NCBI GenBank assembly: GCA_029287615.1 | Contig: JARFQV010000200.1 | Coordinates: forward strand, 1-54,641 | Direction of reading: 5' to 3' | Source: Pseudomonadota bacterium | Lineage (GTDB): Bacteria; Pseudomonadota; Gammaproteobacteria; UBA9214 | DNA length: 54,641 nt | Part shown: positions 1 to 54,641 of the stretch, one piece after another | Layout: the number at the start of each line of letters is the position of its first letter | Numbering within the stretch: the first letter of the stretch is position 1 | Position numbers and translations under genes: made by a program | The notes under the pieces: generated by a model | Database searches by the model: none | What the model saw: only the letters and a program-made list of their open reading frames with translations | What the model was told of the DNA's origin: nothing

Positions 1-875
1 GCTTCCAGGGCTGCTATTCGCGCCTCCAGGGGTGGGTGACTCATGAACAGCTGTTTCAGGCCCTCGGTGATCCCACCATGAATGCCGAATGCGGCAAACT
101 GGTCGGGCAAGGCATGAGGCTCCTGGACCTTTTGCAGGCCACGCAGGGCGTCGATCATCTTCTGACGTCCCGCGAGGGACGCGCCACCCGCATCGGCATG
201 ATACTCGCGCCAGCGGGAGAACCACATGACGATGGCCGATGCCAGAATCGACAGAAAGATCTGGGCAACAATGGAGGTGATGAAATAGGCGGGTCCGTAA
301 CCCCGCTCCGTCTTGAACACCACCCTGTCCACCACGTGACCGATCACCCGCGACAGGAAGATCACAAAGGTATTGACAACCCCCTGCAGCAGACCCATGG
401 TCACCATGTCTCCGTTACTGACGTGGCTGATCTCGTGCCCCAGGACCGCCTCGACCTGGTCGCTGTTCATTCGTTGCAGTAGTCCGGAACTGACGGCCAC
501 CAGCGCACTGTTCCTGTTCATACCGGTGGCAAAGGCATTCGGATCCGGGGAATTGAAAATACCAACCTCCGGCATCCCGATACCTGCCTGCCTGGCCTGC
601 CGGCTGACGGTATCCACCAGCCATTGTTCCGTCCTGTTCGAGGGTCTTTCGATAATCTGCACCCCCATCGATTTCTTTGCCATGAATTTCGACATGGCAA
701 GGGATATGAAAGAACCGCCAAAACCGATTACCGCTGACATGACCAGCAACGCATTGAGATTCAGGTCAACACCGTTCTCCTGGAGAATGCCATCAATACC
801 GAATAATTGGAAAACCACGCTGATCAGCACCAGAACTGCCGCATTGGTCGCCAGAAACAGGAATATTCGCATCAT
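1..875 (-). CDS. htpX: Zn-metalloprotease HtpX (peptidase M48); C-terminal end runs off the window start
   Basis: Not in the ORF track because it has no in-window stop. My minus-strand translation from ATG (875-873) reads MMRIFLFLATNAAVLVLISVVFQLFGIDGILQENG.... The HExxH zinc motif GHEISHV is encoded at ~421-440. The tail ...QLFMSHPPLEARIAALEA reaches base 3. The track ORF 373..894(+) is antisense to it. Confidence 0.85.
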   Translation of the reverse strand, partial: MMRIFLFLATNAAVLVLISVVFQLFGIDGILQENGVDLNLNALLVMSAVIGFGGSFISLAMSKFMAKKSMGVQIIERPSNRTEQWLVDTVSRQARQAGIGMPEVGIFNSPDPNAFATGMNRNSALVAVSSGLLQRMNSDQVEAVLGHEISHVSNGDMVTMGLLQGVVNTFVIFLSRVIGHVVDRVVFKTERGYGPAYFITSIVAQIFLSILASAIVMWFSRWREYHADAGGASLAGRQKMIDALRGLQKVQEPHALPDQFAAFGIHGGITEGLKQLFMSHPPLEARIAALE

Positions 876-1104
876 CTCGGTTACCTTCTGTTAACGGTTT
901 GGTTCATCAGCCGCGGGGCCACACGCAGACAGTCGCACCCCTTGCTGGTAAATAATAGCAGATCTCCCCTGCCTGCCAGCAGGTTCGTTCCCGGTTACAG
1001 GCAGCAATCGAACAGGAGGCCCGGACAGAAACTTCTTTGCCCCTTCGGCATGCAACAAATTATAATCCGGCGACCTGCTCATCGTACACAACTCCCGATA
1101 AACC

Positions 1105-2700
1105 ATGGATCTAGTCTGGATTGGCATAGCCTTTGTATTCGGTTTCGCCGCAAGACAATGCAAGCTGCCGCCCCTGGTCGGATTCCTGATCGCAGGATTC
1201 GTACTCAAGGCAATGGGAATGCAGGGTGGTGACTTGCTGGAGACGGTCTCCGAGCTTGGCGTTACCCTGCTGTTATTCAGCATTGGGCTGAAACTGAAGA
1301 TTCAGACACTGCTTCGCCCCCAGGTCTGGGCCGTAGCCTCCACACACATGTTCATCACCGTGCTCATCTACAGCCTCGGGATCTTCGGACTGAGCACCAC
1401 CGGCCTGTCACTGTTCAGTGGACTTGATTTTCAGCTATCTTTGCTCATCGCCTTCGCATTGAGCTTTTCCAGTACGGTTTTTGCGGTCAAGGTACTTGAG
1501 GAAAAGGGGGAATCCAGCACACTGCACGGACGGATTGCGATCGGGATCCTGATCATGCAGGATATCGCCGCCGTGGTGTTTATCGCCATCTCGATGGCGA
1601 AGGTGCCCTCACCCTGGGCCATCGCGCTGCTTGCACTGTTGCCCCTGCGGCCTGTGCTGATGGCAATCCTGGGCCGTTGCGGACATGGAGAGTTGCTGAT
1701 CCTGTATGGCCTCCTGCTGGCTTTCGGCGGCGGTCTGGCCTTTGAAGTCGTCTATCTCAAGGGTGACCTGGGAGCCCTGATCATGGGCATCCTGCTCGCT
1801 GGACACCCGAAATCACCTGAACTGGCAAGATCACTGCTGGGATTCAAGGATCTGTTCCTGGTCGGTTTCTTTCTGTCTATCGGATTTGCAGGCACACCCA
1901 GTCTGGCGGCACTCGAAGTCGCCCTTCTGCTCTCACTCGCGGTCAGCATCAAGGTAGTGCTGTTCTTCCTGCTGCTGACCCACTTCCAGTTGCGTGCCCG
2001 CACCTCCCTTCTGACCTCACTGAGCCTGGCCAATTACAGCGAATTCGGCCTCATTGTGGGGGCGATCGGCCTGGACAATGGCTGGGTAAGCCCGGAATGG
2101 CTGGTCGCAATCGCCCTCTCACTGTCGATTACCTTCGTCATCGCCTCTCCGCTGAACAGTGCCGCACACAGCATCTATGCGCGCCTTGACAACAGACTGA
2201 AACGCTATGAAACCGGCATTCGCCTGCCGGATGACAGGCCGATAGACCCGGGTAATGCAGAGATCGTGATCTTCGGTATGGGCCGTGTGGGTACCGGCGC
2301 CTATGACCTGATGCGGGAAAGACACGGCGACGTCGTTCTGGGGATAGATGCAGATAACGATGTGGTACTCGAACACCAGTCAGCCGGGCGCACGGTCAAA
2401 AAAGGCGATCCCACCGACCCTGACTTCTGGGAAATGGCAACCGATGTAACTCATCATATCAAACTGGTGATGCTTGCGCTGCCCAATCATCGTGAAAATC
2501 TGTATATCGTGGAAGCGATGGTCGAGAAGGGATTTGACGGCATCATTACGGCTACCGCGAAATTCCCGGACGAGCGCATCGCACTGAAAGAGGCCGGGGC
2601 CCATGCCGCCTATAATATCTACGCCGAGGCGGGCGCCGGCTTTGCGGAACATGTGAACGAAACCTATACCGCAGGGGGCGAGGTGCGGATCCCGGAATAA
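1105..2700 (+). CDS. CPA2-family cation:proton antiporter with C-terminal RCK/TrkA-N domain (Kef/YbaL-like)
   Basis: 531-aa ORF with an ATG start. About 380 aa are polytopic membrane sequence (MDLVWIGIAFVFGFAARQCKLPPLVGFLIAGFVL...). A Rossmann GxGxxG motif follows (IVIFGMGRVGTGAYDLM), typical of Kef-type exchangers. Confidence 0.85.
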   Translation: MDLVWIGIAFVFGFAARQCKLPPLVGFLIAGFVLKAMGMQGGDLLETVSELGVTLLLFSIGLKLKIQTLLRPQVWAVASTHMFITVLIYSLGIFGLSTTGLSLFSGLDFQLSLLIAFALSFSSTVFAVKVLEEKGESSTLHGRIAIGILIMQDIAAVVFIAISMAKVPSPWAIALLALLPLRPVLMAILGRCGHGELLILYGLLLAFGGGLAFEVVYLKGDLGALIMGILLAGHPKSPELARSLLGFKDLFLVGFFLSIGFAGTPSLAALEVALLLSLAVSIKVVLFFLLLTHFQLRARTSLLTSLSLANYSEFGLIVGAIGLDNGWVSPEWLVAIALSLSITFVIASPLNSAAHSIYARLDNRLKRYETGIRLPDDRPIDPGNAEIVIFGMGRVGTGAYDLMRERHGDVVLGIDADNDVVLEHQSAGRTVKKGDPTDPDFWEMATDVTHHIKLVMLALPNHRENLYIVEAMVEKGFDGIITATAKFPDERIALKEAGAHAAYNIYAEAGAGFAEHVNETYTAGGEVRIPE

Positions 2701-4065
2701 TCAGCATTCGATCACGTTGACTGCCAGGCCACCGCGCGCCGTTTCCTTGTACTTGGTTTTCATATCGGCGCCGGTCTCGCGCATGGTCCGGATCACCTTG
2801 TCCAGGGAAACGAAATGGCGGCCATCACCGCGCAGCGCCATGCGCGAGGCATTGATGGCCTTGACCGCCCCCATCGCATTGCGCTCGATGCACGGTACCT
2901 GCACCAGACCACCAATCGGATCACAGGTAAGTCCCAGGTTGTGTTCCATGGCAATCTCCGCTGCATTTTCTACCTGTTCGGGCGTACCACCCAGGACCTC
3001 GGTGAGCCCCGCGGCCGCCATCGAACAGGCCGATCCCACCTCGCCCTGACAGCCAACCTCGGCACCGGAAATAGAGGCATTTTCCTTGTAGAGAATGCCG
3101 ACTGCACCGGCTGTCAGCAGAAAGCGCACCACACCGTCATCTGTGCATCCCTGCGAGAACTTCCAGTAATAGTGCAGTACCGCGGGTATGATCCCCGCAG
3201 CGCCGTTAGTGGGCGCCGTCACCACCCGACCACCGTCCGCATTTTCCTCGTTCACCGCCAGCGCAAACAGGTTTACCCAGTCCATGGTGCCGAGGGGAAC
3301 ATTCTGTAGCTGGCTGTCGTTGGTGAGTTGAAGATAGAGTCGCGCGGCTCGACGCTTGACCTTCAGTCCGCCCGGCAATACGCCTTCCGTGCGACAACCG
3401 CGTTCGACGCATGCCTTCATCACCCCCCAGATCTCCAGCAGCCCGGTGCGGATATCTGCCTCGCTGCGCCAGCTCATCTCGTTGCGCAGCATCACCTGAC
3501 TGATGGAGAGGCTGTGCTCGGCGCAATATTCCAGCAGCTGCTTGGCCGTATCGAATGGAAAGGACAGTCGGGTACGGTCCTCTACAATACGATCGGCACC
3601 GGCGGCATCCTCATTGACGACGAAGCCGCCGCCGACTGAATAATAGGTACGTTCGTGCAGCGTATGGCCTTCCGCATCACTGGCACTGAAGCGCAGCCCG
3701 TTGGGATGATATGGCAGCGTCTTGCTGCGATGGAATTTCAGATCACGGACAGGATCAAACGGGATTTCGGGGCCGCCGGGCAGTTGCAGGTGACGCTTTT
3801 CGAGACAGGCTGGTATGAGGCTGGTATCCACGTTTTCCGGCGTTTCGCCTTCCAGGCCCAGTATGAGCGCCTTGTCCGTGCCATGTCCCTTGCCTGTGGC
3901 GCCCAGTGACCCGAACATCTGGACCTGCACCCGGGATACCGCGGCGAGCAATCCACGCGCGTCCAGGTCTCCCACGAACAAGCCGGCGGCCCGCATCGGC
4001 CCGACGGTGTGCGAGCTGGATGGTCCGATACCGATCTTGAAAAGATCGAAAACGCTGATAGCCAT
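2701..4065 (-). CDS. sdaA: L-serine ammonia-lyase (L-serine dehydratase, single-chain Fe-S type)
   Basis: 454 aa with the canonical N-terminus [24 protein letters not shown]. Typical length. ATG start with a GAGGG Shine-Dalgarno upstream. Confidence 0.95.
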
Positions 4066-4181
4066 AATATCCCTCGTTTACTGCCCCGTGTTGAGGCCAT
4101 GTTTGGCTGTGAACCGGGAGCCTGCCCGGGAACGGGCACACTATGCAAGGCTCGATAGCATCGCCTGGGTGGAAATCCGGA

Positions 4182-7100
4182 CTACTGCACCTCGTCGCCA
4201 CTCCCCATCATGCGCACATCCGTGTCGATCGAGCGCAGGTGAAGATCCCGTTGCGGGAAGGGAATCTCGATGTCGTTCTCACGCAGGGCCGCTTCCATTG
4301 CCATGTTCAGGTCATGTGTCAACGGCATGCGGTGCAGGCGGTCCTCGACAAATGCACGCACCTCGAAATCCAGTGAGCTGTCGCCAAATCCCAGAAAAAA
4401 GACCCTGGGCCGGGGTTCCTTGAGCACCAGGGGATGGGAGGTAACCACTTTCATCAGTATGTCATGCGCCTTTTTTGTATCCGACCCGTAGGCGATCCCG
4501 ATCGGGAGCACAATGCGGGTCGCCGTTTCGGAAAGAGTCCAGTTGATAACCGGCTCCACAACCAGTGCCTGATTGGGTATCACCAGCTCCTTGTTATCCC
4601 AGTCCAGAATGGTTGTGGCGCGAATCCGTATCCGGGATACGATACCACTCACTTCTCCGGCAGTAACGGTATCACCCACCCGGATCGGGCGTTCGAACAG
4701 GATGATCAAACCGGAGAAAAAGTTGGCGAATATCTCCTTCAGCCCGAAACCAAGACCGACTCCCATAGCAGCCACCAGCCACTGTATGTCCGACCAGCGC
4801 ATTCCCAGAAGATGCATAATTATGAAAAAACCGGTCGCGTACAAGACGTAACGGGCAATGCTGATGATTGCATAGCGGTTACCGGCCTCCAGTGAGAACG
4901 GCTGTAGAATGGTGACCTCGAGCAGGCCGGGCAGGTTGCGTGCCCCGATGACGATAATGAGGATCAGGAACACAATAATGCCAATATCACTGAGGGTGAT
5001 GGTAACGAGCTGTTCCCCGTCCGGTCCGCTGATCGTACGGGACCAGATGGCGAGTTTGTCGAGAAACCCGAATGCAGGAGTAATCTCAACCCAGGTCCAC
5101 CACAAGCCGAACAGGATAAAGATACCAACCGCCAGTCGCAGCAGCTCACGGGTCTGAAGGTTGATTTCACGGACATCGATCTCTTCAATATCGCGCAGTT
5201 CAAGGCTCGCCTCACCCGCTGCCCCGGCGGCGGCCTTGTCTGCCATGGCATCGATTTCCTCCAGCTTCCTCGTCTGGGCCCGGGAAAAGGCAAGCCTGCG
5301 CTCGACAATGAGCAGCCAGCGCGCCAGCAGATTATAAGCCAGCACCGCAACGAGAATGATCTCCAGGGAATAGGTCAGTAACAGGAGCAACTGGATAGCG
5401 GTAAAGTAATATCCAACCAGTGACAGAACAACAAGCAGGAGGGGCACAGTGACAACGGCCAGGCTAACCAGTCTGCGGGTATGCCATCGCCAGCCAGCAG
5501 CGTGTTGCGTATCCAGTTCCTCCAGTGCCCGCTGGCGGGCGCTCAGAAGCCTCCAGACCAGTATGGTGATTGCCATGCCCAGTACCACAAAGGCAAGACG
5601 ACCGAGTGCATTGCGATAAACCTCATCCGCCTGCCAATGGGTCATGGAAATCATGAAGACAGTCAGCACGGCAACCGGAACAAACCATCCCAGATTGCGG
5701 CGCAGGACGCGGTACGTGATGTGACGCCAGTGAAAGTGGCTTTCTGCCAGCCCTGATTTTACAAACAGGCATCTGATAAACCACAGTACAAATAGCGTAT
5801 GGGAAGCAGCCTGAAGGCCAAAGCCCGCTGCATCCGAAAATCCGCCACCAAGGTCGGTAGCCAGCAGCCGTCCCGTGTAGTACAGGACCAGCGGCACAGG
5901 AAGGGCAAGCGCAAACGTGATAAACAATGCCTCCATTGTCAGCACGAACCGGTCCCGGGTTACCCGGCCGACGTCTTTCGCCATGGCAGTCAGCCTGGCG
6001 TACATCCGGGGCCGCATCCACAGCATTGTCCCCGCAAACAGGGTGACCAGCAGCGTCAGTACCGGATGAAACCGGATACTGGCAACCAGCTCCGACATTA
6101 CCCCCTCCCACGCATCCACCGAAAGCAACCAGCGAATGGAGGTTACAATCCGTTGCAACCAGCTCAATCCCACTGGCGGACCGCTGGGTATCAGGAAAAG
6201 ATTTTCGTTGAGTAAACCGGAGTATTGCCGGGTCTTTTCCAACAACTGTTTCTGTTCCAGTTCCAGATCACCGAGTGCCTTCAGATACCGGTAATAGGCG
6301 TCATCCAGTGTTCTGAGAAGGTCTCGCCGGCCCTCCAGCAAGGTGCGTAACTCCTGGTGGATGGGTACCCAGAATCCAGGGGGGCGATCGGGTTCATCCT
6401 GCATGGCGCCGACAATCAGTGCGTCGGCCCGCGCATCCAGATCGTCCAGATCCTGCAGGCTGTCCTCGACCTGAAAATGCTGCAATCGTGCGTCGGATGC
6501 ATTGCGGAGCCGCTGCTTTACCCGATAACCGATCTGTTTGGTATCGGGCAGGCTGCGGCTTTCTGCCAGCAGGATTTCACCCAGCGCCTCATTGAGTCCT
6601 GCGATCCGCAGCTGGGTCGTGATGCGTGAGTAATTCTTGTCGAGCGCACTGAACTGCGCCTTTACGGTATCCCTGCGATTGATCGCCTGATCGGTTTCCT
6701 GGTTCAGATCTGTCAGGACCTGACTGAACTCGGCATTCACCCGTGCCGCACGCTGGATGACTGCGTGCTTTCCTACCGATTCCCGCTGCGCCTCATTGGC
6801 AAGCTCCCTCGCCTGCTGTACCTCGGCCTTGCGGCGGTTAATGATCAGCTCTCGCAGTGCCGAAACCACCGCCTCCGCGTCCAGAAGCTGTTGCTGGGCG
6901 AGTTCGCGTTCCGCAACCAGGAGGTCAAGCCGCACGGAACGACTCAGTCTTTCCAGTTGCAGCATCTTGATCCGGGTCGATAATTCCTGAACAGCGGCCT
7001 TGAGCGAGGTCAGCCGCGCCTTCGCAAGATCGCCATCGCCCCCTCCCCCGGAGGCCGCTGACAGATCTTTCCGCGCCTGCTCCAGTTTCTGCTTGCTGCC

Positions 7101-7598
7101 ACTCAGTTCCTCTCGCAGATTTCCGGGCCGTTCCTTCTCGGCAGCGAGCCTGGCGTCAAACTTCGACAAACTGTCTCGCAGGTCGGATACCCTGGCTCTA
7201 CGCTGGACAAGCTGCTGATCCAGTTCATCCAGGCTGTATGTTTCTGAATCGAGGTGCGCGAGTGGTTGTCTGGTTTCCTCCAGAATCCTGGCCAGTTCCT
7301 GTTCCAGTTGCGCGGCCCTGCCGGGCCCCGTCTCGATGACCGCCTTGTAGGATTCAGCGGTGGCGGCATCCTTCTTGGCAGACTTCAGGCGATTCAGCGT
7401 CGTCCAGTAATACCCGAGGACCTTGCCGGTGGCCTCGTCACCGCTGGATACCTTCTCGAGTTCGGTTATCCTCGCCTCGATATTTTCAATGCTCAGCCTG
7501 TCCGTTTCACCGGAGGGGGTATCAACGTTCTCACCAAAAGCAGATGAAAAAACCACACAATGTGTCAGTAACAGTAATATGAGTATTCGGTAATTCAT
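4182..7598 (-). CDS. mscK: Large mechanosensitive channel of the MscK/KefA type (signal peptide, periplasmic coiled-coil region, multi-TM block, MscS-like C-terminal domain)
   Basis: The track ORF starts at TTG 7607. I prefer ATG 7598, which gives MNYRILILLLLTHCVVFSSAFG (signal peptide). A long Q/E/L/R-rich coiled-coil region and about 11 hydrophobic helices follow. The MscS signature ...FERPIRVGDTVTAGEVSGIVSRIRIRATTILDWDNKELVIPN is present. Confidence 0.85.
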   Translation of the reverse strand: MNYRILILLLLTHCVVFSSAFGENVDTPSGETDRLSIENIEARITELEKVSSGDEATGKVLGYYWTTLNRLKSAKKDAATAESYKAVIETGPGRAAQLEQELARILEETRQPLAHLDSETYSLDELDQQLVQRRARVSDLRDSLSKFDARLAAEKERPGNLREELSGSKQKLEQARKDLSAASGGGGDGDLAKARLTSLKAAVQELSTRIKMLQLERLSRSVRLDLLVAERELAQQQLLDAEAVVSALRELIINRRKAEVQQARELANEAQRESVGKHAVIQRAARVNAEFSQVLTDLNQETDQAINRRDTVKAQFSALDKNYSRITTQLRIAGLNEALGEILLAESRSLPDTKQIGYRVKQRLRNASDARLQHFQVEDSLQDLDDLDARADALIVGAMQDEPDRPPGFWVPIHQELRTLLEGRRDLLRTLDDAYYRYLKALGDLELEQKQLLEKTRQYSGLLNENLFLIPSGPPVGLSWLQRIVTSIRWLLSVDAWEGVMSELVASIRFHPVLTLLVTLFAGTMLWMRPRMYARLTAMAKDVGRVTRDRFVLTMEALFITFALALPVPLVLYYTGRLLATDLGGGFSDAAGFGLQAASHTLFVLWFIRCLFVKSGLAESHFHWRHITYRVLRRNLGWFVPVAVLTVFMISMTHWQADEVYRNALGRLAFVVLGMAITILVWRLLSARQRALEELDTQHAAGWRWHTRRLVSLAVVTVPLLLVVLSLVGYYFTAIQLLLLLTYSLEIILVAVLAYNLLARWLLIVERRLAFSRAQTRKLEEIDAMADKAAAGAAGEASLELRDIEEIDVREINLQTRELLRLAVGIFILFGLWWTWVEITPAFGFLDKLAIWSRTISGPDGEQLVTITLSDIGIIVFLILIIVIGARNLPGLLEVTILQPFSLEAGNRYAIISIARYVLYATGFFIIMHLLGMRWSDIQWLVAAMGVGLGFGLKEIFANFFSGLIILFERPIRVGDTVTAGEVSGIVSRIRIRATTILDWDNKELVIPNQALVVEPVINWTLSETATRIVLPIGIAYGSDTKKAHDILMKVVTSHPLVLKEPRPRVFFLGFGDSSLDFEVRAFVEDRLHRMPLTHDLNMAMEAALRENDIEIPFPQRDLHLRSIDTDVRMMGSGDEVQ

Positions 7599-7780
7599 CT
7601 GTATCAAGATTTCAGCACAGGATATGACGGGAATGGATCATCCGGGATCGATTCCGCTTCCAGCCCCGCTGCGGCCAGATTGTGGATTGTACTATAGCGG
7701 ACACGCCGACCCGCAAATTGGCGCTTTCCTATTATTACAGATACTATAGATTTACAGGTACCAGGCATCCGGAGATAGAC

Positions 7781-8062
7781 ATGAAGTCATTCGTTTCAGG
7801 GCTGTCACTGGCAATTCTCTTCACCTGCACGAATTCCGCAACTGCCGGCGAGACAGGCGACACGACGACCGATGCACTGAAATGCGGTAACCATCTGGTC
7901 AATATCGGTGATACCGAATACCAGGTCATCGAACACTGCGGGGAACCGAGCTACCGGGAAGGTAACCGCTGGACGTACAATCAGGGAGCCGGGGCCCTGC
8001 TGAGAATACTGACCTTTGCTGATGGTACACTGCAATCCATCGTCCTCGGCAACCGCCAGTGA
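7781..8062 (+). CDS. Small exported protein, DUF2845-like
   Basis: The track ORF begins at GTG 7682. ATG 7781 is preceded by GGAGA (7771-7775) and gives the signal peptide MKSFVSGLSLAILFTCTNSATA. The mature part CGNHLVNIGDTEYQVIEHCGEPSYREGNRWTY... resembles DUF2845 proteins (family recalled from memory). Confidence 0.6.
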   Translation: MKSFVSGLSLAILFTCTNSATAGETGDTTTDALKCGNHLVNIGDTEYQVIEHCGEPSYREGNRWTYNQGAGALLRILTFADGTLQSIVLGNRQ

Positions 8063-8086
8063 GTGTCACTCCGGCGCATTCCCGCT

Positions 8087-11000
8087 TCAGTGGCTGGATA
8101 CAAATTTGCTGCGTGCCTTACCGCAACCCGTGCTCTTTTCTTTGCGCCCTTCCGCCTTATCGATTGAATGTACCTTCCAGAGGCGCTCCAGGGCAATCTT
8201 GGGAATAAAGATGTAGGGAGCAAAGACGATTCCTCCATAATCCAGGGCGGCCGATGCCGAGGGTACGGCCCGGATAGCCGGATCGGTCAGCGGCCCCTTG
8301 ATGACGATGGGCGATGTGGTGGAGAACATCTTCTTTTTCTGCTTGGGCAACAGCACCAGATCAATGGTTTCGTCTCTCAGATTGATGTCACCCTTGCCAT
8401 TCAGGATCATGGTGGGCCCGTCCAGAAATACCGTCTCGCTGGTTGCCAGGCCATCGTTAAGGTTGAAACTGGCAACCAAACAATCGATATGCCCGGTCCT
8501 TTCCCTGACCCTCGTACGGTAGGCCCAGCCCAGAATATCCAGCGTCAGCAGGTCCAGGTCGCTACGGGCAATTTCAGCGTTTTCCAGCATGATCCCGAAT
8601 TCACCATTGAGACTGGATGCCATCTCATGTGCTGAGTGCCCCTCGCTGGTGAGATCAATCGCCAGGGAGAAATCGCCCTTGAGCGGTACCTTCGGGTTGA
8701 TGTGTCGCCAGGCAGCCATGGCCGGCAGGTCGTCGCCAATAATTTCCAGCCGCATTCGGGGTGGGGTTCTCTTCTCGATCTCCGCCTCCACAGACAAGGT
8801 TGACTTGTCATACAGAAGCTTGAGCGGCTTGACCTTCAAATGGCCATCATTCAGGCCAATCAGGGCATGCATTTGACTGACCATGTAATGAGTGCCCTTG
8901 ACTTCATCAACATCGAGGCGCAGGGCCAGTTCCACGGTCTCCAGGAAATCCAGGTCCAGGGGCTCCCGTCCGAACAGGGGCTCGTCCCTGTCACTGCCTT
9001 TTTTCGGTTGGTCATCCCGTTCCAGATCAATCCCGATATCCTCCGGGTGCAGAACCGGTACCGTAATCCTGCCACTGATCGTTGGCCGATTTCCATCCAG
9101 CCCCAGAAACAGATCCATCATGGAGCTGGTCTTGCCACTGGCCACGCTGCCGGTATACCGGATCTTGTCATGACGGCCGGTGAACCGGCCGTTTGATGAC
9201 AGTGGCCCCAGATTCGACCATCGGGTGTCTGCAAATGCCGGGACACGCCGCAGACTGTCTGCCTGCATCTTCAAGCGTATGTTAATCTTGTTGAAAGCCG
9301 GGGAATCCTGTAGCCTGAGTTCTTCGATCCCCCCCTCGGCAGTCATCAAAAGTACCGGGGCCCTACCGGCTGATAGATCGATATTCCCGATCGTTAGCGC
9401 CTTCTGGCTTCCCTTGACGGTAAAGCTTCCTTTCAGTGGGCCGAGATCGGGTATCGGTCTTCCAGCCAGTGGCGTCAGATCCGAGGTACGCGGGCCTTCC
9501 AGGCGCATATCCAGGTTGAGCCCCTGAAAGGATTGCGGATTATCGATGGAAAACCGGTCGACTCTCCCCGTAGCGGAGATCTCCAGTAAACCGGGGCTTC
9601 CCAGCTTCAGGTTTCCCTTGCTCACACGCAGGGCATTCAATTTCCCGGACAAGCTGAAATCAGTATGGACGGAACCCAGCTCCGGCAGTTCCCGCTCCAG
9701 CAGAAGTCCCACCTCACGGGTTGTCTGCGAGGCAACACTGGCATCGATCTTCACCGATTCGATCAATTCTTCTATCTTTTCCGCATCCAGTGCCCCGAGA
9801 TCAGCGCTCCCGCTGGCACTGATCGTGAGCCTGTCCGGGAGCCCGGCCTGCAGCTTCAGTTTGTCCAGTCGGGATTTGGCCATCTCGCCGCTGAAGTGCA
9901 GCTTTGCGGATACGGGACCGATCTCGGGCAGGGACAGACCCAGCGGCGCTGCAACCTGGCTCGTCTTCTTCGACTCGATCGTGATATCGAAGTCCAATCC
10001 GCTATCGGGGGTATCTTGATCAAACGAGGAGTTTTCTATCCGTCCGGTAAGCGTCACCCAGAGCGCATTACGACTGCCAAAGCGGATATCCATATCCTCC
10101 ACGGACTGACTGCCATCGGCACCGATAATGCGCGCCTGGGCCTTTACCGCACCCATCTCCGGCAGATCACCACCGAGGGTTAGCCTGGCGGCGGCCGTGT
10201 CGGGGGCTGTCACCTGAATGATGATGTCGATACTGGTGAGCGGGTTACTGGCCTCCGGGTCCAGGCCGATCTTGCCCCGGTACGATTCTTCGAGACCATC
10301 CTGAGTGGAGCCCTGTAGTTCGAGATCCTCGATACGGTATTCTCCTCCATCACCACGCACCGTTCCCGCGATCTGCATCCAGTCATATTTCGGCCATTCC
10401 TCCGGAATCTTCCAGGCGATGACTTCCGGATCATCGATGACACCGGATACCCGGATCTCCATTCCATTGCCGGTCCACAGATCCGTAATTACCCCCTCCG
10501 CGCTGACCGTTACATCCTGCTCCCTGGATAAAGCGAGTTTCAGGTCGCGCAAACCGGGTGCATTGATATCCCCGTAGATCGTCCCCGCGCCCCTCAGCTT
10601 TCCCAGTTGAGGGGCCTCCATTCCAAAACGTTTCAGTATCGCCGCAAGATCATTCACATCGCCGGTGAAGGCAAGATTCAGCCCCTGCCCGGTCGATGGA
10701 TCCCTGATATCACCGTTGACCGCCAGCACCAGGTCCTTGCTACTCAACATGACGGAGACGGGCCAGGGACGGCTGTCGTTATAAAACTCCCTGAAACCAC
10801 CCAGTTTTCCCTCCAGCTCATGTGCCATACCATCGAAAATACCCCTGCCGAGGATACTCACAGGACCGCCGGTATAAACATCCCGGATCGTCAGCTCGTC
10901 CAGGATATACTGAATGGCCACATCATCCCGGCTCTGCTGATAGTTCAGCGTAACATTGTGCAGGTCGGCACGTTTGATAACGGGAATCAGGATGTCCGCA

Positions 11001-11392
11001 TCAGACTCCGCCCTTTTGTCACGCTTCCAGGCATCCTGCACAAAACCGATTTCCATACCATCCACACTGAGTTGACTGATAACCAGCCGGCGCATCAGCA
11101 AGGGCCTCAGTTTCAGTTTCAAGACCAGTTTGTCAATCCGGATGCTGTGACTGCCGTCACTCGAGTCCAGCACCAGATCGCGAAGGGACACGGAGGGTGA
11201 CAGGGACGGCTCGACATGAAAGGAACCATTGATCTCCAGGGTTTGATCGCTAAACAGGTCTACTGCCTCGACCAGCACTCTCTGGTAATCCTGATCATCG
11301 AATGACAGGATAATGACCGCAACCACGAGCGCCAGCAGGACGGTGAGGCCAAGCAGGCCCAGTGACAGGTATTTCAGAATACGGAGAGTCAA
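8087..11392 (-). CDS. AsmA-family outer-membrane biogenesis/lipid-transfer-like protein
   Basis: 1101 aa with a single N-terminal TM helix ([26 protein letters not shown]). A very long beta-rich, G/D/L/S-rich periplasmic region follows, as in AsmA/TamB-like proteins. The TTG start overlaps the upstream kinase stop (cTTGA). Confidence 0.7.
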
Positions 11393-14300
11393 GGGATTGT
11401 TTTCTCCAGCTCATCCGCGAGTTTTTCCAGGCCATCGAGATCGAATGATTCTGCCAGGCGCGCGATTTCCACCGAATGGCGGGAACCATCCGGCAGTGAC
11501 CCGGCTACCTCCTGCAGAGACATCACGTCCCCTATTGTCAGGGCATCACGAATCCTGGCCACGGTCTGCGCAGCCAGTTGCGGTGACAGGCTGACATCAC
11601 AAGCGGGAGAGGCTGCGACGGGGGAGACACTGGAACCCAGTAACTGGATGGAATCGAATGCCTGTTTCAGTGACTCATCCAGCTTTTCCAGCAATGCCCC
11701 GGGTTCCGGCACCGGCCTGTTATCACCGGCGGACTTGATCAGCTCGTCAATTTCAGTCGCTACGTCCTTTACCACCGTTATCGAAAGGTTACCAGCCACG
11801 CCCTTGAGGTTATGAACCAGGCCATGCACGGACTTGAAATCCCCGATCTTCCATGCAGCCACTATCGCGCTGGCGATGTCCGCAAACTGATCCTGAAAGC
11901 CCTGCAACAGGCTGATATAGAGGGTCTGATTGTTGCCGATCCGGTGCATGCCCTCTTCCAGATCGAGTCCGGGCAGTGCGGATGGCAGGACCCGCTCATC
12001 CACCTGATTGGCAACCCCCGCTACCGTCCCTGCCCGCTTGTCCGTTTCATCACTCGTCCGGGAAGCCCGCTTTCGGGTCCGTTTGATCCATTTCCCCAGG
12101 ATCGAAAACAGCTGATCGGGATCGACAGGCTTGCTGATGTAATCATTCATCCCTGCCTCCAGGCACTTTTCCCGGTCACCCTCCATGGCATGGGCAGTCA
12201 TCGCAATGACAGGCAGGTAATCAAACCGGCTATCCTCACGAATCCTTTGTGTTGCTACATAGCCATCCATCTTCGGCATCTGCATGTCCATCAGTATCAG
12301 ATCATAGCCCTTCCTTGCGGCCTCTACGGCATCCACCCCGTTATCGACGATGTCGATTTGTATTCCAGCCTGGGAGAGGATGCTTTCGGCCAGTTGCTGG
12401 TTTATGACATTATCTTCGGCCAGCAAAACCCTGGCACCGCTCAGATCACCGGTCTGGAACTGTTCTGCCGTGACCATCGGCTCTTCGCGCCGTTCTCCAT
12501 CCACACGCCTGCCAAACACCTCCATGAAGGTATTGAACAGAATCGATTGCTGAACCGGTTTGGTCAGAAAGGCATGGATGCCAATCTGGTGCCCGATTTC
12601 ACGCTCGTGCTCGCGACCAAAGGCCGTCACCATAACGATCGGCAAATCCGCAAGCGCGTGATCGGTACGAATCCTGCGGGCGGTTTCCAGACCATCCATT
12701 CCGGGCATTCTCCAGTCGATTACCAATAGCTGGAAAGGCTTTACCGTGCTCACGGCCCTTTGCAGGTATTCCAGGGCCTTTTCTCCGGAGGGCACTGCTT
12801 CAACTTCAAAACCGAATGCCCGCATCATCTCCACCAGCACCTCGCGGCTGCTGGCGTTATCATCGACAACCAGGGACTTGAGTCCGCGCAAATCCACACT
12901 CAAGCGGTATTCCGGTTCCGCCCTGTCGCTGGATCGCCTGAAAGGGAGTTCAAACCAGAACGTGGATCCAACGTCCGGTGTGCTTTCCACATGAATCTCC
13001 CCCCCCATGAGATGCACAAGCTGCCAGCTGATACTCAGGCCCAGACCTGTGCCTCCGTATTTCCGCGTTGTGGAGCCATCCGCCTGGGTAAAGGCAGAAA
13101 ACAGATCCTCTACCTTGTCCCTGGGAATACCGATGCCGGTGTCAGTCACATTGAAGCGAAGGCGGACGGATCCGTTCCTCTCCTCCATACAGCGGACGCC
13201 GATATCAATCTCGCCCTGTTCCGTAAACTTCACCGCATTGCCGGTAAGATTGACCAGTACCTGTCTGAGTCGCAAGGGATCTCCCACAAGCGCGCTCGGT
13301 ACTCCCTCATGTCTTGCGATAACCAGTTCAATCTCCTTGCGGGCCGCCTGTTCCGCAAAGAGATCGGCGATATCCTCCAGCACTTCCTGCAGCTGGAAGC
13401 CGGTTACATCGATATCCAGTTTTCCCGCCTCGATCTTGGAAAAATCGAGGATGTCGTTGATCAGGCCCAACAACGCCTTCGCGGAGGTATCGATCTTTCC
13501 CAGGTAGTCACGCTGTCTTGTTGTCAGATCGGTCTGCAGCGCCAGCGTGGTAAAGCCGATGATGCCGTTCATCGGTGTGCGGATCTCGTGTGACATATTG
13601 GCAAGAAACATGGACCGTGCCTGGGTGGCCTCCTCCGCATCCCTGCGGGCCTCAATCAGTGCCTCGCTCCGTTCCTTGATCTGGCCGGCCATGTGGTTGA
13701 AGGAATGGACCAGTTCCGTGAATTCCAGGCCGCCACCGACCACCTCCACGCGGCCTTCATAATCACCATCGGACAACTCATGCGCCCTGTTGACCAGTGC
13801 AACAATCGGGCGTTCGATACGCCGCGCAAATGCATAGGCGACCGCCGAGAGCAGGAGAAGCAGCAGGAACCACCAGACACCCTGCAGGAAAATGGTCCTT
13901 CGAACGCCGGCATAAACCTCGGCTTCATCGATCTCCGAGAGCAGTGCCCATCTGATATCACCGAAGTGGACCGGTTGCCAGACGGAAAATACCGGCTCCC
14001 CCCTGTAATCGACGATCATCCCCTTGCCAGTCTCGCCGTCCAGCGCCCTTCTCGAACCCTCGGTGTCTACCCGCCGTGTCAATATGGTGGATGATGATTC
14101 GAATCGTGAATCTGTGCGCATCAGTAAATCGGGTCCGGCAATATAGGTCTCGCCAGTGTTGCCCAGACCGGGACGCATGCTCATCAGCTGATTCAGGCCA
14201 TCGACGGAGATGCGCATGATCAGCACACCGGTTACCTGGTCATTCTCCAGTATGGCAGTCGCCATACAGGCCGTTGGCATATCCGTCCAGGCATCATCAC

Positions 14301-14919
14301 GTGCGAAGTCCTCGATCACGATCGCCCCCTCGATATCGGGCCAGTCCTTTTCCATTACCCTGCGGTAACACCGGCCGTCATTGCTGTCTGCATGGGGGCC
14401 ATTGACGAGACTGGTAAACAGATCCGGCTCCATTTGCAGACTGTACATGACCAGCCCGTCACCGGCACGCACTATCATCACATCCGCGTAATCCAGAATT
14501 TCCTGCATGGTCTGAAAGGTGCCATCCAGGTACTCATGCGTCTCGTCATAGCGCAGCAGGGCGGAAGACTGGTCGATCTGATTCCCGCTCCCTGCCCGCA
14601 GGCGCTCCTGGCTCTCCCCCTCCCGGATCCGGTCACCGAGAGACGTGATTGCATCCGAGAGTGCTTCCGTGCCCTGTATGACGGTCATGGAGGTGGCCAG
14701 TCCGCGCAGGCCGTTCTTGATCCTGTCGATCTCTACCGTGATCCACTGCGCCTTGAGCTGGGCGGCAATCGTCAGCCGGTCATAGGTCAGCTCACGCTGT
14801 GTCTGAAGCACGGCCGGCAGTGCAATTGCCGCGGAAATCCCGATACCGATGGCTATAATGCCGCCCATGATCAGCAGGATCTGGTGGCGAAACCGCAGCT
14901 GGTTGAAGTGAAAGGACAT
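11389..14919 (-). CDS. Hybrid sensor histidine kinase (periplasmic Cache-like sensor, HAMP, HisKA, HATPase, two REC domains, C-terminal Hpt)
   Basis: 1176 aa. H-box [15 protein letters not shown]. ATPase boxes TDTGIGI and [12 protein letters not shown]1 is LVVDDN...DWRMPGMDG and REC2 is LLAEDN...[11 protein letters not shown]. Hpt motif [10 protein letters not shown]. Two TM helices flank a ~300-aa sensor domain. Confidence 0.9.
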
Positions 14920-14975
14920 AACCGGCTTGTTATGGCCGGGAGACAGGCTGGTTCAGTGTCATCGGGTACCTACAG

Positions 14976-15235
14976 CTAGCCCGGATTTCTCACCGCGGGG
15001 CGAGGTGATCGCGCAGGGATTTGGATTCACAAGCCATTTTCCGAAGAAGCGGAATACGCACTGTATTTCCGACGATGTACAGGGAAGTACGAGTGCCGCT
15101 AGTGGCAGGAGAAGGTGAGACCGGGAACCGGTCGAGACACTGGCCTGGGCCATGCCGTAAGCGGCCGGAGGAAAATGGCTTGTGGATTCAAAGAGCAAGC
15201 GAGGACTCGTCATCATGGCGAGAAATCCGGGCTAG
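14976..15235. repeat. 260-bp non-coding element bounded by nested inverted repeats (MITE-like, or a long structured RNA)
   Basis: The outer arms are a perfect 16-bp inverted repeat: CTAGCCCGGATTTCTC (14976-14991) and GAGAAATCCGGGCTAG (15220-15235). The inner arms are TTGGATTCACAAGCCATTTTCC (15021-15042) and GGAAAATGGCTTGTGGATTCAA (15170-15191). They are complementary at 20 of 22 positions, 15 of them contiguous. Outer-to-inner spacing is symmetric (29 and 28 nt). Both ends are CTAG. Only junk ORFs lie inside. Confidence 0.5.
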
Positions 15236-15864
15236 ATACCCGCAAGGCGCTGTACACGCTTCATCATTCGTGTCGAAAAGCGATCGAGTTGCTGAACGGC
15301 CCGGGCGATCTTGCTGGAACGCAACCAGTTGACCTGGATCATGCGCCGCTCTCCCTCGAATCTTCTGTGTCCGTGATAGGAATGGCCGGTACGCCGAAAT
15401 GCAAGCAGCGTCCCGTATTCAGGCTTCACTTCGACGGCATAATCCTCGATATCGCTCTTCGAGCGCATCAGGCGCAAACAGGCTTCTTCATGCGTCCATT
15501 CCCGGTTCGGGTAGACCAGAACGGTGATTACCTTGCTCCAGTGATCGGTATGGATGTTACCATCGCTGGGTTCACAGTAATTGCGCACCGTAACCGTCTT
15601 TGGACAGGCACGCAGATCGATTCCGAATTTCCTGCCGATATGTTCGGCGAACTCCGCACTGTCCAGTTCGTCCAAGAGGGTCTGGAAGGCCTGTCCGTAT
15701 TCCAGACCGTCCAGATCCAGATTGCCCGGCACCCGAATGGAGGGATAATCACTGATGACGGCATCCAGCGCCTCGGGTTTGAGAAACCAGGGAACGACTA
15801 TATAGTCGAACGGCTCGCGATGCAGCGTCGCGGCATCCAGCGCTGCAAAATCAAGGAAAGACAT
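15232..15864 (-). CDS. Small 2OG-Fe(II) oxygenase superfamily protein
   Basis: 210 aa with an ATG start and GGGAG Shine-Dalgarno. It has an HxD...H facial-triad pattern (NIHTDHW ... GHSYHGHRRF) and the length typical of PF13640-type hydroxylases. The substrate cannot be inferred. Confidence 0.55.
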   Translation of the reverse strand: MSFLDFAALDAATLHREPFDYIVVPWFLKPEALDAVISDYPSIRVPGNLDLDGLEYGQAFQTLLDELDSAEFAEHIGRKFGIDLRACPKTVTVRNYCEPSDGNIHTDHWSKVITVLVYPNREWTHEEACLRLMRSKSDIEDYAVEVKPEYGTLLAFRRTGHSYHGHRRFEGERRMIQVNWLRSSKIARAVQQLDRFSTRMMKRVQRLAGI

Positions 15865-16134
15865 TTCCGGCTCCCGAATTGGTGGTGTTGAAACATATCG
15901 ATATTCAACATCAACAGTAAAAGAATCCTAGCAAATTCAGTCGGGTGAAGCGAGCACCGAAACAGGGCGCCTGGAATGGACGGACGCGCGGGTAGCATGC
16001 CTTCCCCCTGCGGTCTCCCAGCCACCTGGCACATCGGGCATCCGGAATGCGCTGGGACGGGGGTATCATCACACAAGCACCGAATGGGGTATTATGTATA
16101 AGGATTTCATACTGAACCCGGCGGGTGGCTGGCC

Positions 16135-17067
16135 ATGCGGTCTCTTTTCAACAATCTGATACTCTACACGGTGATGTTGCTGGTGTTTTTCCTCCCGGAA
16201 AGGAAAAGGATCGCCATCGAGCGCTGGCTGAGAGGCTATGAAGAAGACCGCAAGCTGAAGAAGGCCGACTGGGTGCTTGCCTCCTGGGGCAAGAGCGGAC
16301 GGACCTGGCTGCGTGTGATGCTCTCACGCGCCTACCAGCTCAAGTTTGGTATCGCCAGTCATCACCTGCTTGATTTCGACAATCTGAAGGAGATGAATCC
16401 GGGCATCCCCAGCGTTTTCTTCACGCATGGAAACTACCTGAAGGACTACACCGGGCACCGGGACACCAAGGTCGATTTTTACGGAAAGAAAATCGTGCTG
16501 CTGATTCGTGACCCGAGAGACGTTGCCGTTTCACAATTCTTTCAGTGGAAATTCCGTATGAAACCGGGCAAGAAAAAACTCAATAACTACCCTGCTCATG
16601 AGGAAGACATCTCCCTGTTCGATTTCGTCATGAATCCGGATGTAGGCGCACCCCATATTGTGGAATATTTCAATGGCTGGGCCCGGGATATGGACAATCT
16701 CGAGGACCTTATCCTGGTGCGTTACGAGGATATGCGTGCCGAGCCCGAAAAGGTGCTGGCGGAAATCCTTGCCTTCACGGGCACTCCCTGCACGGAGGAG
16801 GAAGTCCGGGAGGCCGTCGAGTTCGCCGCCTATGACAATATGAAAAAGCTGGAGACAAAAAAGGCATTCTGGTTCAGCGGCAAGCGTGTCGTACCGGGCG
16901 ATCGAAACAACCCGGACTCCTACAAGGTACGGCGTGCAAAGGTGGGCGGATACCGTGATTACTTTGATGACCGGGAAGTCGCCGAGATCGACGCGGTCAT
17001 GGACAGGCTGTCCCCCCTGTTCGGCTACGCAAAACAGGGAGCACAGGACACGGCCGCAAATGGCTAG
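16135..17067 (+). CDS. PAPS-dependent sulfotransferase (Sulfotransfer_1-like), paralog A
   Basis: 310 aa. The 5'-PSB loop is WGKSGRTWLRVMLSRAY and the 3'-PB motif is LLIRDPRDVAVSQFF. The hydrophobic N-terminus LILYTVMLLVFFL may be a membrane anchor. An alternative start exists at M14 (16174). It is a close paralog of 23336-24217. Confidence 0.85.
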   Translation: MRSLFNNLILYTVMLLVFFLPERKRIAIERWLRGYEEDRKLKKADWVLASWGKSGRTWLRVMLSRAYQLKFGIASHHLLDFDNLKEMNPGIPSVFFTHGNYLKDYTGHRDTKVDFYGKKIVLLIRDPRDVAVSQFFQWKFRMKPGKKKLNNYPAHEEDISLFDFVMNPDVGAPHIVEYFNGWARDMDNLEDLILVRYEDMRAEPEKVLAEILAFTGTPCTEEEVREAVEFAAYDNMKKLETKKAFWFSGKRVVPGDRNNPDSYKVRRAKVGGYRDYFDDREVAEIDAVMDRLSPLFGYAKQGAQDTAANG

Positions 17068-18170
17068 CCCTGGATCAATCCCGTTATTCGCCTGACCACA
17101 ATCGACAGATCATCGGGCACATCACCTGACGGCGGCCTGAGCGCATCACCGGCATAGCTTGCCAGACCCTCATTGACCAGCCTGTCGTGAAAGGCCGTGA
17201 AATCCCGTGTGTGGGTGATGATTCGCAGGCGATACAACAGCCTCGCCAACCCGCTACGCGGGGAATAACCGGCCGGATCCGGGGGGCGGAACAACCAGCT
17301 GGCGGCAGAACGTCGCCACTGGTCCACTGCCCCCAGCCGTCCCACCGAGAGTGGAAAGATGGCCAGGGGCTTGCGCAGACGGGCCACCTCCACCATCATG
17401 GAAATACTGTCACCGGTAACCACAAACCCGTCAGCCAGCCCCAACAATCCCAGGTATGGATTCTGCCCGGAATCGGCGGACCACTCGAACAACCGGGCGG
17501 CGGACGGCAGTCTTCCCCGAATTGTCTCCACTACAGCGGGGGGCGTTCGCCTGCTGGTGGTGATGTAGGGCGTACCGCCAGACTCGGACACAACCCTGTC
17601 GATCTCTCCAAGCAGCCGGTCTACGGCATGCCCGTCGAACACGTAGGGCCCGGTCGGTCCGCCCACCAGAAAGGCGATCAGTGGCCGGGGCAAATCCGCC
17701 AGCCGGGTTTCCCAGAATCCGGCTGCCGTGGCAACCGCCTCCTCGTCAACCCGTAGAAGTGGTAGTGAAATCGCCTGTACATTCTTCAGGGGTGGCAACT
17801 GGATCTCCGCACTGTGGATCACCAGATCGAAGGGATAAGGCATCCCGGAGGGCTTTCCGACCAATACGATCCGGGTGTGTCCGCCCGACTGTTCCCGTAC
17901 CCACAAGGCAACATTGGCGGTACGACGGCCAATGGTGAGGATCAGATCAGGCCATGGCGGGCTCAGCTCATCTGATTTCGTAAGATCGACATGGTAGAGG
18001 GTTGCCCCGACCCTGGGCTTGCCAAAGACGAATGGTTCACGCATCGCGACATGCTTGCGAACACAGTTCCAGGGCAGCGCCTTCTCGATAATCTCTACCT
18101 GTGCGTTGTCACCCTTCTTGTCGCTGAGCACGACCCAGACCAGGGGTGATGAAGGCTGGGTTGTGTTCAC
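17064..18170 (-). CDS. ELM1/DUF1022-family protein (putative glycosyltransferase)
   Basis: 368 aa with a GTG start 5 nt after the upstream stop. Family hallmarks are present: VWVVLSDKKGDNAQ, PDLILTIGRRTA, LVGGPTGPY, TTSRRTP and NPYLGLLGLADGFVVTGDSISMMVEV. Confidence 0.7.
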   Translation of the reverse strand: MNTTQPSSPLVWVVLSDKKGDNAQVEIIEKALPWNCVRKHVAMREPFVFGKPRVGATLYHVDLTKSDELSPPWPDLILTIGRRTANVALWVREQSGGHTRIVLVGKPSGMPYPFDLVIHSAEIQLPPLKNVQAISLPLLRVDEEAVATAAGFWETRLADLPRPLIAFLVGGPTGPYVFDGHAVDRLLGEIDRVVSESGGTPYITTSRRTPPAVVETIRGRLPSAARLFEWSADSGQNPYLGLLGLADGFVVTGDSISMMVEVARLRKPLAIFPLSVGRLGAVDQWRRSAASWLFRPPDPAGYSPRSGLARLLYRLRIITHTRDFTAFHDRLVNEGLASYAGDALRPPSGDVPDDLSIVVRRITGLIQG

Positions 18171-18175
18171 GCTAT

Positions 18176-19135
18176 TCAGACAGCAAGAGTGTCCTGCGGT
18201 TTCTGATCCGTCGGGACATAGCCGAAGGTTGGCGACAACCGCTCGACAAGCAGAGCCTCGATCTCGGCTACCTGTTCAGGTGTGAAGTAATCCCGGTATC
18301 CCCCGACCTTGCCCCGCCGTACCTTGAAGGTATTGGGATCATCCGGATTGCGCAGGTTCATTCCACCCCGTCTGAAAAATCCCTTGCTCTCGAGCTTGCG
18401 CAGATTATCGAATGAACCGAAGTCGACTGCCTCCTGTATCTCCTCGTCTGTGAAGGATTCCCCCATCACTTCGGTCACGATTTTCAGGGTCCGGTTGGTC
18501 TCACTGCGCAGGTCCTCATAACGAATGATTCTGGAATGCTCCAGCTGCTTCAGGTTTTTTTCCCAGGTATTCAGATAATCAATCAGAAAAGGCAAGCCTA
18601 TATCGCTGTGCCGGACGAACTCCCACATCGAGATCGCATGACGGTCGATCGGGTGTTCAATGAAATGATTGATCAATTCCTGCTTGTGCGCGGACTGGCG
18701 CTTCGTGAACTGAAAGAACCAGGAGACCGAAATGTCGAGGGGATTACGGGCCAGCAGGATGATCGGCTTGTTGCGCAGCGGGTTATCGGGTGCACCGGCA
18801 GCCAGAACCTTGCCGACACTGCCCTCGTAGCTGTAATAGGCATTCGTGGCAGCCAGGCGGGGAATCGCCGGATTCTTGAGTGCGAGTTCATCCGAACCGA
18901 TCAGTGAAGAGGCATCCAGACCATGACGCACCTGGTAGAGCCTGGCGATCATGACCTTGAGCCAGGTATTGCCACTTTTGGGATGACCGATGATCAGCAT
19001 CCGTGCGCGACCCGCGATCGCGAGTTCCAGCTTGGATAACATACTCTTGCGCGCGGCCACCCGCCATGGCCGGGGCAAGGCAGCGGTCGGCGCCAGGATC
19101 GAGAATTTTTTTACGCCGTCAGGTACGCTGAACAT
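18176..19135 (-). CDS. PAPS-dependent sulfotransferase (Sulfotransfer_1-like), paralog B
   Basis: 319 aa. The 5'-PSB loop is GHPKSGNTWLKVMIARLY and the 3'-PB motif is LLARNPLDISVSWFF. The C-terminal block KVRRGKVGGYRDYF is shared with paralogs A and C. Confidence 0.85.
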   Translation of the reverse strand: MFSVPDGVKKFSILAPTAALPRPWRVAARKSMLSKLELAIAGRARMLIIGHPKSGNTWLKVMIARLYQVRHGLDASSLIGSDELALKNPAIPRLAATNAYYSYEGSVGKVLAAGAPDNPLRNKPIILLARNPLDISVSWFFQFTKRQSAHKQELINHFIEHPIDRHAISMWEFVRHSDIGLPFLIDYLNTWEKNLKQLEHSRIIRYEDLRSETNRTLKIVTEVMGESFTDEEIQEAVDFGSFDNLRKLESKGFFRRGGMNLRNPDDPNTFKVRRGKVGGYRDYFTPEQVAEIEALLVERLSPTFGYVPTDQKPQDTLAV

Positions 19136-19265
19136 GAGGGTCGGGATGTATGGTGTTACGCATTACTGCCGCCAGAGAAGCCAAAATTCTGCCTGAATCA
19201 TCACACAAGTGCAATTCATTATTTTACTACTATACTTTAAATAGTATTTATATCTTACTGTTTTT

Positions 19266-19293
19266 ATTATACCTAATAATGACCGATTGACAA
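19266..19293 (-). promoter_or_regulatory. Candidate sigma70 promoter for the sulfotransferase B / ELM1 unit, inside an AT-rich island
   Basis: Read on the minus strand it is TTGTCA (19293-19288), 16 nt, TATAAT (19271-19266). This lies about 130 nt upstream of ATG 19135. The 13-nt palindrome CGATTGACAATCG (19284-19296) overlaps the -35 element. Confidence 0.4.
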
Positions 19294-19358
19294 TCGATCC
19301 AGCAACCACAACCGTTCCGATTCCTTCTGGATCCCTCTTTACCCGGGAACCCGTGTAT

Positions 19359-20414
19359 TCAGCTCCCCGGATTCAGCCAGTGAGCGAGGTCCCTGCCCAG
19401 CAGTCCGGACAGCTTGTGAACATCGTCTGCGAAATATTCTCTCAGTATCCCGAGCATCTCATCAGACAATTCCGCACGTTGCGCGGGTGGTCTGGTGTTG
19501 AATTTCTTGACTCTTTTACGGATTTTCTTCAGCTGTTCAAGCAGCCTGGTATTACTGAAATCGATATTCCGCATGAGCCAGGATGGGGGGTTCATGACGA
19601 ACTGCTGCAGCCAGGCATACCGGTAATCCCGGGTCTCGCGCCGCTGTCTGAATGTTTCCTGTCCATCATCATCCAGACCGATGAAACCGAGAATGCGGGT
19701 GTAGGCCGCCCTCGGATCCCGAATCAGATCGTCGAATACGATCACCAGGCAACGCTCACGCCCGACAATCCCGAACAGATGCTCCAGTCGCTTACCCAAC
19801 TGACCGATCTCTCCGTATTGCAGCATCAGCGGTTCCCGACACCGCTTCGGAATATCCAGCCCTGCAGCCCGGCGGCCCTGAAGCGACCAGGCACGCGCGA
19901 AGTCCCGCTCATTTTCATCGAGTTGGTACAGCAGGCGGTTATGGTAGGAAACCAGTAAATCAACCGGGTTCCTGACCGATACGATGAATCGCGCCCGGGG
20001 ATCAAACCGCAGGATCTGCCGGATCGCTTCCGGGAAGTAGAGGTAGGATATTGAACCGTCACCGATTGCCTCATGCTCAACGGAGAGTCCCCTGTGGTAA
20101 AGCCCCAGGTACCTGCTGCGTACCTGTTCATCGCTCAATGCCCCCGGCAGTTCCAGGAAATAATGTGGTTCCTTGGGTTTGGAAAAGCTGATCCCGGGAT
20201 GGCGGGCGAGCATCTTGCACAGTGCCGTGGTACCACAACGAGGTGCACCGATAACGAAAAACCCCGGTGGAAAGTCGATCTTGCCTGCCGAACCGGCCGC
20301 AAAAGAGCGATCTTCCTGCCCGAACCCGATCACATTGCCCATGTGCCGGGGTATGGCGTCCCTGGCCCCTGACTTTCCAGCCTTCCCAGTAACATGCATC
20401 ATCTGCTTGTTCAC
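19359..20414 (-). CDS. Sulfotransferase of a different subfamily (Sulfotransfer_3-like / heparan N-sulfotransferase-like fold)
   Basis: 351 aa from GTG 20414. The start is uncertain, with in-frame ATGs at residues 5, 6 and 25. The PSB loop is FFVIGAPRCGTTALCKML and the 3'-PB motif is VRNPVDLLVSYHNR. Confidence 0.8.
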   Translation of the reverse strand: MNKQMMHVTGKAGKSGARDAIPRHMGNVIGFGQEDRSFAAGSAGKIDFPPGFFVIGAPRCGTTALCKMLARHPGISFSKPKEPHYFLELPGALSDEQVRSRYLGLYHRGLSVEHEAIGDGSISYLYFPEAIRQILRFDPRARFIVSVRNPVDLLVSYHNRLLYQLDENERDFARAWSLQGRRAAGLDIPKRCREPLMLQYGEIGQLGKRLEHLFGIVGRERCLVIVFDDLIRDPRAAYTRILGFIGLDDDGQETFRQRRETRDYRYAWLQQFVMNPPSWLMRNIDFSNTRLLEQLKKIRKRVKKFNTRPPAQRAELSDEMLGILREYFADDVHKLSGLLGRDLAHWLNPGS

Positions 20415-20476
20415 AACGTAATCCAGCTAATTTCCGGGGTAATCCCTCTACCTTGCGCAGTAAGGTTCATCCGGTG

Positions 20477-20501
20477 CTAGCCCGCTTTTCTCACCACGAT
20501 G
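20477..20501. repeat. Solo copy of the terminal repeat of the 14976-15235 element
   Basis: CTAGCCCGCTTTTCTCACCACGATG matches the reverse complement of the right arm of the element (CTAGCCCGGATTTCTCGCCATGATG) at 21/25 positions. It matches the left arm at 20/25. No inverted partner is seen nearby. Confidence 0.35.
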
Positions 20502-20756
20502 CGGATCTCCATCGAAGGCGGGCATTTTTTCGCAGGACAAGGCGCACTGAGTATCGTGATACCTGTTATACGTAAGCGTACCTGCAATGCGGTCATGGGG
20601 GAAAATGGCCCCGTCCCGACGGCTTGCCTCTCAAATGAGACCATACGGCGTTGCGCATCGCTCATCTGGAATCAACAAACCACGCTCTGCGCGCCTGGTC
20701 TGGTCTCATTGGAGGGGCAACGCTGGGCATCTGCATCGTGTTAACAGGCCCTGACT

Positions 20757-21716
20757 CTATTTCCAGTCTTCTCTGGGAATATACTTTGGCCAGCGGCGCT
20801 TGGTGCATACCCATTGACCCGGTCTCTCCCGTATCCAGGATTCGAAGAGTGTATTGAGATCCCGCGTCATCTGCAGTGCCCTGTCATTAACATCTGTCAG
20901 CGATTCATCCGGTTTCAACGGCTCATACAGTGTGAAGCGAAAGCGGCCCCCCGAGAGCCGCTCGATTCGTGCCGGAACCAGATCATATCCGAATCGCAGC
21001 GCCAGTTTTGCGGGATTGGTGGTTGCCTGCATCTCCAGTCCGAAAAAGGGCACCGGTTCACCGTTATCAAATCGCTGATCGACGAGCAACCCCAGAGAAC
21101 GTCCTGCGGAGAGTTCCCGTAACAGCGGCCGCATACCCTCCTCCCGGCTGATCAGACTACATTTCATGGCACGTCGCTGACGATATAACAGACGGTCGAT
21201 CCAGCGGTTTTTTATCGGTGTATAGACCACCGATATGGGTACGCCCATCTGACTGGCCACGCCGGCCTGTATCTCCCAGTTGGCGAGGTGGGCCCCAACG
21301 AAGATCGCGGACCGTGTTCCATTCCGGTATGCATCCAGATTGCATTGGATATCAGTCTCTATCCTTTTGCCTTCCCTGTTCCTGCTGATCGCGCGGAGAT
21401 GCGGATATTCCGCCAGAACCGAACCGATGTTGCCCCATATATCCACAATAATGCTGCGGATCTCCTCCGGTGACTTTTCCGGGAAGGCAAGGCCAAGGTT
21501 GTATTTGATAACCGCTGTCTTGTCGAGGCGGGGACCTGCGAGACGCATGACACGATTACCGGCTGCGGATGCCCATGATGTGGGCAAAACGGCACTCAAC
21601 AGCAAAATCAGGCCATAGAACACCGCCTCTATCGCTTGCGAGATCCCGTGCATCACGGGAGATCGCCCGATACGCTTGCGCAAGCGCTTGGACTTGACAA
21701 GAAACAGGTCTGACAT
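20757..21716 (-). CDS. Lipid A late acyltransferase family protein (LpxL/HtrB-like, PF03279)
   Basis: The track ORF starts at GTG 21770. ATG 21716 is preceded by GGAGAGGAGG. It has an N-terminal TM helix, the HX4E catalytic motif in FVGAHLANWEI, and a typical ~320-aa length. Confidence 0.75.
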   Translation of the reverse strand: MSDLFLVKSKRLRKRIGRSPVMHGISQAIEAVFYGLILLLSAVLPTSWASAAGNRVMRLAGPRLDKTAVIKYNLGLAFPEKSPEEIRSIIVDIWGNIGSVLAEYPHLRAISRNREGKRIETDIQCNLDAYRNGTRSAIFVGAHLANWEIQAGVASQMGVPISVVYTPIKNRWIDRLLYRQRRAMKCSLISREEGMRPLLRELSAGRSLGLLVDQRFDNGEPVPFFGLEMQATTNPAKLALRFGYDLVPARIERLSGGRFRFTLYEPLKPDESLTDVNDRALQMTRDLNTLFESWIRERPGQWVCTKRRWPKYIPREDWK

Positions 21717-22037
21717 CCCTCCTCTCCGGCTCAGCCTGTCCCGGTTGCTGTACAGATACCCTGACAGCACCCTGATCGTTCATGAAATGAAGCGGTTGGG
21801 CACATCACTTGATCGCATTATCGGATTCGTATAACCGCATTATCATATTCATAGATTAGCGGGGCCTCGTGATTGGCGGATTCCACGGCATCCGGTCCTG
21901 GACTGATTCCAGATCTGCCCGCTCCTCATTTCCCGTAATTTCGTGATAGAATTGGACATTATATTTCCGGTATGGCTGAATTCAACGGTGGCCGTGATCT
22001 GCAGATATCCCGATCATCATGACGAGGAACAGGCAAC

Positions 22038-22940
22038 ATGAAATATAGCGTATATATCCAGGCCAACGACAAACAGTGGCTCGGCGCACTGGTGGCGAGA
22101 TATGCGCTGGAACGCAATTCAGCGCACTCAGACAAATTCGATATCCATATTATGCACTATGACGATTATCCCTACCTCAACAAGCGGGTGGGTGATATCT
22201 ACCTGCGTGACGGTGGCAAGCGCAAATGGGTACGGGATGATCTGCAATCATTTACCCCGCTTCGTTTTGCGCCACCGCAGTTGATGAACTACGAAGGGCG
22301 TGCCCTGGTTATCGACCCCGACGTGTTCGCTGTCGCCGATGCCTGGGACCTGCTCAGCAGGGACATGGAAGGCAATGCAATCCTGTGCAGGCCGAAATCG
22401 GGTACCAAGGGCAAAAAGGGTTGCCTCGCAACCAGTGTCATGTTGCTGGACTGCGCACAGCTCAAGCACTGGCGGTATGAAGAACAGTTTAACGAGATGT
22501 TTGAATTCAAGCGGGATTACATGGGCTGGGTATGCCTGAAGTACGAAGACCGGGACAAGATCGGTCTGTTCGAACTCGCGTGGAACGACTTCGACCATCT
22601 CGATGAAAATACCAAAATGCTGCACAACACAAAGCGCAAGACACAACCCTGGAAGACAGGGCTGCCGGTGGATTTCCGTCCCGCCGATGCCTTCCAGTTG
22701 TTTCCGCCAAAACACTGGATCCGCCGCGCACGCCGCGCCCTGTTCGGTGACTATGGGTTTACCGGCAACTACAAGCCACACCCCGACCCCAATCAGGAGC
22801 GTTTCTTCTTTGGCCTGGTACGCGAGTGCCTGGACAAGGGAATCATCAGCGAGGATCTATTGCGCGACGAAATGAAAAAGAACCACCTGCGGCACGATGC
22901 ACTGGAACTCGTAGCGCATACTTCACCGCTGGCTGCCTGA
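22038..22940 (+). CDS. GT8-like nucleotide-diphospho-sugar glycosyltransferase (divergent)
   Basis: 300 aa with an ATG start and GAGGA Shine-Dalgarno. Its motif order follows GT8 enzymes: a DxD-like LVIDPDVFAV followed by DLLSRDMEGNAILC, then ATSVMLLDCAQLKHWR, then WNDFDH...MLHNTKRKTQPWK (compare the H..g..KPW motif). The assignment rests on motif pattern only. Confidence 0.45.
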   Translation: MKYSVYIQANDKQWLGALVARYALERNSAHSDKFDIHIMHYDDYPYLNKRVGDIYLRDGGKRKWVRDDLQSFTPLRFAPPQLMNYEGRALVIDPDVFAVADAWDLLSRDMEGNAILCRPKSGTKGKKGCLATSVMLLDCAQLKHWRYEEQFNEMFEFKRDYMGWVCLKYEDRDKIGLFELAWNDFDHLDENTKMLHNTKRKTQPWKTGLPVDFRPADAFQLFPPKHWIRRARRALFGDYGFTGNYKPHPDPNQERFFFGLVRECLDKGIISEDLLRDEMKKNHLRHDALELVAHTSPLAA

Positions 22941-23192
22941 GTCACAGAGACCAGGATCCTTTAACCGTCAGTCGATCAATCCGGATTGCGGGGGCAACGC
23001 CGTAACGCGATCCTCCTGCGTGCGCCTGATCTATTCCCACCTGCGGGCTCTGCTTGTGTGCCCGGTGACAAGTTACTCGCGCAGTGATAGCTTTCATATG
23101 CTACCTACCCCGCTCTTACTAATCAGGGTCTTCGCCAAATTGGGTGGGTCTTGCTTATAAGTGTGGCAAAATATGGCTCTCGCCAAGTCGCC

Positions 23193-23227
23193 AGGCACGC
23201 AAAGAGGTGCTTGTGTATTGCGTGCCT
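23193..23227. terminator. Perfect 10-bp stem hairpin between convergent genes (possible bidirectional terminator)
   Basis: AGGCACGCAA (23193-23202), a 15-nt loop, then TTGCGTGCCT (23218-23227). It lies between the 22940 stop (+) and the 23336 stop (-). No U-tract is present. A second small hairpin, GGCGCA-CTT-TGCGCC, lies at ~23263-23277. Confidence 0.25.
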
Positions 23228-23335
23228 AAGCGATTGGTTAGCAGGCTGATATCATTCATCCCTGGCGCACTTTGCGCCTCTGCGAGAGACACTATGACTT
23301 TGGTTTACCCAGCCGATTCGGGGAAGAGCCACAAA

Positions 23336-24217
23336 TCAATCAGCATCCCCGCTTGCAGAGCCATAGCCGAAGTAGGGTGAGAGCGTGTTATCGACCAGGG
23401 CATCGATCTGCTCCACCTGACTGTCATCGAAGTAATCCCGATACCCACCCACCTTGGCGCGGCGTACCTTGTAGGTATTCGGATTGTCCCGGTCCTTGGG
23501 AACCATCCGACCACCACTTAACCAGAACACCTGCTTTTGCTCCATCTTTTTCATGTTCTCATAGGATCCGAATTCAACCGCCTCGGCAATCTGGTCTTTC
23601 GTGGCCGGTGTATCCAGAAACTCGAGCAATGCCTCCATGGTGCCGGCGGGGTTGGAACGCAAGTCTTCATAGCGCACCAGCATGAAACCCTTCAGCTTCG
23701 GCGCCTCACGGGCCCAGAGGTTCATGAAGGCAATAATCTTCGGCAAGCCGGCATCGGGATCCATCACGAAATCGAATACCGACACATCCCTGCCCTCCTC
23801 CGGATACCGGTTCAGGAGCTTCTTGTTGGGCTTCATCCGGTATTGCCACTGAAAGAACTGGGATACAGCCACATCACGCGGATCCCGGGCCAGCAGCGCA
23901 ACCTTTTTGTCGTAAAAGTCGACCTTTGAATCACGGTGACCGGTATAGTCCTTGATGTAATTGTCATGGGTGAAAAAAATACGGGGAACCGAACGGTTCA
24001 TGTGATGGTAATTATCGAAGCCCATGAGATAGCGCTCCGGCAGGCCATGCATCAACTGGTACACTCGCGACAGCATGACCCGTAGCCAGGTGCGGCCGCT
24101 TTTCCCGAAGGAAACGATGACAATATCCGTAAGGTTCAGCTTGCGGACATCCTCCATGCCGCGCAGCCAGCGCTCGACCTCCATCTTGCGCTCTTCGGTG
24201 GAGAAAAACATCAGCAT
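23336..24217 (-). CDS. PAPS-dependent sulfotransferase (Sulfotransfer_1-like), paralog C
   Basis: The track ORF starts at ATG 24292. ATG 24217 has an AGGGAG Shine-Dalgarno and aligns with paralog A (MLMFFSTEERKMEVERWLRG vs MLLVFFLPERKRIAIERWLRG). The PSB loop is FGKSGRTWLRVMLSRVY and the 3'-PB motif is LLARDPRDVAVSQFF. By eye it is more than half identical to paralog A. Confidence 0.85.
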   Translation of the reverse strand: MLMFFSTEERKMEVERWLRGMEDVRKLNLTDIVIVSFGKSGRTWLRVMLSRVYQLMHGLPERYLMGFDNYHHMNRSVPRIFFTHDNYIKDYTGHRDSKVDFYDKKVALLARDPRDVAVSQFFQWQYRMKPNKKLLNRYPEEGRDVSVFDFVMDPDAGLPKIIAFMNLWAREAPKLKGFMLVRYEDLRSNPAGTMEALLEFLDTPATKDQIAEAVEFGSYENMKKMEQKQVFWLSGGRMVPKDRDNPNTYKVRRAKVGGYRDYFDDSQVEQIDALVDNTLSPYFGYGSASGDAD

Positions 24218-24405
24218 ACGGGCTCCCTTGCGGGAGGTCTTTTTCCAGACGGTGCGGCATAATTGCCGGCCGGCGTGAACGATATGAGGCATGATCTATT
24301 TCCCGGTCCTCAAACCGCGGTGATCGTGAAACCCGGGACGTGGCTCATCCATGAAAAGCTGCATGCGGTTTCACGCCACGGTTTCACTGCCACTTTGGCA
24401 GGTGC

Positions 24406-26001
24406 CTACCAGTCAGGCCTGTTGAACATTGGTTGCGCCTTGCCGGTTGGCGGTGGTCCCGGCAGGTCGTCCGGTACCGTCTCGGGGATCAATCCACCCC
24501 AGTCGGTGCGGTCCCGCATCTGCTCCTGGCGTTCCTGGGGAAGGATGTCGTTGCCGGCACGTATCTGCCAGCCACCACCCAGTGCCTTGTAGGTTGCCAC
24601 CAGATTCAGCACGATTTCACCACGGACATTGGTATAGCGGTCCTGGGCAGACAGCAGGGACTGCTGGGTATCGAGCACCCGCTGATAATCAACCGCACCG
24701 TCCCGGTACTGGATCAGGGCCAGGTGCACAGAACGTTCGGCGGCCTTGACGCTATCGACAAGCAGAACGGCCTGTGCATTGGTACCGGTGAATCCGGCCA
24801 GTCCGTCTTCCACCTCGCGGAGCGCCTCGAGAACGGTATTCTGGTAGTTGACCAGTGCCTCTTCGAGCCTTGCATCCTGGACGCGGACATTGTTTTTCAG
24901 CCGCCCGTAATTCAGAATCGGCCAGGCAAAGGAAGGGCCGACACTGTAGCCGAAGCTGTCCGACTCGAACAGGTCATCCAGATCGCTCTCGTTCGTGTCA
25001 CTGCTCAGAAAACCGATGGAACCGACCAGGCTGAACCGTGGATACAGTTCCGTCACCGCAACACCCACGGCTGCACTCTGGGAAGCCGCCTGCAGTTCAG
25101 CCTGCCTGATATCCGGTCGGCGACGCAACAGGTCGGCCGGTATTCCCACGGCGATCTCGGCCGGCGGACTGGGAATGCCCTTTTCCCCCTGCAGCAGGCT
25201 GGACAAGTCCCCCGGCGGCATGCCCAGCAGAATGCTCAAGGCATTCATGGCCTGGTGCAGCTGGGTTTCAAGTTCAGGGATCTGCGCCTCGGTACTGCGC
25301 AGCAGGGTCAGGGCCTGGGAGGGATCCAGTTCACTGACTGCGCCATTGCGAAACTTTACATCGGCAATCTGGTAGCTGCGCTCCTGGGTCTTTGCATTAT
25401 CACGCGCAATCGCCACCCGCTCTTCGAGGGTTCGGATCACCACATAGATCCGGGCGACCTCGGCGGTCACCGAGACCAGTGCGTCATCATAGCTTGCGAT
25501 CTGCGAACCCAGGTTGGCGCTGGCGGATTCCACGCCGCGCCGGAACCGGCCCCAGAAATCCAGTTCCCAGGAGGCATCAAAACCGGCGTTCACCTGCCAG
25601 TACTTGTCATCCAGAGCCGGATTGAAGTTGGGCTGGTTCTCGCTGAGCTTATCCCTTGTCAGCGCACCGGCTGCCTGCTGGAACTGCGGGAACTGCTGGC
25701 CGATAGCGATGCCAAGCTGGGCCCTGGCCTGCAGTATTCGCAATCCCGAGATCTGCAACGGCAGATTCTGCTGGTAGGCTATGTCGACCAGATCATCCAG
25801 TACGGGATCATTGAGCGCCGTCCACCAGTCATGGTTGAATTCGGCATCCTTCTGGATCCTGGCCGCGTCTTGTGCCTTCCATTCTTCTGCAATCGCCGCC
25901 TCGGGAGTCTGGAAGTCAGGACCCAGTGTGGTACAGCCGCCCGCAGAGAGCAAAATACCGGCCAAACAGGCACCTGCCAGCCTTTCCCTTGATCTTCTCA
26001 T
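24406..26001 (-). CDS. Efflux-system outer-membrane factor lipoprotein, NodT/OprM family
   Basis: 531 aa. The lipobox-type signal is ...LLSAGGC followed by TTLGPDFQTPEA, the standard NodT N-terminus. Two tandem OEP repeats are present. There is a C-terminal P-rich extension. Confidence 0.9.
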   Translation of the reverse strand: MRRSRERLAGACLAGILLSAGGCTTLGPDFQTPEAAIAEEWKAQDAARIQKDAEFNHDWWTALNDPVLDDLVDIAYQQNLPLQISGLRILQARAQLGIAIGQQFPQFQQAAGALTRDKLSENQPNFNPALDDKYWQVNAGFDASWELDFWGRFRRGVESASANLGSQIASYDDALVSVTAEVARIYVVIRTLEERVAIARDNAKTQERSYQIADVKFRNGAVSELDPSQALTLLRSTEAQIPELETQLHQAMNALSILLGMPPGDLSSLLQGEKGIPSPPAEIAVGIPADLLRRRPDIRQAELQAASQSAAVGVAVTELYPRFSLVGSIGFLSSDTNESDLDDLFESDSFGYSVGPSFAWPILNYGRLKNNVRVQDARLEEALVNYQNTVLEALREVEDGLAGFTGTNAQAVLLVDSVKAAERSVHLALIQYRDGAVDYQRVLDTQQSLLSAQDRYTNVRGEIVLNLVATYKALGGGWQIRAGNDILPQERQEQMRDRTDWGGLIPETVPDDLPGPPPTGKAQPMFNRPDW

Positions 26002-26148
26002 AGACTACTCCGATCTGACACTTTGTATATATCCAGCCCGAACACGGCCGACCCGGTAGCGGAATCCAGCTGAGGATTATAAACGCCGGCGCCCATTCCA
26101 TAAATCCCCATAGGGAGAGTGCTCCCGTAGAGTAAGAAAAGCATTCAC

Positions 26149-26556
26149 TCAGCCTCTGCCAAAAACACGCTTGACCTCGGGCCTGAACAGGTAGTAGACA
26201 ATCACCAGGGCGACCAGCAGGTGCGCAAGGACCTGCCAATTCTTCGCCTGTTCGCTGATCAGTGAACCCAGGTCACCGATAATATTGATGATCAACAGGA
26301 CAAGCATGGTTATCCATGCCCATTTCTTAAGCCGGAACAAACCATAGGCAAGCACGATGCAAAGCAGGCCGGCCACAATCGCAACGCCACCGATGATCGA
26401 GACGATATCCTGGTCCAGGCTGAGTTCAGGGTATTGAGAAACCGACTCGAGCACCCCGGAAGGGAACAATACCGATCCCAGCCCCGCCGCCAGCAGCAAT
26501 ACGCCAAAGACCAGCTGCAGGACGGCAAGTATGGTAATGCCAAGAGGCCTCTCCAT
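26149..26556 (-). CDS. Small polytopic membrane protein (about 4 TM), function unknown
   Basis: 135 aa and almost entirely hydrophobic helices. Its ATG overlaps the upstream stop (TAATG), which indicates co-translation with 26556-26882. Confidence 0.5.
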   Translation of the reverse strand: MERPLGITILAVLQLVFGVLLLAAGLGSVLFPSGVLESVSQYPELSLDQDIVSIIGGVAIVAGLLCIVLAYGLFRLKKWAWITMLVLLIINIIGDLGSLISEQAKNWQVLAHLLVALVIVYYLFRPEVKRVFGRG

Positions 26557-26882
26557 TACCGTTCGCCTTCATTGATTCTTTCCATCATCCCGGCACAGTC
26601 GCTTTCACTGCTCATCCACTTCATATCCTCTTCCTCTGCCAGACTGGTTCCCTCACGAATCTTTCGCACCGCATCGGCGATCAATGCATCGGCCTGATCC
26701 GGGGACAACATGCCTGCATCCCTCGCGCTGGTAACGGCCATGCACACACCGGCCTGTGAACCCACGACCAGGCCGGTGGCTGCGCCGAGCCCGCTGCCAT
26801 ATCCAAGCGCCAGAACACCACCGATCATACCGCCGATCAGCAGGCAAATCCCGGCGATCAAGAAGACGATCCATCCTTTCAT
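26556..26882 (-). CDS. Small glycine-zipper membrane protein with acidic soluble tail, function unknown
   Basis: 108 aa. Two G-rich helices are present (GICLLIGGMIGGVLALGYGSGLGAATGLVVGSQAG). An acidic C-terminal segment follows. Confidence 0.45.
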   Translation of the reverse strand: MKGWIVFLIAGICLLIGGMIGGVLALGYGSGLGAATGLVVGSQAGVCMAVTSARDAGMLSPDQADALIADAVRKIREGTSLAEEEDMKWMSSESDCAGMMERINEGER

Positions 26883-27097
26883 TCCATCTCTCCCGTACCG
26901 AATTATATCGAGCGGCTTGCTGCCTGAAGCGATGCCGTTCCAGCGTTCAGCCGGCCAGCAGACAGCTGGTTATATACGCCGATGCAGAACATACCCGGAA
27001 CCAGCGGGAAGATTGTAAATACCCGGTCCGATCATCCCGGGCCATCGGTTTCTCACCCTTGATAGGGTCAGACAGTCGCACATGGCTACCGCTTCAT

Positions 27098-29245
27098 TTA
27101 TTTCGCCGGGGGTTGCCCGTATGTACCTGGTACCAACCGCTCATCCACATCCACCAGTAACTGCGTATTGGACAGCGGCTGGTGAGTCTGTTGCTCATCA
27201 TCCAGCGGCAGCGAGACCTCGTTGGCAACCCACCAGGCACGTGCATCTTCCCTCGTCCAAAGGCCATTGTCGCGACACTGTGACATCAGTTCCACCAGTT
27301 CGCCGGCACTGGCGGGCCTCCGCCCTGGATCCTTGTCCAGACACTGCAGGATGATCCTCTCCAGATCCTCGGGTACGGGCTGGCGGGTACGTTGCGACGG
27401 CGGGACCGGCGCATCATGCAGATGACTGGCACAGATCTGGACCGCACTGTCGCCATCGAACACGTTATGTCCCGTCAGCAGGAAATAGCCGACGGCGCCG
27501 AGTGCATAGAGGTCACTTTGCGGACTCGCCAGACCCGGCGTGCTGATAATCTCCGGGGCCATGTACAAAGGTGTGCCAACCAGGGTATTGACCTGGGTAA
27601 GGGCGGGATCTTTCTCGCTGAGTTCCTTGACCAGCCCGAAGTCCAGCACCTTGATCACATCGTACATCCCGCCCCTTTCACACAGCATGATATTGGATGG
27701 CTTGATATCCCTGTGTATCAGGTTCTTTTCATGCGCCTCGTTCAGGGAGAAGCACACCTGTTGCAGGATATGGATAATCCTTGCCGCTGGCTGGGGGCCA
27801 TTGACCTGAACCAGGCTTTCCAGATTGATGCCGGTGAGATATTCCATGACATAATACAGGGTTCCATCCGGGCTCTGTCCGTAGTCGTAGACCGCAACCG
27901 TGTTCGGATTCGCCAGCCCACTCATGATCTGGACCTCATGCTCGAACCGGGCCTTGGCAGTCTCGCTGCGTGCATATTCCGGATGCATCAGCTTGACGGC
28001 AGTGGGTCGGCGCAGAAGGGCGTGCCGGGCACGGTATACTGCGCCATTTCCGCCATCACCAATCTTGTAGACCAGCTTGTACTGACCGAGTGTGCGTTCG
28101 ATCTGCGAGACGGCATTGCGCAGGTTACGGCGCATGGAACGTACCGCACCCAGAATCATCATGGCAGCTATCAGTATTCCCAGCCCCATGACACCGGCAA
28201 CCGCGAGATTGCGTGTTCGGTTGATACCGGAAAGAAAATCGGCCTCGGGTACAAGTACCGCTTCCCAGACCCGCTGATCAGCGCCGATATCATAGGACTT
28301 GAAACCGGCCCACCAGCCTTCGTGGTTGCTGGTAAAGGGAAAGATATTGGTAGTCCGCTCGAGCTTCTCCCATTCGGCGAAGCCATCATCCAGGACCGGG
28401 TGATTGAGATCGGCAACCGGTGCCAGGAGGCCACTGTTGATGGCTCGTTCATCCTGAAACCGTTCATCCGGTGGCAGGCCGACCAGGCGTTTGTCGTCGG
28501 ATACGACCAGTGCCATGCCATTCTCGCTTGGACGCAGATCCATAGTATAGCGGGAAATATCGGCTAGCAGGACATCGTAGGAGAAGACCGTAATATCACC
28601 GCTCTCCGGGTGTTCCCCCTTGACGGATACCGTTATCCCGGGTTTTTTATTCGTGTAAAAGGTATAGGGTTCGGTCCAGTGCACCACCCCGGGAGCAGAC
28701 TCCAGGGCACCGGTAAACCAGGGCCGATGGATTGGATCGAAGTCCGTGTGCCGCGTCCAGCTCTCGATCAGTTTTCCTTTTTTCCAGCGTTTCCATTGCG
28801 CATTCCGGTTATCGCCTTCCTCGACCAGGCGTGTCAGGTATTCTCCATTATCCCGGGTCAGCCTGAAGTGATTGTTCCCCTCAAGATCACTCATGGTAAA
28901 ACCGGTTACCTGAGGGTACTGATCCATGAACGGGGACAGGCGTCTTACCAGGATCTCCTCGATATCACGTTCGCCGGCATCCAGGGAGTGCAGGCGGCGA
29001 CTGGTCATCAGCAGGCTCTTTTCCAGCGGTCGGAAGAAGTGGCTCAGCTGCTGCTCGGTGGCAAAACTGCTTTTGTCAATCAGTTTGCGGGAAAGCGTGT
29101 CAACTATGCGTGCATCGAAGTACAGCATGATGGACATGCCAAGACCGATAATGAGCAGGGTCAGCAGGGCAAGATTCCGCAGCAGACTGCGCTGTTGCTG
29201 ACCGACACCGGTATCAATGCCATAGGTCGTGGCCGGGTTTTTCAT
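27098..29245 (-). CDS. Receptor-topology Ser/Thr protein kinase: TM, periplasmic Cache-like sensor, TM, C-terminal Hanks kinase
   Basis: 715 aa. TM1 is at ~aa 22-43. A ~300-aa extracytoplasmic region carries the Cache-type RPWF motif. TM2 is at ~aa 345-367. All kinase motifs are intact: GDGGNGAVY, AVKLM, HRDIKPSN, DFGLVK and GTPLYMAPE. Confidence 0.85.
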   Translation of the reverse strand: MKNPATTYGIDTGVGQQQRSLLRNLALLTLLIIGLGMSIMLYFDARIVDTLSRKLIDKSSFATEQQLSHFFRPLEKSLLMTSRRLHSLDAGERDIEEILVRRLSPFMDQYPQVTGFTMSDLEGNNHFRLTRDNGEYLTRLVEEGDNRNAQWKRWKKGKLIESWTRHTDFDPIHRPWFTGALESAPGVVHWTEPYTFYTNKKPGITVSVKGEHPESGDITVFSYDVLLADISRYTMDLRPSENGMALVVSDDKRLVGLPPDERFQDERAINSGLLAPVADLNHPVLDDGFAEWEKLERTTNIFPFTSNHEGWWAGFKSYDIGADQRVWEAVLVPEADFLSGINRTRNLAVAGVMGLGILIAAMMILGAVRSMRRNLRNAVSQIERTLGQYKLVYKIGDGGNGAVYRARHALLRRPTAVKLMHPEYARSETAKARFEHEVQIMSGLANPNTVAVYDYGQSPDGTLYYVMEYLTGINLESLVQVNGPQPAARIIHILQQVCFSLNEAHEKNLIHRDIKPSNIMLCERGGMYDVIKVLDFGLVKELSEKDPALTQVNTLVGTPLYMAPEIISTPGLASPQSDLYALGAVGYFLLTGHNVFDGDSAVQICASHLHDAPVPPSQRTRQPVPEDLERIILQCLDKDPGRRPASAGELVELMSQCRDNGLWTREDARAWWVANEVSLPLDDEQQTHQPLSNTQLLVDVDERLVPGTYGQPPAK

Positions 29246-29379
29246 GATGCTGTATTGTGGTTTCGGGTCATATTGACAGATCTCTCCTGCCTGGAACGGA
29301 TTGGTTACCGTGGTTCAGCCTATTCCCTTTCACGACCGGTAACACGAAGAATACCTGTCCCGTGTTGTATCACAGGCGC

Positions 29380-31575
29380 TCATTCCTTTCTGTTACCGGC
29401 CAGGAAGATATCGGAATCCTGTGCCTCGTGCTGCCGCGTCCGCAGGGTGGGCGCCGCCTTCCTCAGTTCCGTCGCCATCTCCTGGATGGGACGGTTGGAC
29501 TTCGGCGCCGCCTGTCCCGATGCGATATGAGGCCACAGGGCGGTACGAAGCGCCGGTGGCAACAGGTTGTCCAGGTATTCGAGCGCCGTTCCGCTCAAGG
29601 CACGGTTCCCGCTGCCAAGCGCCTGGTAGCAAAGCTCGAATACATCCGGACCATAGACCAGTCCCAGCAGATTGAACACATGAGAGAGCGGGTCATGGCC
29701 ACCCGTCCGCCCGGTATCTGTCCCGCTGGTTTCGCGATCCGGCTCGTGCTGACCCATGGCACCGACTTCCCGTTCCACGATCTTCATCAGGATTTCCTTG
29801 GGAATACGCAGCTGCGGGTGATTCTCGCTGATCTTCCGCAGTGCCTGCCCGCAGCGATAGCGTACATCCCGGTCCGTATCGGCAAGCCCCTCCAGCAGTC
29901 CATCGACTGCACGCTGATTATCGGCCTGACTCAGGACCAGGGGAAGACGGCGCCGGATCACCGCATTTTGACGATGATCCAGCAGGGCATCCACCAGCTG
30001 CCCGGTTGCCGTGGACACCTGGGGTCGAATGGAACGGAACACATCACGCAACACGCGTTGCTCGGCGAGCAACGGGATGACGTGGGGCAGCAGCGCAGGG
30101 GTCAGGGCCTGACCGATCAATACCCTGCTGATACGTGAGGGATCCTGGCTGCGCAAATCCACAATGGCCTGGACCGTCGGATCGCCGCTCTCGGCCGGTG
30201 GTACCGGCTGACCGGGGTTCGCTGCCGGCTGTTCCCCCTGGCGCGACAGACTGATCTCCCTGAGCAGGGTATCCCGCTCCAGCGCTGTCTGTGTCAGGGC
30301 AATCGTATGCCGGGTGGTGGCATCCATCACCTTGATATCATCGGCCTGCAATGTCCCGTTGCGCAGATTTTCCGCCAGTTGCTGCACATAACCCTGGTGC
30401 AGCATGTAGATGACGAACAGGGTAAGGGCCGCCAGCAGGATGCTGGTGATCAGCAGGATATTTCCGGTTGCGACGGGCACCAGCAGAATCACCATGACGA
30501 GCAGGCTGCCGATCATCTCGCCGGTGCGTTCCACCCCGACATCGATCAGGATCTTGCTGGTGCGCTTTTCCGCTGCCGGAACCGGTGTATAAACCGCCTC
30601 GGAGCCCGCGCGGAAAAACGAGTTAACCAACAGACTGGTACCACCGCGCAGCAGGGCCACGGTAATCAGTTGTCTGATTGCGATGGCAAACAAACCACCG
30701 GCCATAACCACCAGCGGGAGAACGGCCATGGTCCCGCCGATACCGAATCTGCGCAAGGCCTTGTCCCCGACCAGACCCTGCAGTAAAAATCCGCCGAGGC
30801 CCACCGCCATGTAAAAATAGGAGAAAAAATTGATCAGCTGGTCATCCGACAGGGTGCTCGCGGCCATGGACTTCATCAGGTAGTCGAGCAGGGCCACGAT
30901 AATCGCGATCAATACCACCACGATAGCCATGCGCCGGATGAGCGTATTGTTCTTGAGTGGCGCCAGGATGAAACCCACTGCCTTGCCCTGCTGTGCATGC
31001 CGTTGCTCACCCCGGGTCACAACCGCCAGCGTCAGGGCACAGAACAGGTGCATGATTCCCAGCATCATCAGGACGGCATGCAAATCGCTCGCACCGGCAA
31101 CCGTCTTCGCCGCCAGCCCCCCCAGCAACCCGCCGAGGGTGGCTGCGGCTGCGAGACGCGCGATCTTTCGTTTCGCCGTGTAGGGATCGAAACGCTCATT
31201 GATCACCGACCAGAATCCACTGATCAGAATGGCTCCCAGAACCGTGACATGCAGATACAAAACGATGGCAATGGCACTGGGCAGATAATCCATGAGCAGC
31301 CATTCGATGCTGAACAGGATACCGCTCGTCATAAAAATACGCGGCACCAGCCATGCCGGACCCAGGCGAGTCATCAATCGCGACATGGACAATACCGCCA
31401 CCACCGAAAGAAAGGCACTGACCATCATCATTCGCGGCAGCAGTTCAACGTTGAACAGGGTGAGAAACAGGGCATCCCGCGTGGCCTTCCCGGCCACGTG
31501 ATGGGCGATCATCACGGTCGCGGTGAGAATGGCGGCAATGGTTACCGTGGTGGTATCGGATCGGTTCTTTTCCAT
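29380..31575 (-). CDS. 12-TM MFS-type transporter resembling TLC/Npt nucleotide transporters, fused to a C-terminal HEAT/ARM-like repeat domain
   Basis: 731 aa. About 430 aa are polytopic membrane sequence with the N-terminal KATRDALFLTLFNVELLP motif seen in TLC-like carriers. About 300 aa of helical repeats follow, with HEAT-like units (...LLEGLADTDRDVRYRCGQALRKI...). The subfamily call is from memory and unverified. Confidence 0.55.
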   Translation of the reverse strand: MEKNRSDTTTVTIAAILTATVMIAHHVAGKATRDALFLTLFNVELLPRMMMVSAFLSVVAVLSMSRLMTRLGPAWLVPRIFMTSGILFSIEWLLMDYLPSAIAIVLYLHVTVLGAILISGFWSVINERFDPYTAKRKIARLAAAATLGGLLGGLAAKTVAGASDLHAVLMMLGIMHLFCALTLAVVTRGEQRHAQQGKAVGFILAPLKNNTLIRRMAIVVVLIAIIVALLDYLMKSMAASTLSDDQLINFFSYFYMAVGLGGFLLQGLVGDKALRRFGIGGTMAVLPLVVMAGGLFAIAIRQLITVALLRGGTSLLVNSFFRAGSEAVYTPVPAAEKRTSKILIDVGVERTGEMIGSLLVMVILLVPVATGNILLITSILLAALTLFVIYMLHQGYVQQLAENLRNGTLQADDIKVMDATTRHTIALTQTALERDTLLREISLSRQGEQPAANPGQPVPPAESGDPTVQAIVDLRSQDPSRISRVLIGQALTPALLPHVIPLLAEQRVLRDVFRSIRPQVSTATGQLVDALLDHRQNAVIRRRLPLVLSQADNQRAVDGLLEGLADTDRDVRYRCGQALRKISENHPQLRIPKEILMKIVEREVGAMGQHEPDRETSGTDTGRTGGHDPLSHVFNLLGLVYGPDVFELCYQALGSGNRALSGTALEYLDNLLPPALRTALWPHIASGQAAPKSNRPIQEMATELRKAAPTLRTRQHEAQDSDIFLAGNRKE

Positions 31576-32011
31576 CTGCGATCTGGATTTTCAGGACTTT
31601 TTCAGGATTGGGATCCACCGGAATCAACAGGCATTGTAAGTGACTTTCCATTCAATTGACATTCGTATGACACGCCACCCTGCCACTCCAGGCCGTTGCG
31701 AGAATTACCTTATCAAGCAGCAGGCAGCGGATCCCGTCGCGATTGCCTGTCAACACCACTCGCACCGCGAGCGACCGTGTTATCCCGTCCGGATCCCGAA
31801 CAATGTCCTGTTTTCGTGTCGAATTCGGGAGATTACCTCGCCCCGTGCGCGGGGACCGGAAATCAGGGACTGCACAGCTAGGCCCGGGGCACTATCCCGA
31901 TTGACTTTTCCGGCACGACGCTTCACCCTTCCTTCCTGTGGGAAATCGGAAACGGAACAACTGAAACGAGTTTCCGGAACGCTCAACCAGAGAATCGCAG
32001 GAATCCCTTCC

Positions 32012-34933
32012 ATGTATCCTAAAATACCCGTTTTGACTGCCCTGCTGGCATTGCTCGTCACCATTCATTCACCTGATACTTCAGCACTTGCCCCGGATCA
32101 GGCAAGGGAATATATCGTTGAAATGAAGACGGCGCCACGCGGACCCTTCACCCGCATCCGCTGGTACTGCAATGATGGCGCGGTCCTGCCGCCCAAGGCC
32201 TTTGCCTGTGCAGAACGCGGCGGGGGTATCCAGCATGGCGAGTGGAGCGACAAAACGAAACAACTGCGGGATCACGGCTACCTGATTGCAAATTTTCTCG
32301 CAGGAGTGGATGCCGGGGCACTGGTACAACAGGCGGATTTCCCTCAACTCTACAATCAACTGCTACTGGAACAGTTCCTGATTCGACAGGACGACGGCTG
32401 GATCCTGCGCAAGGCCCGCTATTACCGGGGTGCATACCAGGTTGAGGACGAGGCGCAGGGAGCGCGGGAACTGCTGCACGCCCTTCTCGCCGACGATGAC
32501 TGGGTAGAACACCGATTCCTCCCGCTGCGCGCCGGGGCCCGGCTATTACCCTGGAAGGCAGACAGCGCCTCCATCGCCGGTGTGCGCCAGGACTCATCGG
32601 CACTTGCCGATCTGGACTCCGGCTTCATGCCGCTCAAGAACAAGATCCACAACCGGCCGGATGCAGAGGATGCGGCAAGGGTGCGGGAGTACTCGGCGAG
32701 TGTACAGGACAAAAAGCTGGAAGAACGCTTTATCGCCCTGGCCGATGCCATCGACGCCATCTACCAGGCAGATCGCCTGAATGAGACGGCCCGGGAGTTG
32801 CAGAAGAGGCTCCCGGCGGACGAGGTACTGGCCGGTTTCCTGGAAACATCGTTGCAACAGCTCGCCGACCCGGATCCGCTGGTCCGCTACGGAACCAGTG
32901 CACAGATACTCGCCAAGCTCAGAGACCGGATGCCGGCCCTGAAGGATGTCGATACCCGCTTTGCCGCACTGCAGCTCAGCCTGGAGGTAGAACTGGCCAA
33001 CTATCGCGCCTCGACCGAGCTGATAGAAAAGGTGAACCGGCAAACCAGGGCAGCGGACGTGGAATGGATGGGCTACGGGTTGCAGGCCCTCTACGGAGTG
33101 GGCCTGATCTCTGCACGTCAGCTGGAGGCAACGCTGAAGTCGCTCGAACCATTGCATGGCAGGCAGATCAAGGCCGGCGACTACAAGCGGGAACTGGATT
33201 ACCTGGCCCATGTACCGGCCTGGGGCAGCCGCTGGTTGATGTTCTATTTCGGCGAGACCCTGGACCACTGGCGTGCGATTGAGCCGGAAGTCGACCTTTT
33301 CCCCCAGGACCAGTTGCGGGGCAGCCCCCTGCTGTTCTACTCCCGGGTACTGGATGTACTGCTCGTCGATGCCAACCGCCTGTTTGGCGTCCGTCACAGC
33401 CTGTTCGGTGAAGATCTTGGCAGCGGGCTGCGGGCCCTCAATCCGGGACTGGCACGCGGTGTGCTGCGGGAACCCCCCGGAGAGGGTGAGGAATACGACG
33501 CGGAGGGTATATACCTGCTGCCACACACCACCGCCGAGCTACCCCCGGTTGCGGGCATACTGACCGCCGGCGAAGGTAATCCCCTCTCCCATGTCCAGCT
33601 GCTGGCCCGAAATCTCGGCATCCCCAATGTGGCCGTGGATGAACACCTCATCGAAACCGTCCGGAAACAGACTGGCAAAACGGTTATCCTGGCGGTCAGT
33701 CCCGGGGGAATTATCGAACTGGAGGAGGACCATGGCCAGCTGGACAAGGTCTTTGATGATGGTGGCGATGCAGATCAACAGGCGCTGATTCGCCCGGATC
33801 TGGAGAAACTGAATCTGGAAGAGACCCGTATACTGAGCCTGGATGAACTGCGCGCCAGCGACTCCGGCCGGGTGGTCGGTCCGAAGGCGGCCAAATTGGG
33901 AGAACTCCACCACCATTATCCCCAGTCAGTGACGCAAGGCGTGGCCATCCCCTTCGGTATCTTCCGCCAGATGCTGGACCAGCCCATGCCAGGGGAGAAA
34001 GGAACGGTATTTGAATGGATGACGGCTGAATACGACCGTCTCGGCAAGCTGCCGGAAGGTTCGAAACAGCGTGCGGAGGAAACCGAGTCATTCCGTGCCA
34101 GCCTGCAGGACTGGGTTATGAATGCAGATCCGGGTGATGATTTTCGCCAGCGCCTGCGGAGCAGAATGACCGAGGTCTTCGGAAAGGACGGCAGCTACGG
34201 GGTATTTATCCGCAGTGATACCAATGTGGAGGACCTGCCGGGCTTTACCGGAGCGGGCCTGAATCTGACCCTGCCCAATGTGGTGGGATTCGACAAGGTG
34301 GCAGAGGGCATACCGCGCGTGTGGGCCTCCCCGTTCAGCAAGCGTGCCTTTGCCTGGCGCCAGTCACACATGGACGACCCGGAGAACGTTTACCCGGCAG
34401 TACTGCTGCTGCAGAGTGTGCCATCTGAAAAATCAGGCGTACTGGTCACACAGGACATCGATACGGGAGATCGGAACTGGCTCTCGGTCGCCGTCCAGGA
34501 AGGGGTTGGCGGGGCTGTGGACGGGGAAGCCGCGGAGTCGCTGCGTATCGATGTGAAGACCGGGGAGGTTCGACTGCTTGCCCAGGCCACCGCACCCCTG
34601 CGCACGGACATAGACTCCGGTGGGGGGGTACGCAATATGCCGGTCAGCACCTCCGACCGGGTATTGACCGATGACGAGATCCGCCAGCTTATCGAATTGA
34701 GCAATGACCTGCCCGGGCGCTTCCCGCCGATCATCGACGCACAGGGCAACCCCGCACCGGCTGATATCGAGTTTGGCTTTCTGGATGGCAAGCTGCGCCT
34801 GTTCCAGCTGCGCCCCTTTCTGGAGAGCCAGCAGGCCCAGCGCAGCCAGTACCTGAGCAAGATGGACGCCGGTCTCAAGAAGCCGCATTCAAACACCGTG
34901 GACCTGAAATCCCCCCCGCTGTCGGGGCAATAA
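32012..34933 (+). CDS. Exported PEP-utilizing-family dikinase-like protein: signal peptide, ~480-aa unknown domain, swivel phospho-His domain, C-terminal PPDK_N ATP-grasp domain
   Basis: The track ORF starts at GTG 31640, but the first 124 aa are R/C-rich junk. ATG 32012 gives MYPKIPVLTALLALLVTIHSPDTSALA. The swivel motif is PPVAGILTAGEGNPLSHVQLLARNLGIPNVAV, with the His codon at 33590-33592. ATP-grasp motifs are VGPKAAKLGEL, FIRSDTNVEDLPGFTGAGLN, VWASPFSKRAFAWRQ, SGVLVTQD and DIEFGFLDGKLRLFQLRP. No PEP-utilizers_C TIM-barrel domain is present. Confidence 0.75.
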   Translation: MYPKIPVLTALLALLVTIHSPDTSALAPDQAREYIVEMKTAPRGPFTRIRWYCNDGAVLPPKAFACAERGGGIQHGEWSDKTKQLRDHGYLIANFLAGVDAGALVQQADFPQLYNQLLLEQFLIRQDDGWILRKARYYRGAYQVEDEAQGARELLHALLADDDWVEHRFLPLRAGARLLPWKADSASIAGVRQDSSALADLDSGFMPLKNKIHNRPDAEDAARVREYSASVQDKKLEERFIALADAIDAIYQADRLNETARELQKRLPADEVLAGFLETSLQQLADPDPLVRYGTSAQILAKLRDRMPALKDVDTRFAALQLSLEVELANYRASTELIEKVNRQTRAADVEWMGYGLQALYGVGLISARQLEATLKSLEPLHGRQIKAGDYKRELDYLAHVPAWGSRWLMFYFGETLDHWRAIEPEVDLFPQDQLRGSPLLFYSRVLDVLLVDANRLFGVRHSLFGEDLGSGLRALNPGLARGVLREPPGEGEEYDAEGIYLLPHTTAELPPVAGILTAGEGNPLSHVQLLARNLGIPNVAVDEHLIETVRKQTGKTVILAVSPGGIIELEEDHGQLDKVFDDGGDADQQALIRPDLEKLNLEETRILSLDELRASDSGRVVGPKAAKLGELHHHYPQSVTQGVAIPFGIFRQMLDQPMPGEKGTVFEWMTAEYDRLGKLPEGSKQRAEETESFRASLQDWVMNADPGDDFRQRLRSRMTEVFGKDGSYGVFIRSDTNVEDLPGFTGAGLNLTLPNVVGFDKVAEGIPRVWASPFSKRAFAWRQSHMDDPENVYPAVLLLQSVPSEKSGVLVTQDIDTGDRNWLSVAVQEGVGGAVDGEAAESLRIDVKTGEVRLLAQATAPLRTDIDSGGGVRNMPVSTSDRVLTDDEIRQLIELSNDLPGRFPPIIDAQGNPAPADIEFGFLDGKLRLFQLRPFLESQQAQRSQYLSKMDAGLKKPHSNTVDLKSPPLSGQ

Positions 34934-35099
34934 TGCACACGGATATCTCCGCCATGGTCAATAAACGGGGATCGGGTACCGTGCGCATGCGCACACCTGA
35001 CTGCCGGAATCAGACAGGCAATCATGCCTGACACCATCGATCCCCCGCTATCGATCCACCGGTATAAAACGGCTTCTGAAAACCGGGCTTCCAATCCTG

Positions 35100-36419
35100 A
35101 TGAACAACAGGCGGTTCATTTATTATTTCGTCATAGCCCTCTTTATCTATCTTGTACTGGAGTCCACGACCTACGCACTGTATTACCTGAGGCAGGATAA
35201 ACCACTCTCATTCTCTGAGCTTCGGGAACAGCGCCAGGTGATCGCCAGGGAAAAGCCGGTCTCCCTTTCCGGTGAACCGGGTGCACTTGAGAATCCTTGT
35301 TACACAGAGGTGCTTCATCCTTACCTTGGTTTTGTTCGCGCCGTGCAGGAAGTGCCAAAAGGTGGTGAAGACTGCGATGCCGTGGATCTCTATGCGTACG
35401 AGTTCGGTTTTCCCGACCCGGATGTAGCCATATACTCCAGGCAGGCAAACAGGGTGATCGTCGGTATCTTCGGCGGCTCGTTTGCGCAGGGCCTCTCACT
35501 CAAGGCAGAAGACATCCTGATCGACGAACTGCGACTGTCTCCCTGTTTCGCCGGTAAAACCATCGAGGTGTTGACGCTGGCGATGGGCGGTTACAAACAA
35601 CCGCAACAGCTGCTCACCCTGGCCTACTTCCTTTCACTGGGTGCCCATTTTGACGTGGTCATCAATATCGACGGCTTCAATGAAGTCGTCCTGCCAGCCA
35701 CAGAGAACATAGCAAAACAGGTTTTCCCTTTTTACCCGAGGAACTGGTTTGGAAGGGTGGAAAAGTTCGATCCCGCTATGCTGACATTCACGGCAAGACG
35801 TGATCAGCTCACAGAAAAACGCAGCGAGTGGGCTGCACTATTCCTGAATCCACTGCGTTTCAGTATCACTGCGAATGTCATATGGTGGGCATATGACCGG
35901 TTATTATCCGGCAGAATCGCCAATCTCCAGATCGACGCGCTTGAATATGAACCCGCCGAAAATACCGGCGATACCGTATCAGGACCCGATTTTCACTATG
36001 CCGATGACGAAGCGCTTTATTCCGGGTTGGCCACGGTATGGAAGGATGCATCGATACAAATGGGGAGGCTCGTCGCTGCCAATGACGGCCTGTATCTGCA
36101 TTTTCTGCAGCCCAACCAGTATGTTCCTGACAGCAAACCCATGCACGAGGCAGAGCGAAAACTGGCGTTGCACGCTGACCACCCCTATCGAAAGAGTGTT
36201 GAAAATGGATACCCGGCTCTGATAGAAGCTGGCAGACAGTTGAAGGATGAGGGCATCCGGTTCCATGACCTGACGCAACTCTTCAGGGGCCACCGGGAAG
36301 CTCTCTATGTAGACGATTGTTGCCACCTGGAAAGACCGGGTTACGGAATGATCAACCGGGTGATTGCGCAGGAAATCAGGGGAATCCTTGAATCAGCGGA
36401 GGCTGGTTGCAGGCAGTGA
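35100..36419 (+). CDS. Membrane-anchored SGNH/DltD-like protein (putative esterase or O-acyltransferase)
   Basis: 439 aa with an N-terminal TM helix (FIYYFVIALFIYLVLESTTYALYYL). SGNH-like blocks occur in the right order: VGIFGGSFAQG (block I-like), VINIDGFNEV (block III-like) and YVDDCCHLERPGY (DxxH, block V). Pattern-level call only. Confidence 0.4.
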   Translation: MNNRRFIYYFVIALFIYLVLESTTYALYYLRQDKPLSFSELREQRQVIAREKPVSLSGEPGALENPCYTEVLHPYLGFVRAVQEVPKGGEDCDAVDLYAYEFGFPDPDVAIYSRQANRVIVGIFGGSFAQGLSLKAEDILIDELRLSPCFAGKTIEVLTLAMGGYKQPQQLLTLAYFLSLGAHFDVVINIDGFNEVVLPATENIAKQVFPFYPRNWFGRVEKFDPAMLTFTARRDQLTEKRSEWAALFLNPLRFSITANVIWWAYDRLLSGRIANLQIDALEYEPAENTGDTVSGPDFHYADDEALYSGLATVWKDASIQMGRLVAANDGLYLHFLQPNQYVPDSKPMHEAERKLALHADHPYRKSVENGYPALIEAGRQLKDEGIRFHDLTQLFRGHREALYVDDCCHLERPGYGMINRVIAQEIRGILESAEAGCRQ

Positions 36420-36472
36420 TCCCGGTATCGGAGTTCGGGAACCTGCTGCCCCTGGCGGGACGGCAGGATTTA

Positions 36473-36985
36473 TCAGGGAACGCCGGATTCCCGTAACCAT
36501 TGCCGGACGGTATCACCGTCCGGTACGTAATCGATGTTGAAGATGCGCTTTCTCTCCAGTATCGAGTCGCAGCAAACATCGACCGCCGCCGCCAGGGTGA
36601 TTCCGGATCTTTCAAATTCTTCCCGATACCAGACCTTGCAGATTATCTTGCAGCTGAAATATTCCCTGCCGCCAGGATGCAGGGCATGCAACCAGGCCGC
36701 GAACCCAATCATTCTCCGTACCGTATCCGGCAAAAGCAGGGGCCCGGCCTCCGGGAGTCCGGAGAGCAGCTCTCCCGCATGATTGATAGCCGCGAGTATT
36801 CGATTCGTATCTAGCAGAGAAGTCCTCTGCGGCGTAGCATACCCGCGAAGGATATCGAGATCCCGTTGATTCCCCTCATCCGGCCGGGCCTCCAACTGTG
36901 AGCGATGCTTCGGGACTATCTGTCCGGTATTGCCGGTACGGCTCTTAGGCAGGTAATGGTTATGATATTTTGTCGGTCTGTTCAT
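36473..36985 (-). CDS. Hypothetical protein
   Basis: The track ORF starts at TTG 37054. The first ATG (36985) gives MNRPTKYHNHYLPKSRTGN.... I recognise no family. The coding call rests on ORF length only. Confidence 0.35.
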   Translation of the reverse strand: MNRPTKYHNHYLPKSRTGNTGQIVPKHRSQLEARPDEGNQRDLDILRGYATPQRTSLLDTNRILAAINHAGELLSGLPEAGPLLLPDTVRRMIGFAAWLHALHPGGREYFSCKIICKVWYREEFERSGITLAAAVDVCCDSILERKRIFNIDYVPDGDTVRQWLRESGVP

Positions 36986-37462
36986 CAACGAATACCATCT
37001 GGTGACCCCGTCACAGGCCAGTCTCTGCCGCTTGATGTTCAATCCTGTGTTCAACCGGCCGCCTCAACAAATGACTGCGTCCCGGCTCACGGCAAGCATC
37101 TACTGCCGTTTTACTGACAGGGGCATTTCAACAGTTCCCTCTTTATGGATGCTACTGGTTCAGTGAAAAATCGTATATTGTCCCGTGGTACATGCTTTTG
37201 CGTGAAATCGAATCATCGCCGGTACCCGGGCTGAAAAAAGAGGCACTGGATGCGGGTCTGTCCGGCCGGTTCCGGGCTGATTACCGGAAGATGGCGAGGT
37301 CCAGTACGAGGCATCCCTTTTCGATAAGGCGAAACTGGCAGACCAGCATGGCGTGCTACCGGCGTCACTGGAAAGGGGCGTTGCGGGTCATTATGATAGT
37401 GCGGGTCCTCGTCTCATTCACTGTACAGTCGGCATACCATTGAGGAAATATCCATAACACGC

Positions 37463-38461
37463 ATGAAAGCCATACACATGATCAAGGCGGGTCCCGCCTC
37501 CACAGCATTGCGGAGCGTCGAGATACCGGAACCCGAAATCCTCACCCCTACCCAGATCAAGGTGCAGCTCAAGGCAGCGGGAGTCAATCCCGTCGATACC
37601 AAGCTGCGCGAGCGTGGTGTCTTCTATCCGGATGCCCTCCCCGCGATCCTTGGCTGTGACGGCGCTGGCATTGTCACCGGGACCGGCCGGGATGCCGGGC
37701 GCTTCCGGCCTGGTGACGCCGTCTGGTTCTGCCATGGTGGCCTGGGCGGCGCCCAGGGCAACTATGCCGGCTACACGGTACTGGACGAATCCGAGGCGGC
37801 AGCCAAACCCGCGCAACTGGACTTTGAAGAGGCGGCGGCGCTGCCACTGGTCCTGATCACTGCCTGGGAGGCCCTCTTCGACCGTGCCAGGCTGATCGAA
37901 GGCCAAACGGTCCTGGTTCATGCCGGTGCCGGGGGCGTCGGACATGTCGCCATCCAGTTGGCCAAGACCGCCGGTGCCCGGGTTGCTACGACGGTGAGCA
38001 ACCCGGAAAAGGCCGACTTCGTCAGGCAACTCGGCGCAGATCACGTCATCCCCTATCGGGACCGTGACTTCGTGGAAGACGTGATGGAATGGACCGGTGG
38101 ACAAGGCATCGACGTCGTCCTTGACAGCCTCGGTGGTGAAACCTTCCGCAAGAGCCTCGATGCCGCCTGCGTCTATGGACAGATCGTCACGCTACTCGAC
38201 CCGGGTAATGACATAGACTGGAGAACCGCGCGCAACCGGAATCTCGGTATCCACTTCACACTCATGTTGACGCCAATGCTGCAGGACCTGCCCCGGGCAC
38301 GCCAGCATCAGGTCGATATACTAGCGCGCTGCGCGGAGCTGGTTGCAGAGCGTAAACTGCGTCCCCATGTGTCGCTGGTACTGCCACTGGAGGACACCGC
38401 CAGGGCGCACGAGCTTGTCGAAGACGGGCATGTCCAGGGCAAGATCGTACTGAAGATCTGA
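37463..38461 (+). CDS. Zinc-type alcohol dehydrogenase / quinone oxidoreductase (MDR superfamily)
   Basis: 332 aa. It contains KAAGVNPVDTKLR, a GroES-like N-domain, the Rossmann motif VHAGAGGVGHVAIQLAK, and the C-terminal GHVQGKIVLKI. Confidence 0.85.
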   Translation: MKAIHMIKAGPASTALRSVEIPEPEILTPTQIKVQLKAAGVNPVDTKLRERGVFYPDALPAILGCDGAGIVTGTGRDAGRFRPGDAVWFCHGGLGGAQGNYAGYTVLDESEAAAKPAQLDFEEAAALPLVLITAWEALFDRARLIEGQTVLVHAGAGGVGHVAIQLAKTAGARVATTVSNPEKADFVRQLGADHVIPYRDRDFVEDVMEWTGGQGIDVVLDSLGGETFRKSLDAACVYGQIVTLLDPGNDIDWRTARNRNLGIHFTLMLTPMLQDLPRARQHQVDILARCAELVAERKLRPHVSLVLPLEDTARAHELVEDGHVQGKIVLKI

Positions 38462-38486
38462 GTTCCTCCTGGCTAGCCCCTGCATT

Positions 38487-41366
38487 TCAGTCCCTGTGAT
38501 TTACCTTCAGGGCCGCCATCACCCTCTCAAAGCGGGCTTCGAGTTCGCCCTGCGCATCGCCCGGAACCGGGCCGGTCTGGTACCATGCGATCAGAAGATC
38601 GCGAAGCGCCTCCTTTGCAGTGCGGGATGAGGCCTGCCGGTGATGCAGGGCATCTGAAAGCCTGGAGACCTGGAGCTGCATTTTCGCATCGGCATATTCG
38701 GGGGGGGATTCGATTTCCGCAGCGATTTCCAGCTGCAAGCAGAGTTGCCGGCGTTGTTTCAGGTTTGCTGTCAGGGTATCGAACAATGCCTTGCGGGCGC
38801 TGTCATCTCCACCGAGAACCCGGGCGGCGAGTTCGAAGCGTTCCAGTAACAGTGCCTCCTGGGGCAACGTCAATGGCCCAAGAGCCTGCCAGGCCACCTG
38901 CGTACTCTCCAGCAATGACTGGCGTGCCTCTTCCGTGAGTACCATCTCCAGCGCTTCGTGCTCCAGGTTTTCGCACAGCCGTGAACGCTGTTCCACCACA
39001 TGCAGTTCCGCCTCCGCGGCGAGCCTCTCCTGCTGGCGCCTGCGTTCCCCAAAACGTTTGTTGATCGCCTCGAAACGGGCTTCCATGGCACGCTCGTCCT
39101 TGCGCGGGACGATCCCGATCCTGCCCCATTCACGACCCGCTTCGGCAAAGGCAGCTGTGAGTGCCGCAGCGTCCAGGTCCGGATTTCCCAGCAGGCTCTC
39201 CAGCTTGTCGCAAAGCGCTTTTTTTTGAGCCAGGTGGTTTTCAAGTTCAGCAGTCGCTGCCTCCTGCTCCTGGCTGATCCGTCCGAAGACGGCATCACAG
39301 GCGGCACGAAACTGCTTCCACAGCGCCTGTTCGACCGATGGCGCGGCCTGAACGACTGGCCTCCAGCCGGCCTGGATCTGCCTTACCTCGCGACTGGCTG
39401 CCCGTGGGTCCTTGAAATCGACCAGTTCTTCCACGCGGGTGATCAGGGCCCGGCGGCGGCGCAGCTCACTTTCCCTCTTGACTTCGAGATGCGATTCCAG
39501 ACGCTCCAGCACCTCCCGGTAGGCTTGCTCGATTGCCTTGCGCGCCTTTCGAGAGACTGGTCCGATTCGCCTCCACCGCTTGCGGGCCCTGTGGACACGC
39601 TGGTCTGCCTCTTGCCAGTCCACATGATTCCAGTCTGTATCCCGCATAAATGCCTCCAGTTCATCGCACAGCTCCCGCTTCCGTTGCAGGTGCTCCCTGA
39701 GTCGTGCGGCCTGTTCCTGCCGCTCGTGCTGATACGGCGCGTAGGCCCGGGTACATGCCTGATCGAAACGCTGCCACGACTCTTCCCCGGCAGGACCTTC
39801 GGCACGGTCGATACGTTTCCATGCCTCCCGCGCATTGCGTACCCTGGCAGCGATATCCGCCGCGGTGCGTTCACTCCCTGCCAGTGCCTCGATCTCCGCG
39901 CAGAGCCGCTCCCGGGCACGGTCTGAGCCCCAGTGCCGCCAGTCCTTGAGATGATCGACTCTTGGTTGCATCGAACGCAGCCGCCTTTGGAGGCCGGCGG
40001 CCCGTTTAGTCTCTGCGGGACTCCTGGCAGTCTTGATCAGATGACGAATTCGATCACGCAGAGACAGGGCTCGTCCCAGCTCACCCTGATCGAGCGCCGT
40101 TTCCATGTCAGCGAGCAGGCCGTCGGCCTTTTCCAGTGCCTGCCTGCGCTGTGACTCCTGATCTTTCACACGTTTTCGCAGCCGCGGCAGGATATTGTCA
40201 AACTCCTGTTGTAACGGTGCCCCCCGGTGGTCGGATTCAGGTTGCTGGAGACCTGCCCATCGTTGCTGAAGCTGCCTTATCAGCCGCTCGTCGGGCACCA
40301 CCGGTTCATTCAACATCTCCCTGGCCTCGCCCAACAGGGACTCCAGCGGTACCGCGCGTAACCGGTCCTGCTCGCGACGCTCCAGGGTCTGTTGGACCCG
40401 GTGAACCAGCTTCAGGTAACGCTGCTCCTGTGGTTCTCCCTCAACCGACGCCATCCCGAGTGACCGCCAGCGCCTGACTGTATCGTCAAGGTCTTGCTGC
40501 AGTTCCTGCGAGGAAACCGCCCCGCCCTCTCCTTCCGTTCGTAACCGGCCCAGCAGATCCTCAAGGTCCACGCAAATCGCACGCCTTTCAGAAACGATTT
40601 TTTCCAGGCGCCCGATCTCGGCAGCGGCGAGTTCCCTCGCTTGTACGAATCGCTCCGAGGTTTGCCGCGGGATATCCGATGCAAGACCGGCCCATTGACC
40701 AACAAGGTGCTGAAAACGCCCGCGCCTGCCAGCCACGGGTCCGTTGACTGGCAGGTCCTCCATCTCCCGGCACAACCGCTCTGCGGTCCCGCGGTCTTCC
40801 TCGACCTGGTGGTAGGCCCGCAGGCGCTCACGGGCGAGACGGCTGATCTGCTTGTCTCTCTTTCGGGCATTGTGAGCCACGATTTCCCATCCCTGCGGGT
40901 CACTGATTCTTTCCAGCGCGGCAAGACGGACCGAGGACACCGGATCTTCGACAGCTATCACGATGAGCATATCAGTGTCGCTGATATGCTCCAGCACCTC
41001 CATGCGAATCGTCGCAGCCTCTGCCTTCCTGGCAAGAAAGGCACAAAGATCGTCAGATGCAGCATGTCCCATGATCTTCAGCCTCAAATCCAGGGGAGGA
41101 TGATTGTCCTTCGGGCCGGCCAGCAAATCACGCAGGCGACGCAGAGCGGCGTCCCTGACATCTGTCACCGTTTCCGTGTCGAGCAGCCGGGCAAGTAATT
41201 CGGGATCGTTGAGTCGCTCCACGGCGCAACGGCGCACCTGCGGGTCTGAATCCTCACTTGCTGCCGTTGCAACATCCTCCGGAGGGACGCTGTCGGAGGA
41301 GATTGCCTGGCAACGGACACGGGGATCGGCATGCTTCCACTTGGGAACGAATAGACGGGTAAACAT
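38487..41366 (-). CDS. DUF349-repeat protein with N-terminal HEAT-like units
   Basis: 959 aa, highly helical and R/E/A/L-rich. It has repeated ~70-aa units, each carrying conserved W...W/F positions (e.g. REAWKRIDRAEGP..., RKRWRRIGPVSRK..., GREWGRIGIVPRK...). The N-terminus MFTRLFVPKWKHADPRVR is typical of gammaproteobacterial DUF349 proteins. Confidence 0.7.
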   Translation of the reverse strand: MFTRLFVPKWKHADPRVRCQAISSDSVPPEDVATAASEDSDPQVRRCAVERLNDPELLARLLDTETVTDVRDAALRRLRDLLAGPKDNHPPLDLRLKIMGHAASDDLCAFLARKAEAATIRMEVLEHISDTDMLIVIAVEDPVSSVRLAALERISDPQGWEIVAHNARKRDKQISRLARERLRAYHQVEEDRGTAERLCREMEDLPVNGPVAGRRGRFQHLVGQWAGLASDIPRQTSERFVQARELAAAEIGRLEKIVSERRAICVDLEDLLGRLRTEGEGGAVSSQELQQDLDDTVRRWRSLGMASVEGEPQEQRYLKLVHRVQQTLERREQDRLRAVPLESLLGEAREMLNEPVVPDERLIRQLQQRWAGLQQPESDHRGAPLQQEFDNILPRLRKRVKDQESQRRQALEKADGLLADMETALDQGELGRALSLRDRIRHLIKTARSPAETKRAAGLQRRLRSMQPRVDHLKDWRHWGSDRARERLCAEIEALAGSERTAADIAARVRNAREAWKRIDRAEGPAGEESWQRFDQACTRAYAPYQHERQEQAARLREHLQRKRELCDELEAFMRDTDWNHVDWQEADQRVHRARKRWRRIGPVSRKARKAIEQAYREVLERLESHLEVKRESELRRRRALITRVEELVDFKDPRAASREVRQIQAGWRPVVQAAPSVEQALWKQFRAACDAVFGRISQEQEAATAELENHLAQKKALCDKLESLLGNPDLDAAALTAAFAEAGREWGRIGIVPRKDERAMEARFEAINKRFGERRRQQERLAAEAELHVVEQRSRLCENLEHEALEMVLTEEARQSLLESTQVAWQALGPLTLPQEALLLERFELAARVLGGDDSARKALFDTLTANLKQRRQLCLQLEIAAEIESPPEYADAKMQLQVSRLSDALHHRQASSRTAKEALRDLLIAWYQTGPVPGDAQGELEARFERVMAALKVNHRD

Positions 41367-41755
41367 TGGGCTGGACCTGGTCAGATTTCAGTGCATGTTT
41401 TATTCAACTCGGAGCCGGAAACCGATCGGGATCTCATCCTTCCACCTCTCCCGCCGGCGGGAGGTCGAACCGGAAAGACGTCACCTGCAAGTAACCCCGG
41501 CCATGATCGCTTCCATTTTATGCCAATGGTAGTCTCCTGTATCCGTAAAAGTCATTACCGGCTCACTCCCCCCGTCACTGTGGCCGATTTACAGTACACA
41601 CCAGACAGGATCCCGGGTACTGGCAACGTCGATTATACAGATCCGGCAACTCCCTCCCCCAGCCACCTTTATCGTACCGCTCAATGCAGGCAATCCAGCA
41701 CCTGCCGGGCGCGGAATGGAACCAGAGAATATCCCTGTTGTTGGCGGGTTATTAC

Positions 41756-41783
41756 TTGACTATTTTACTAGGTTATTTAGAAT
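41756..41783 (+). promoter_or_regulatory. Candidate sigma70 promoter of the suf operon in an AT-rich patch
   Basis: TTGACT (41756-41761), 16 nt, TAGAAT (41778-41783). The adjacent AGAATGGCAATTACT matches 10/15 positions of a Fur-box core (ATAATGATAATCATT). Confidence 0.4.
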
Positions 41784-41839
41784 GGCAATTACTGAGCATT
41801 TTAGTCAGGTATTAACCTGCAGACCGTAAGGAGAACCAC

Positions 41840-42049
41840 ATGAAAGGATCAGCTCGTCGGCATACCCGCCCGCACAGTGAGGAGTACCTTTCTGCTGTCC
41901 GTACATCCTTCCTGAAAACGAGTGCGATCTATCTGGGACTGACCGGGATCCCGACCGTAGTCCATACCAATACAACTGCGCCGGCCGTGTACTCCTGGAA
42001 ACATAAACGATGTGGATCAACCGTGAGCAACCACGGCTGGAGAGATTAA
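41840..42049 (+). CDS. Candidate 69-aa leader ORF translationally coupled to sufB (possibly a decayed regulator remnant)
   Basis: AAGGAG lies 6 nt upstream of ATG 41840. The stop overlaps the sufB start (TAATG at 42047-42051). The product, [26 protein letters not shown]..., is basic and matches no family I recognise. Confidence 0.25.
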
Positions 42050-43497
42050 TGAGTGCTTCAAGCGAAATACTGGATCGTTTCGTCAATGGTGAATACGAAC
42101 ACGGATTTGTGACCGATATCGAATCGGATACCCTGCCACCCGGCCTGAATGATTCGGTGGTACGTACCATATCTGCCAGGAAACAGGAGCCGGAATGGAT
42201 GCTCGACTGGCGTCTCAGGGCATATCACCACTGGCTGGGTATGTCACAACCCGACTGGGCCCATCTGCGCCAGCCACAAATCGATTTCGATTCTATTTCC
42301 TACTACTCCGCACCGAAGCGGAAAAAGGATGGACCCAAAAGCCTGGATGAAGTCGATCCGCAGATACTGGACACCTATGAAAAGCTGGGTATACCGCTCG
42401 AGGAGCAGAAGGCACTTGCCGGTGTGGCGGTGGATGCGGTATTTGACAGCGTCTCGGTTGCCACGACCTTTCGCAGGCAACTCACAGAGGCGGGCGTCAT
42501 CTTCTGTTCCATGTCGGAGGCGATCCGGGAGTACCCTGATCTGATACAGCAGTATCTCGGTTCAGTGGTACCGCATACCGACAACTTTTTCGCATCGCTG
42601 AACAGCGCGGTTTTCAGTGACGGAACCTTCGTGTATATCCCGGCAGGTGTACGTTGTCCGATGGAGCTATCGACCTATTTCCGCATCAACGAGGCACGTA
42701 CCGGTCAATTCGAGCGCACGCTGATTGTGGCTGCCCCTGGCAGCCAGGTTAGTTATCTGGAGGGATGTACCGCACCAATGCGGGATGAGAACCAGTTGCA
42801 TGCTGCAGTTGTTGAACTCATTGCAATGGAAGACGCCAGCATCAAGTACTCGACCGTACAAAACTGGTATCCGGGCGATGCCAGGGGGCGCGGAGGTATT
42901 TATAACTTCGTCACCAAGCGCGGTGATTGCCGTGGAGACCGTTCCCATATTTCCTGGACTCAGGTAGAGACTGGATCAGCCATTACCTGGAAATATCCGA
43001 GTTGCATACTGCGCGGAAACGATTCGGTTGGTGAATTCCATTCCGTTGCCGTTACCCGCGGACAGCAGCAGGCGGATACCGGCACCAAGATGATACACAT
43101 GGGACGCAATACCCGCAGCACTATCGTTTCAAAGGGTATATCCGCAGGCGAGGCCCAGAATACCTATCGAGGACTGGTACGCATGACACCCGGGGCAGAG
43201 AATGCCCGCAACCACACCCGGTGCGATTCACTGTTGATCGGCGATCGCTGCGGCGCACACACCTTTCCCTATATGGAATCACGCAACCCGACTGCCAGGA
43301 TCGAGCATGAAGCCACGACCTCCAGGATCGGCGAGGACCAGTTGTTCTACTGTCGACAGCGAGGATTATCCGAGGAGGATGCCGTATCCCTGCTGGTGAA
43401 CGGTTTCTGCAAGGAGGTTTTCAACGAATTACCCATGGAATTCGCCGTGGAAGCACAGAAACTGCTCAATGTAACGCTGGAAGGCGCCGTCGGTTAA
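42049..43497 (+). CDS. sufB: Fe-S cluster assembly scaffold SufB
   Basis: The track ORF starts at 42010. ATG 42049 follows GGAGAG and gives [34 protein letters not shown].... SufB-typical sequence continues throughout (...[19 protein letters not shown]..., ...[18 protein letters not shown]). Confidence 0.95.
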
Positions 43498-43519
43498 TCA
43501 ATTCAACAGGAGTGAAGGC

Positions 43520-44272
43520 ATGCTGAACATCGAAAACCTGCACGCAAGCGTAGACAACAAACCGATTCTGAACGGGATCGACCTTCAGATACGGGCTGGC
43601 GAGGTACATGCAATCATGGGTCCGAACGGTTCGGGCAAGAGTACCCTAGCCCATGTCCTGGCGGGACGAGAGGGATACACAGTCACCGATGGTCAGGTAC
43701 TGTTCGAGGGAGAGGACCTCCTGGGTCTGGAAACCGAGGAGCGCGCCCATCGCGGGGTCTTTCTTGCAATGCAGTACCCGGTGGAGCTTCCCGGGGTAAA
43801 CAACGCCGCCTTTCTCAAGGCATCACTCAACTCGGTTCGCACGGCACGCGGGGAGGCAGCACTCGATGCACCTGCGTTTCTGAAGCTGGCCAGGGACAGG
43901 ATTGCGCTGGTTGGTATGCAGGACCGCTTCCTCAAACGCAATGTCAATGCCGGCTTTTCGGGAGGGGAAAAGAAGCGCAACGAGATACTGCAGATGGCGC
44001 TCCTTGAACCGAAGCTCGCGATCCTGGACGAAACTGATTCCGGCCTGGATATCGATGCCTTGCGGATCGTTGCGGATGGTGTAAATGCACTGCGAAATCC
44101 GGGGCGAGCCATCATCATCGTCACCCACTACCAGCGATTGCTGGACTATATCCAGCCGGATCGGGTCCATGTACTGGCCAACGGACGCATCGCATGCTCT
44201 GGTGACGGAACACTCGCACAGGAACTCGAGGAGAAGGGTTATGGCTGGCTGAACGAGGAATCAGCGGCATGA
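43520..44272 (+). CDS. sufC: Fe-S cluster assembly ATPase SufC
   Basis: 250 aa. Walker A is GPNGSGKST, the ABC signature is GFSGGEKKR, and Walker B is LAILDETDSGLD. A conserved His is present (VTHY). Confidence 0.95.
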   Translation: MLNIENLHASVDNKPILNGIDLQIRAGEVHAIMGPNGSGKSTLAHVLAGREGYTVTDGQVLFEGEDLLGLETEERAHRGVFLAMQYPVELPGVNNAAFLKASLNSVRTARGEAALDAPAFLKLARDRIALVGMQDRFLKRNVNAGFSGGEKKRNEILQMALLEPKLAILDETDSGLDIDALRIVADGVNALRNPGRAIIIVTHYQRLLDYIQPDRVHVLANGRIACSGDGTLAQELEEKGYGWLNEESAA

Positions 44273-45621
44273 ATACCCCGGAGATTGCCATGCAACGCTA
44301 CCATGATTCGCTGACCGGTATCCAGCCGAGCCTCACCGGCGCCGAACTTCCCTGGCTTGCCGGAAAAAGGCGAAGTGCCCTCGAGGATCTGACCCGGCTC
44401 GGCTTACCGCAACGCCGGCAGGAATCATGGCGATATACCAGCATTGACAAACTGCTGGGCTATGAACTCATGCCCGTCACGGAGGCCATGGCTTCACTGC
44501 AGGAATCGGATATCAGGCATCTGTGGCTGCCGGATCTGCAGACCCACCGCATTTTGTTTGTGAACGGCCGCTTCGTCCCGCAGCTGTCGGACCTGAGCGG
44601 TCTGCCCGCTGGTATCACCGTCGGCAGTCTGCGCGATCTGATCCGGTGCAATCCGATCATGCCGGCCCGGTGGCTTGGTCACGCCAGTGGCGCATCCCGT
44701 CATGCCTTCGGTGCGATGAACAGCGCCGCAATCCATGACGGCCTGGTCATTGACCTGCCACGTAACCAGCGGCTCGAACGACCGGTCGAGGTACTGCAGA
44801 TCAGCATGGGAAGGGATGACGCCATCCTCTACCAGCCTCGCAACCTGGTAGTACTCGAGGCAGGTTCGGAGGCCACCCTGATCGAACGGCATGTTTGCCT
44901 GGGTAATTCGCATTACTTCCACAATGGCATGAGCGAGATCCTGGTGCAGGAAGGAGCCAGGCTCGAACATCTTCGCATACAGGAGGAAAGTCCCGCAGCC
45001 AGTTTCCTGCACGGTATTTTTGCCAGACAGGCTGCAGACAGCCGTTATGAATACAGCGGCTTCTCCCTGGGCGGGGCCTGGGCACGAACCGAGCTGAATC
45101 TGGACCTTCAGGGCGAGGGGGCCCATGCGCGGCTGGATGGCCTGTACACCACAGGATCCAATCAGTTGACTGATTACCATCTGAACATCCGGCATACCGT
45201 TCCCGGCTGCCGGAGCGACACCCGTTTCAAGGGCCTCCTCCACGGCAGGGGCCGGGCGGTATTCGACGGCAGTATCGTGGTCGAGAAGGAAGCGCAGAAG
45301 ACCGAGGCACATCTGAATAATGCCAATCTGCTGCTCAGCAGACGAGCCGAGGTAGATACCAAACCGCAGCTGGAAATCCATGCCGATGATGTTCGATGCA
45401 GCCATGGGGCGACAGTCGGCCAGCTGGAGCCGATACAACTGTTTTATCTCCGATCGCGTGGTATTGACGCCCTGGATGCACAACGCATGCTCTGCATGGG
45501 CTTTGCCGGTGAAATCCTGGAACAGTGCAGGATCAGGCCCGTAAGTGACATAGTCGGGAGGGCAATCGAAAACGAGCTGAATGCCCTGGCTCCCGAGGTC
45601 GCCGGTGCGAGTTCTGACTGA
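44269..45621 (+). CDS. sufD: Fe-S cluster assembly protein SufD
   Basis: 450 aa. The ATGA overlap with sufC indicates coupling. The C-terminal SufBD beta-helix signature is ...EIHADDVRCSHGATVGQLEPIQLFYLRSRGI.... Confidence 0.9.
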   Translation: MNTPEIAMQRYHDSLTGIQPSLTGAELPWLAGKRRSALEDLTRLGLPQRRQESWRYTSIDKLLGYELMPVTEAMASLQESDIRHLWLPDLQTHRILFVNGRFVPQLSDLSGLPAGITVGSLRDLIRCNPIMPARWLGHASGASRHAFGAMNSAAIHDGLVIDLPRNQRLERPVEVLQISMGRDDAILYQPRNLVVLEAGSEATLIERHVCLGNSHYFHNGMSEILVQEGARLEHLRIQEESPAASFLHGIFARQAADSRYEYSGFSLGGAWARTELNLDLQGEGAHARLDGLYTTGSNQLTDYHLNIRHTVPGCRSDTRFKGLLHGRGRAVFDGSIVVEKEAQKTEAHLNNANLLLSRRAEVDTKPQLEIHADDVRCSHGATVGQLEPIQLFYLRSRGIDALDAQRMLCMGFAGEILEQCRIRPVSDIVGRAIENELNALAPEVAGASSD

Positions 45622-45625
45622 GGCG

Positions 45626-46006
45626 ATGATGGCTACCAGATACGTGCAGCTTCAACCCCCTTTCCGCAACCTGCCGGACGATAGTACGGCGCTGCCGGAA
45701 GGCATCAGCCGGGAGGAAGCGGTGATCGAAAGCCTGCGTGGAATCCACGACCCCGAACTCCCGGTAAACATTTACGATCTGGGCCTGATCTATGATCTGC
45801 GAATCGATGACGCGGGGTCTGTTGATATCAGGATGACGCTGACCACACCCGGTTGCCCGGTGGCCGGCTCGATGCCCGGACTGGTAAAGGATGCCGTGCT
45901 GCAGGTACCGGGTATCAGCAAGGTTCGGGTGGAACTGGTCTGGGACCCTCCCTGGACCCGCGACCGGCTGAGTGTAGAGACGCAACTGGAACTGGGACTC
46001 CTGTAG
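45626..46006 (+). CDS. sufT: SUF-associated DUF59/MIP18-family Fe-S assembly protein (SufT/PaaD-like)
   Basis: The start was re-set to ATG 45626, with GAGG upstream and 4 nt after the sufD stop. It contains IHDPELPVNIYDLGLIYDL and the conserved TTPGCPVAG cysteine motif. Confidence 0.8.
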   Translation: MMATRYVQLQPPFRNLPDDSTALPEGISREEAVIESLRGIHDPELPVNIYDLGLIYDLRIDDAGSVDIRMTLTTPGCPVAGSMPGLVKDAVLQVPGISKVRVELVWDPPWTRDRLSVETQLELGLL

Positions 46007-46027
46007 CCGATTGGCGCCAGGCGAAAG

Positions 46028-46171
46028 ATGGACATGAACATACAACTCACCGGCGGCGCTGCCCGACCTGTAAAGACCATGCCGGAAAACATGCGGACAG
46101 TTTCGGGCTGCGGTCTGGCACGCGCAATGACGGCTTCGGTGAGTCAATCGCATTCAGGGAACCTGATATGA
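46028..46171 (+). pseudogene. 47-codon ORF resembling a truncated A-type Fe-S carrier (SufA/IscA-like remnant)
   Basis: Below the track's length cut-off. The translation is MDMNIQLTGGAARPVKTMPENMRTVSGCGLARAMTASVSQSHSGNLI. The start (xIxLTxxAAxxVK) and an SGCG(L/S) cysteine motif resemble IscA/SufA. The protein is less than half the normal length and lacks the C-terminal CxC motif. Its stop overlaps the sufE ATG (ATGA). Confidence 0.3.
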
Positions 46172-46647
46172 CTGAACTCGACGAGATGGTGGAAAGCTTC
46201 GATTTCCTGGGCGACTGGGATGAGCGCTATGCATACCTGATCGAGCTGGGTGAATCGCTACCCGAGTTACCCGGAAACCTGCGCACCGAGGCCAACCGGG
46301 TCAAGGCCTGTATGAGCAAGGTATGGGTATACGCCTTCATCGATGAGGAGAGTCCCGAGATCATCCGTTTCGGCGGTGACTGCGATACCGGGATCATCAA
46401 GGGGGTAGTCGCACTGCTGATCAAGCTGGCCTCGGGGAGGACTGCAGGGGAAATCGCGAGACTCGACCTCGATGAAGTATTCGATCGCCTCAGGCTCGGC
46501 GATCACCTGTCCCCGAACCGGCATGTGGGTGTCTATGCAATCGTGGAACTCATGAATAAACAGGCGCAGCAGCTGTCAGGAGACCGTCGCAAAGTATTGA
46601 AACCCGCACCGCCGGGGTTGATGGAAATGGGCACGAAAACCGGGTAG
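46168..46647 (+). CDS. sufE: Cysteine desulfuration (sulfur acceptor) protein SufE
   Basis: The track ORF (45853) is over-extended. ATG 46168 gives MTELDEMVESFDFLGDWDERYAYLIELGESLPELP...NRVKACMSKVWVYAF, which contains the SufE active-site Cys motif. A ~25-aa C-terminal extension is present. Confidence 0.8.
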   Translation: MTELDEMVESFDFLGDWDERYAYLIELGESLPELPGNLRTEANRVKACMSKVWVYAFIDEESPEIIRFGGDCDTGIIKGVVALLIKLASGRTAGEIARLDLDEVFDRLRLGDHLSPNRHVGVYAIVELMNKQAQQLSGDRRKVLKPAPPGLMEMGTKTG

Positions 46648-46745
46648 ATCATTAGCACTCGCAAACAGCCGGGATACAGACGGATCCTTTCACCTGTTGC
46701 CGGAACAGGATGAGAACATACGGTTGGTATGTAACTGGCTCCGAT

Positions 46746-47237
46746 TCAGCGGCTTTCGTTCTTCTCGATCTCGGTGACCACATCCCGAAACAAATCCCTG
46801 TTGTGCTCACTGAGTTCCATCAGTGCCCGGTGGGCATTCAGTACGGTGCGGGCAGTTCCAGCCTTGTCGGCAGGCTCAACCGCTATCTCCGTTGCCTCCG
46901 CGGCCTCAATGGCAGTACGTGGCACGATATCGAACACCTCATCGAAGGCCATACTGTTAAGCAGTACATTGATTTCCGGGCGATCAGAGACAATCGTGAT
47001 CCTTGATCCTCCGAGTTCTTCCATTCGCATGGCCATGCGCGCCATCAGCCCAAGATTGGTGCTGTCAATACTTTCGGTTTCCACAAGGTCTATGACCATT
47101 GCAGCAGGGGTAGACCCGCTGAACAGATTCTGCACATAGTCTTCCAGCGACGGACTCAGTGTATAGCGGATATCACCCAGAAAACGCAGTACATGCACAC
47201 CATCGCTGCAGGCGTGTAATACCCTGCCGCTATCCAT
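46746..47237 (-). CDS. STAS-domain anti-sigma-factor-antagonist-like protein
   Basis: 163 aa. The STAS core is VIDLVETESIDSTNLGLMARM, with the phosphorylatable Ser in the DST motif. Its start overlaps the upstream gene by 8 nt. Confidence 0.8.
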   Translation of the reverse strand: MDSGRVLHACSDGVHVLRFLGDIRYTLSPSLEDYVQNLFSGSTPAAMVIDLVETESIDSTNLGLMARMAMRMEELGGSRITIVSDRPEINVLLNSMAFDEVFDIVPRTAIEAAEATEIAVEPADKAGTARTVLNAHRALMELSEHNRDLFRDVVTEIEKNESR

Positions 47238-48438
47238 TTCCGACCCGACTGCTCAGGACCAGAAAGGCGATATCATCGGGAAGGTGTTTATCCGCAAGGA
47301 CATCGAGGCCGGCCGTGAGTTCTTCGATGAATTCATCCACGCTGTCGCCGGTTTGCAGGAGAGTGTTGCACCGGTTCATGAGTTGCTCGGGCGACAGCAG
47401 TTCCAGGACACCATCGGAAGCCAGAACCAGCACAAAATCCTCCGGCAGGGATGTCTTCCATTCCTGGAATTCTGCATTCCCGAACAAGCCAACGGGGCGG
47501 CCGCGGCATTCCAGCATCCTGGTTTGATGGCCATCATGCAGGAGCGGGTAAGGGAACTGTCCGGCACTGCTGTAAGTCAGACTGTTCTCCCCGGAATCCA
47601 GTACGCAATAAAACATGGTGAGATATTTATCCAGCTTCTGCGCACAGACATCGCGGTTCAGGCGCAACAGGGTTGCGCTGGGTGACAGGATTGTTTCGTC
47701 GGTACCTGTCCGGTGGGCGGTACGGTACTGGTTAACGAGGGTATTGAGCATAACGGTCACAAAGGCGGAAGCCGCCCCGTGACCGGACACGTCCGCCATA
47801 TAGAATCCGATTCGATGGTCGTCTATGCGGAAATAGTCGACGAAATCACCGCTGAGGTACATGGATGGGTATAGCTTGCTGCGGAATGCATAACGGCCGT
47901 AAACCTGCTTTTCCCCTGGCAGGAGCTGTGACTGGATGCGGCGACCTGCCTCCTCATCTTCCTGAAGCTGCTTGAGGGTACGGGACAATTCCCGATTCAG
48001 TTTCTCGAGATTTTCCCGGTACATCCGGTTCTGGCGTATCAGATCGGCATGTTCCAGTACCCGCCGGACGGCGCTCTCCAGCACCGCCATATCGTGAATC
48101 GGCTTCGTCACATAATCCCACGCCCCCCTCTTCAGGGCCTGCACCGCATAGCTTAGGAGACTGACGCCTGATACCACGATTACCGGTGTCTCCGGTGATT
48201 CGCTGGTAATGGCGGAAAGAACCTCCAGTCCGTCCATGCCGGGCAGGCGCAGGTCACACAACACCACATCCGGATGTTCGCGGCGGAATAGCTCCAGGCC
48301 GGTTGGTCCATCATGCGCTTCCAGCATGGTAAAGCCGCTGTCTTCCAGATAGGTCACGATACCGCTTCGAATCGGCGGTTCATCCTCGATGGTCAGGATC
48401 CTGGCGGTTTCAGTCACGTCCACGGTCCTCACTCTCAC
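47230..48438 (-). CDS. Response regulator with PP2C/SpoIIE phosphatase output (RsbU-like)
   Basis: The REC domain is ILTIEDEPP...DLRLPGMDG...K. A coiled-coil linker follows. The PP2C motifs are GDFVDYFRIDDHRIGFYMADVSGHGAASAF and LASDGVLEL. There are several in-frame GTG starts (48438-48417), so the exact start is uncertain. Confidence 0.85.
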   Translation of the reverse strand: MRVRTVDVTETARILTIEDEPPIRSGIVTYLEDSGFTMLEAHDGPTGLELFRREHPDVVLCDLRLPGMDGLEVLSAITSESPETPVIVVSGVSLLSYAVQALKRGAWDYVTKPIHDMAVLESAVRRVLEHADLIRQNRMYRENLEKLNRELSRTLKQLQEDEEAGRRIQSQLLPGEKQVYGRYAFRSKLYPSMYLSGDFVDYFRIDDHRIGFYMADVSGHGAASAFVTVMLNTLVNQYRTAHRTGTDETILSPSATLLRLNRDVCAQKLDKYLTMFYCVLDSGENSLTYSSAGQFPYPLLHDGHQTRMLECRGRPVGLFGNAEFQEWKTSLPEDFVLVLASDGVLELLSPEQLMNRCNTLLQTGDSVDEFIEELTAGLDVLADKHLPDDIAFLVLSSRVGNG

Positions 48439-48823
48439 CCTGCCTCAGCCGGGACAGGGACGCTACCGTACTCGAGAGTCGCGACATGTCCAGCAACGGC
48501 TTGCGGAAAAGCTGGCCATCGCCAACACCGATGGCCCGCAAGTCGTCAGAGATCATAAAATCGGTGGATCCGGTGTGTATCAGGAACTGCAAGGCAGGTT
48601 GCAGCTCGTGCAGAACCCGAATGGCTTGATCCCCATTCATGCCAGGCAAGCGCATATCCATGATGCATACATCAAATGATTCGCCATCACGGGCCCGAAT
48701 CATTGCCTCCTCGGCGGAGGCTGATATTTTCACCCGCATGCCCTCATCTTCCAGAAAGGTCTGTAATCCCCTGGCAATCCAGGGTTCATCATCAACGATG
48801 AGGACGCGGGGATTCAAGTCCAT
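48410..48823 (-). CDS. Stand-alone response-regulator receiver protein
   Basis: 137 aa: VLIVDDEP...DVCIMDMRLPGMNG...K. The ATG overlaps the stop of the upstream kinase by 10 nt. Confidence 0.85.
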   Translation of the reverse strand: MDLNPRVLIVDDEPWIARGLQTFLEDEGMRVKISASAEEAMIRARDGESFDVCIMDMRLPGMNGDQAIRVLHELQPALQFLIHTGSTDFMISDDLRAIGVGDGQLFRKPLLDMSRLSSTVASLSRLRQGESEDRGRD

Positions 48824-51696
48824 TCTCTTCCATGGATCGGCAAGCGCAGGATGAAACAGGCACCTTCACCCGGCACTGATCGTACCTCGATGGTGCCCCT
48901 GTGCTGTTCAGTGACAATAAAATAAGACACGGAGAGACCCAGTCCGGTTCCAACTCCTACCACCTTGGTCGTGAAGAAGGGTTCGAAAACCCGCTGGCGT
49001 GTCTTCTCGTCCATCCCCGGCCCGTTGTCCTCCACCTCTATCTGTGCATAGTCACCCTGGCGGCGGGTACGCAGGGTAATGCGCTGCGGTGGCAGTGTAT
49101 TACAGGATGCCATGGCCTGGGCGGCATTCTTGACCAGATTCAGTAGCACCTGCTCTATCTCGGTGTGATCGCAGGTTATCCATTCCAGTTCCGGATCGTA
49201 CTCACGCACAATCTCGATCTGTTTGAAATCATACTTCTTCTTCAGATCATAGTCACTGGCTGCGAGGCGTACCACGGTATCCACCATCTCCTCGACCCGT
49301 GCGGGCTGAAAATCGGTAGTCGTGGTCCGGCTGAAGGCAAGCATGTCGGCCACGATCCGGCTGGCACGTGCAGCCGCATCCTGGATAGCCTTGATGAAAT
49401 CCAGGATTTCGCGTTTCTCCAGGTACCGTCGAATCATGTCGAGGTTCAAACCAAGGGATTCGGCCACGCGCTCGTTGGCTGGCAGATCGACTGATAAACG
49501 ACGCTGAATGTTCTGGCAACTTTGCAGTACACCACTCAGGGGATTGTTGATCTCATGCGCCATTCCCGCGGCCAGCCCGCCAACCGATAGCATTTTTTCG
49601 GTTTGCACCATCATCTGCTCGATTCGTACCCGGTTGGTGATATCGTCCATCCGGATCACCGCACCTGCCGCGCCGTTGGCAAGCAGGGGGTAAACTACTA
49701 CATCCGAATAGTGGGTTTCCCCCTTCTTCTCGACCTTCAGGCGCCTCGTATGCACCGGTGTATGCGTTCGGATTGCTTCATGCACATTTTCCAGTTGGGA
49801 TTCGAGTTCCGGAAACAGATCAATGCAGGAGCGCCCGATGGCCTTTGTAGTAGGAACACCGGTGTCCTGTTCGGCGCGCTGATTCCACTCAGTGATCCTG
49901 CCCTCATCATCGATGCCCACCAGAATGGAAGGCATCGAATCGATAATGTTTTTGAGATAGGTTCGCATGCGATGCAGTTCCTGGTCGACGCGAACCCTCT
50001 CGGATATATCAACAATGGCGCTGAGCACCAGGTTTTCATGGCCGGTCTTTATGGGACTGAGACCGATCTCGATGGGGAACTCGCTGCCGTCCTTCCTCAG
50101 TCCGAAAAGCTTTCGTCCGAAACCCATGGCCCGGGCACGGTCTTCCACCATGAAGCTTCTGCGGTACTGGGGATGTATCTGGCGCAGGCGCGGGGGTATG
50201 AGCATCTCGATCTCCTGCCCGAGCAACTCCTGTCGCCGGTAGCCGAAAAACTTCTCGGTCTGGGAATTGACCAGAACGATCTTTCCCTTTTGGTCGATCA
50301 TGACGATTGCATTGGGGGCTGATTCGACAACCAGCCGGAACAGCATGTCCGCTCGTTCGCGCGCGGTCATATCCTCCATTTCCCCCACCAGCAGCAAGGG
50401 CCGCCCATTGGCGTCACGAACGAGACCTACCCGTACCCGGCCGGTAATAATCGTTCCATCACGCCTTATATAGCGTTTTTCAAGATCTATTTGCTGACTA
50501 TCACCCTGCAGAAGTCCCTGTAACTGCTTCCTGGACTCTTCCCAGTCATCGGGATGGCTGATCTCCTCGATCGTCATCTGTAACAGTTCTTCCGCCGTAT
50601 AGCCCAGGGTAGCGCAAAAGGCTGGATTGACGGAGAGCAGTTTGCCATCCAGGCCGGCTGTTACGATCCCGATCGGTGCATTCTTCAGGGTCAGGCGAAG
50701 TAATTCTTCCGCACGCTGGCGGTCATGGACCTCGGCCGCGAGTTGCGAATTGATACGGGAGAGTTCCCTCGTGCGATCACCGACACGGGTTTCCAGTTCA
50801 TCGCGGGATTCAAGAATGGTCTGTTCCGCTGCGGCCCGGTATTCCTCTTCACGCCTTATCAACCAGTACATGACAGCACTGAACACCGCGAAGATCAGAA
50901 AGACCGTGGCGGCCTGGCGATCAAGCATGGCCTTGTAATCACTGAACACATCCGCGTCGGGAAGATAAGCCAGTGTCCAGCGACTGCCCTTCACCTCTAC
51001 ATTATGCTCAATCCTCCCGCTCTCCTCCGCGGTCAGGCGCATAGCACGTTGCAAATCGATACGTGATCCACCGGCCGCCACCTCAATCAGGTCCTGATCA
51101 TCCCTGCTCAGGAGTAGCAACTGGTGATCATGCAACTGACTGCTGGCAAGAATCTTTGCCAGCCGCGATGGAGAAAAGCTGATGAAAAATATGCCCCGGC
51201 TTCCATCCTCCGCCCGCCAGCCAGTCATGATGTCGAAATGGTAACCCAGCGGGTTGGGATGGATATGCACCGTTTGTTGTTCGCCAGGACTGGAAAATCT
51301 CTGGATATCACCCTGACAGACCTCCCCGATCCTTCCCTCGAAATCATCCAGCCGCACATTTCCCTCGGCATCGGCAATGGTAAAGGCAAAGTATTCGGGA
51401 AAATGCGATTGCACGAGCCTCCTGAGTGCTGCGTGCCGGTCTTCATCCTCGGGATGTTGCGCCAGATAGCGGATCCGCGGGGTCTCCTTTTCAGCAAACA
51501 GCCTGACCCGCCGTCGCTCCTCCTCGAGGTAAAGGCGAATAATGCGAGCAGTCCCGCTGATTGACTGTTGAAGCAATGCCTGTTGACTGCTCAGGTACCT
51601 TTCATAGCTTTTATTCACATAGCCATACAGGGAGATCCCGACCAGAATCAGGGTAAAGAATACGAACAGGGATGTGTATTGCTTGAATAAACGCAT
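48814..51696 (-). CDS. Membrane sensor histidine kinase (periplasmic sensor domain, three PAS domains, HisKA, HATPase)
   Basis: The track start is GTG 51705. ATG 51696 gives MRLFKQYTSLFVFFTLILVGISLYGYV. The H-box is GMAHEINNPLSG. ATPase boxes are NLVKNAAQA, VEDNGPGM and GTGLGLSVS. Confidence 0.9.
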   Translation of the reverse strand: MRLFKQYTSLFVFFTLILVGISLYGYVNKSYERYLSSQQALLQQSISGTARIIRLYLEEERRRVRLFAEKETPRIRYLAQHPEDEDRHAALRRLVQSHFPEYFAFTIADAEGNVRLDDFEGRIGEVCQGDIQRFSSPGEQQTVHIHPNPLGYHFDIMTGWRAEDGSRGIFFISFSPSRLAKILASSQLHDHQLLLLSRDDQDLIEVAAGGSRIDLQRAMRLTAEESGRIEHNVEVKGSRWTLAYLPDADVFSDYKAMLDRQAATVFLIFAVFSAVMYWLIRREEEYRAAAEQTILESRDELETRVGDRTRELSRINSQLAAEVHDRQRAEELLRLTLKNAPIGIVTAGLDGKLLSVNPAFCATLGYTAEELLQMTIEEISHPDDWEESRKQLQGLLQGDSQQIDLEKRYIRRDGTIITGRVRVGLVRDANGRPLLLVGEMEDMTARERADMLFRLVVESAPNAIVMIDQKGKIVLVNSQTEKFFGYRRQELLGQEIEMLIPPRLRQIHPQYRRSFMVEDRARAMGFGRKLFGLRKDGSEFPIEIGLSPIKTGHENLVLSAIVDISERVRVDQELHRMRTYLKNIIDSMPSILVGIDDEGRITEWNQRAEQDTGVPTTKAIGRSCIDLFPELESQLENVHEAIRTHTPVHTRRLKVEKKGETHYSDVVVYPLLANGAAGAVIRMDDITNRVRIEQMMVQTEKMLSVGGLAAGMAHEINNPLSGVLQSCQNIQRRLSVDLPANERVAESLGLNLDMIRRYLEKREILDFIKAIQDAAARASRIVADMLAFSRTTTTDFQPARVEEMVDTVVRLAASDYDLKKKYDFKQIEIVREYDPELEWITCDHTEIEQVLLNLVKNAAQAMASCNTLPPQRITLRTRRQGDYAQIEVEDNGPGMDEKTRQRVFEPFFTTKVVGVGTGLGLSVSYFIVTEQHRGTIEVRSVPGEGACFILRLPIHGREWT

Positions 51697-51763
51697 CTCC
51701 ACCACCAGGGAAATTCAATCCCGCCATGGCCCAGCGACTGCCAAACTACATCATGCCCGGTTG

Positions 51764-54274
51764 CTATCCGGAGTGAACCTGTTTGTTTACCGGCTGGATC
51801 TTCCACTCGGGAAGATCAAAGTAGAAGGTGGTTGCCGTATTGTGCACACTATCGAAACCAATCCGTCCACCGTGTTTTTCCACGATGGCCTTCGCAATAC
51901 TCAGACCGAGTCCTGCGCTGTCCTTGTGTCGCTCGTCTTCCAGGGATGGCTCTGCCTGTGTGAAGGGATTGAAAATTTCATCCCGAAAACTCTCCGGCAC
52001 CCCTGGACCATGATCCGTGACCGATATCCGCACCATCTCCCCATGCCGGGCTACGGAAATTTCGACCAGATCACCCGCATGCGAATACTTGGCGGCATTG
52101 GAAAGGAGATTAGTCAGCACCTGCATAATTCGGTCACTGTCCGCCTCTACCATTACACCTGACAGTGAGTGTCCAAGTAGGTAACGTACTCCGAATTGCT
52201 CGGCAAATGCCGAACTCGCGATGATCGATTCCTCGATGATTGACATCAGGTCCAGCACGTCGAATTCGAATGCCATGCCACCCGTTTCCAGTTTCTGTAT
52301 ATCCATGAACTCGTCAACCAGTCGCTTGAGGCGGTCGCTGCTGCGGCGGGCAATGTCCAGCATGGTCCGCAAGTGCGCCGGCAATCCTGCCTGGGAATTT
52401 TGAACGATCATATCCAGCGAGAGTCCAAGATTGGTTAATGGTGTACGCAATTCATGGCTGGCAATCGAGAAAAACGTTGCCCTGCTGTTTTCTATCTTTC
52501 TTCGTTCGGTAATATCATTTCCGGAACTCAGGGTAGATATGACTTTGCCTTCTTCGTCACGCAGTTTCTGATTGTGCCAGGCTATGATTTTTTCCGTTCC
52601 ACCCTTGCTCAGTACCGGATTTTCATAATGTTGCATGGTATCGACATTGTCGTGAATCATGGCGATGAAACCCTGCCGCAGATCTTCCCGTATCCGTTCC
52701 GGAATGAAGTGATCGAACCAGTTCTTGCCCAGAATCTCCTGCTCATTGTAACCAAGCACGTCACAACCCGTTTTATTGATGAGCGACACCCGCTGATCTC
52801 TTTTGATCACTATGATGATCACTCCGGCAACATCCAGATACTGCTGCGCCCTGTCACGTTCCTTTTTGAGCGCCAGAGCCACCCTCTTCTGCTCGGTTAT
52901 GTCAACCGCTATACCCAGAACCGCGGGTATATTCGAGCCCGATTCCGTAAAGGGAATTTTTGTTGTCTGTAACACATGCAGCTCACCTGCGCTGTCCCTG
53001 AACTCCTCTTCGGGTACGAAGGTCGGCGACTGGCTTTCGACCACCCCATCATCATCCACGAGCTTGCAATCCAGCCGTGCCTCGTCCCCGGCAACATCAC
53101 CAGGTCCCTGGATCATCAACTGATCCACGGTGGTGCCATACATCTCGGCCATCACCCGGTTCGCGAGCAGGAAATTCCCGTTCCTGTCCCTGGCAAATAT
53201 CATGTGGGGCACAAGATCGATTACCTGACGCAGCTGCCGCTCCTTGCTGCGCAGTTCCTTATCAGCGAGCTGCTGGGATATCTCGCTGCCGACCCACTGC
53301 GCCATCAGGTGTATGACCCCCTTGTCCGTGTTACTGAAGGGCACATCCAGTGACCGCGGACTGGAAAAACTCAGGGTCCCGTACACCTCTCCCCCCGCGG
53401 TTACCGGGATGCCCAGGTAGGCCTCCAGCCTGGTCTCTCCATAACAGGGATGAGTGTGCCATTCTGATACACCGGCATGCTCGAACCCGATGGCGCTGTC
53501 CGCCTTCAGGGTTTCGCGGCAATAGGTCTTGCCGAGATTCAGGATATCACCTGCCCGGATAGACCCGTCCGGTGCCACAACCTGAATCACCTCGTAACTG
53601 TCTTCGTGGATATGTGACAGGATACCAATCGGCACATTGAAGCGACGGCATCCGTATTCAAGCAGCGCCCTGAGCTTGTCATCGAAACTCATATCCTGTG
53701 CAGCAGTGATTTCATGCAGCGTGTGCAATACTTCCCATGTCTGGCGACTCTCGCCCACACCGCTGACCAGCGACATCACACTGCCGGCAAGCCCGTGGCA
53801 GTCCTCGACCACAATGCTGTCCAGCCGTGCGGGAAACGCCTTGCCCTCGCCACCTATCAGACTGAGATAGCAGGTACTGCTCCTCCCGGAATCGAGCGCT
53901 CCCTTGATGTGTTTACTGTAACGGTCTGTATCAACGGGACTAACGAGCCGATTTACCGGATGACCAACGATAAACTGCCTGTTCAGCGACAGCTGAGAGA
54001 GAAGTGTGCTGTTGACATCCAGCAACCGGCCATCTGATCCCGAGATCAGACAGCCCGCCGGCAGATGCTCAAAGAGATCAGCATAGTAATCACGGGTAAC
54101 CCGGGAATCCTGAATGGATTTCTGCAGCTGCAGATTACTGGCCCGCAGTTGCTGATTTTCCTTTTCCAGCTCCTCGATCCGGTTACGGCCGCCCCGCCCG
54201 GATACCACATAGTCTGCGGGTTTATTCGGTGAATTCCCCCCCTTCGTTTCTGGTACTGACTTGCGAGTTTTCAT
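51764..54274 (-). CDS. Cytoplasmic PAS/GAF/PAS sensor histidine kinase
   Basis: 836 aa with an N-terminal coiled coil, multiple PAS domains and one GAF-like domain. The H-box is IASHELRTPLTNL. ATPase boxes are VTDHGPGVP and SAGLGLSIAKAIV. Confidence 0.9.
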   Translation of the reverse strand: MKTRKSVPETKGGNSPNKPADYVVSGRGGRNRIEELEKENQQLRASNLQLQKSIQDSRVTRDYYADLFEHLPAGCLISGSDGRLLDVNSTLLSQLSLNRQFIVGHPVNRLVSPVDTDRYSKHIKGALDSGRSSTCYLSLIGGEGKAFPARLDSIVVEDCHGLAGSVMSLVSGVGESRQTWEVLHTLHEITAAQDMSFDDKLRALLEYGCRRFNVPIGILSHIHEDSYEVIQVVAPDGSIRAGDILNLGKTYCRETLKADSAIGFEHAGVSEWHTHPCYGETRLEAYLGIPVTAGGEVYGTLSFSSPRSLDVPFSNTDKGVIHLMAQWVGSEISQQLADKELRSKERQLRQVIDLVPHMIFARDRNGNFLLANRVMAEMYGTTVDQLMIQGPGDVAGDEARLDCKLVDDDGVVESQSPTFVPEEEFRDSAGELHVLQTTKIPFTESGSNIPAVLGIAVDITEQKRVALALKKERDRAQQYLDVAGVIIIVIKRDQRVSLINKTGCDVLGYNEQEILGKNWFDHFIPERIREDLRQGFIAMIHDNVDTMQHYENPVLSKGGTEKIIAWHNQKLRDEEGKVISTLSSGNDITERRKIENSRATFFSIASHELRTPLTNLGLSLDMIVQNSQAGLPAHLRTMLDIARRSSDRLKRLVDEFMDIQKLETGGMAFEFDVLDLMSIIEESIIASSAFAEQFGVRYLLGHSLSGVMVEADSDRIMQVLTNLLSNAAKYSHAGDLVEISVARHGEMVRISVTDHGPGVPESFRDEIFNPFTQAEPSLEDERHKDSAGLGLSIAKAIVEKHGGRIGFDSVHNTATTFYFDLPEWKIQPVNKQVHSG

Positions 54275-54290
54275 ACGCTCCTGACGAGTG

Positions 54291-54641
54291 ATTCAACGGA
54301 TTCCGGAATCATGCAGCTGTACAGCGTCGTCTCTTCCGGACATACCCTGTGCGGCCTGGCTCCCCAGAATAAGTCTTCGTGCCGCGACAGTAAACCAGGG
54401 GAGTATCATCGGGTATGAGAATGTTCCGGCGCTCGGAGGTGCCCTGAACCAGCTGAAAGCCCTGGTAGACGAACTTCTGCCAGGCAAGTTCATTATCGAC
54501 TACAAAGGCCAGGCGCAGGAGTACAGGAATGCCGGCACCATGACGGGCATTGCTACCGCAGCAGGCTCTTTGCCGCTTTTGCTTTCATCCGGGACGGGTG
54601 CCGATTCAGGCCAGGTTATCGGCACAGTCATCCTCGCAGGC
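54291..54641 (+). pseudogene. Remnant of an RND (AcrB/HAE1-type) efflux permease, N-terminally truncated with an internal deletion
   Basis: The frame is open from the stop at 54288-54290 to the window end. It reads ...IIGYENVPALGGALNQLKALVDELLPGKFIIDYKGQAQEYRNAGTMTGIATAAGSLPLLLSSGTGADSGQVIGTVILAG. The first part resembles the end of the second periplasmic loop (AcrB ...DWTGLSYQERLSGNQ). The last part resembles the TM11-12 loop (AcrB [24 protein letters not shown]). Only ~10 aa separate them, against ~130 aa in AcrB. No start codon precedes the segment. Confidence 0.4.

Follow-up and report, generated by a model that had tools for sequence, protein, structure and literature searches.

An eight-gene bacterial module with four sulfotransferases and its possible role in forming a sulfated outer-membrane sphingolipid

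A region of eight ORFs (15232-24292) within a 54.6-kb window, the whole stretch of DNA that was analysed, encodes four PAPS-type sulfotransferases (STA, STB, STC, and STD), an ELM1 protein, an LpxL-like acyltransferase, a 2OG/Fe(II) oxygenase, and a GT8-like protein, ORF7. The eight genes represent a coherent pathway and a conserved module found in many marine and sediment proteobacteria, and no characterised equivalent of this module was found. We propose, at roughly even odds (probability about 0.5), that it is a head-group decoration module leading to a sulfated (glyco)sphingolipid of the outer membrane. A sphingolipid is the most likely product because the module sits inside sphingolipid-synthesis clusters in related organisms, a linkage that amounts to guilt by association. 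The initial annotation of the window had suggested a pathway that glycosylates, acylates, hydroxylates, and sulfates an envelope lipid, and this is still the best general description.

Genomic region

All eight ORFs were recovered at the positions initially given, and Pfam searches placed all products in the families to which they had been assigned, except for the GT8-like ORF7. The previously quoted motifs, from the PAPS-binding sites of the sulfotransferases to HLANWE of the acyltransferase and HTD...H of the oxygenase, all occur in the translations and are kept in orthologues. The GC content of the region is 0.535-0.556 vs 0.55-0.60 outside, a marginal difference, and the GC3 values of the eight genes (0.63-0.71) overlap with those of the flanking genes (0.59-0.72). 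The lower GC content hinted at earlier thus comes down to a marginal drop, and the region is no compositional island and bears no compositional sign of recent acquisition. A MITE-like element (14975-15236, no strand assigned) is an imperfect palindrome of 262 nt whose terminal inverted repeats GCTAGCCCGGATTTCTCACC are 20 nt long and whose RNA fold has -138.6 kcal/mol (z = -10.7). On the right, it extends into the oxygenase gene and covers the stop codon and the final codons there. The region had been described as bordered by this repeat. The element is real and marks the left border, but a repeat search found no MITE terminus at the right border, and the region is not bracketed. A solo terminal repeat (20476-20495, + strand; two mismatches, no chance match expected) lies between the STC and LpxL-like genes. 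The element probably stands outside the pathway. As had been noted before, no flippase or polymerase gene is located within the region and cysC, cysD, and cysN are missing from the window; the latter also holds for every related locus.

Sulfotransferases

All four proteins fall into Pfam sulfotransferase families with intact motifs, in agreement with the initial annotation. STA (16135-17067, + strand; 310 aa; PF00685, Sulfotransfer_1, 92 bits) is a SULT of the cytosolic type whose N-terminus is hydrophobic (Kyte-Doolittle maximum of 1.82 at residues 3-21, averaged over 19 residues). It contains the 5'-PSB loop GKSGRTW, the 3'-PB motif RDPRD, and KVGGYRDYF, with His98 (FFTH) as the candidate catalytic residue; these motifs are kept in 30 orthologues, and the best PDB match is plant SOT18 (4e-12). 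STD (23336-24292, - strand; 318 aa; PF00685, 91.8 bits) is a paralogue of STA (59% pairwise identity), whose motifs GKSGRTW, RDPRD, and His109 (FFTHD) are kept in 47 homologues. STB (18176-19135, - strand; 319 aa; PF00685, 80.9 bits) is 36% identical to STA in pairwise comparison and has intact PAPS-binding motifs (PKSGNTW, RNPLD) as well as KVGGYRDYF, and carries Asn at the position of the His aligned in STA and STD. All 29 STB orthologues have AATN in place of FFTH, and H51 and Y-S-Y-E104 are invariant in the orthologue alignment. As the usual catalytic His is missing from STB, the module may perform fewer than four sulfations. STC (19359-20414, - strand; 351 aa, called as 346 aa; PF13469, Sulfotransfer_3, 58.9 bits) belongs to a different family, is unrelated to STA in pairwise comparison, and resembles carbohydrate 3-O-sulfotransferases. 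Its motifs are PRCGTT, RNPVD, and KEPHYF, its PDB matches are 3rnl (5.5e-23) and heparan sulfate 3-OSTs, and it is restricted to the closest relatives of the window. The sole NCBIfam match to rhizobial sulfotransferases links STC to NoeE with 18.8 bits vs a cut-off of 500.

The target of these enzymes could also be a soluble small molecule or a polysaccharide, be it capsule, exopolysaccharide, or O-antigen, and not a membrane lipid. STA, STB, and STD are similar both to cytosolic SULTs that act on small molecules and to Teg12/Teg14, two sulfotransferases for glycopeptides, the similarities of STC point to carbohydrates, and a carbamoyltransferase gene adjoins the module in two related loci (L086 and L060). 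However, the module lacks genes for a polymerase, Wzx/Wzy, Wza, Kps, an initiating phosphoglycosyltransferase, NRPS, or PKS, a lipid acyltransferase with a membrane anchor is among its constant members, and its recurrent neighbours are lipid-transport genes, all of which makes such a target very improbable.

Transferases and oxygenase

ELM1 (17064-18170, - strand; PF06258, 168.5 bits; called as 355 aa, 17064-18131, in public contigs) belongs to the ELM1/GtrOC1 family, and NCBI names a homologue "ELM1/GtrOC1 family putative glycosyltransferase". Its AlphaFold model (pLDDT 88) adopts a GT-B fold, with Foldseek matches that include MGD1, LpxB, WaaF (GT9), MurG, and TagF. ELM1 is predicted to move a head-group unit from a nucleotide-activated donor onto a lipid acceptor. 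ORF7 (22038-22940, + strand; 300 aa) is a divergent GT8-like protein with a GT-A fold that has no Pfam, NCBIfam, or PDB sequence match. Its AlphaFold model (pLDDT 69) matches the GT8 structures LgtC, GlyE, XXYLT1, and glycogenin (E down to 1.9e-6), and sub-threshold PF01501 matches occur in 5 of 19 family members. The earlier GT8-like label therefore holds as a fold resemblance of the model but not as Pfam membership. The family is large, with 5771 homologues found and 65-80% identity between distant genera, and has no Pfam model. Among 19 of its sequences 134 columns are invariant, and D93-P-D95 is invariant too. In a collection with one genome per species, 588 places were confirmed to carry ORF7 relatives.

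The LpxL/HtrB-family acyltransferase (20757-21770, - strand; PF03279, 156.1 bits; called as 319 aa, 20757-21716) has an N-terminal membrane helix (hydropathy peak 1.91) and H161-x4-E166 (HLANWE), an HX4E motif kept in 20 orthologues. All orthologues with examined context lie within the same module. The enzyme is predicted to attach an acyl chain to the lipid. The 2OG/Fe(II) oxygenase (15232-15864, - strand; 210 aa; PF13640, 28.8 bits vs a cut-off of 27) contains H105-x-D107...H164, a triad invariant in 5 orthologues, and R173/R174. Its best PDB matches are 9blq, a "putative hydroxylase" (4e-15), and prolyl 4-hydroxylase 9ei6, and the Pfam, NCBIfam, and PDB searches revealed no KdoO or LpxO family match. 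It is a predicted lipid hydroxylase that may target an acyl chain or the head group.

Alternatively, the product might be a sulfated glycolipid that is neither a sphingolipid nor LPS, for example a sulfated, extra-acylated glycosyl-diacylglycerol (phosphorus-free, anionic, and SQDG-like) or a lipid akin to the sulfolipid of mycobacteria. By fold, the ELM1 model is best matched by the galactolipid synthase MGD1, ORF7 resembles the GT8 family to which the Rhodobacter sulfolipid transferase SqdD belongs, and PF03279 includes the PIM acyltransferase family (PRK07920, 57 bits for the LpxL-like protein). Moreover, the module is self-contained and occurs in unrelated genomic contexts. We nevertheless consider a product of this kind improbable, as no diacylglycerol- or trehalose-related gene is linked and sphingolipid genes are the sole recurrent lipid-synthesis neighbours.

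Conservation and linkage to sphingolipid genes

The block ORF7 - STD/STA - OXY - ELM - STB (- LpxL) is found again in many Gammaproteobacteria and in some Alphaproteobacteria, whereas its flanks consist of varying, unrelated housekeeping genes (nuo, cco/RNR, or ileS-lspA-ispH). The genes thus co-occur across many genomes. Around relatives of ORF7, 80 loci were examined; sulfotransferase genes are present in 49 and directly adjoin ORF7 in 42. Serine palmitoyltransferase (Spt) is encoded in 12 of the 80 loci, and in 5 of 5 loci tested the Spt beside module homologues scored 582-632 bits against NF047599, the NCBI equivalog model for Spt (cut-off 500). Further loci contain genes for fatty acyl-AMP ligase (FAAL), a CerR-like reductase, and ceramide-kinase-like and CpgC/CpgD-like proteins, or for LptF/LptG plus an ABC exporter. 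Spt, FAAL, or CerR lies within 10 kb in nine sulfotransferase-bearing loci, and at least one sphingolipid-cluster marker is found in 26 of the 49. The gene order is STD-ORF7-STA-OXY-ELM-STB-ELM-Spt in L027 and FAAL-CerR-LpxL-LpxL-CerK-CpgClike-ORF7-ELM-ORF7-ST-ST-OXY-ELM-ST-LptF-LptG-ABC-ELM in L035, and in the cultured Thiohalobacter thiocyanaticus the genes for sulfotransferases are intermingled with those for DAGK_cat (ceramide-kinase-like) and NTP_transf_3 proteins. On a Roseomonas chromid, ORF7 and ELM1 homologues occur among FAAL, SDR, ACP, Spt, DAG-kinase-family, and CDP-alcohol phosphatidyltransferase genes, and the Diaphorobacter plasmid pDCB2 shows the order FAAL-ACP-Spt-x-ORF7-ELM1-SDR; neither cluster contains an LPS gene.

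Some observations speak against a sphingolipid. The window contains no spt, cerR, FAAL, ACP, or ceramide-kinase-like gene, nor do the 10-kb flanks in its closest relatives (L086, L088-L091). A Wzy_C (O-antigen-ligase-like) gene is present in some related clusters, and the module has no linked gene for PAPS supply. The acyltransferase is a member of the family of late lipid A acyltransferases, and ELM1-family proteins also occur in Acinetobacter LOS outer-core loci.

The initial annotation had favored a lipid A/core-like scaffold. The module would then complete and decorate lipid A-core to yield a sulfated core: the LpxL-like enzyme would provide Kdo2-lipid IVA with a secondary acyl chain, core sugars would be added by ELM1 (like GtrOC1) and the GT8-like protein (like LgtC or WaaO), the oxygenase would hydroxylate Kdo or an acyl chain, and the sulfotransferases would replace the enterobacterial WaaP/WaaY kinases. 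The family, HX4E motif, and N-terminal anchor of the acyltransferase, the Acinetobacter PF06258 proteins, and the top fold match of the ORF7 model, the LOS galactosyltransferase LgtC, are consistent with such a role, and sulfated LPS exists in Sinorhizobium meliloti (LpsS). However, although the best NCBIfam matches of the LpxL-like protein are lipid A lauroyl acyltransferases, it scores under every equivalog cut-off (best match PRK06553, 191.5 bits vs 273), and no annotated neighbourhood contains waaA, lpxK, heptosyltransferase, or kds genes. LptF/LptG and an MsbA-like ABC exporter, found beside homologues in 21-24 of the 80 loci, would also fit LPS, as would Wzy_C in a few, but 17 of 21 LptF/G-bearing loci hold sphingolipid markers as well. 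The apparent LPS context may have a sphingolipid explanation by analogy with Caulobacter, in which the sphingolipid cluster encodes a flippase and its own second versions of Lpt proteins (LptC2, LptF2, and LptG2; PMC11324152), so that such copies can be sphingolipid-specific. Given that relatives interleave ORF7, ELM1, and sulfotransferase genes with the sphingolipid and LptF/LptG/ABC genes listed above, and that the chromid and plasmid clusters pair ORF7 and ELM1 with spt, acp, FAAL, and cerR, a lipid A-core product is conceivable but rather unlikely.

Proposed pathway

From gene families, intact catalytic and cofactor motifs, predicted folds, module conservation, and physical linkage to sphingolipid genes in relatives, we infer the acceptor, donors, step order, and sulfated product of the following sphingolipid route. 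Spt, CerR, and a ceramide synthase, with genes elsewhere in the genome, would supply a ceramide-type lipid. Head-group residues from nucleotide-activated donors would be attached on the cytoplasmic side of the inner membrane by the GT-B enzyme of the ELM1 type and by the GT8-like ORF7, whereupon the membrane-anchored LpxL-like enzyme may attach an acyl chain and the 2OG oxygenase may introduce a hydroxyl. The next additions would be sulfate esters, introduced by as many as four PAPS-dependent enzymes: the paralogues STA and STD, the His-less STB, and the 3-OST-like STC. The strongly anionic product would be flipped and carried to the outer membrane, presumably by a sphingolipid-dedicated ABC/LptF-LptG system like that beside the module in other genera.

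Comparison with known systems

The literature search revealed no paper linking bacterial sphingolipids to sulfotransferases, nor any report of bacteria with a multiply sulfated sphingolipid in the outer membrane, the product proposed here. The proteins GtrOC1, GtrOC14, GtrOC19, and GtrOC22 of the Acinetobacter baumannii LOS outer core share PF06258 (Mito_fiss_Elm1) with ELM1 and are likewise assumed glycosyltransferases for an outer-membrane glycolipid. Their acceptor is lipid A-core, however, and their loci lack sulfotransferase and sphingolipid genes. The rhizobial enzymes LpsS, NodH, and NoeE perform PAPS-dependent cytoplasmic sulfation of a surface glycoconjugate or Nod factor, similar to the reaction proposed here, but with one sulfotransferase per pathway, LPS or chitooligosaccharide as acceptor, and no family-level membership shared with the module. 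In eukaryotic sulfatide synthesis, UGT8 and then the cerebroside sulfotransferase Gal3ST1 act in the Golgi lumen. The mechanism proposed here resembles this route in that ceramide would be glycosylated and its sugar then sulfated with PAPS; the enzyme families are unrelated, sulfatide carries one sulfate vs up to four here, and the likeness would be convergence. Bacteroidetes sulfonolipids (capnine, sulfobacins) and Mycobacterium tuberculosis sulfolipid-1 (SL-1; Stf0, PapA1/2) are sulfur-bearing anionic envelope lipids like the proposed product. Capnine resembles a sphingoid and is the product of an Spt-type enzyme, but contains a C-S sulfonate from cysteate and not a PAPS-derived sulfate ester, whereas SL-1, whose synthesis pairs a sulfotransferase with dedicated acyltransferases, is trehalose-based with unrelated enzyme families.

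The closest parallel is the anionic sphingolipid pathway of Caulobacter crescentus, which produces ceramide phosphoglycerate (CPG/CPG2) and is encoded by CC_1168-CC_1152 with spt, acpR, cerR, aasR, cerS, cpgA-D, LptC2/F2/G2, and a flippase (PMC9393093, PMC11324152, PMC12275187). Loci related to the module similarly contain genes for Spt, ACP, FAAL, a CerR-like reductase, a GNAT candidate for CerS, a CpgD-like nucleotidyltransferase, a ceramide-kinase-like DAGK_cat protein, a domain-less protein encoded next to this kinase, and LptF/LptG. The gammaproteobacterial loci yielded no CpgA-type CDP-alcohol transferase, and the window itself holds the decoration module only. Conversely, the descriptions of the 17 genes in the Caulobacter cluster name no ELM1, GT8-like, sulfotransferase, or LpxL-like protein, and the terms "sulfotransferase" and "ELM1" are absent from the gene descriptions in the supplement of the Caulobacter paper. 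In both systems the predicted role is to turn a neutral ceramide into a strongly anionic outer-membrane lipid, with the charge provided by phosphoglycerate in Caulobacter and by the proposed sulfate esters here. If this is true, the product would be a sulfate-based functional counterpart of the Caulobacter ceramide (di)phosphoglycerate.

Sulfotransferases of the Module

The eight genes of the module and their coordinates, as listed in the initial annotation, were borne out by the ORF listing and by profile searches. All four predicted sulfotransferases indeed lie above the Pfam gathering thresholds in HMM searches: STA (16135-17067, plus strand; 92 bits), STB (18176-19135, minus strand; 80.9 bits), and STD (23336-24292, minus strand; 91.8 bits) match PF00685 (cut-off 22), and STC (19359-20414, minus strand; 58.9 bits, cut-off 27) matches PF13469. 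The previously quoted PAPS-binding motifs were all found in the translations and are kept in orthologues. The 5'-PSB loop and the 3'-PB motif read GKSGRTW and RDPRD in STA and STD, PKSGNTW and RNPLD in STB, and PRCGTT and RNPVD in STC; conservation was seen in the homologues of STA (n = 30), STD (n = 47), and STB (n = 29). STA and STD are paralogues (59% identity) in opposite orientation and make up the long inverted repeats at 16375-16574 and 23820-24019, and STB shares 36% identity with STA. Plant and animal cytosolic SULTs are closest to STA and STB. STC belongs to a different family from the other three, with 3rnl and the heparan sulfate 3-O-sulfotransferases as its nearest solved structures; its KEPHYF motif is presumably a 3-OST-like Glu/His site. 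At the catalytic-base position STA and STD carry a conserved His (FFTH), whereas STB has Asn at this SULT catalytic-His position (AATN) in each of its 29 orthologues. No His lies between the two PAPS motifs of the window STB. The STB clade retains all PAPS-binding motifs, and both H51, directly N-terminal of the PSB loop, and Y-S-Y-E104 are invariant. Judging from these residues, STB may use an alternative base or may be a non-conventional sulfotransferase. Genes for PAPS supply had been reported as missing from the window, in agreement with searches using E. coli CysC, CysN, and CysD, which matched nothing there or in any related locus.

Glycosyltransferase-Like Proteins, Acyltransferase, and Oxygenase

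ELM1 (17064-18170, minus strand) matches PF06258 above the gathering threshold (168.5 bits), and its structural model (pLDDT 88, pTM 0.86) has the two-Rossmann GT-B fold, which upholds the ELM1/DUF1022-type label. NCBI labels homologues of this protein 'ELM1/GtrOC1 family putative glycosyltransferase'. Foldseek matched the model to MGD1, LpxB, WaaF (a GT9 heptosyltransferase), MurG, and TagF with probabilities of 0.99-1.0. These enzymes of similar fold act on lipid acceptors. For the second glycosyltransferase-like gene, ORF7 (22038-22940, plus strand; 300 aa), sequence searches of Pfam, NCBIfam, and the PDB were negative. Its structural model (pLDDT 69) resembles the GT8 enzymes LgtC (E = 1.9e-6), GlyE, XXYLT1, and glycogenin, and most of the top 50 Foldseek matches are GT8 enzymes or retaining GT-A enzymes close to that family, with TM-scores of only 0.3-0.4. 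D93-P-D95, the DxD site, is invariant among relatives. PF01501 gave no match to the window protein and sub-threshold matches to 5 of 19 relatives (best E = 0.081). The label "GT8-like" thus holds for the fold type and the DxD site but not for PF01501 membership, and ORF7 is, according to its model, a divergent GT8-like GT-A protein. Its identity across genera is unusually high (65-80%), and 5771 homologues were found. To our knowledge, no function has been proven for the ELM1/DUF1022 or ORF7 families in bacteria.

The acyltransferase gene (20757-21770, minus strand) encodes a PF03279 domain (156.1 bits), an HX4E dyad (H161-LANW-E166) kept in 20 orthologues, and an N-terminal membrane anchor (hydropathy peak 1.91, residues 46-64), all as expected of the LpxL/HtrB type to which it had been assigned. 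In NCBIfam, however, no cut-off for a lipid A acyltransferase was reached, and 17 of 17 matches stayed below their own cut-offs (best PRK06553, 191.5 bits, cut-off 273). Orthologues of about 50% identity lie inside the module in all four orthologue contexts examined, and the gene is located between the sulfotransferase block and the genes for a ceramide-pathway reductase and a fatty acyl-AMP ligase (CerR/FAAL) in loci L005, L033, and L035. This gene context argues for an acceptor other than Kdo2-lipid IVA. In L035, two LpxL-like genes (2554-5047) lie between FAAL/CerR and a ceramide-kinase-like gene. The same position is occupied in L069 (3807-6800), L068, and L080 by a GNAT gene, a candidate ceramide synthase, and a nucleotidyltransferase gene. 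Because of this correspondence, the LpxL-like enzyme may acylate a sphingoid base or ceramide.

The oxygenase (15232-15864, minus strand) is a 2OG/Fe(II) enzyme of the HxD...H type, as first read: it scores above the cut-off of PF13640 (28.8 bits, cut-off 27), and the iron triad H105, D107, and H164 and the basic residues R173 and R174 are invariant in orthologues. An identity as KdoO or LpxO found no support, since neither was matched in Pfam or NCBIfam and a PDB profile search returned only 9blq and P4H-type proteins.

Composition and Borders

A lower GC content had been suspected for the module. Its overall GC is indeed slightly below that of the flanks, but GC3 does not differ (0.63-0.71 in the eight genes vs. 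0.59-0.72 in flanking genes) and codon usage is also flank-like. Together with the lack of tRNA genes and Rfam matches, this led to the rejection of a recently acquired low-GC island. Across lineages the module is found in different genomic places and has therefore moved over evolutionary time. The MITE-like element at 14975-15236, a 262-nt imperfect palindrome with 20-nt terminal inverted repeats (fold z = -10.7), provides with its right terminal repeat the final codons and the stop of the oxygenase gene. Between STC and the LpxL-like gene, at 20476-20495, lies a solo 20-nt terminus, and no further copies of the element occur within the window. The notion of an island bracketed by MITE repeats had to be abandoned, because the full element marks the left border only and the solo terminus is internal. 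A scan for promoters and terminators found none above chance. The window is metagenome-derived, and identical segments exist in ENA assemblies.

Two genes directly left of the module (8087-14919) encode an AsmA/YhdP-like protein of 1101 aa and a hybrid histidine kinase of 1176 aa. A role in carrying lipids to the outer membrane has been attributed to the AsmA family. A counterpart of the kinase, but not of the AsmA/YhdP-like protein, was seen near the module in one further locus (L019), and the proximity of the two genes is therefore probably fortuitous. Further neighbors at 24406-26001, 27098-31575, and 38487-41366 are unrelated to the module and encode a TolC-like OEP protein, a 715-aa Ser/Thr kinase, a 731-aa MFS-HEAT fusion, and a 959-aa DUF349 protein.

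Conservation and Spread

A scan with ORF7, covering one genome per species, confirmed relatives at 588 places, of which the best 80 were examined as species loci. These 80 are mostly from Gammaproteobacteria, among them Thiogranum, Thiohalobacter, Sedimenticola, Halieaceae, Porticoccaceae, Competibacteraceae, and Methylohalobius, with a few from Alphaproteobacteria; the cultured Thiohalobacter thiocyanaticus has the genes. At least one sulfotransferase is present in 49 of these best 80 loci, and in 42 of the 80 it directly adjoins ORF7. Searches by tblastn with the window proteins revealed the recurring block ORF7 - STD/STA - OXY - ELM - STB (- LpxL), where OXY is the oxygenase and ELM is ELM1. 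The closest relatives (L086, L088, L089, L090, and L091) have the same gene set amid unrelated housekeeping genes. Hence the genes co-occur as a block across genomes with unrelated flanks.

Some genomes contain two separate ORF7/ELM1/sulfotransferase loci (L060 and L088 in CP070821; L014 and L068 in Thiogranum BWSM_145). In Thiogranum BWSM_145 these are on different contigs, one with a sulfotransferase-rich module and the other with a supercluster of serine palmitoyltransferase (Spt), ceramide-kinase-like (CerK), and Lpt genes. A carbamoyltransferase gene adjoins the sulfotransferase module in L086 (12525-14934), where SxtJ and DUF5989 accompany it, and in L060 (3530-4423), which suggests an additional head-group decoration.

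Linkage to Sphingolipid Genes

A search of annotated plasmids turned up two informative clusters. On the chromid of Roseomonas mucosa, ORF7 and ELM1 homologues lie amid genes for FAAL, SDR, ACP, and a PLP-dependent class I/II aminotransferase, together with a diacylglycerol-kinase-family protein and a CDP-alcohol phosphatidyltransferase. The conjugative plasmid pDCB2 of Diaphorobacter shows the order FAAL-ACP-aminotransferase-x-ORF7-ELM1-SDR. Neither cluster contains LPS genes. Spt proteins exceed the cut-off of NCBIfam NF047599 (582-632 bits, cut-off 500) in L027, L038, L068, L093, and L094, which represent Roseomonas, Diaphorobacter, and three gammaproteobacterial loci. Going by this profile score, the chromid and plasmid aminotransferases are serine palmitoyltransferases. 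The FAAL of L035 also passes narrowly (602.5, cut-off 600). The Diaphorobacter sp. JS3051 locus (L094; NZ_CP065408, 34478-53335), on an IncP plasmid, encodes P450, NRPS, FAAL, ACP, Spt, ORF7, ELM1, and SDR beside a Tn3-family transposase and has the appearance of a compact, mobile cluster for a sphingolipid-type lipid.

Among the best 80 of the 588 loci, the Spt marker occurs in 12, any of Spt, FAAL, or CerR-like in 17, a DAGK_cat (ceramide-kinase-like) gene in 17, a domain-less kinase neighbor in 20, and GNAT and NTP_transf_3 in 6 each. At least one sphingolipid-cluster marker is found in 26 of the 49 sulfotransferase-bearing loci, and in nine of the 49 core sphingolipid genes are at most 10 kb away. 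The arrangement ranges from STD-ORF7-STA-OXY-ELM-STB-ELM-Spt in L027 to CerR-FAAL-GNAT-NTase-CerK-x-ELM-ORF7-ELM-LptF-LptG-ABC-ELM-Spt in L069 and FAAL-CerR-LpxL-LpxL-CerK-x-ORF7-ELM-ORF7-ST-ST-OXY-ELM-ST-LptF-LptG-ABC-ELM in L035 (ST, sulfotransferase). Sphingolipid superclusters with LptF/LptG and an MsbA-like ABC exporter were observed in L069, L068, L066, L040, L056, L035, and L083, and up to three ELM1 paralogues flank their exporter genes. In L068, LptF and LptG begin near 12153 and 13216 (plus strand) and Spt lies at 17604-18800 (plus strand). In L083, from Halioglobus, lptF, lptG, and the gene for the MsbA-like exporter come after the block.

The LptF/LptG and MsbA-like neighbors could also be taken as signs that the module sulfates the lipid A-core, a reading consistent with the LpxL family assignment of the acyltransferase, with the Acinetobacter precedent for ELM1, and with an occasional Wzy_C gene in related loci, such as Thiogranum L068. 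Within the best 80 of the 588 loci, LptF/G occur in 21 and an ABC exporter in 24, but sphingolipid markers are also present in 17 of the 21 LptF/G-bearing loci, and the Roseomonas and Diaphorobacter clusters combine Spt with a lack of LPS genes. Moreover, the sphingolipid cluster of Caulobacter has its own LptF2/LptG2 (PMC11324152). The plasmid clusters, the Spt matches, and this Caulobacter precedent make the lipid A-core the less likely substrate, although it is still a serious rival. A sulfated glycolipid of some other kind is less probable still, and sulfation of a polysaccharide or a small molecule is highly improbable. The pathway to a sulfated envelope lipid that the initial annotation envisaged is well supported, but the lipid A scaffold is not.

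A Candidate Pathway for Sulfated Sphingolipids

Gene families and linkage favor, with a probability of roughly 0.5, a module that decorates a ceramide-derived outer-membrane lipid. Spt, ACP, acyl-AMP ligase, and CerR were detected neither in the window nor in the 10-kb flanks of its closest relatives; the module is therefore not itself a Caulobacter-type sphingolipid cluster and would instead act on the product of such a cluster. The two transferases, ELM1 and ORF7, would attach head-group units, the LpxL-type enzyme would add an acyl chain, the oxygenase a hydroxyl, and two to four PAPS-dependent enzymes the sulfates. The whole sequence would take place at the cytoplasmic side of the inner membrane, ahead of export. 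Somewhat more tentatively, ceramide glycolipids esterified with two to four sulfates ('bacterial sulfatides') may be produced by many Gammaproteobacteria of marine and sediment habitats, as well as by some Alphaproteobacteria. The head group of these lipids would be built by the ELM1/DUF1022 and ORF7 families, the sulfotransferases would replace the ceramide kinase and phosphoglycerate transferases of Caulobacter, and the LpxL-like protein would represent a lipid A-type acyltransferase that has been co-opted for acylating sphingolipids.

If true, the sulfatides would be a lipid class without a known bacterial report and a phosphorus-free source of the negative surface charge otherwise given by lipid A phosphates or CPG2, which would be relevant to phosphorus-poor seas and to sulfur-cycling bacteria. 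Sphingolipid clusters coupled to several sulfotransferases would reveal a second, sulfate-based chemistry for charging the outer membrane. Sensitivity to cationic peptides and the adsorption of phages could be altered by sulfated sphingolipids, as could the way lipid biomarkers are interpreted. The proposal also offers a testable function for two orphan families: the bacterial members of ELM1/PF06258, and ORF7 with its homologues, which number more than 5,700 and lack a Pfam model.

Literature searches on bacterial sphingolipids and sulfotransferases found nothing relevant, and the nearest known system is that of Caulobacter, where anionic sphingolipids make lipid A dispensable and are the target of polymyxin (PMC9393093, PMC11324152). 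The cluster CC_1168-CC_1152 encodes spt, acpR, cerR, aasR, cerS, the ceramide kinase CpgB, and the cytidylyltransferase CpgD (PMC9393093, PMC11324152, PMC12275187); CpgA has a PgsA-type domain and CpgC no conserved domain (PMC9393093). A CpgA-type CDP-alcohol transferase was not detected in the gammaproteobacterial superclusters, where the missing activity, transfer from a CDP-activated donor, could be supplied by ELM1, a TagF-like GT-B protein encoded beside a CpgD-like nucleotidyltransferase. The Caulobacter cluster also contains the second copies LptC2, LptF2, and LptG2 and a flippase, the proposed exporters of phosphosphingolipids (PMC11324152), and for this reason the Lpt and ABC neighbors of the module relatives fit sphingolipid export. 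In contrast to the module described here, none of the Caulobacter cluster genes has been described as ELM1-like, GT8-like, sulfotransferase, or LpxL-like. The module is widespread and uncharacterized; it is close to the newly discovered anionic sphingolipid pathway, yet distinct from it.

Follow-up and report, generated by a model that had tools for sequence, protein, structure and literature searches.

PEP synthase (PEPS) and PPDK are built in the order ATP-grasp, His domain and PEP/pyruvate domain, and the alpha-glucan water dikinases of plants (GWD) in the order substrate-binding N-terminus, His domain and C-terminal nucleotide-binding domain; water-dikinase reactions (PEPS, GWD) are effectively irreversible. 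The periplasm is usually regarded as ATP-free, its processes drawing their energy from the inner membrane or from substrates activated beforehand, and porins would allow periplasmic ATP to leak out. To our knowledge, nucleotide export by NTT proteins has been shown for no free-living bacterium, and the DNA ligase Lig E is not known to have a linked nucleotide transporter of its own. In this ligase, Gram-negatives offer an earlier example of an enzyme that needs ATP and bears a signal peptide (PMC10799422; bioRxiv 10.64898/2026.03.22.713542). The homology of GWD to PPS and PPDK, as well as its essential His, were confirmed in a 2026 review, according to which there is no high-resolution GWD structure (PMC12892837). 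In rifampin phosphotransferase (RPH), catalytic roles have been described for R117 and T136 (PMC4844700). For the NTT and NTT-HEAT proteins found in free-living bacteria, a catalogue appeared in 2017 (Major, Embley & Williams 2017, PMC5381601), and no function has been assigned to them since; the characterised NTTs all import nucleotides, or exchange them (PMC5381601). Here, we analyse a dikinase gene and its neighbours in a window of 54,641 nucleotides (the whole stretch of DNA analysed) from a gammaproteobacterium.

Results

Domain architecture and distribution of the dikinase

The dikinase gene lies on the forward strand (32012-34933), from an ATG at 32012, with AGGA 9 nt 5' of it, to a stop codon at 34931-34933, and encodes 973 aa arranged as follows: Sec-type leader, N-domain without Pfam match, phosphohistidine swivel domain (His527), and C-terminal PPDK_N ATP-grasp domain. 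A preliminary description had recognised these four parts (Sec-type N-terminus, motif-less stretch, His domain, C-terminal PPDK_N), and all of them were found where it had placed them. The open reading frame can be extended in frame upstream to a GTG at 31640; the extension is rich in Arg, Pro and Cys, and is unmatched in the full-length homologues, whose conserved sequence begins at about residue 34. The translation, the full-length homologues and the AF2 model (pLDDT 84.2, pTM 0.85) delimit a three-domain dikinase that is predicted to be exported.

At least 583 species genomes share this full-length architecture, as do 603 clusters at 50% identity. By alignment, the recurrence of the 973-aa architecture is far beyond chance; the full-length homologues share 52-64% identity over at least 94% coverage in the best 120 of 1152 matches. 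No characterised family with this domain architecture was found in the literature or databases searched; the dikinase belongs to a large uncharacterised proteobacterial family.

The N-terminal domain (aa 28-459; 32093-33388, forward strand) matched no Pfam or NCBIfam family. Its AF2 model (pLDDT 84.7, pTM 0.83) predicts a small beta unit, where the two invariant Cys (C53, C66) are located, and after it about 20 helices. Foldseek found no match to this domain in the PDB (best E 0.65, TM no higher than 0.17) and none in the viral library BFVD. Searching with the domain returned 603 representative matches (clusters at 50% identity), and the full-length proteins among the 150 matches listed have about 920-1050 aa, the domain beginning at about residue 20-75. 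The earlier proposal that a novel region of about 480 aa binds the acceptor stands in part: the domain is family-specific, confidently folded in the model and without fold relatives in the PDB or BFVD, and it is where the acceptor would most naturally be presumed to bind; a polymer as the acceptor is without specific support. We define here a new, presumably acceptor-binding, domain without a known fold.

The swivel domain (aa 460-591; 33389-33784, forward strand) includes a flexible linker at aa 584-591. PF00391 (PEP-utilizers) matched residues 503-560 at 23.4 bits, barely above the Pfam cut-off of 23.1. The region is modelled by AF2 as a beta/alpha domain flanked by low-pLDDT linkers, and His527 (codon 33590-33592; GNPLSHVQLLARNLGIP) does not vary among 46 sequences and aligns with the catalytic His of the PEP synthase 8a8e. 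The ATP-grasp domain (aa 621-946; 33872-34849, forward strand) matched PF01326 (PPDK_N) with 94.5 bits (cut-off 27; E = 1e-26), the match spanning positions 3-319 of the 328 in the profile. Its catalytic residues (the Lys, Arg and Thr of this domain type and the Mg-binding Glu and Gln) are intact. Seven of its residues (K625, E740, D741, K807, E920, Q932, R934) are invariant in the 46 aligned sequences, and R734 and T753 align with R117 and T136 of RPH. In Foldseek, the isolated domain structurally matched RPH, PEPS and PPDK, including RPH 5hv6 (TM 0.81-0.83) and 5hv1 (E 1e-13), with about 23% identity to RPH. With both a PPDK_N ATP-grasp and a mobile His domain, the protein is, judged by its sequence, a swivelling-histidine dikinase, whose chemistry very probably passes through His527.

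Two identities were considered and rejected. The dikinase cannot be a PEP synthase/PPDK, because it has no PEP/pyruvate TIM barrel (no match to PF02896 at E ≤ 0.01) and a different, reversed domain order; the NCBIfam PEPS models, with cut-offs of 600-880 bits, gave scores of about 95. Nor is it a rifampin phosphotransferase: the score for the NCBIfam model NF041857 is 91 bits where 999 are required, the order differs, and the N-domain retrieved no RPH structures.

The leader and predicted export

The leader (aa 1-27; 32012-32092, forward strand), MYPKIPVLTALLALLVTIHSPDTSALA, has the features of a Sec-type signal peptide: a Lys in the n-region, an h-region of 14 residues and an AxA c-region, likely cut after A25 (TSA/LA) or A27 (ALA/P). 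It has a pLDDT below 50 in the full-length AF2 model, and a hydrophobic leader, unrelated in sequence, is present in 107 of the 116 scorable homologues (120 retrieved), so that the feature was kept while its sequence was not. The protein has just two Cys in 973 aa (C53, C66), both invariant, and the partner proteins of the family carry signal peptides or a lipobox. From these sequence features Sec export is predicted, and an extracytoplasmic dikinase probable, in agreement with the preliminary description. The same description had suggested an uncleaved anchor, since the AxA site has Pro at +1, and this now appears weak: the h-region, at 14 residues, is short, and the TM threshold was reached in no window of 19 residues; cleavage at the alternative site T-S-A/L, two residues earlier, would leave no Pro at +1; and the AxA sites of the orthologues are ordinary ones in which +1 is not Pro. 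The paradox of export for an ATP-using enzyme, also raised there, is real, and the description had missed that NTT/TLC nucleotide transporters are conserved neighbours of the gene.

Gene linkage across genomes

The linkage counts from the dikinase refer to the 80 loci most similar to the query, which are not a random family sample. A secreted beta-lactamase-like serine hydrolase, here c1, is translationally coupled to the dikinase in related loci, lying immediately 3' on the same strand in 52/66 loci (median gap -4 bp). A second one, c2, is found near the dikinase and is paired with a dedicated NTT/TLC clade. Of the 34 well-flanked loci (at least 8 kb each side), 32 contain c1, 25 c2 and 24 an NTT, the NTT being missing within 10 kb in about 30%. 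The class-A beta-lactamase motifs are all kept in c1 and c2 (SxxK, SxN and KSG are intact in c1); neither matched an NCBIfam beta-lactamase model or a PDB sequence. The representative of the short NTTs matched PF03219 (TLC) at 52 bits, as well as TIGR00769.

The reciprocal test started from 60 close-clade NTT loci: 44 had sufficient flanking sequence, and c2 lay next to the NTT in 43 of them; where at least 6 kb was available on both sides (n = 14), c2 was present in 14/14, and the dikinase with c1 in 8/14. At 15 distant NTT loci, the dikinase with c1 occurred in two and c2 in one. One NTT clade is, by these linkage counts, specifically tied to c2, c1 and the dikinase, which is a new result. 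All four genes (c2, dikinase, c1, NTT) lie in a single operon on the same strand in Agaribacterium haliotis, a cultured organism, and overlap by 4-8 nt. An e(P4)-type 5'-nucleotidase and a secreted metallophosphoesterase recur near the genes of the system, the recurrent partners of the dikinase are all secreted or membrane proteins, and no glycoside hydrolase or glycosyltransferase was found as its conserved neighbour. Functional coupling of the NTT to the dikinase is likely; that the NTT acts as its ATP supplier is conceivable at slightly less than even chances. The NTT is more tightly linked to c2 (14/14) than to the dikinase (8/14), so import of a product released by c2 fits at least as well as ATP supply.

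The neighbourhood in the window

The divergent gene upstream of the dikinase (29380-31575, reverse strand) encodes 731 aa with about 10 TM segments and weak TLC, MFS and HEAT matches. Alone it is sub-threshold (TLC 19.3 bits against 21; HEAT_2 21.5 against 27.7); PF03219 (TLC) matched 11/11 of its orthologues (best E 4.6e-14) and HEAT_2 5/11, and it shares 25-28% identity with the short NTTs of the system (E 1e-21). Its architecture, TLC then HEAT repeats, is that of an NTT-HEAT nucleotide-transporter fusion, as assigned by its orthologues. Downstream of it lies a gene for a receptor-type Ser/Thr kinase (27098-29245, reverse strand), with TM 25-43, a periplasmic region of about 300 aa, TM 347-365 and a kinase domain at 389-645 (Pkinase, 161.9 bits). 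The order NTT-HEAT and kinase, divergent from the dikinase, is shared with the closest relative (dikinase 64% identical), the kinase being placed in this way only there; an unrelated RR-kinase occurs in 4-6 other loci. We include the receptor kinase in the system only tentatively.

The 436 nt that separate the NTT-HEAT gene from the dikinase (31576-32011), presumed to be a shared regulatory region, gave no Rfam match, and its promoter-like sites were not above shuffle expectation. Neither c1 nor c2 is present in the neighbourhood of the dikinase in the window, this copy having lost both, and consequently it may work differently. The window also holds envelope-modification genes (sulfotransferases, LpxL), which are not conserved in other loci.

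Discussion

A proposed mechanism and its alternatives

We favour, with little more than even confidence, a periplasmic His-swivel dikinase acting on a non-pyruvate acceptor with ATP from the linked NTT, as the best overall explanation of the predicted domains and the linkage. The C-terminal ATP-grasp would bind ATP and phosphorylate His527, releasing AMP and Pi (or PPi); the swivel domain would then travel on its flexible linkers to the helical N-domain, where the phosphoryl group would be handed from His527 to an acceptor other than pyruvate. The linked NTT/TLC transporters, putatively the NTT-HEAT protein (29380-31575) in the window and the short NTT in most other genomes, would most likely deliver periplasmic ATP and retrieve adenine nucleotides. 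In most genomes c1 and c2 (secreted, class-A beta-lactamase fold) may act before or after phosphorylation, and the e(P4)-type periplasmic 5'-nucleotidase, where present, could recycle AMP. In its fullest form, which we put forward tentatively and with less confidence than not, this amounts to a dedicated periplasmic ATP economy in free-living Gram-negative bacteria: the NTT/TLC clade would export ATP, retrieve AMP/ADP and power the exported dikinase, whose envelope or periplasmic substrate would then be processed by the beta-lactamase-fold hydrolases. What the sequences show is the domain make-up, the conservation of the catalytic residues and of the leader, and the linkage of the genes; that the enzyme works in the periplasm, which way the nucleotides move and what kind of acceptor is used are what we infer here.

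The same genes might instead serve nucleotide or conjugate salvage, the NTT importing, and c2, c1, the dikinase and e(P4) processing an external or envelope-derived nucleotide compound for uptake, with the dikinase acting on the nucleotide compound or running toward nucleotide formation. We consider this unlikely: a PPDK_N ATP-grasp would still require a periplasmic nucleotide triphosphate or high-energy phosphoryl donor, none of which is evident, and water-dikinase reactions (PEPS, GWD) are effectively irreversible. In its favour are c2-NTT being the tightest pair (43/44 and 14/14 loci), the e(P4) 5'-nucleotidase and secreted metallophosphoesterase recurring nearby, and the fact that the characterised NTTs all import (PMC5381601). 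A phosphoryl transfer from His527 to a partner protein, most likely c1, with the N-domain as docking module (compare PTS Enzyme I to HPr), would suit the 4-nt overlap of dikinase and c1 in most loci, which suggests stoichiometric co-production, and an all-helical N-domain without a recognisable ligand-binding fold; but the copy in the window retains every invariant residue without a nearby c1, and the intact SxxK, SxN and KSG motifs make c1 likelier an enzyme than a phospho-carrier, so this reading is quite unlikely.

The leading idea of the preliminary description, a dikinase for a polymer or other non-pyruvate acceptor, keeps its general part (a three-domain His-swivel dikinase that is not PEPS/PPDK) and loses its specific one: the polymer or glucan is without specific support, because the conserved partners are beta-lactamase-fold serine hydrolases, not glycoside hydrolases (or glycosyltransferases). 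A bacterial GWD counterpart phosphorylating a periplasmic or envelope polysaccharide (osmoregulated glucans, EPS, LPS sugars) would share the order substrate domain, His domain and ATP-grasp, and would have the sulfotransferases and LpxL within the window; it is nevertheless very unlikely, as no CBM45/CBM20 or carbohydrate-binding fold was found, the helical N-domain matches nothing, and the envelope genes are not conserved at other loci. Highly unlikely too, in our estimation, is a periplasmic phosphotransferase inactivating xenobiotics or antibiotics, a resistance module with beta-lactamase-like enzymes. The best structural matches being to the RPH ATP-grasp, the class-A motifs all retained in c1 and c2, and the unexplored substrates of RPH-like dikinases (PMC4844700) speak for it; opposed to them are the RPH model far below its cut-off (91 against 999 bits), the different domain order, an N-domain unlike the RIF-binding domain (Foldseek), hydrolases that match no NCBIfam beta-lactamase model or PDB sequence, and a syntenic chromosomal system found widely among environmental taxa, without mobile-element context. 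Finally, a cytoplasmic dikinase, with a mis-called N-terminus or a hydrophobic segment not engaged by Sec, would place the enzyme where ATP is and could draw on the longer in-frame ORF from GTG 31640; it is most improbable given an extension without homology and of atypical composition, the leader feature in 107/116 scorable homologues, two Cys in 973 aa, and recurrent partners that are all secreted or membrane proteins.

The favoured periplasmic dikinase supplied by an NTT would have wider consequences. A predicted exported ATP-grasp dikinase in at least 583 species genomes, whose genes travel with transporters of the ATP/ADP-translocase type, challenges the view of an ATP-free periplasm. If true, NTTs of free-living bacteria would for the first time have a function assigned to them, and a soluble periplasmic enzyme would for the first time be known to have an energy supply line of its own. 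A testable function is offered for the NTT and NTT-HEAT transporters of these bacteria, and two uncharacterised families of beta-lactamase-fold hydrolases (c1, c2) are defined. As Agaribacterium haliotis is cultured and has the four genes in one operon, genetics and biochemistry could begin at once.

Comparison with known systems

The closest PDB sequence match of the dikinase is the PEP synthase 8a8e (E 6e-25), along with 2ols and 9dae, and the ATP-grasp and His-domain motifs are shared; PEPS/PPDK differ in the reversed domain order, in the TIM barrel that the dikinase lacks, and in the export predicted for the dikinase. The likeness to plant glucan water dikinases noted in the preliminary description holds for the domain order (Pfam matches at 503-560, then 621-946, preceded by 430 aa), an architectural analogy only, and presumably for water-dikinase chemistry on a non-pyruvate acceptor. 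It does not extend further: GWD and the phosphoglucan water dikinases (PWD) have CBM45 or CBM20, whereas the dikinase has no Pfam match in residues 1-500, no CBM, and an N-domain that is all-helical in the model apart from the small beta unit, not a beta-sandwich; a bacterial Sec leader replaces the plastid transit peptide; and the dikinase has serine hydrolases and nucleotide transporters as partners where GWD/PWD have amylases and glucan phosphatases.

Among solved structures, RPH (PDB 5hv1, 5fbs) comes nearest to the ATP-grasp, with R117/T136 kept as R734/T753, and is likewise a three-domain swivel-His enzyme with a family-specific substrate domain. It runs ATP-grasp, substrate (RIF-binding) domain and C-terminal His, whereas the dikinase runs substrate domain, His and ATP-grasp; the RPH order would thus be a circular permutation of that of the dikinase, which the PEPS/PPDK order is not. 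RPH is cytoplasmic and the dikinase predicted to be exported. Lig E is unrelated to the dikinase in fold and chemistry. The NTT-HEAT proteins of free-living bacteria (PMC5381601) have the same architecture as the 29380-31575 protein and its orthologues, and the short NTTs match PF03219/TIGR00769; that catalogue gave them no function and reported no link to a dikinase, whereas here an NTT clade is tied to c2, c1 and the dikinase.

Sequence, domains and catalytic residues of the dikinase

Judged from its sequence, the protein encoded at 32012-34933(+) is a swivel-histidine dikinase with three domains. Its catalytic residues are intact, its export leader is conserved, and its gene is tightly linked to those for secreted hydrolases and NTT/TLC nucleotide transporters (NTTs). 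The open reading frame spans GTG 31640 to the stop at 34933 (1097 aa) and contains ATG 32012, which is preceded by AGGA 9 nt 5' and gives a product of 973 aa. The 124-codon extension upstream of this ATG is rich in Arg, Pro and Cys and is missing from the full-length homologues, in which conservation begins near residue 34; 32012 is thus the credible start. Two Pfam domains were detected: PEP-utilizers, which covers residues 503-560 with 23.4 bits against a cut-off of 23.1, and PPDK_N, which covers 621-946 with 94.5 bits over almost the full profile; residues 1-500 were unmatched and the PEP/pyruvate TIM-barrel domain was not found. The leader, unmatched region, histidine domain and PPDK_N listed in the preliminary description are all in the places given there. 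The NCBIfam models for PEP synthase, rifampin phosphotransferase (RPH) and PigC/RedH cover the ATP-grasp only, with scores an order of magnitude under their cut-offs; these scores and the Pfam content rule out membership of the PEP synthase, PPDK or RPH families. The Rfam scan of 31400-35200 gave no match, and promoter- or terminator-like sites around the gene were no more frequent than expected from shuffled sequence.

His527, within GEGNPLSHVQLLARNLGIPN, is invariant across 46 aligned sequences and aligns to the catalytic histidine of the PEP synthase 8a8e. Alignment to 5fbs equates R734 and T753 with R117 and T136 of RPH, which together with K22 position the alpha-beta phosphodiester of ATP (PMC4844700). 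K625 (GPKAAKL), E740/D741, K807, E920 and Q932-x-R934 are likewise invariant, and the window dikinase keeps all the family-invariant residues. The AF2 model of the full-length protein is confident overall (pLDDT 84.2, pTM 0.85), with low confidence in the linkers flanking the histidine domain. Foldseek placed the RPH ATP-grasp first for the C-terminal domain (E 1e-13; TM 0.81-0.83 against 5hv6, the isolated domain), with PEP synthase, HpeI and PPDK next.

Predicted export and the N-terminal domain

An N-terminal leader with n, h and c regions was present in 107 of the 116 homologues with scorable leaders (120 retrieved). These leaders share no common sequence; the pattern is kept, usually with a terminal AxA-type site that lacks Pro at +1. 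The preliminary description had proposed that Pro at +1 may turn the leader of the window dikinase into an uncleaved anchor. This idea is weak: the h-region is 14 residues long, no 19-residue stretch reaches the transmembrane threshold, and T23-S24-A25|L26 is a candidate cleavage site which sidesteps Pro28. These features, and the ordinary sites of the homologues, make a cleaved signal peptide more likely than an anchor; cleaved or anchored, the catalytic domains are predicted to face the periplasm.

The AF2 model of residues 28-505 (pLDDT 84.7, pTM 0.83) has a small beta unit and, after it, about 20 helices, and Foldseek found no relatives of this fold in the PDB (best E 0.65, TM <= 0.17) or BFVD, indicating that the N-domain is neither a carbohydrate-binding module (CBM) nor a RIF-binding domain. 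It is also rich in invariant Arg, Trp and Tyr, and holds C53 and C66, the sole cysteines of the dikinase, both invariant, which probably form a disulfide. The acceptor had previously been proposed to be a polymer or another non-pyruvate molecule, with glucans among the candidates; nothing pointed toward a glucan. With the N-terminal 478 aa as query, exhaustive HMMER searching gave 603 clusters at 50% identity. Among the 150 matches listed, the full-length proteins are about 920-1050 aa, with the domain starting near residue 20-75, and the others look like fragments; from these sequences the N-domain appears confined to this dikinase architecture.

Distribution and conserved gene neighbours

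Searching 5.8 billion proteins with the dikinase gave 1152 matches, the best 120 of which are 932-1034 aa long and 52-64% identical to the query (coverage at least 94%); the source names of these 120 are only "PEP/pyruvate-binding domain-containing protein" or hypothetical. Relatives were detected in at least 583 genomes (scan with one genome per species), mostly of Gamma- and Betaproteobacteria and Desulfobacterales, the cultured carriers including Agaribacterium haliotis and two Halieaceae. Full-text searches of the literature turned up no relevant paper on this architecture or on a periplasmic dikinase.

The conserved gene neighbourhood is the principal new finding. ORFs from the 80 loci most similar to the query were clustered and the recurrent clusters annotated: c1 (about 425 aa) and c2 (about 300 aa), both with a signal peptide and a Beta-lactamase2 domain; c3, an NTT/TLC transporter (PF03219 at 52 bits; TIGR00769); c4, an SDF symporter fused to an SBP_bac_3 domain; c5, an e(P4)-type 5'-nucleotidase lipoprotein (211 bits, cut-off 216); and c18, a secreted metallophosphoesterase. 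In 52 of 66 loci, c1 is the next gene 3' of the dikinase, in the same orientation (median gap -4 bp). In the 34 loci with 8 kb or more of sequence on both sides, c1 was present in 32, c2 in 25, an NTT in 24, c4 in 8 and c5 in 5. The SxxK, SxN and KSG motifs are kept in both c1 and c2, neither of which matched PDB sequences. In A. haliotis (NZ_NKQJ01000002.1, L049 8914-15730), c2, dikinase, c1 and NTT lie on one strand as a single operon whose genes overlap by 4-8 nt, and this bacterium is the best cultured model for experiments on the system.

In a set of related loci (L004, L006, L007, L028, L067, L084-L104), the e(P4)-family lipoprotein recurs next to c2 and the NTT, and c18 adjoins the dikinase in a few loci; these periplasmic phosphoesterases could recycle AMP or undo phosphorylation. 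A dikinase paralogue 30% identical to the query (L094 35-7450) has as neighbours an NTT of the close clade, an SDF-SBP fusion and an e(P4) phosphatase, which suggests that the system has a second, more remote subfamily. A defence system was ruled out: PADLOC gave no match for the dikinase, the NTT-HEAT fusion of the window, c1 or c2, and only the generic kinase domain of the neighbouring Ser/Thr kinase matched PD-T4-6 models.

The nucleotide transporter and the proposed ATP supply

The linkage was also analysed from the short NTT, gathering 80 metagenome loci, 60 of them with a close NTT (at least 44% identity). Cluster c2 adjoins the close NTT in 43 of the 44 loci with at least 1.2 kb upstream; where at least 6 kb was available on both sides, c2 was present in 14/14 loci and dikinase plus c1 in 8/14. 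The 15 loci with distant NTTs included dikinase plus c1 in two and c2 in one. These counts indicate that the close NTT clade is dedicated to the dikinase system. NTT and NTT-HEAT proteins of free-living bacteria have been catalogued without an assigned function (PMC5381601).

In the mechanism that we propose, the ATP-grasp would charge His527 from ATP, the swivel domain would carry the phosphoryl group to an acceptor at the N-domain in the periplasm, the NTTs would deliver ATP and take back adenine nucleotides, and e(P4), in the loci having it, would recycle AMP. The main weakness of this ATP-supply model is that linkage of the NTT to c2 is tighter than its linkage to the dikinase, which leaves room for the NTT being an importer of a nucleotide-like product.

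Genes surrounding the dikinase in the window

The NTT of the window is an NTT-HEAT fusion (29380-31575, - strand), divergent from and upstream of the dikinase, whose own Pfam matches are sub-threshold. Its orthologues have a TLC match in 11/11 cases (best E 4.6e-14) and are 25-28% identical to short NTTs; direct BLASTP of the window protein against the short NTT was weak (E 0.002), so the orthologue set was needed to reveal this kinship. The adjoining gene (27098-29245, - strand) encodes a receptor-type Ser/Thr kinase whose two transmembrane segments enclose a periplasmic region of about 300 aa. The same kinase, NTT-HEAT and divergent dikinase layout is found in L081, a locus whose dikinase is 64% identical, followed there by c1 and c2; the pairing of the kinase with NTT-HEAT in both loci hints that an extracytoplasmic signal regulates nucleotide transport.

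No relatives of c1, c2, c4 or c5 were found anywhere in the window (tblastn; c1 HMM). The place occupied by c1 in most related loci is taken by a 439-aa protein (35100-36419, + strand) with one N-terminal transmembrane segment and no Pfam match. It is not a diverged c1, since the c1 searches were negative, and belongs to a separate, broad hypothetical family of more than 3800 homologues from many phyla, one of which has a Lipase_GDSL_2 (SGNH-type) match.

Among four sulfotransferase genes (16135-17067(+), 18176-19135(-), 19359-20414(-), 23336-24292(-)) lie genes for an ELM1-like glycosyltransferase (17064-18170) and for an LpxL-type lipid A acyltransferase (20757-21770); a TolC-like OEP (24406-26001) comes after the group. 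The region 16135-24292 is a possible sulfated glycolipid or LPS modification cluster; it was rejected as dikinase context, since the sulfotransferases and LpxL are not kept beside the dikinase in other loci. At 8087-14919(-), an AsmA/YhdP-like protein (1101 aa) overlaps by 4 nt a hybrid histidine kinase (1176 aa; dCache, HAMP, HisKA, HATPase, two receiver domains, Hpt), an unusual apparent link between a lipid-transport-type protein and a sensor kinase. A partner-switching-type module occupies 46746-54274(-): a STAS protein, a response-regulator/SpoIIE phosphatase fusion and two consecutive multi-PAS/GAF histidine kinases. Beyond the dikinase system, the window is ordinary.

Comparison with known systems

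The system makes ATP use in the periplasm and the role of NTTs in free-living bacteria directly testable, hence its high interest; Lig E is an earlier case of a periplasm-targeted ATP-dependent enzyme. The architecture had been likened to that of the plant glucan and phosphoglucan water dikinases (GWD/PWD), for which no high-resolution GWD structure exists according to a 2026 review (PMC12892837). The likeness holds for the domain order, and a water-dikinase mode of action is predicted for the window protein; it fails for the CBM, which the dikinase lacks. A literature search for the GWD histidine motif found none, and motif resemblance was not counted as evidence. Among solved structures, the nearest relative of the ATP-grasp is in RPH, an enzyme that differs in linear domain order and in substrate domain. 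We infer that the order of the dikinase (substrate domain, His, ATP-grasp) is a circular permutation of that of RPH (ATP-grasp, substrate domain, His), whereas the order of PEP synthase and PPDK (ATP-grasp, His, substrate domain) is not related to it in this way. The enzyme class is already known; what is new is its predicted export, the N-domain, and the NTT and beta-lactamase-fold proteins dedicated to it.
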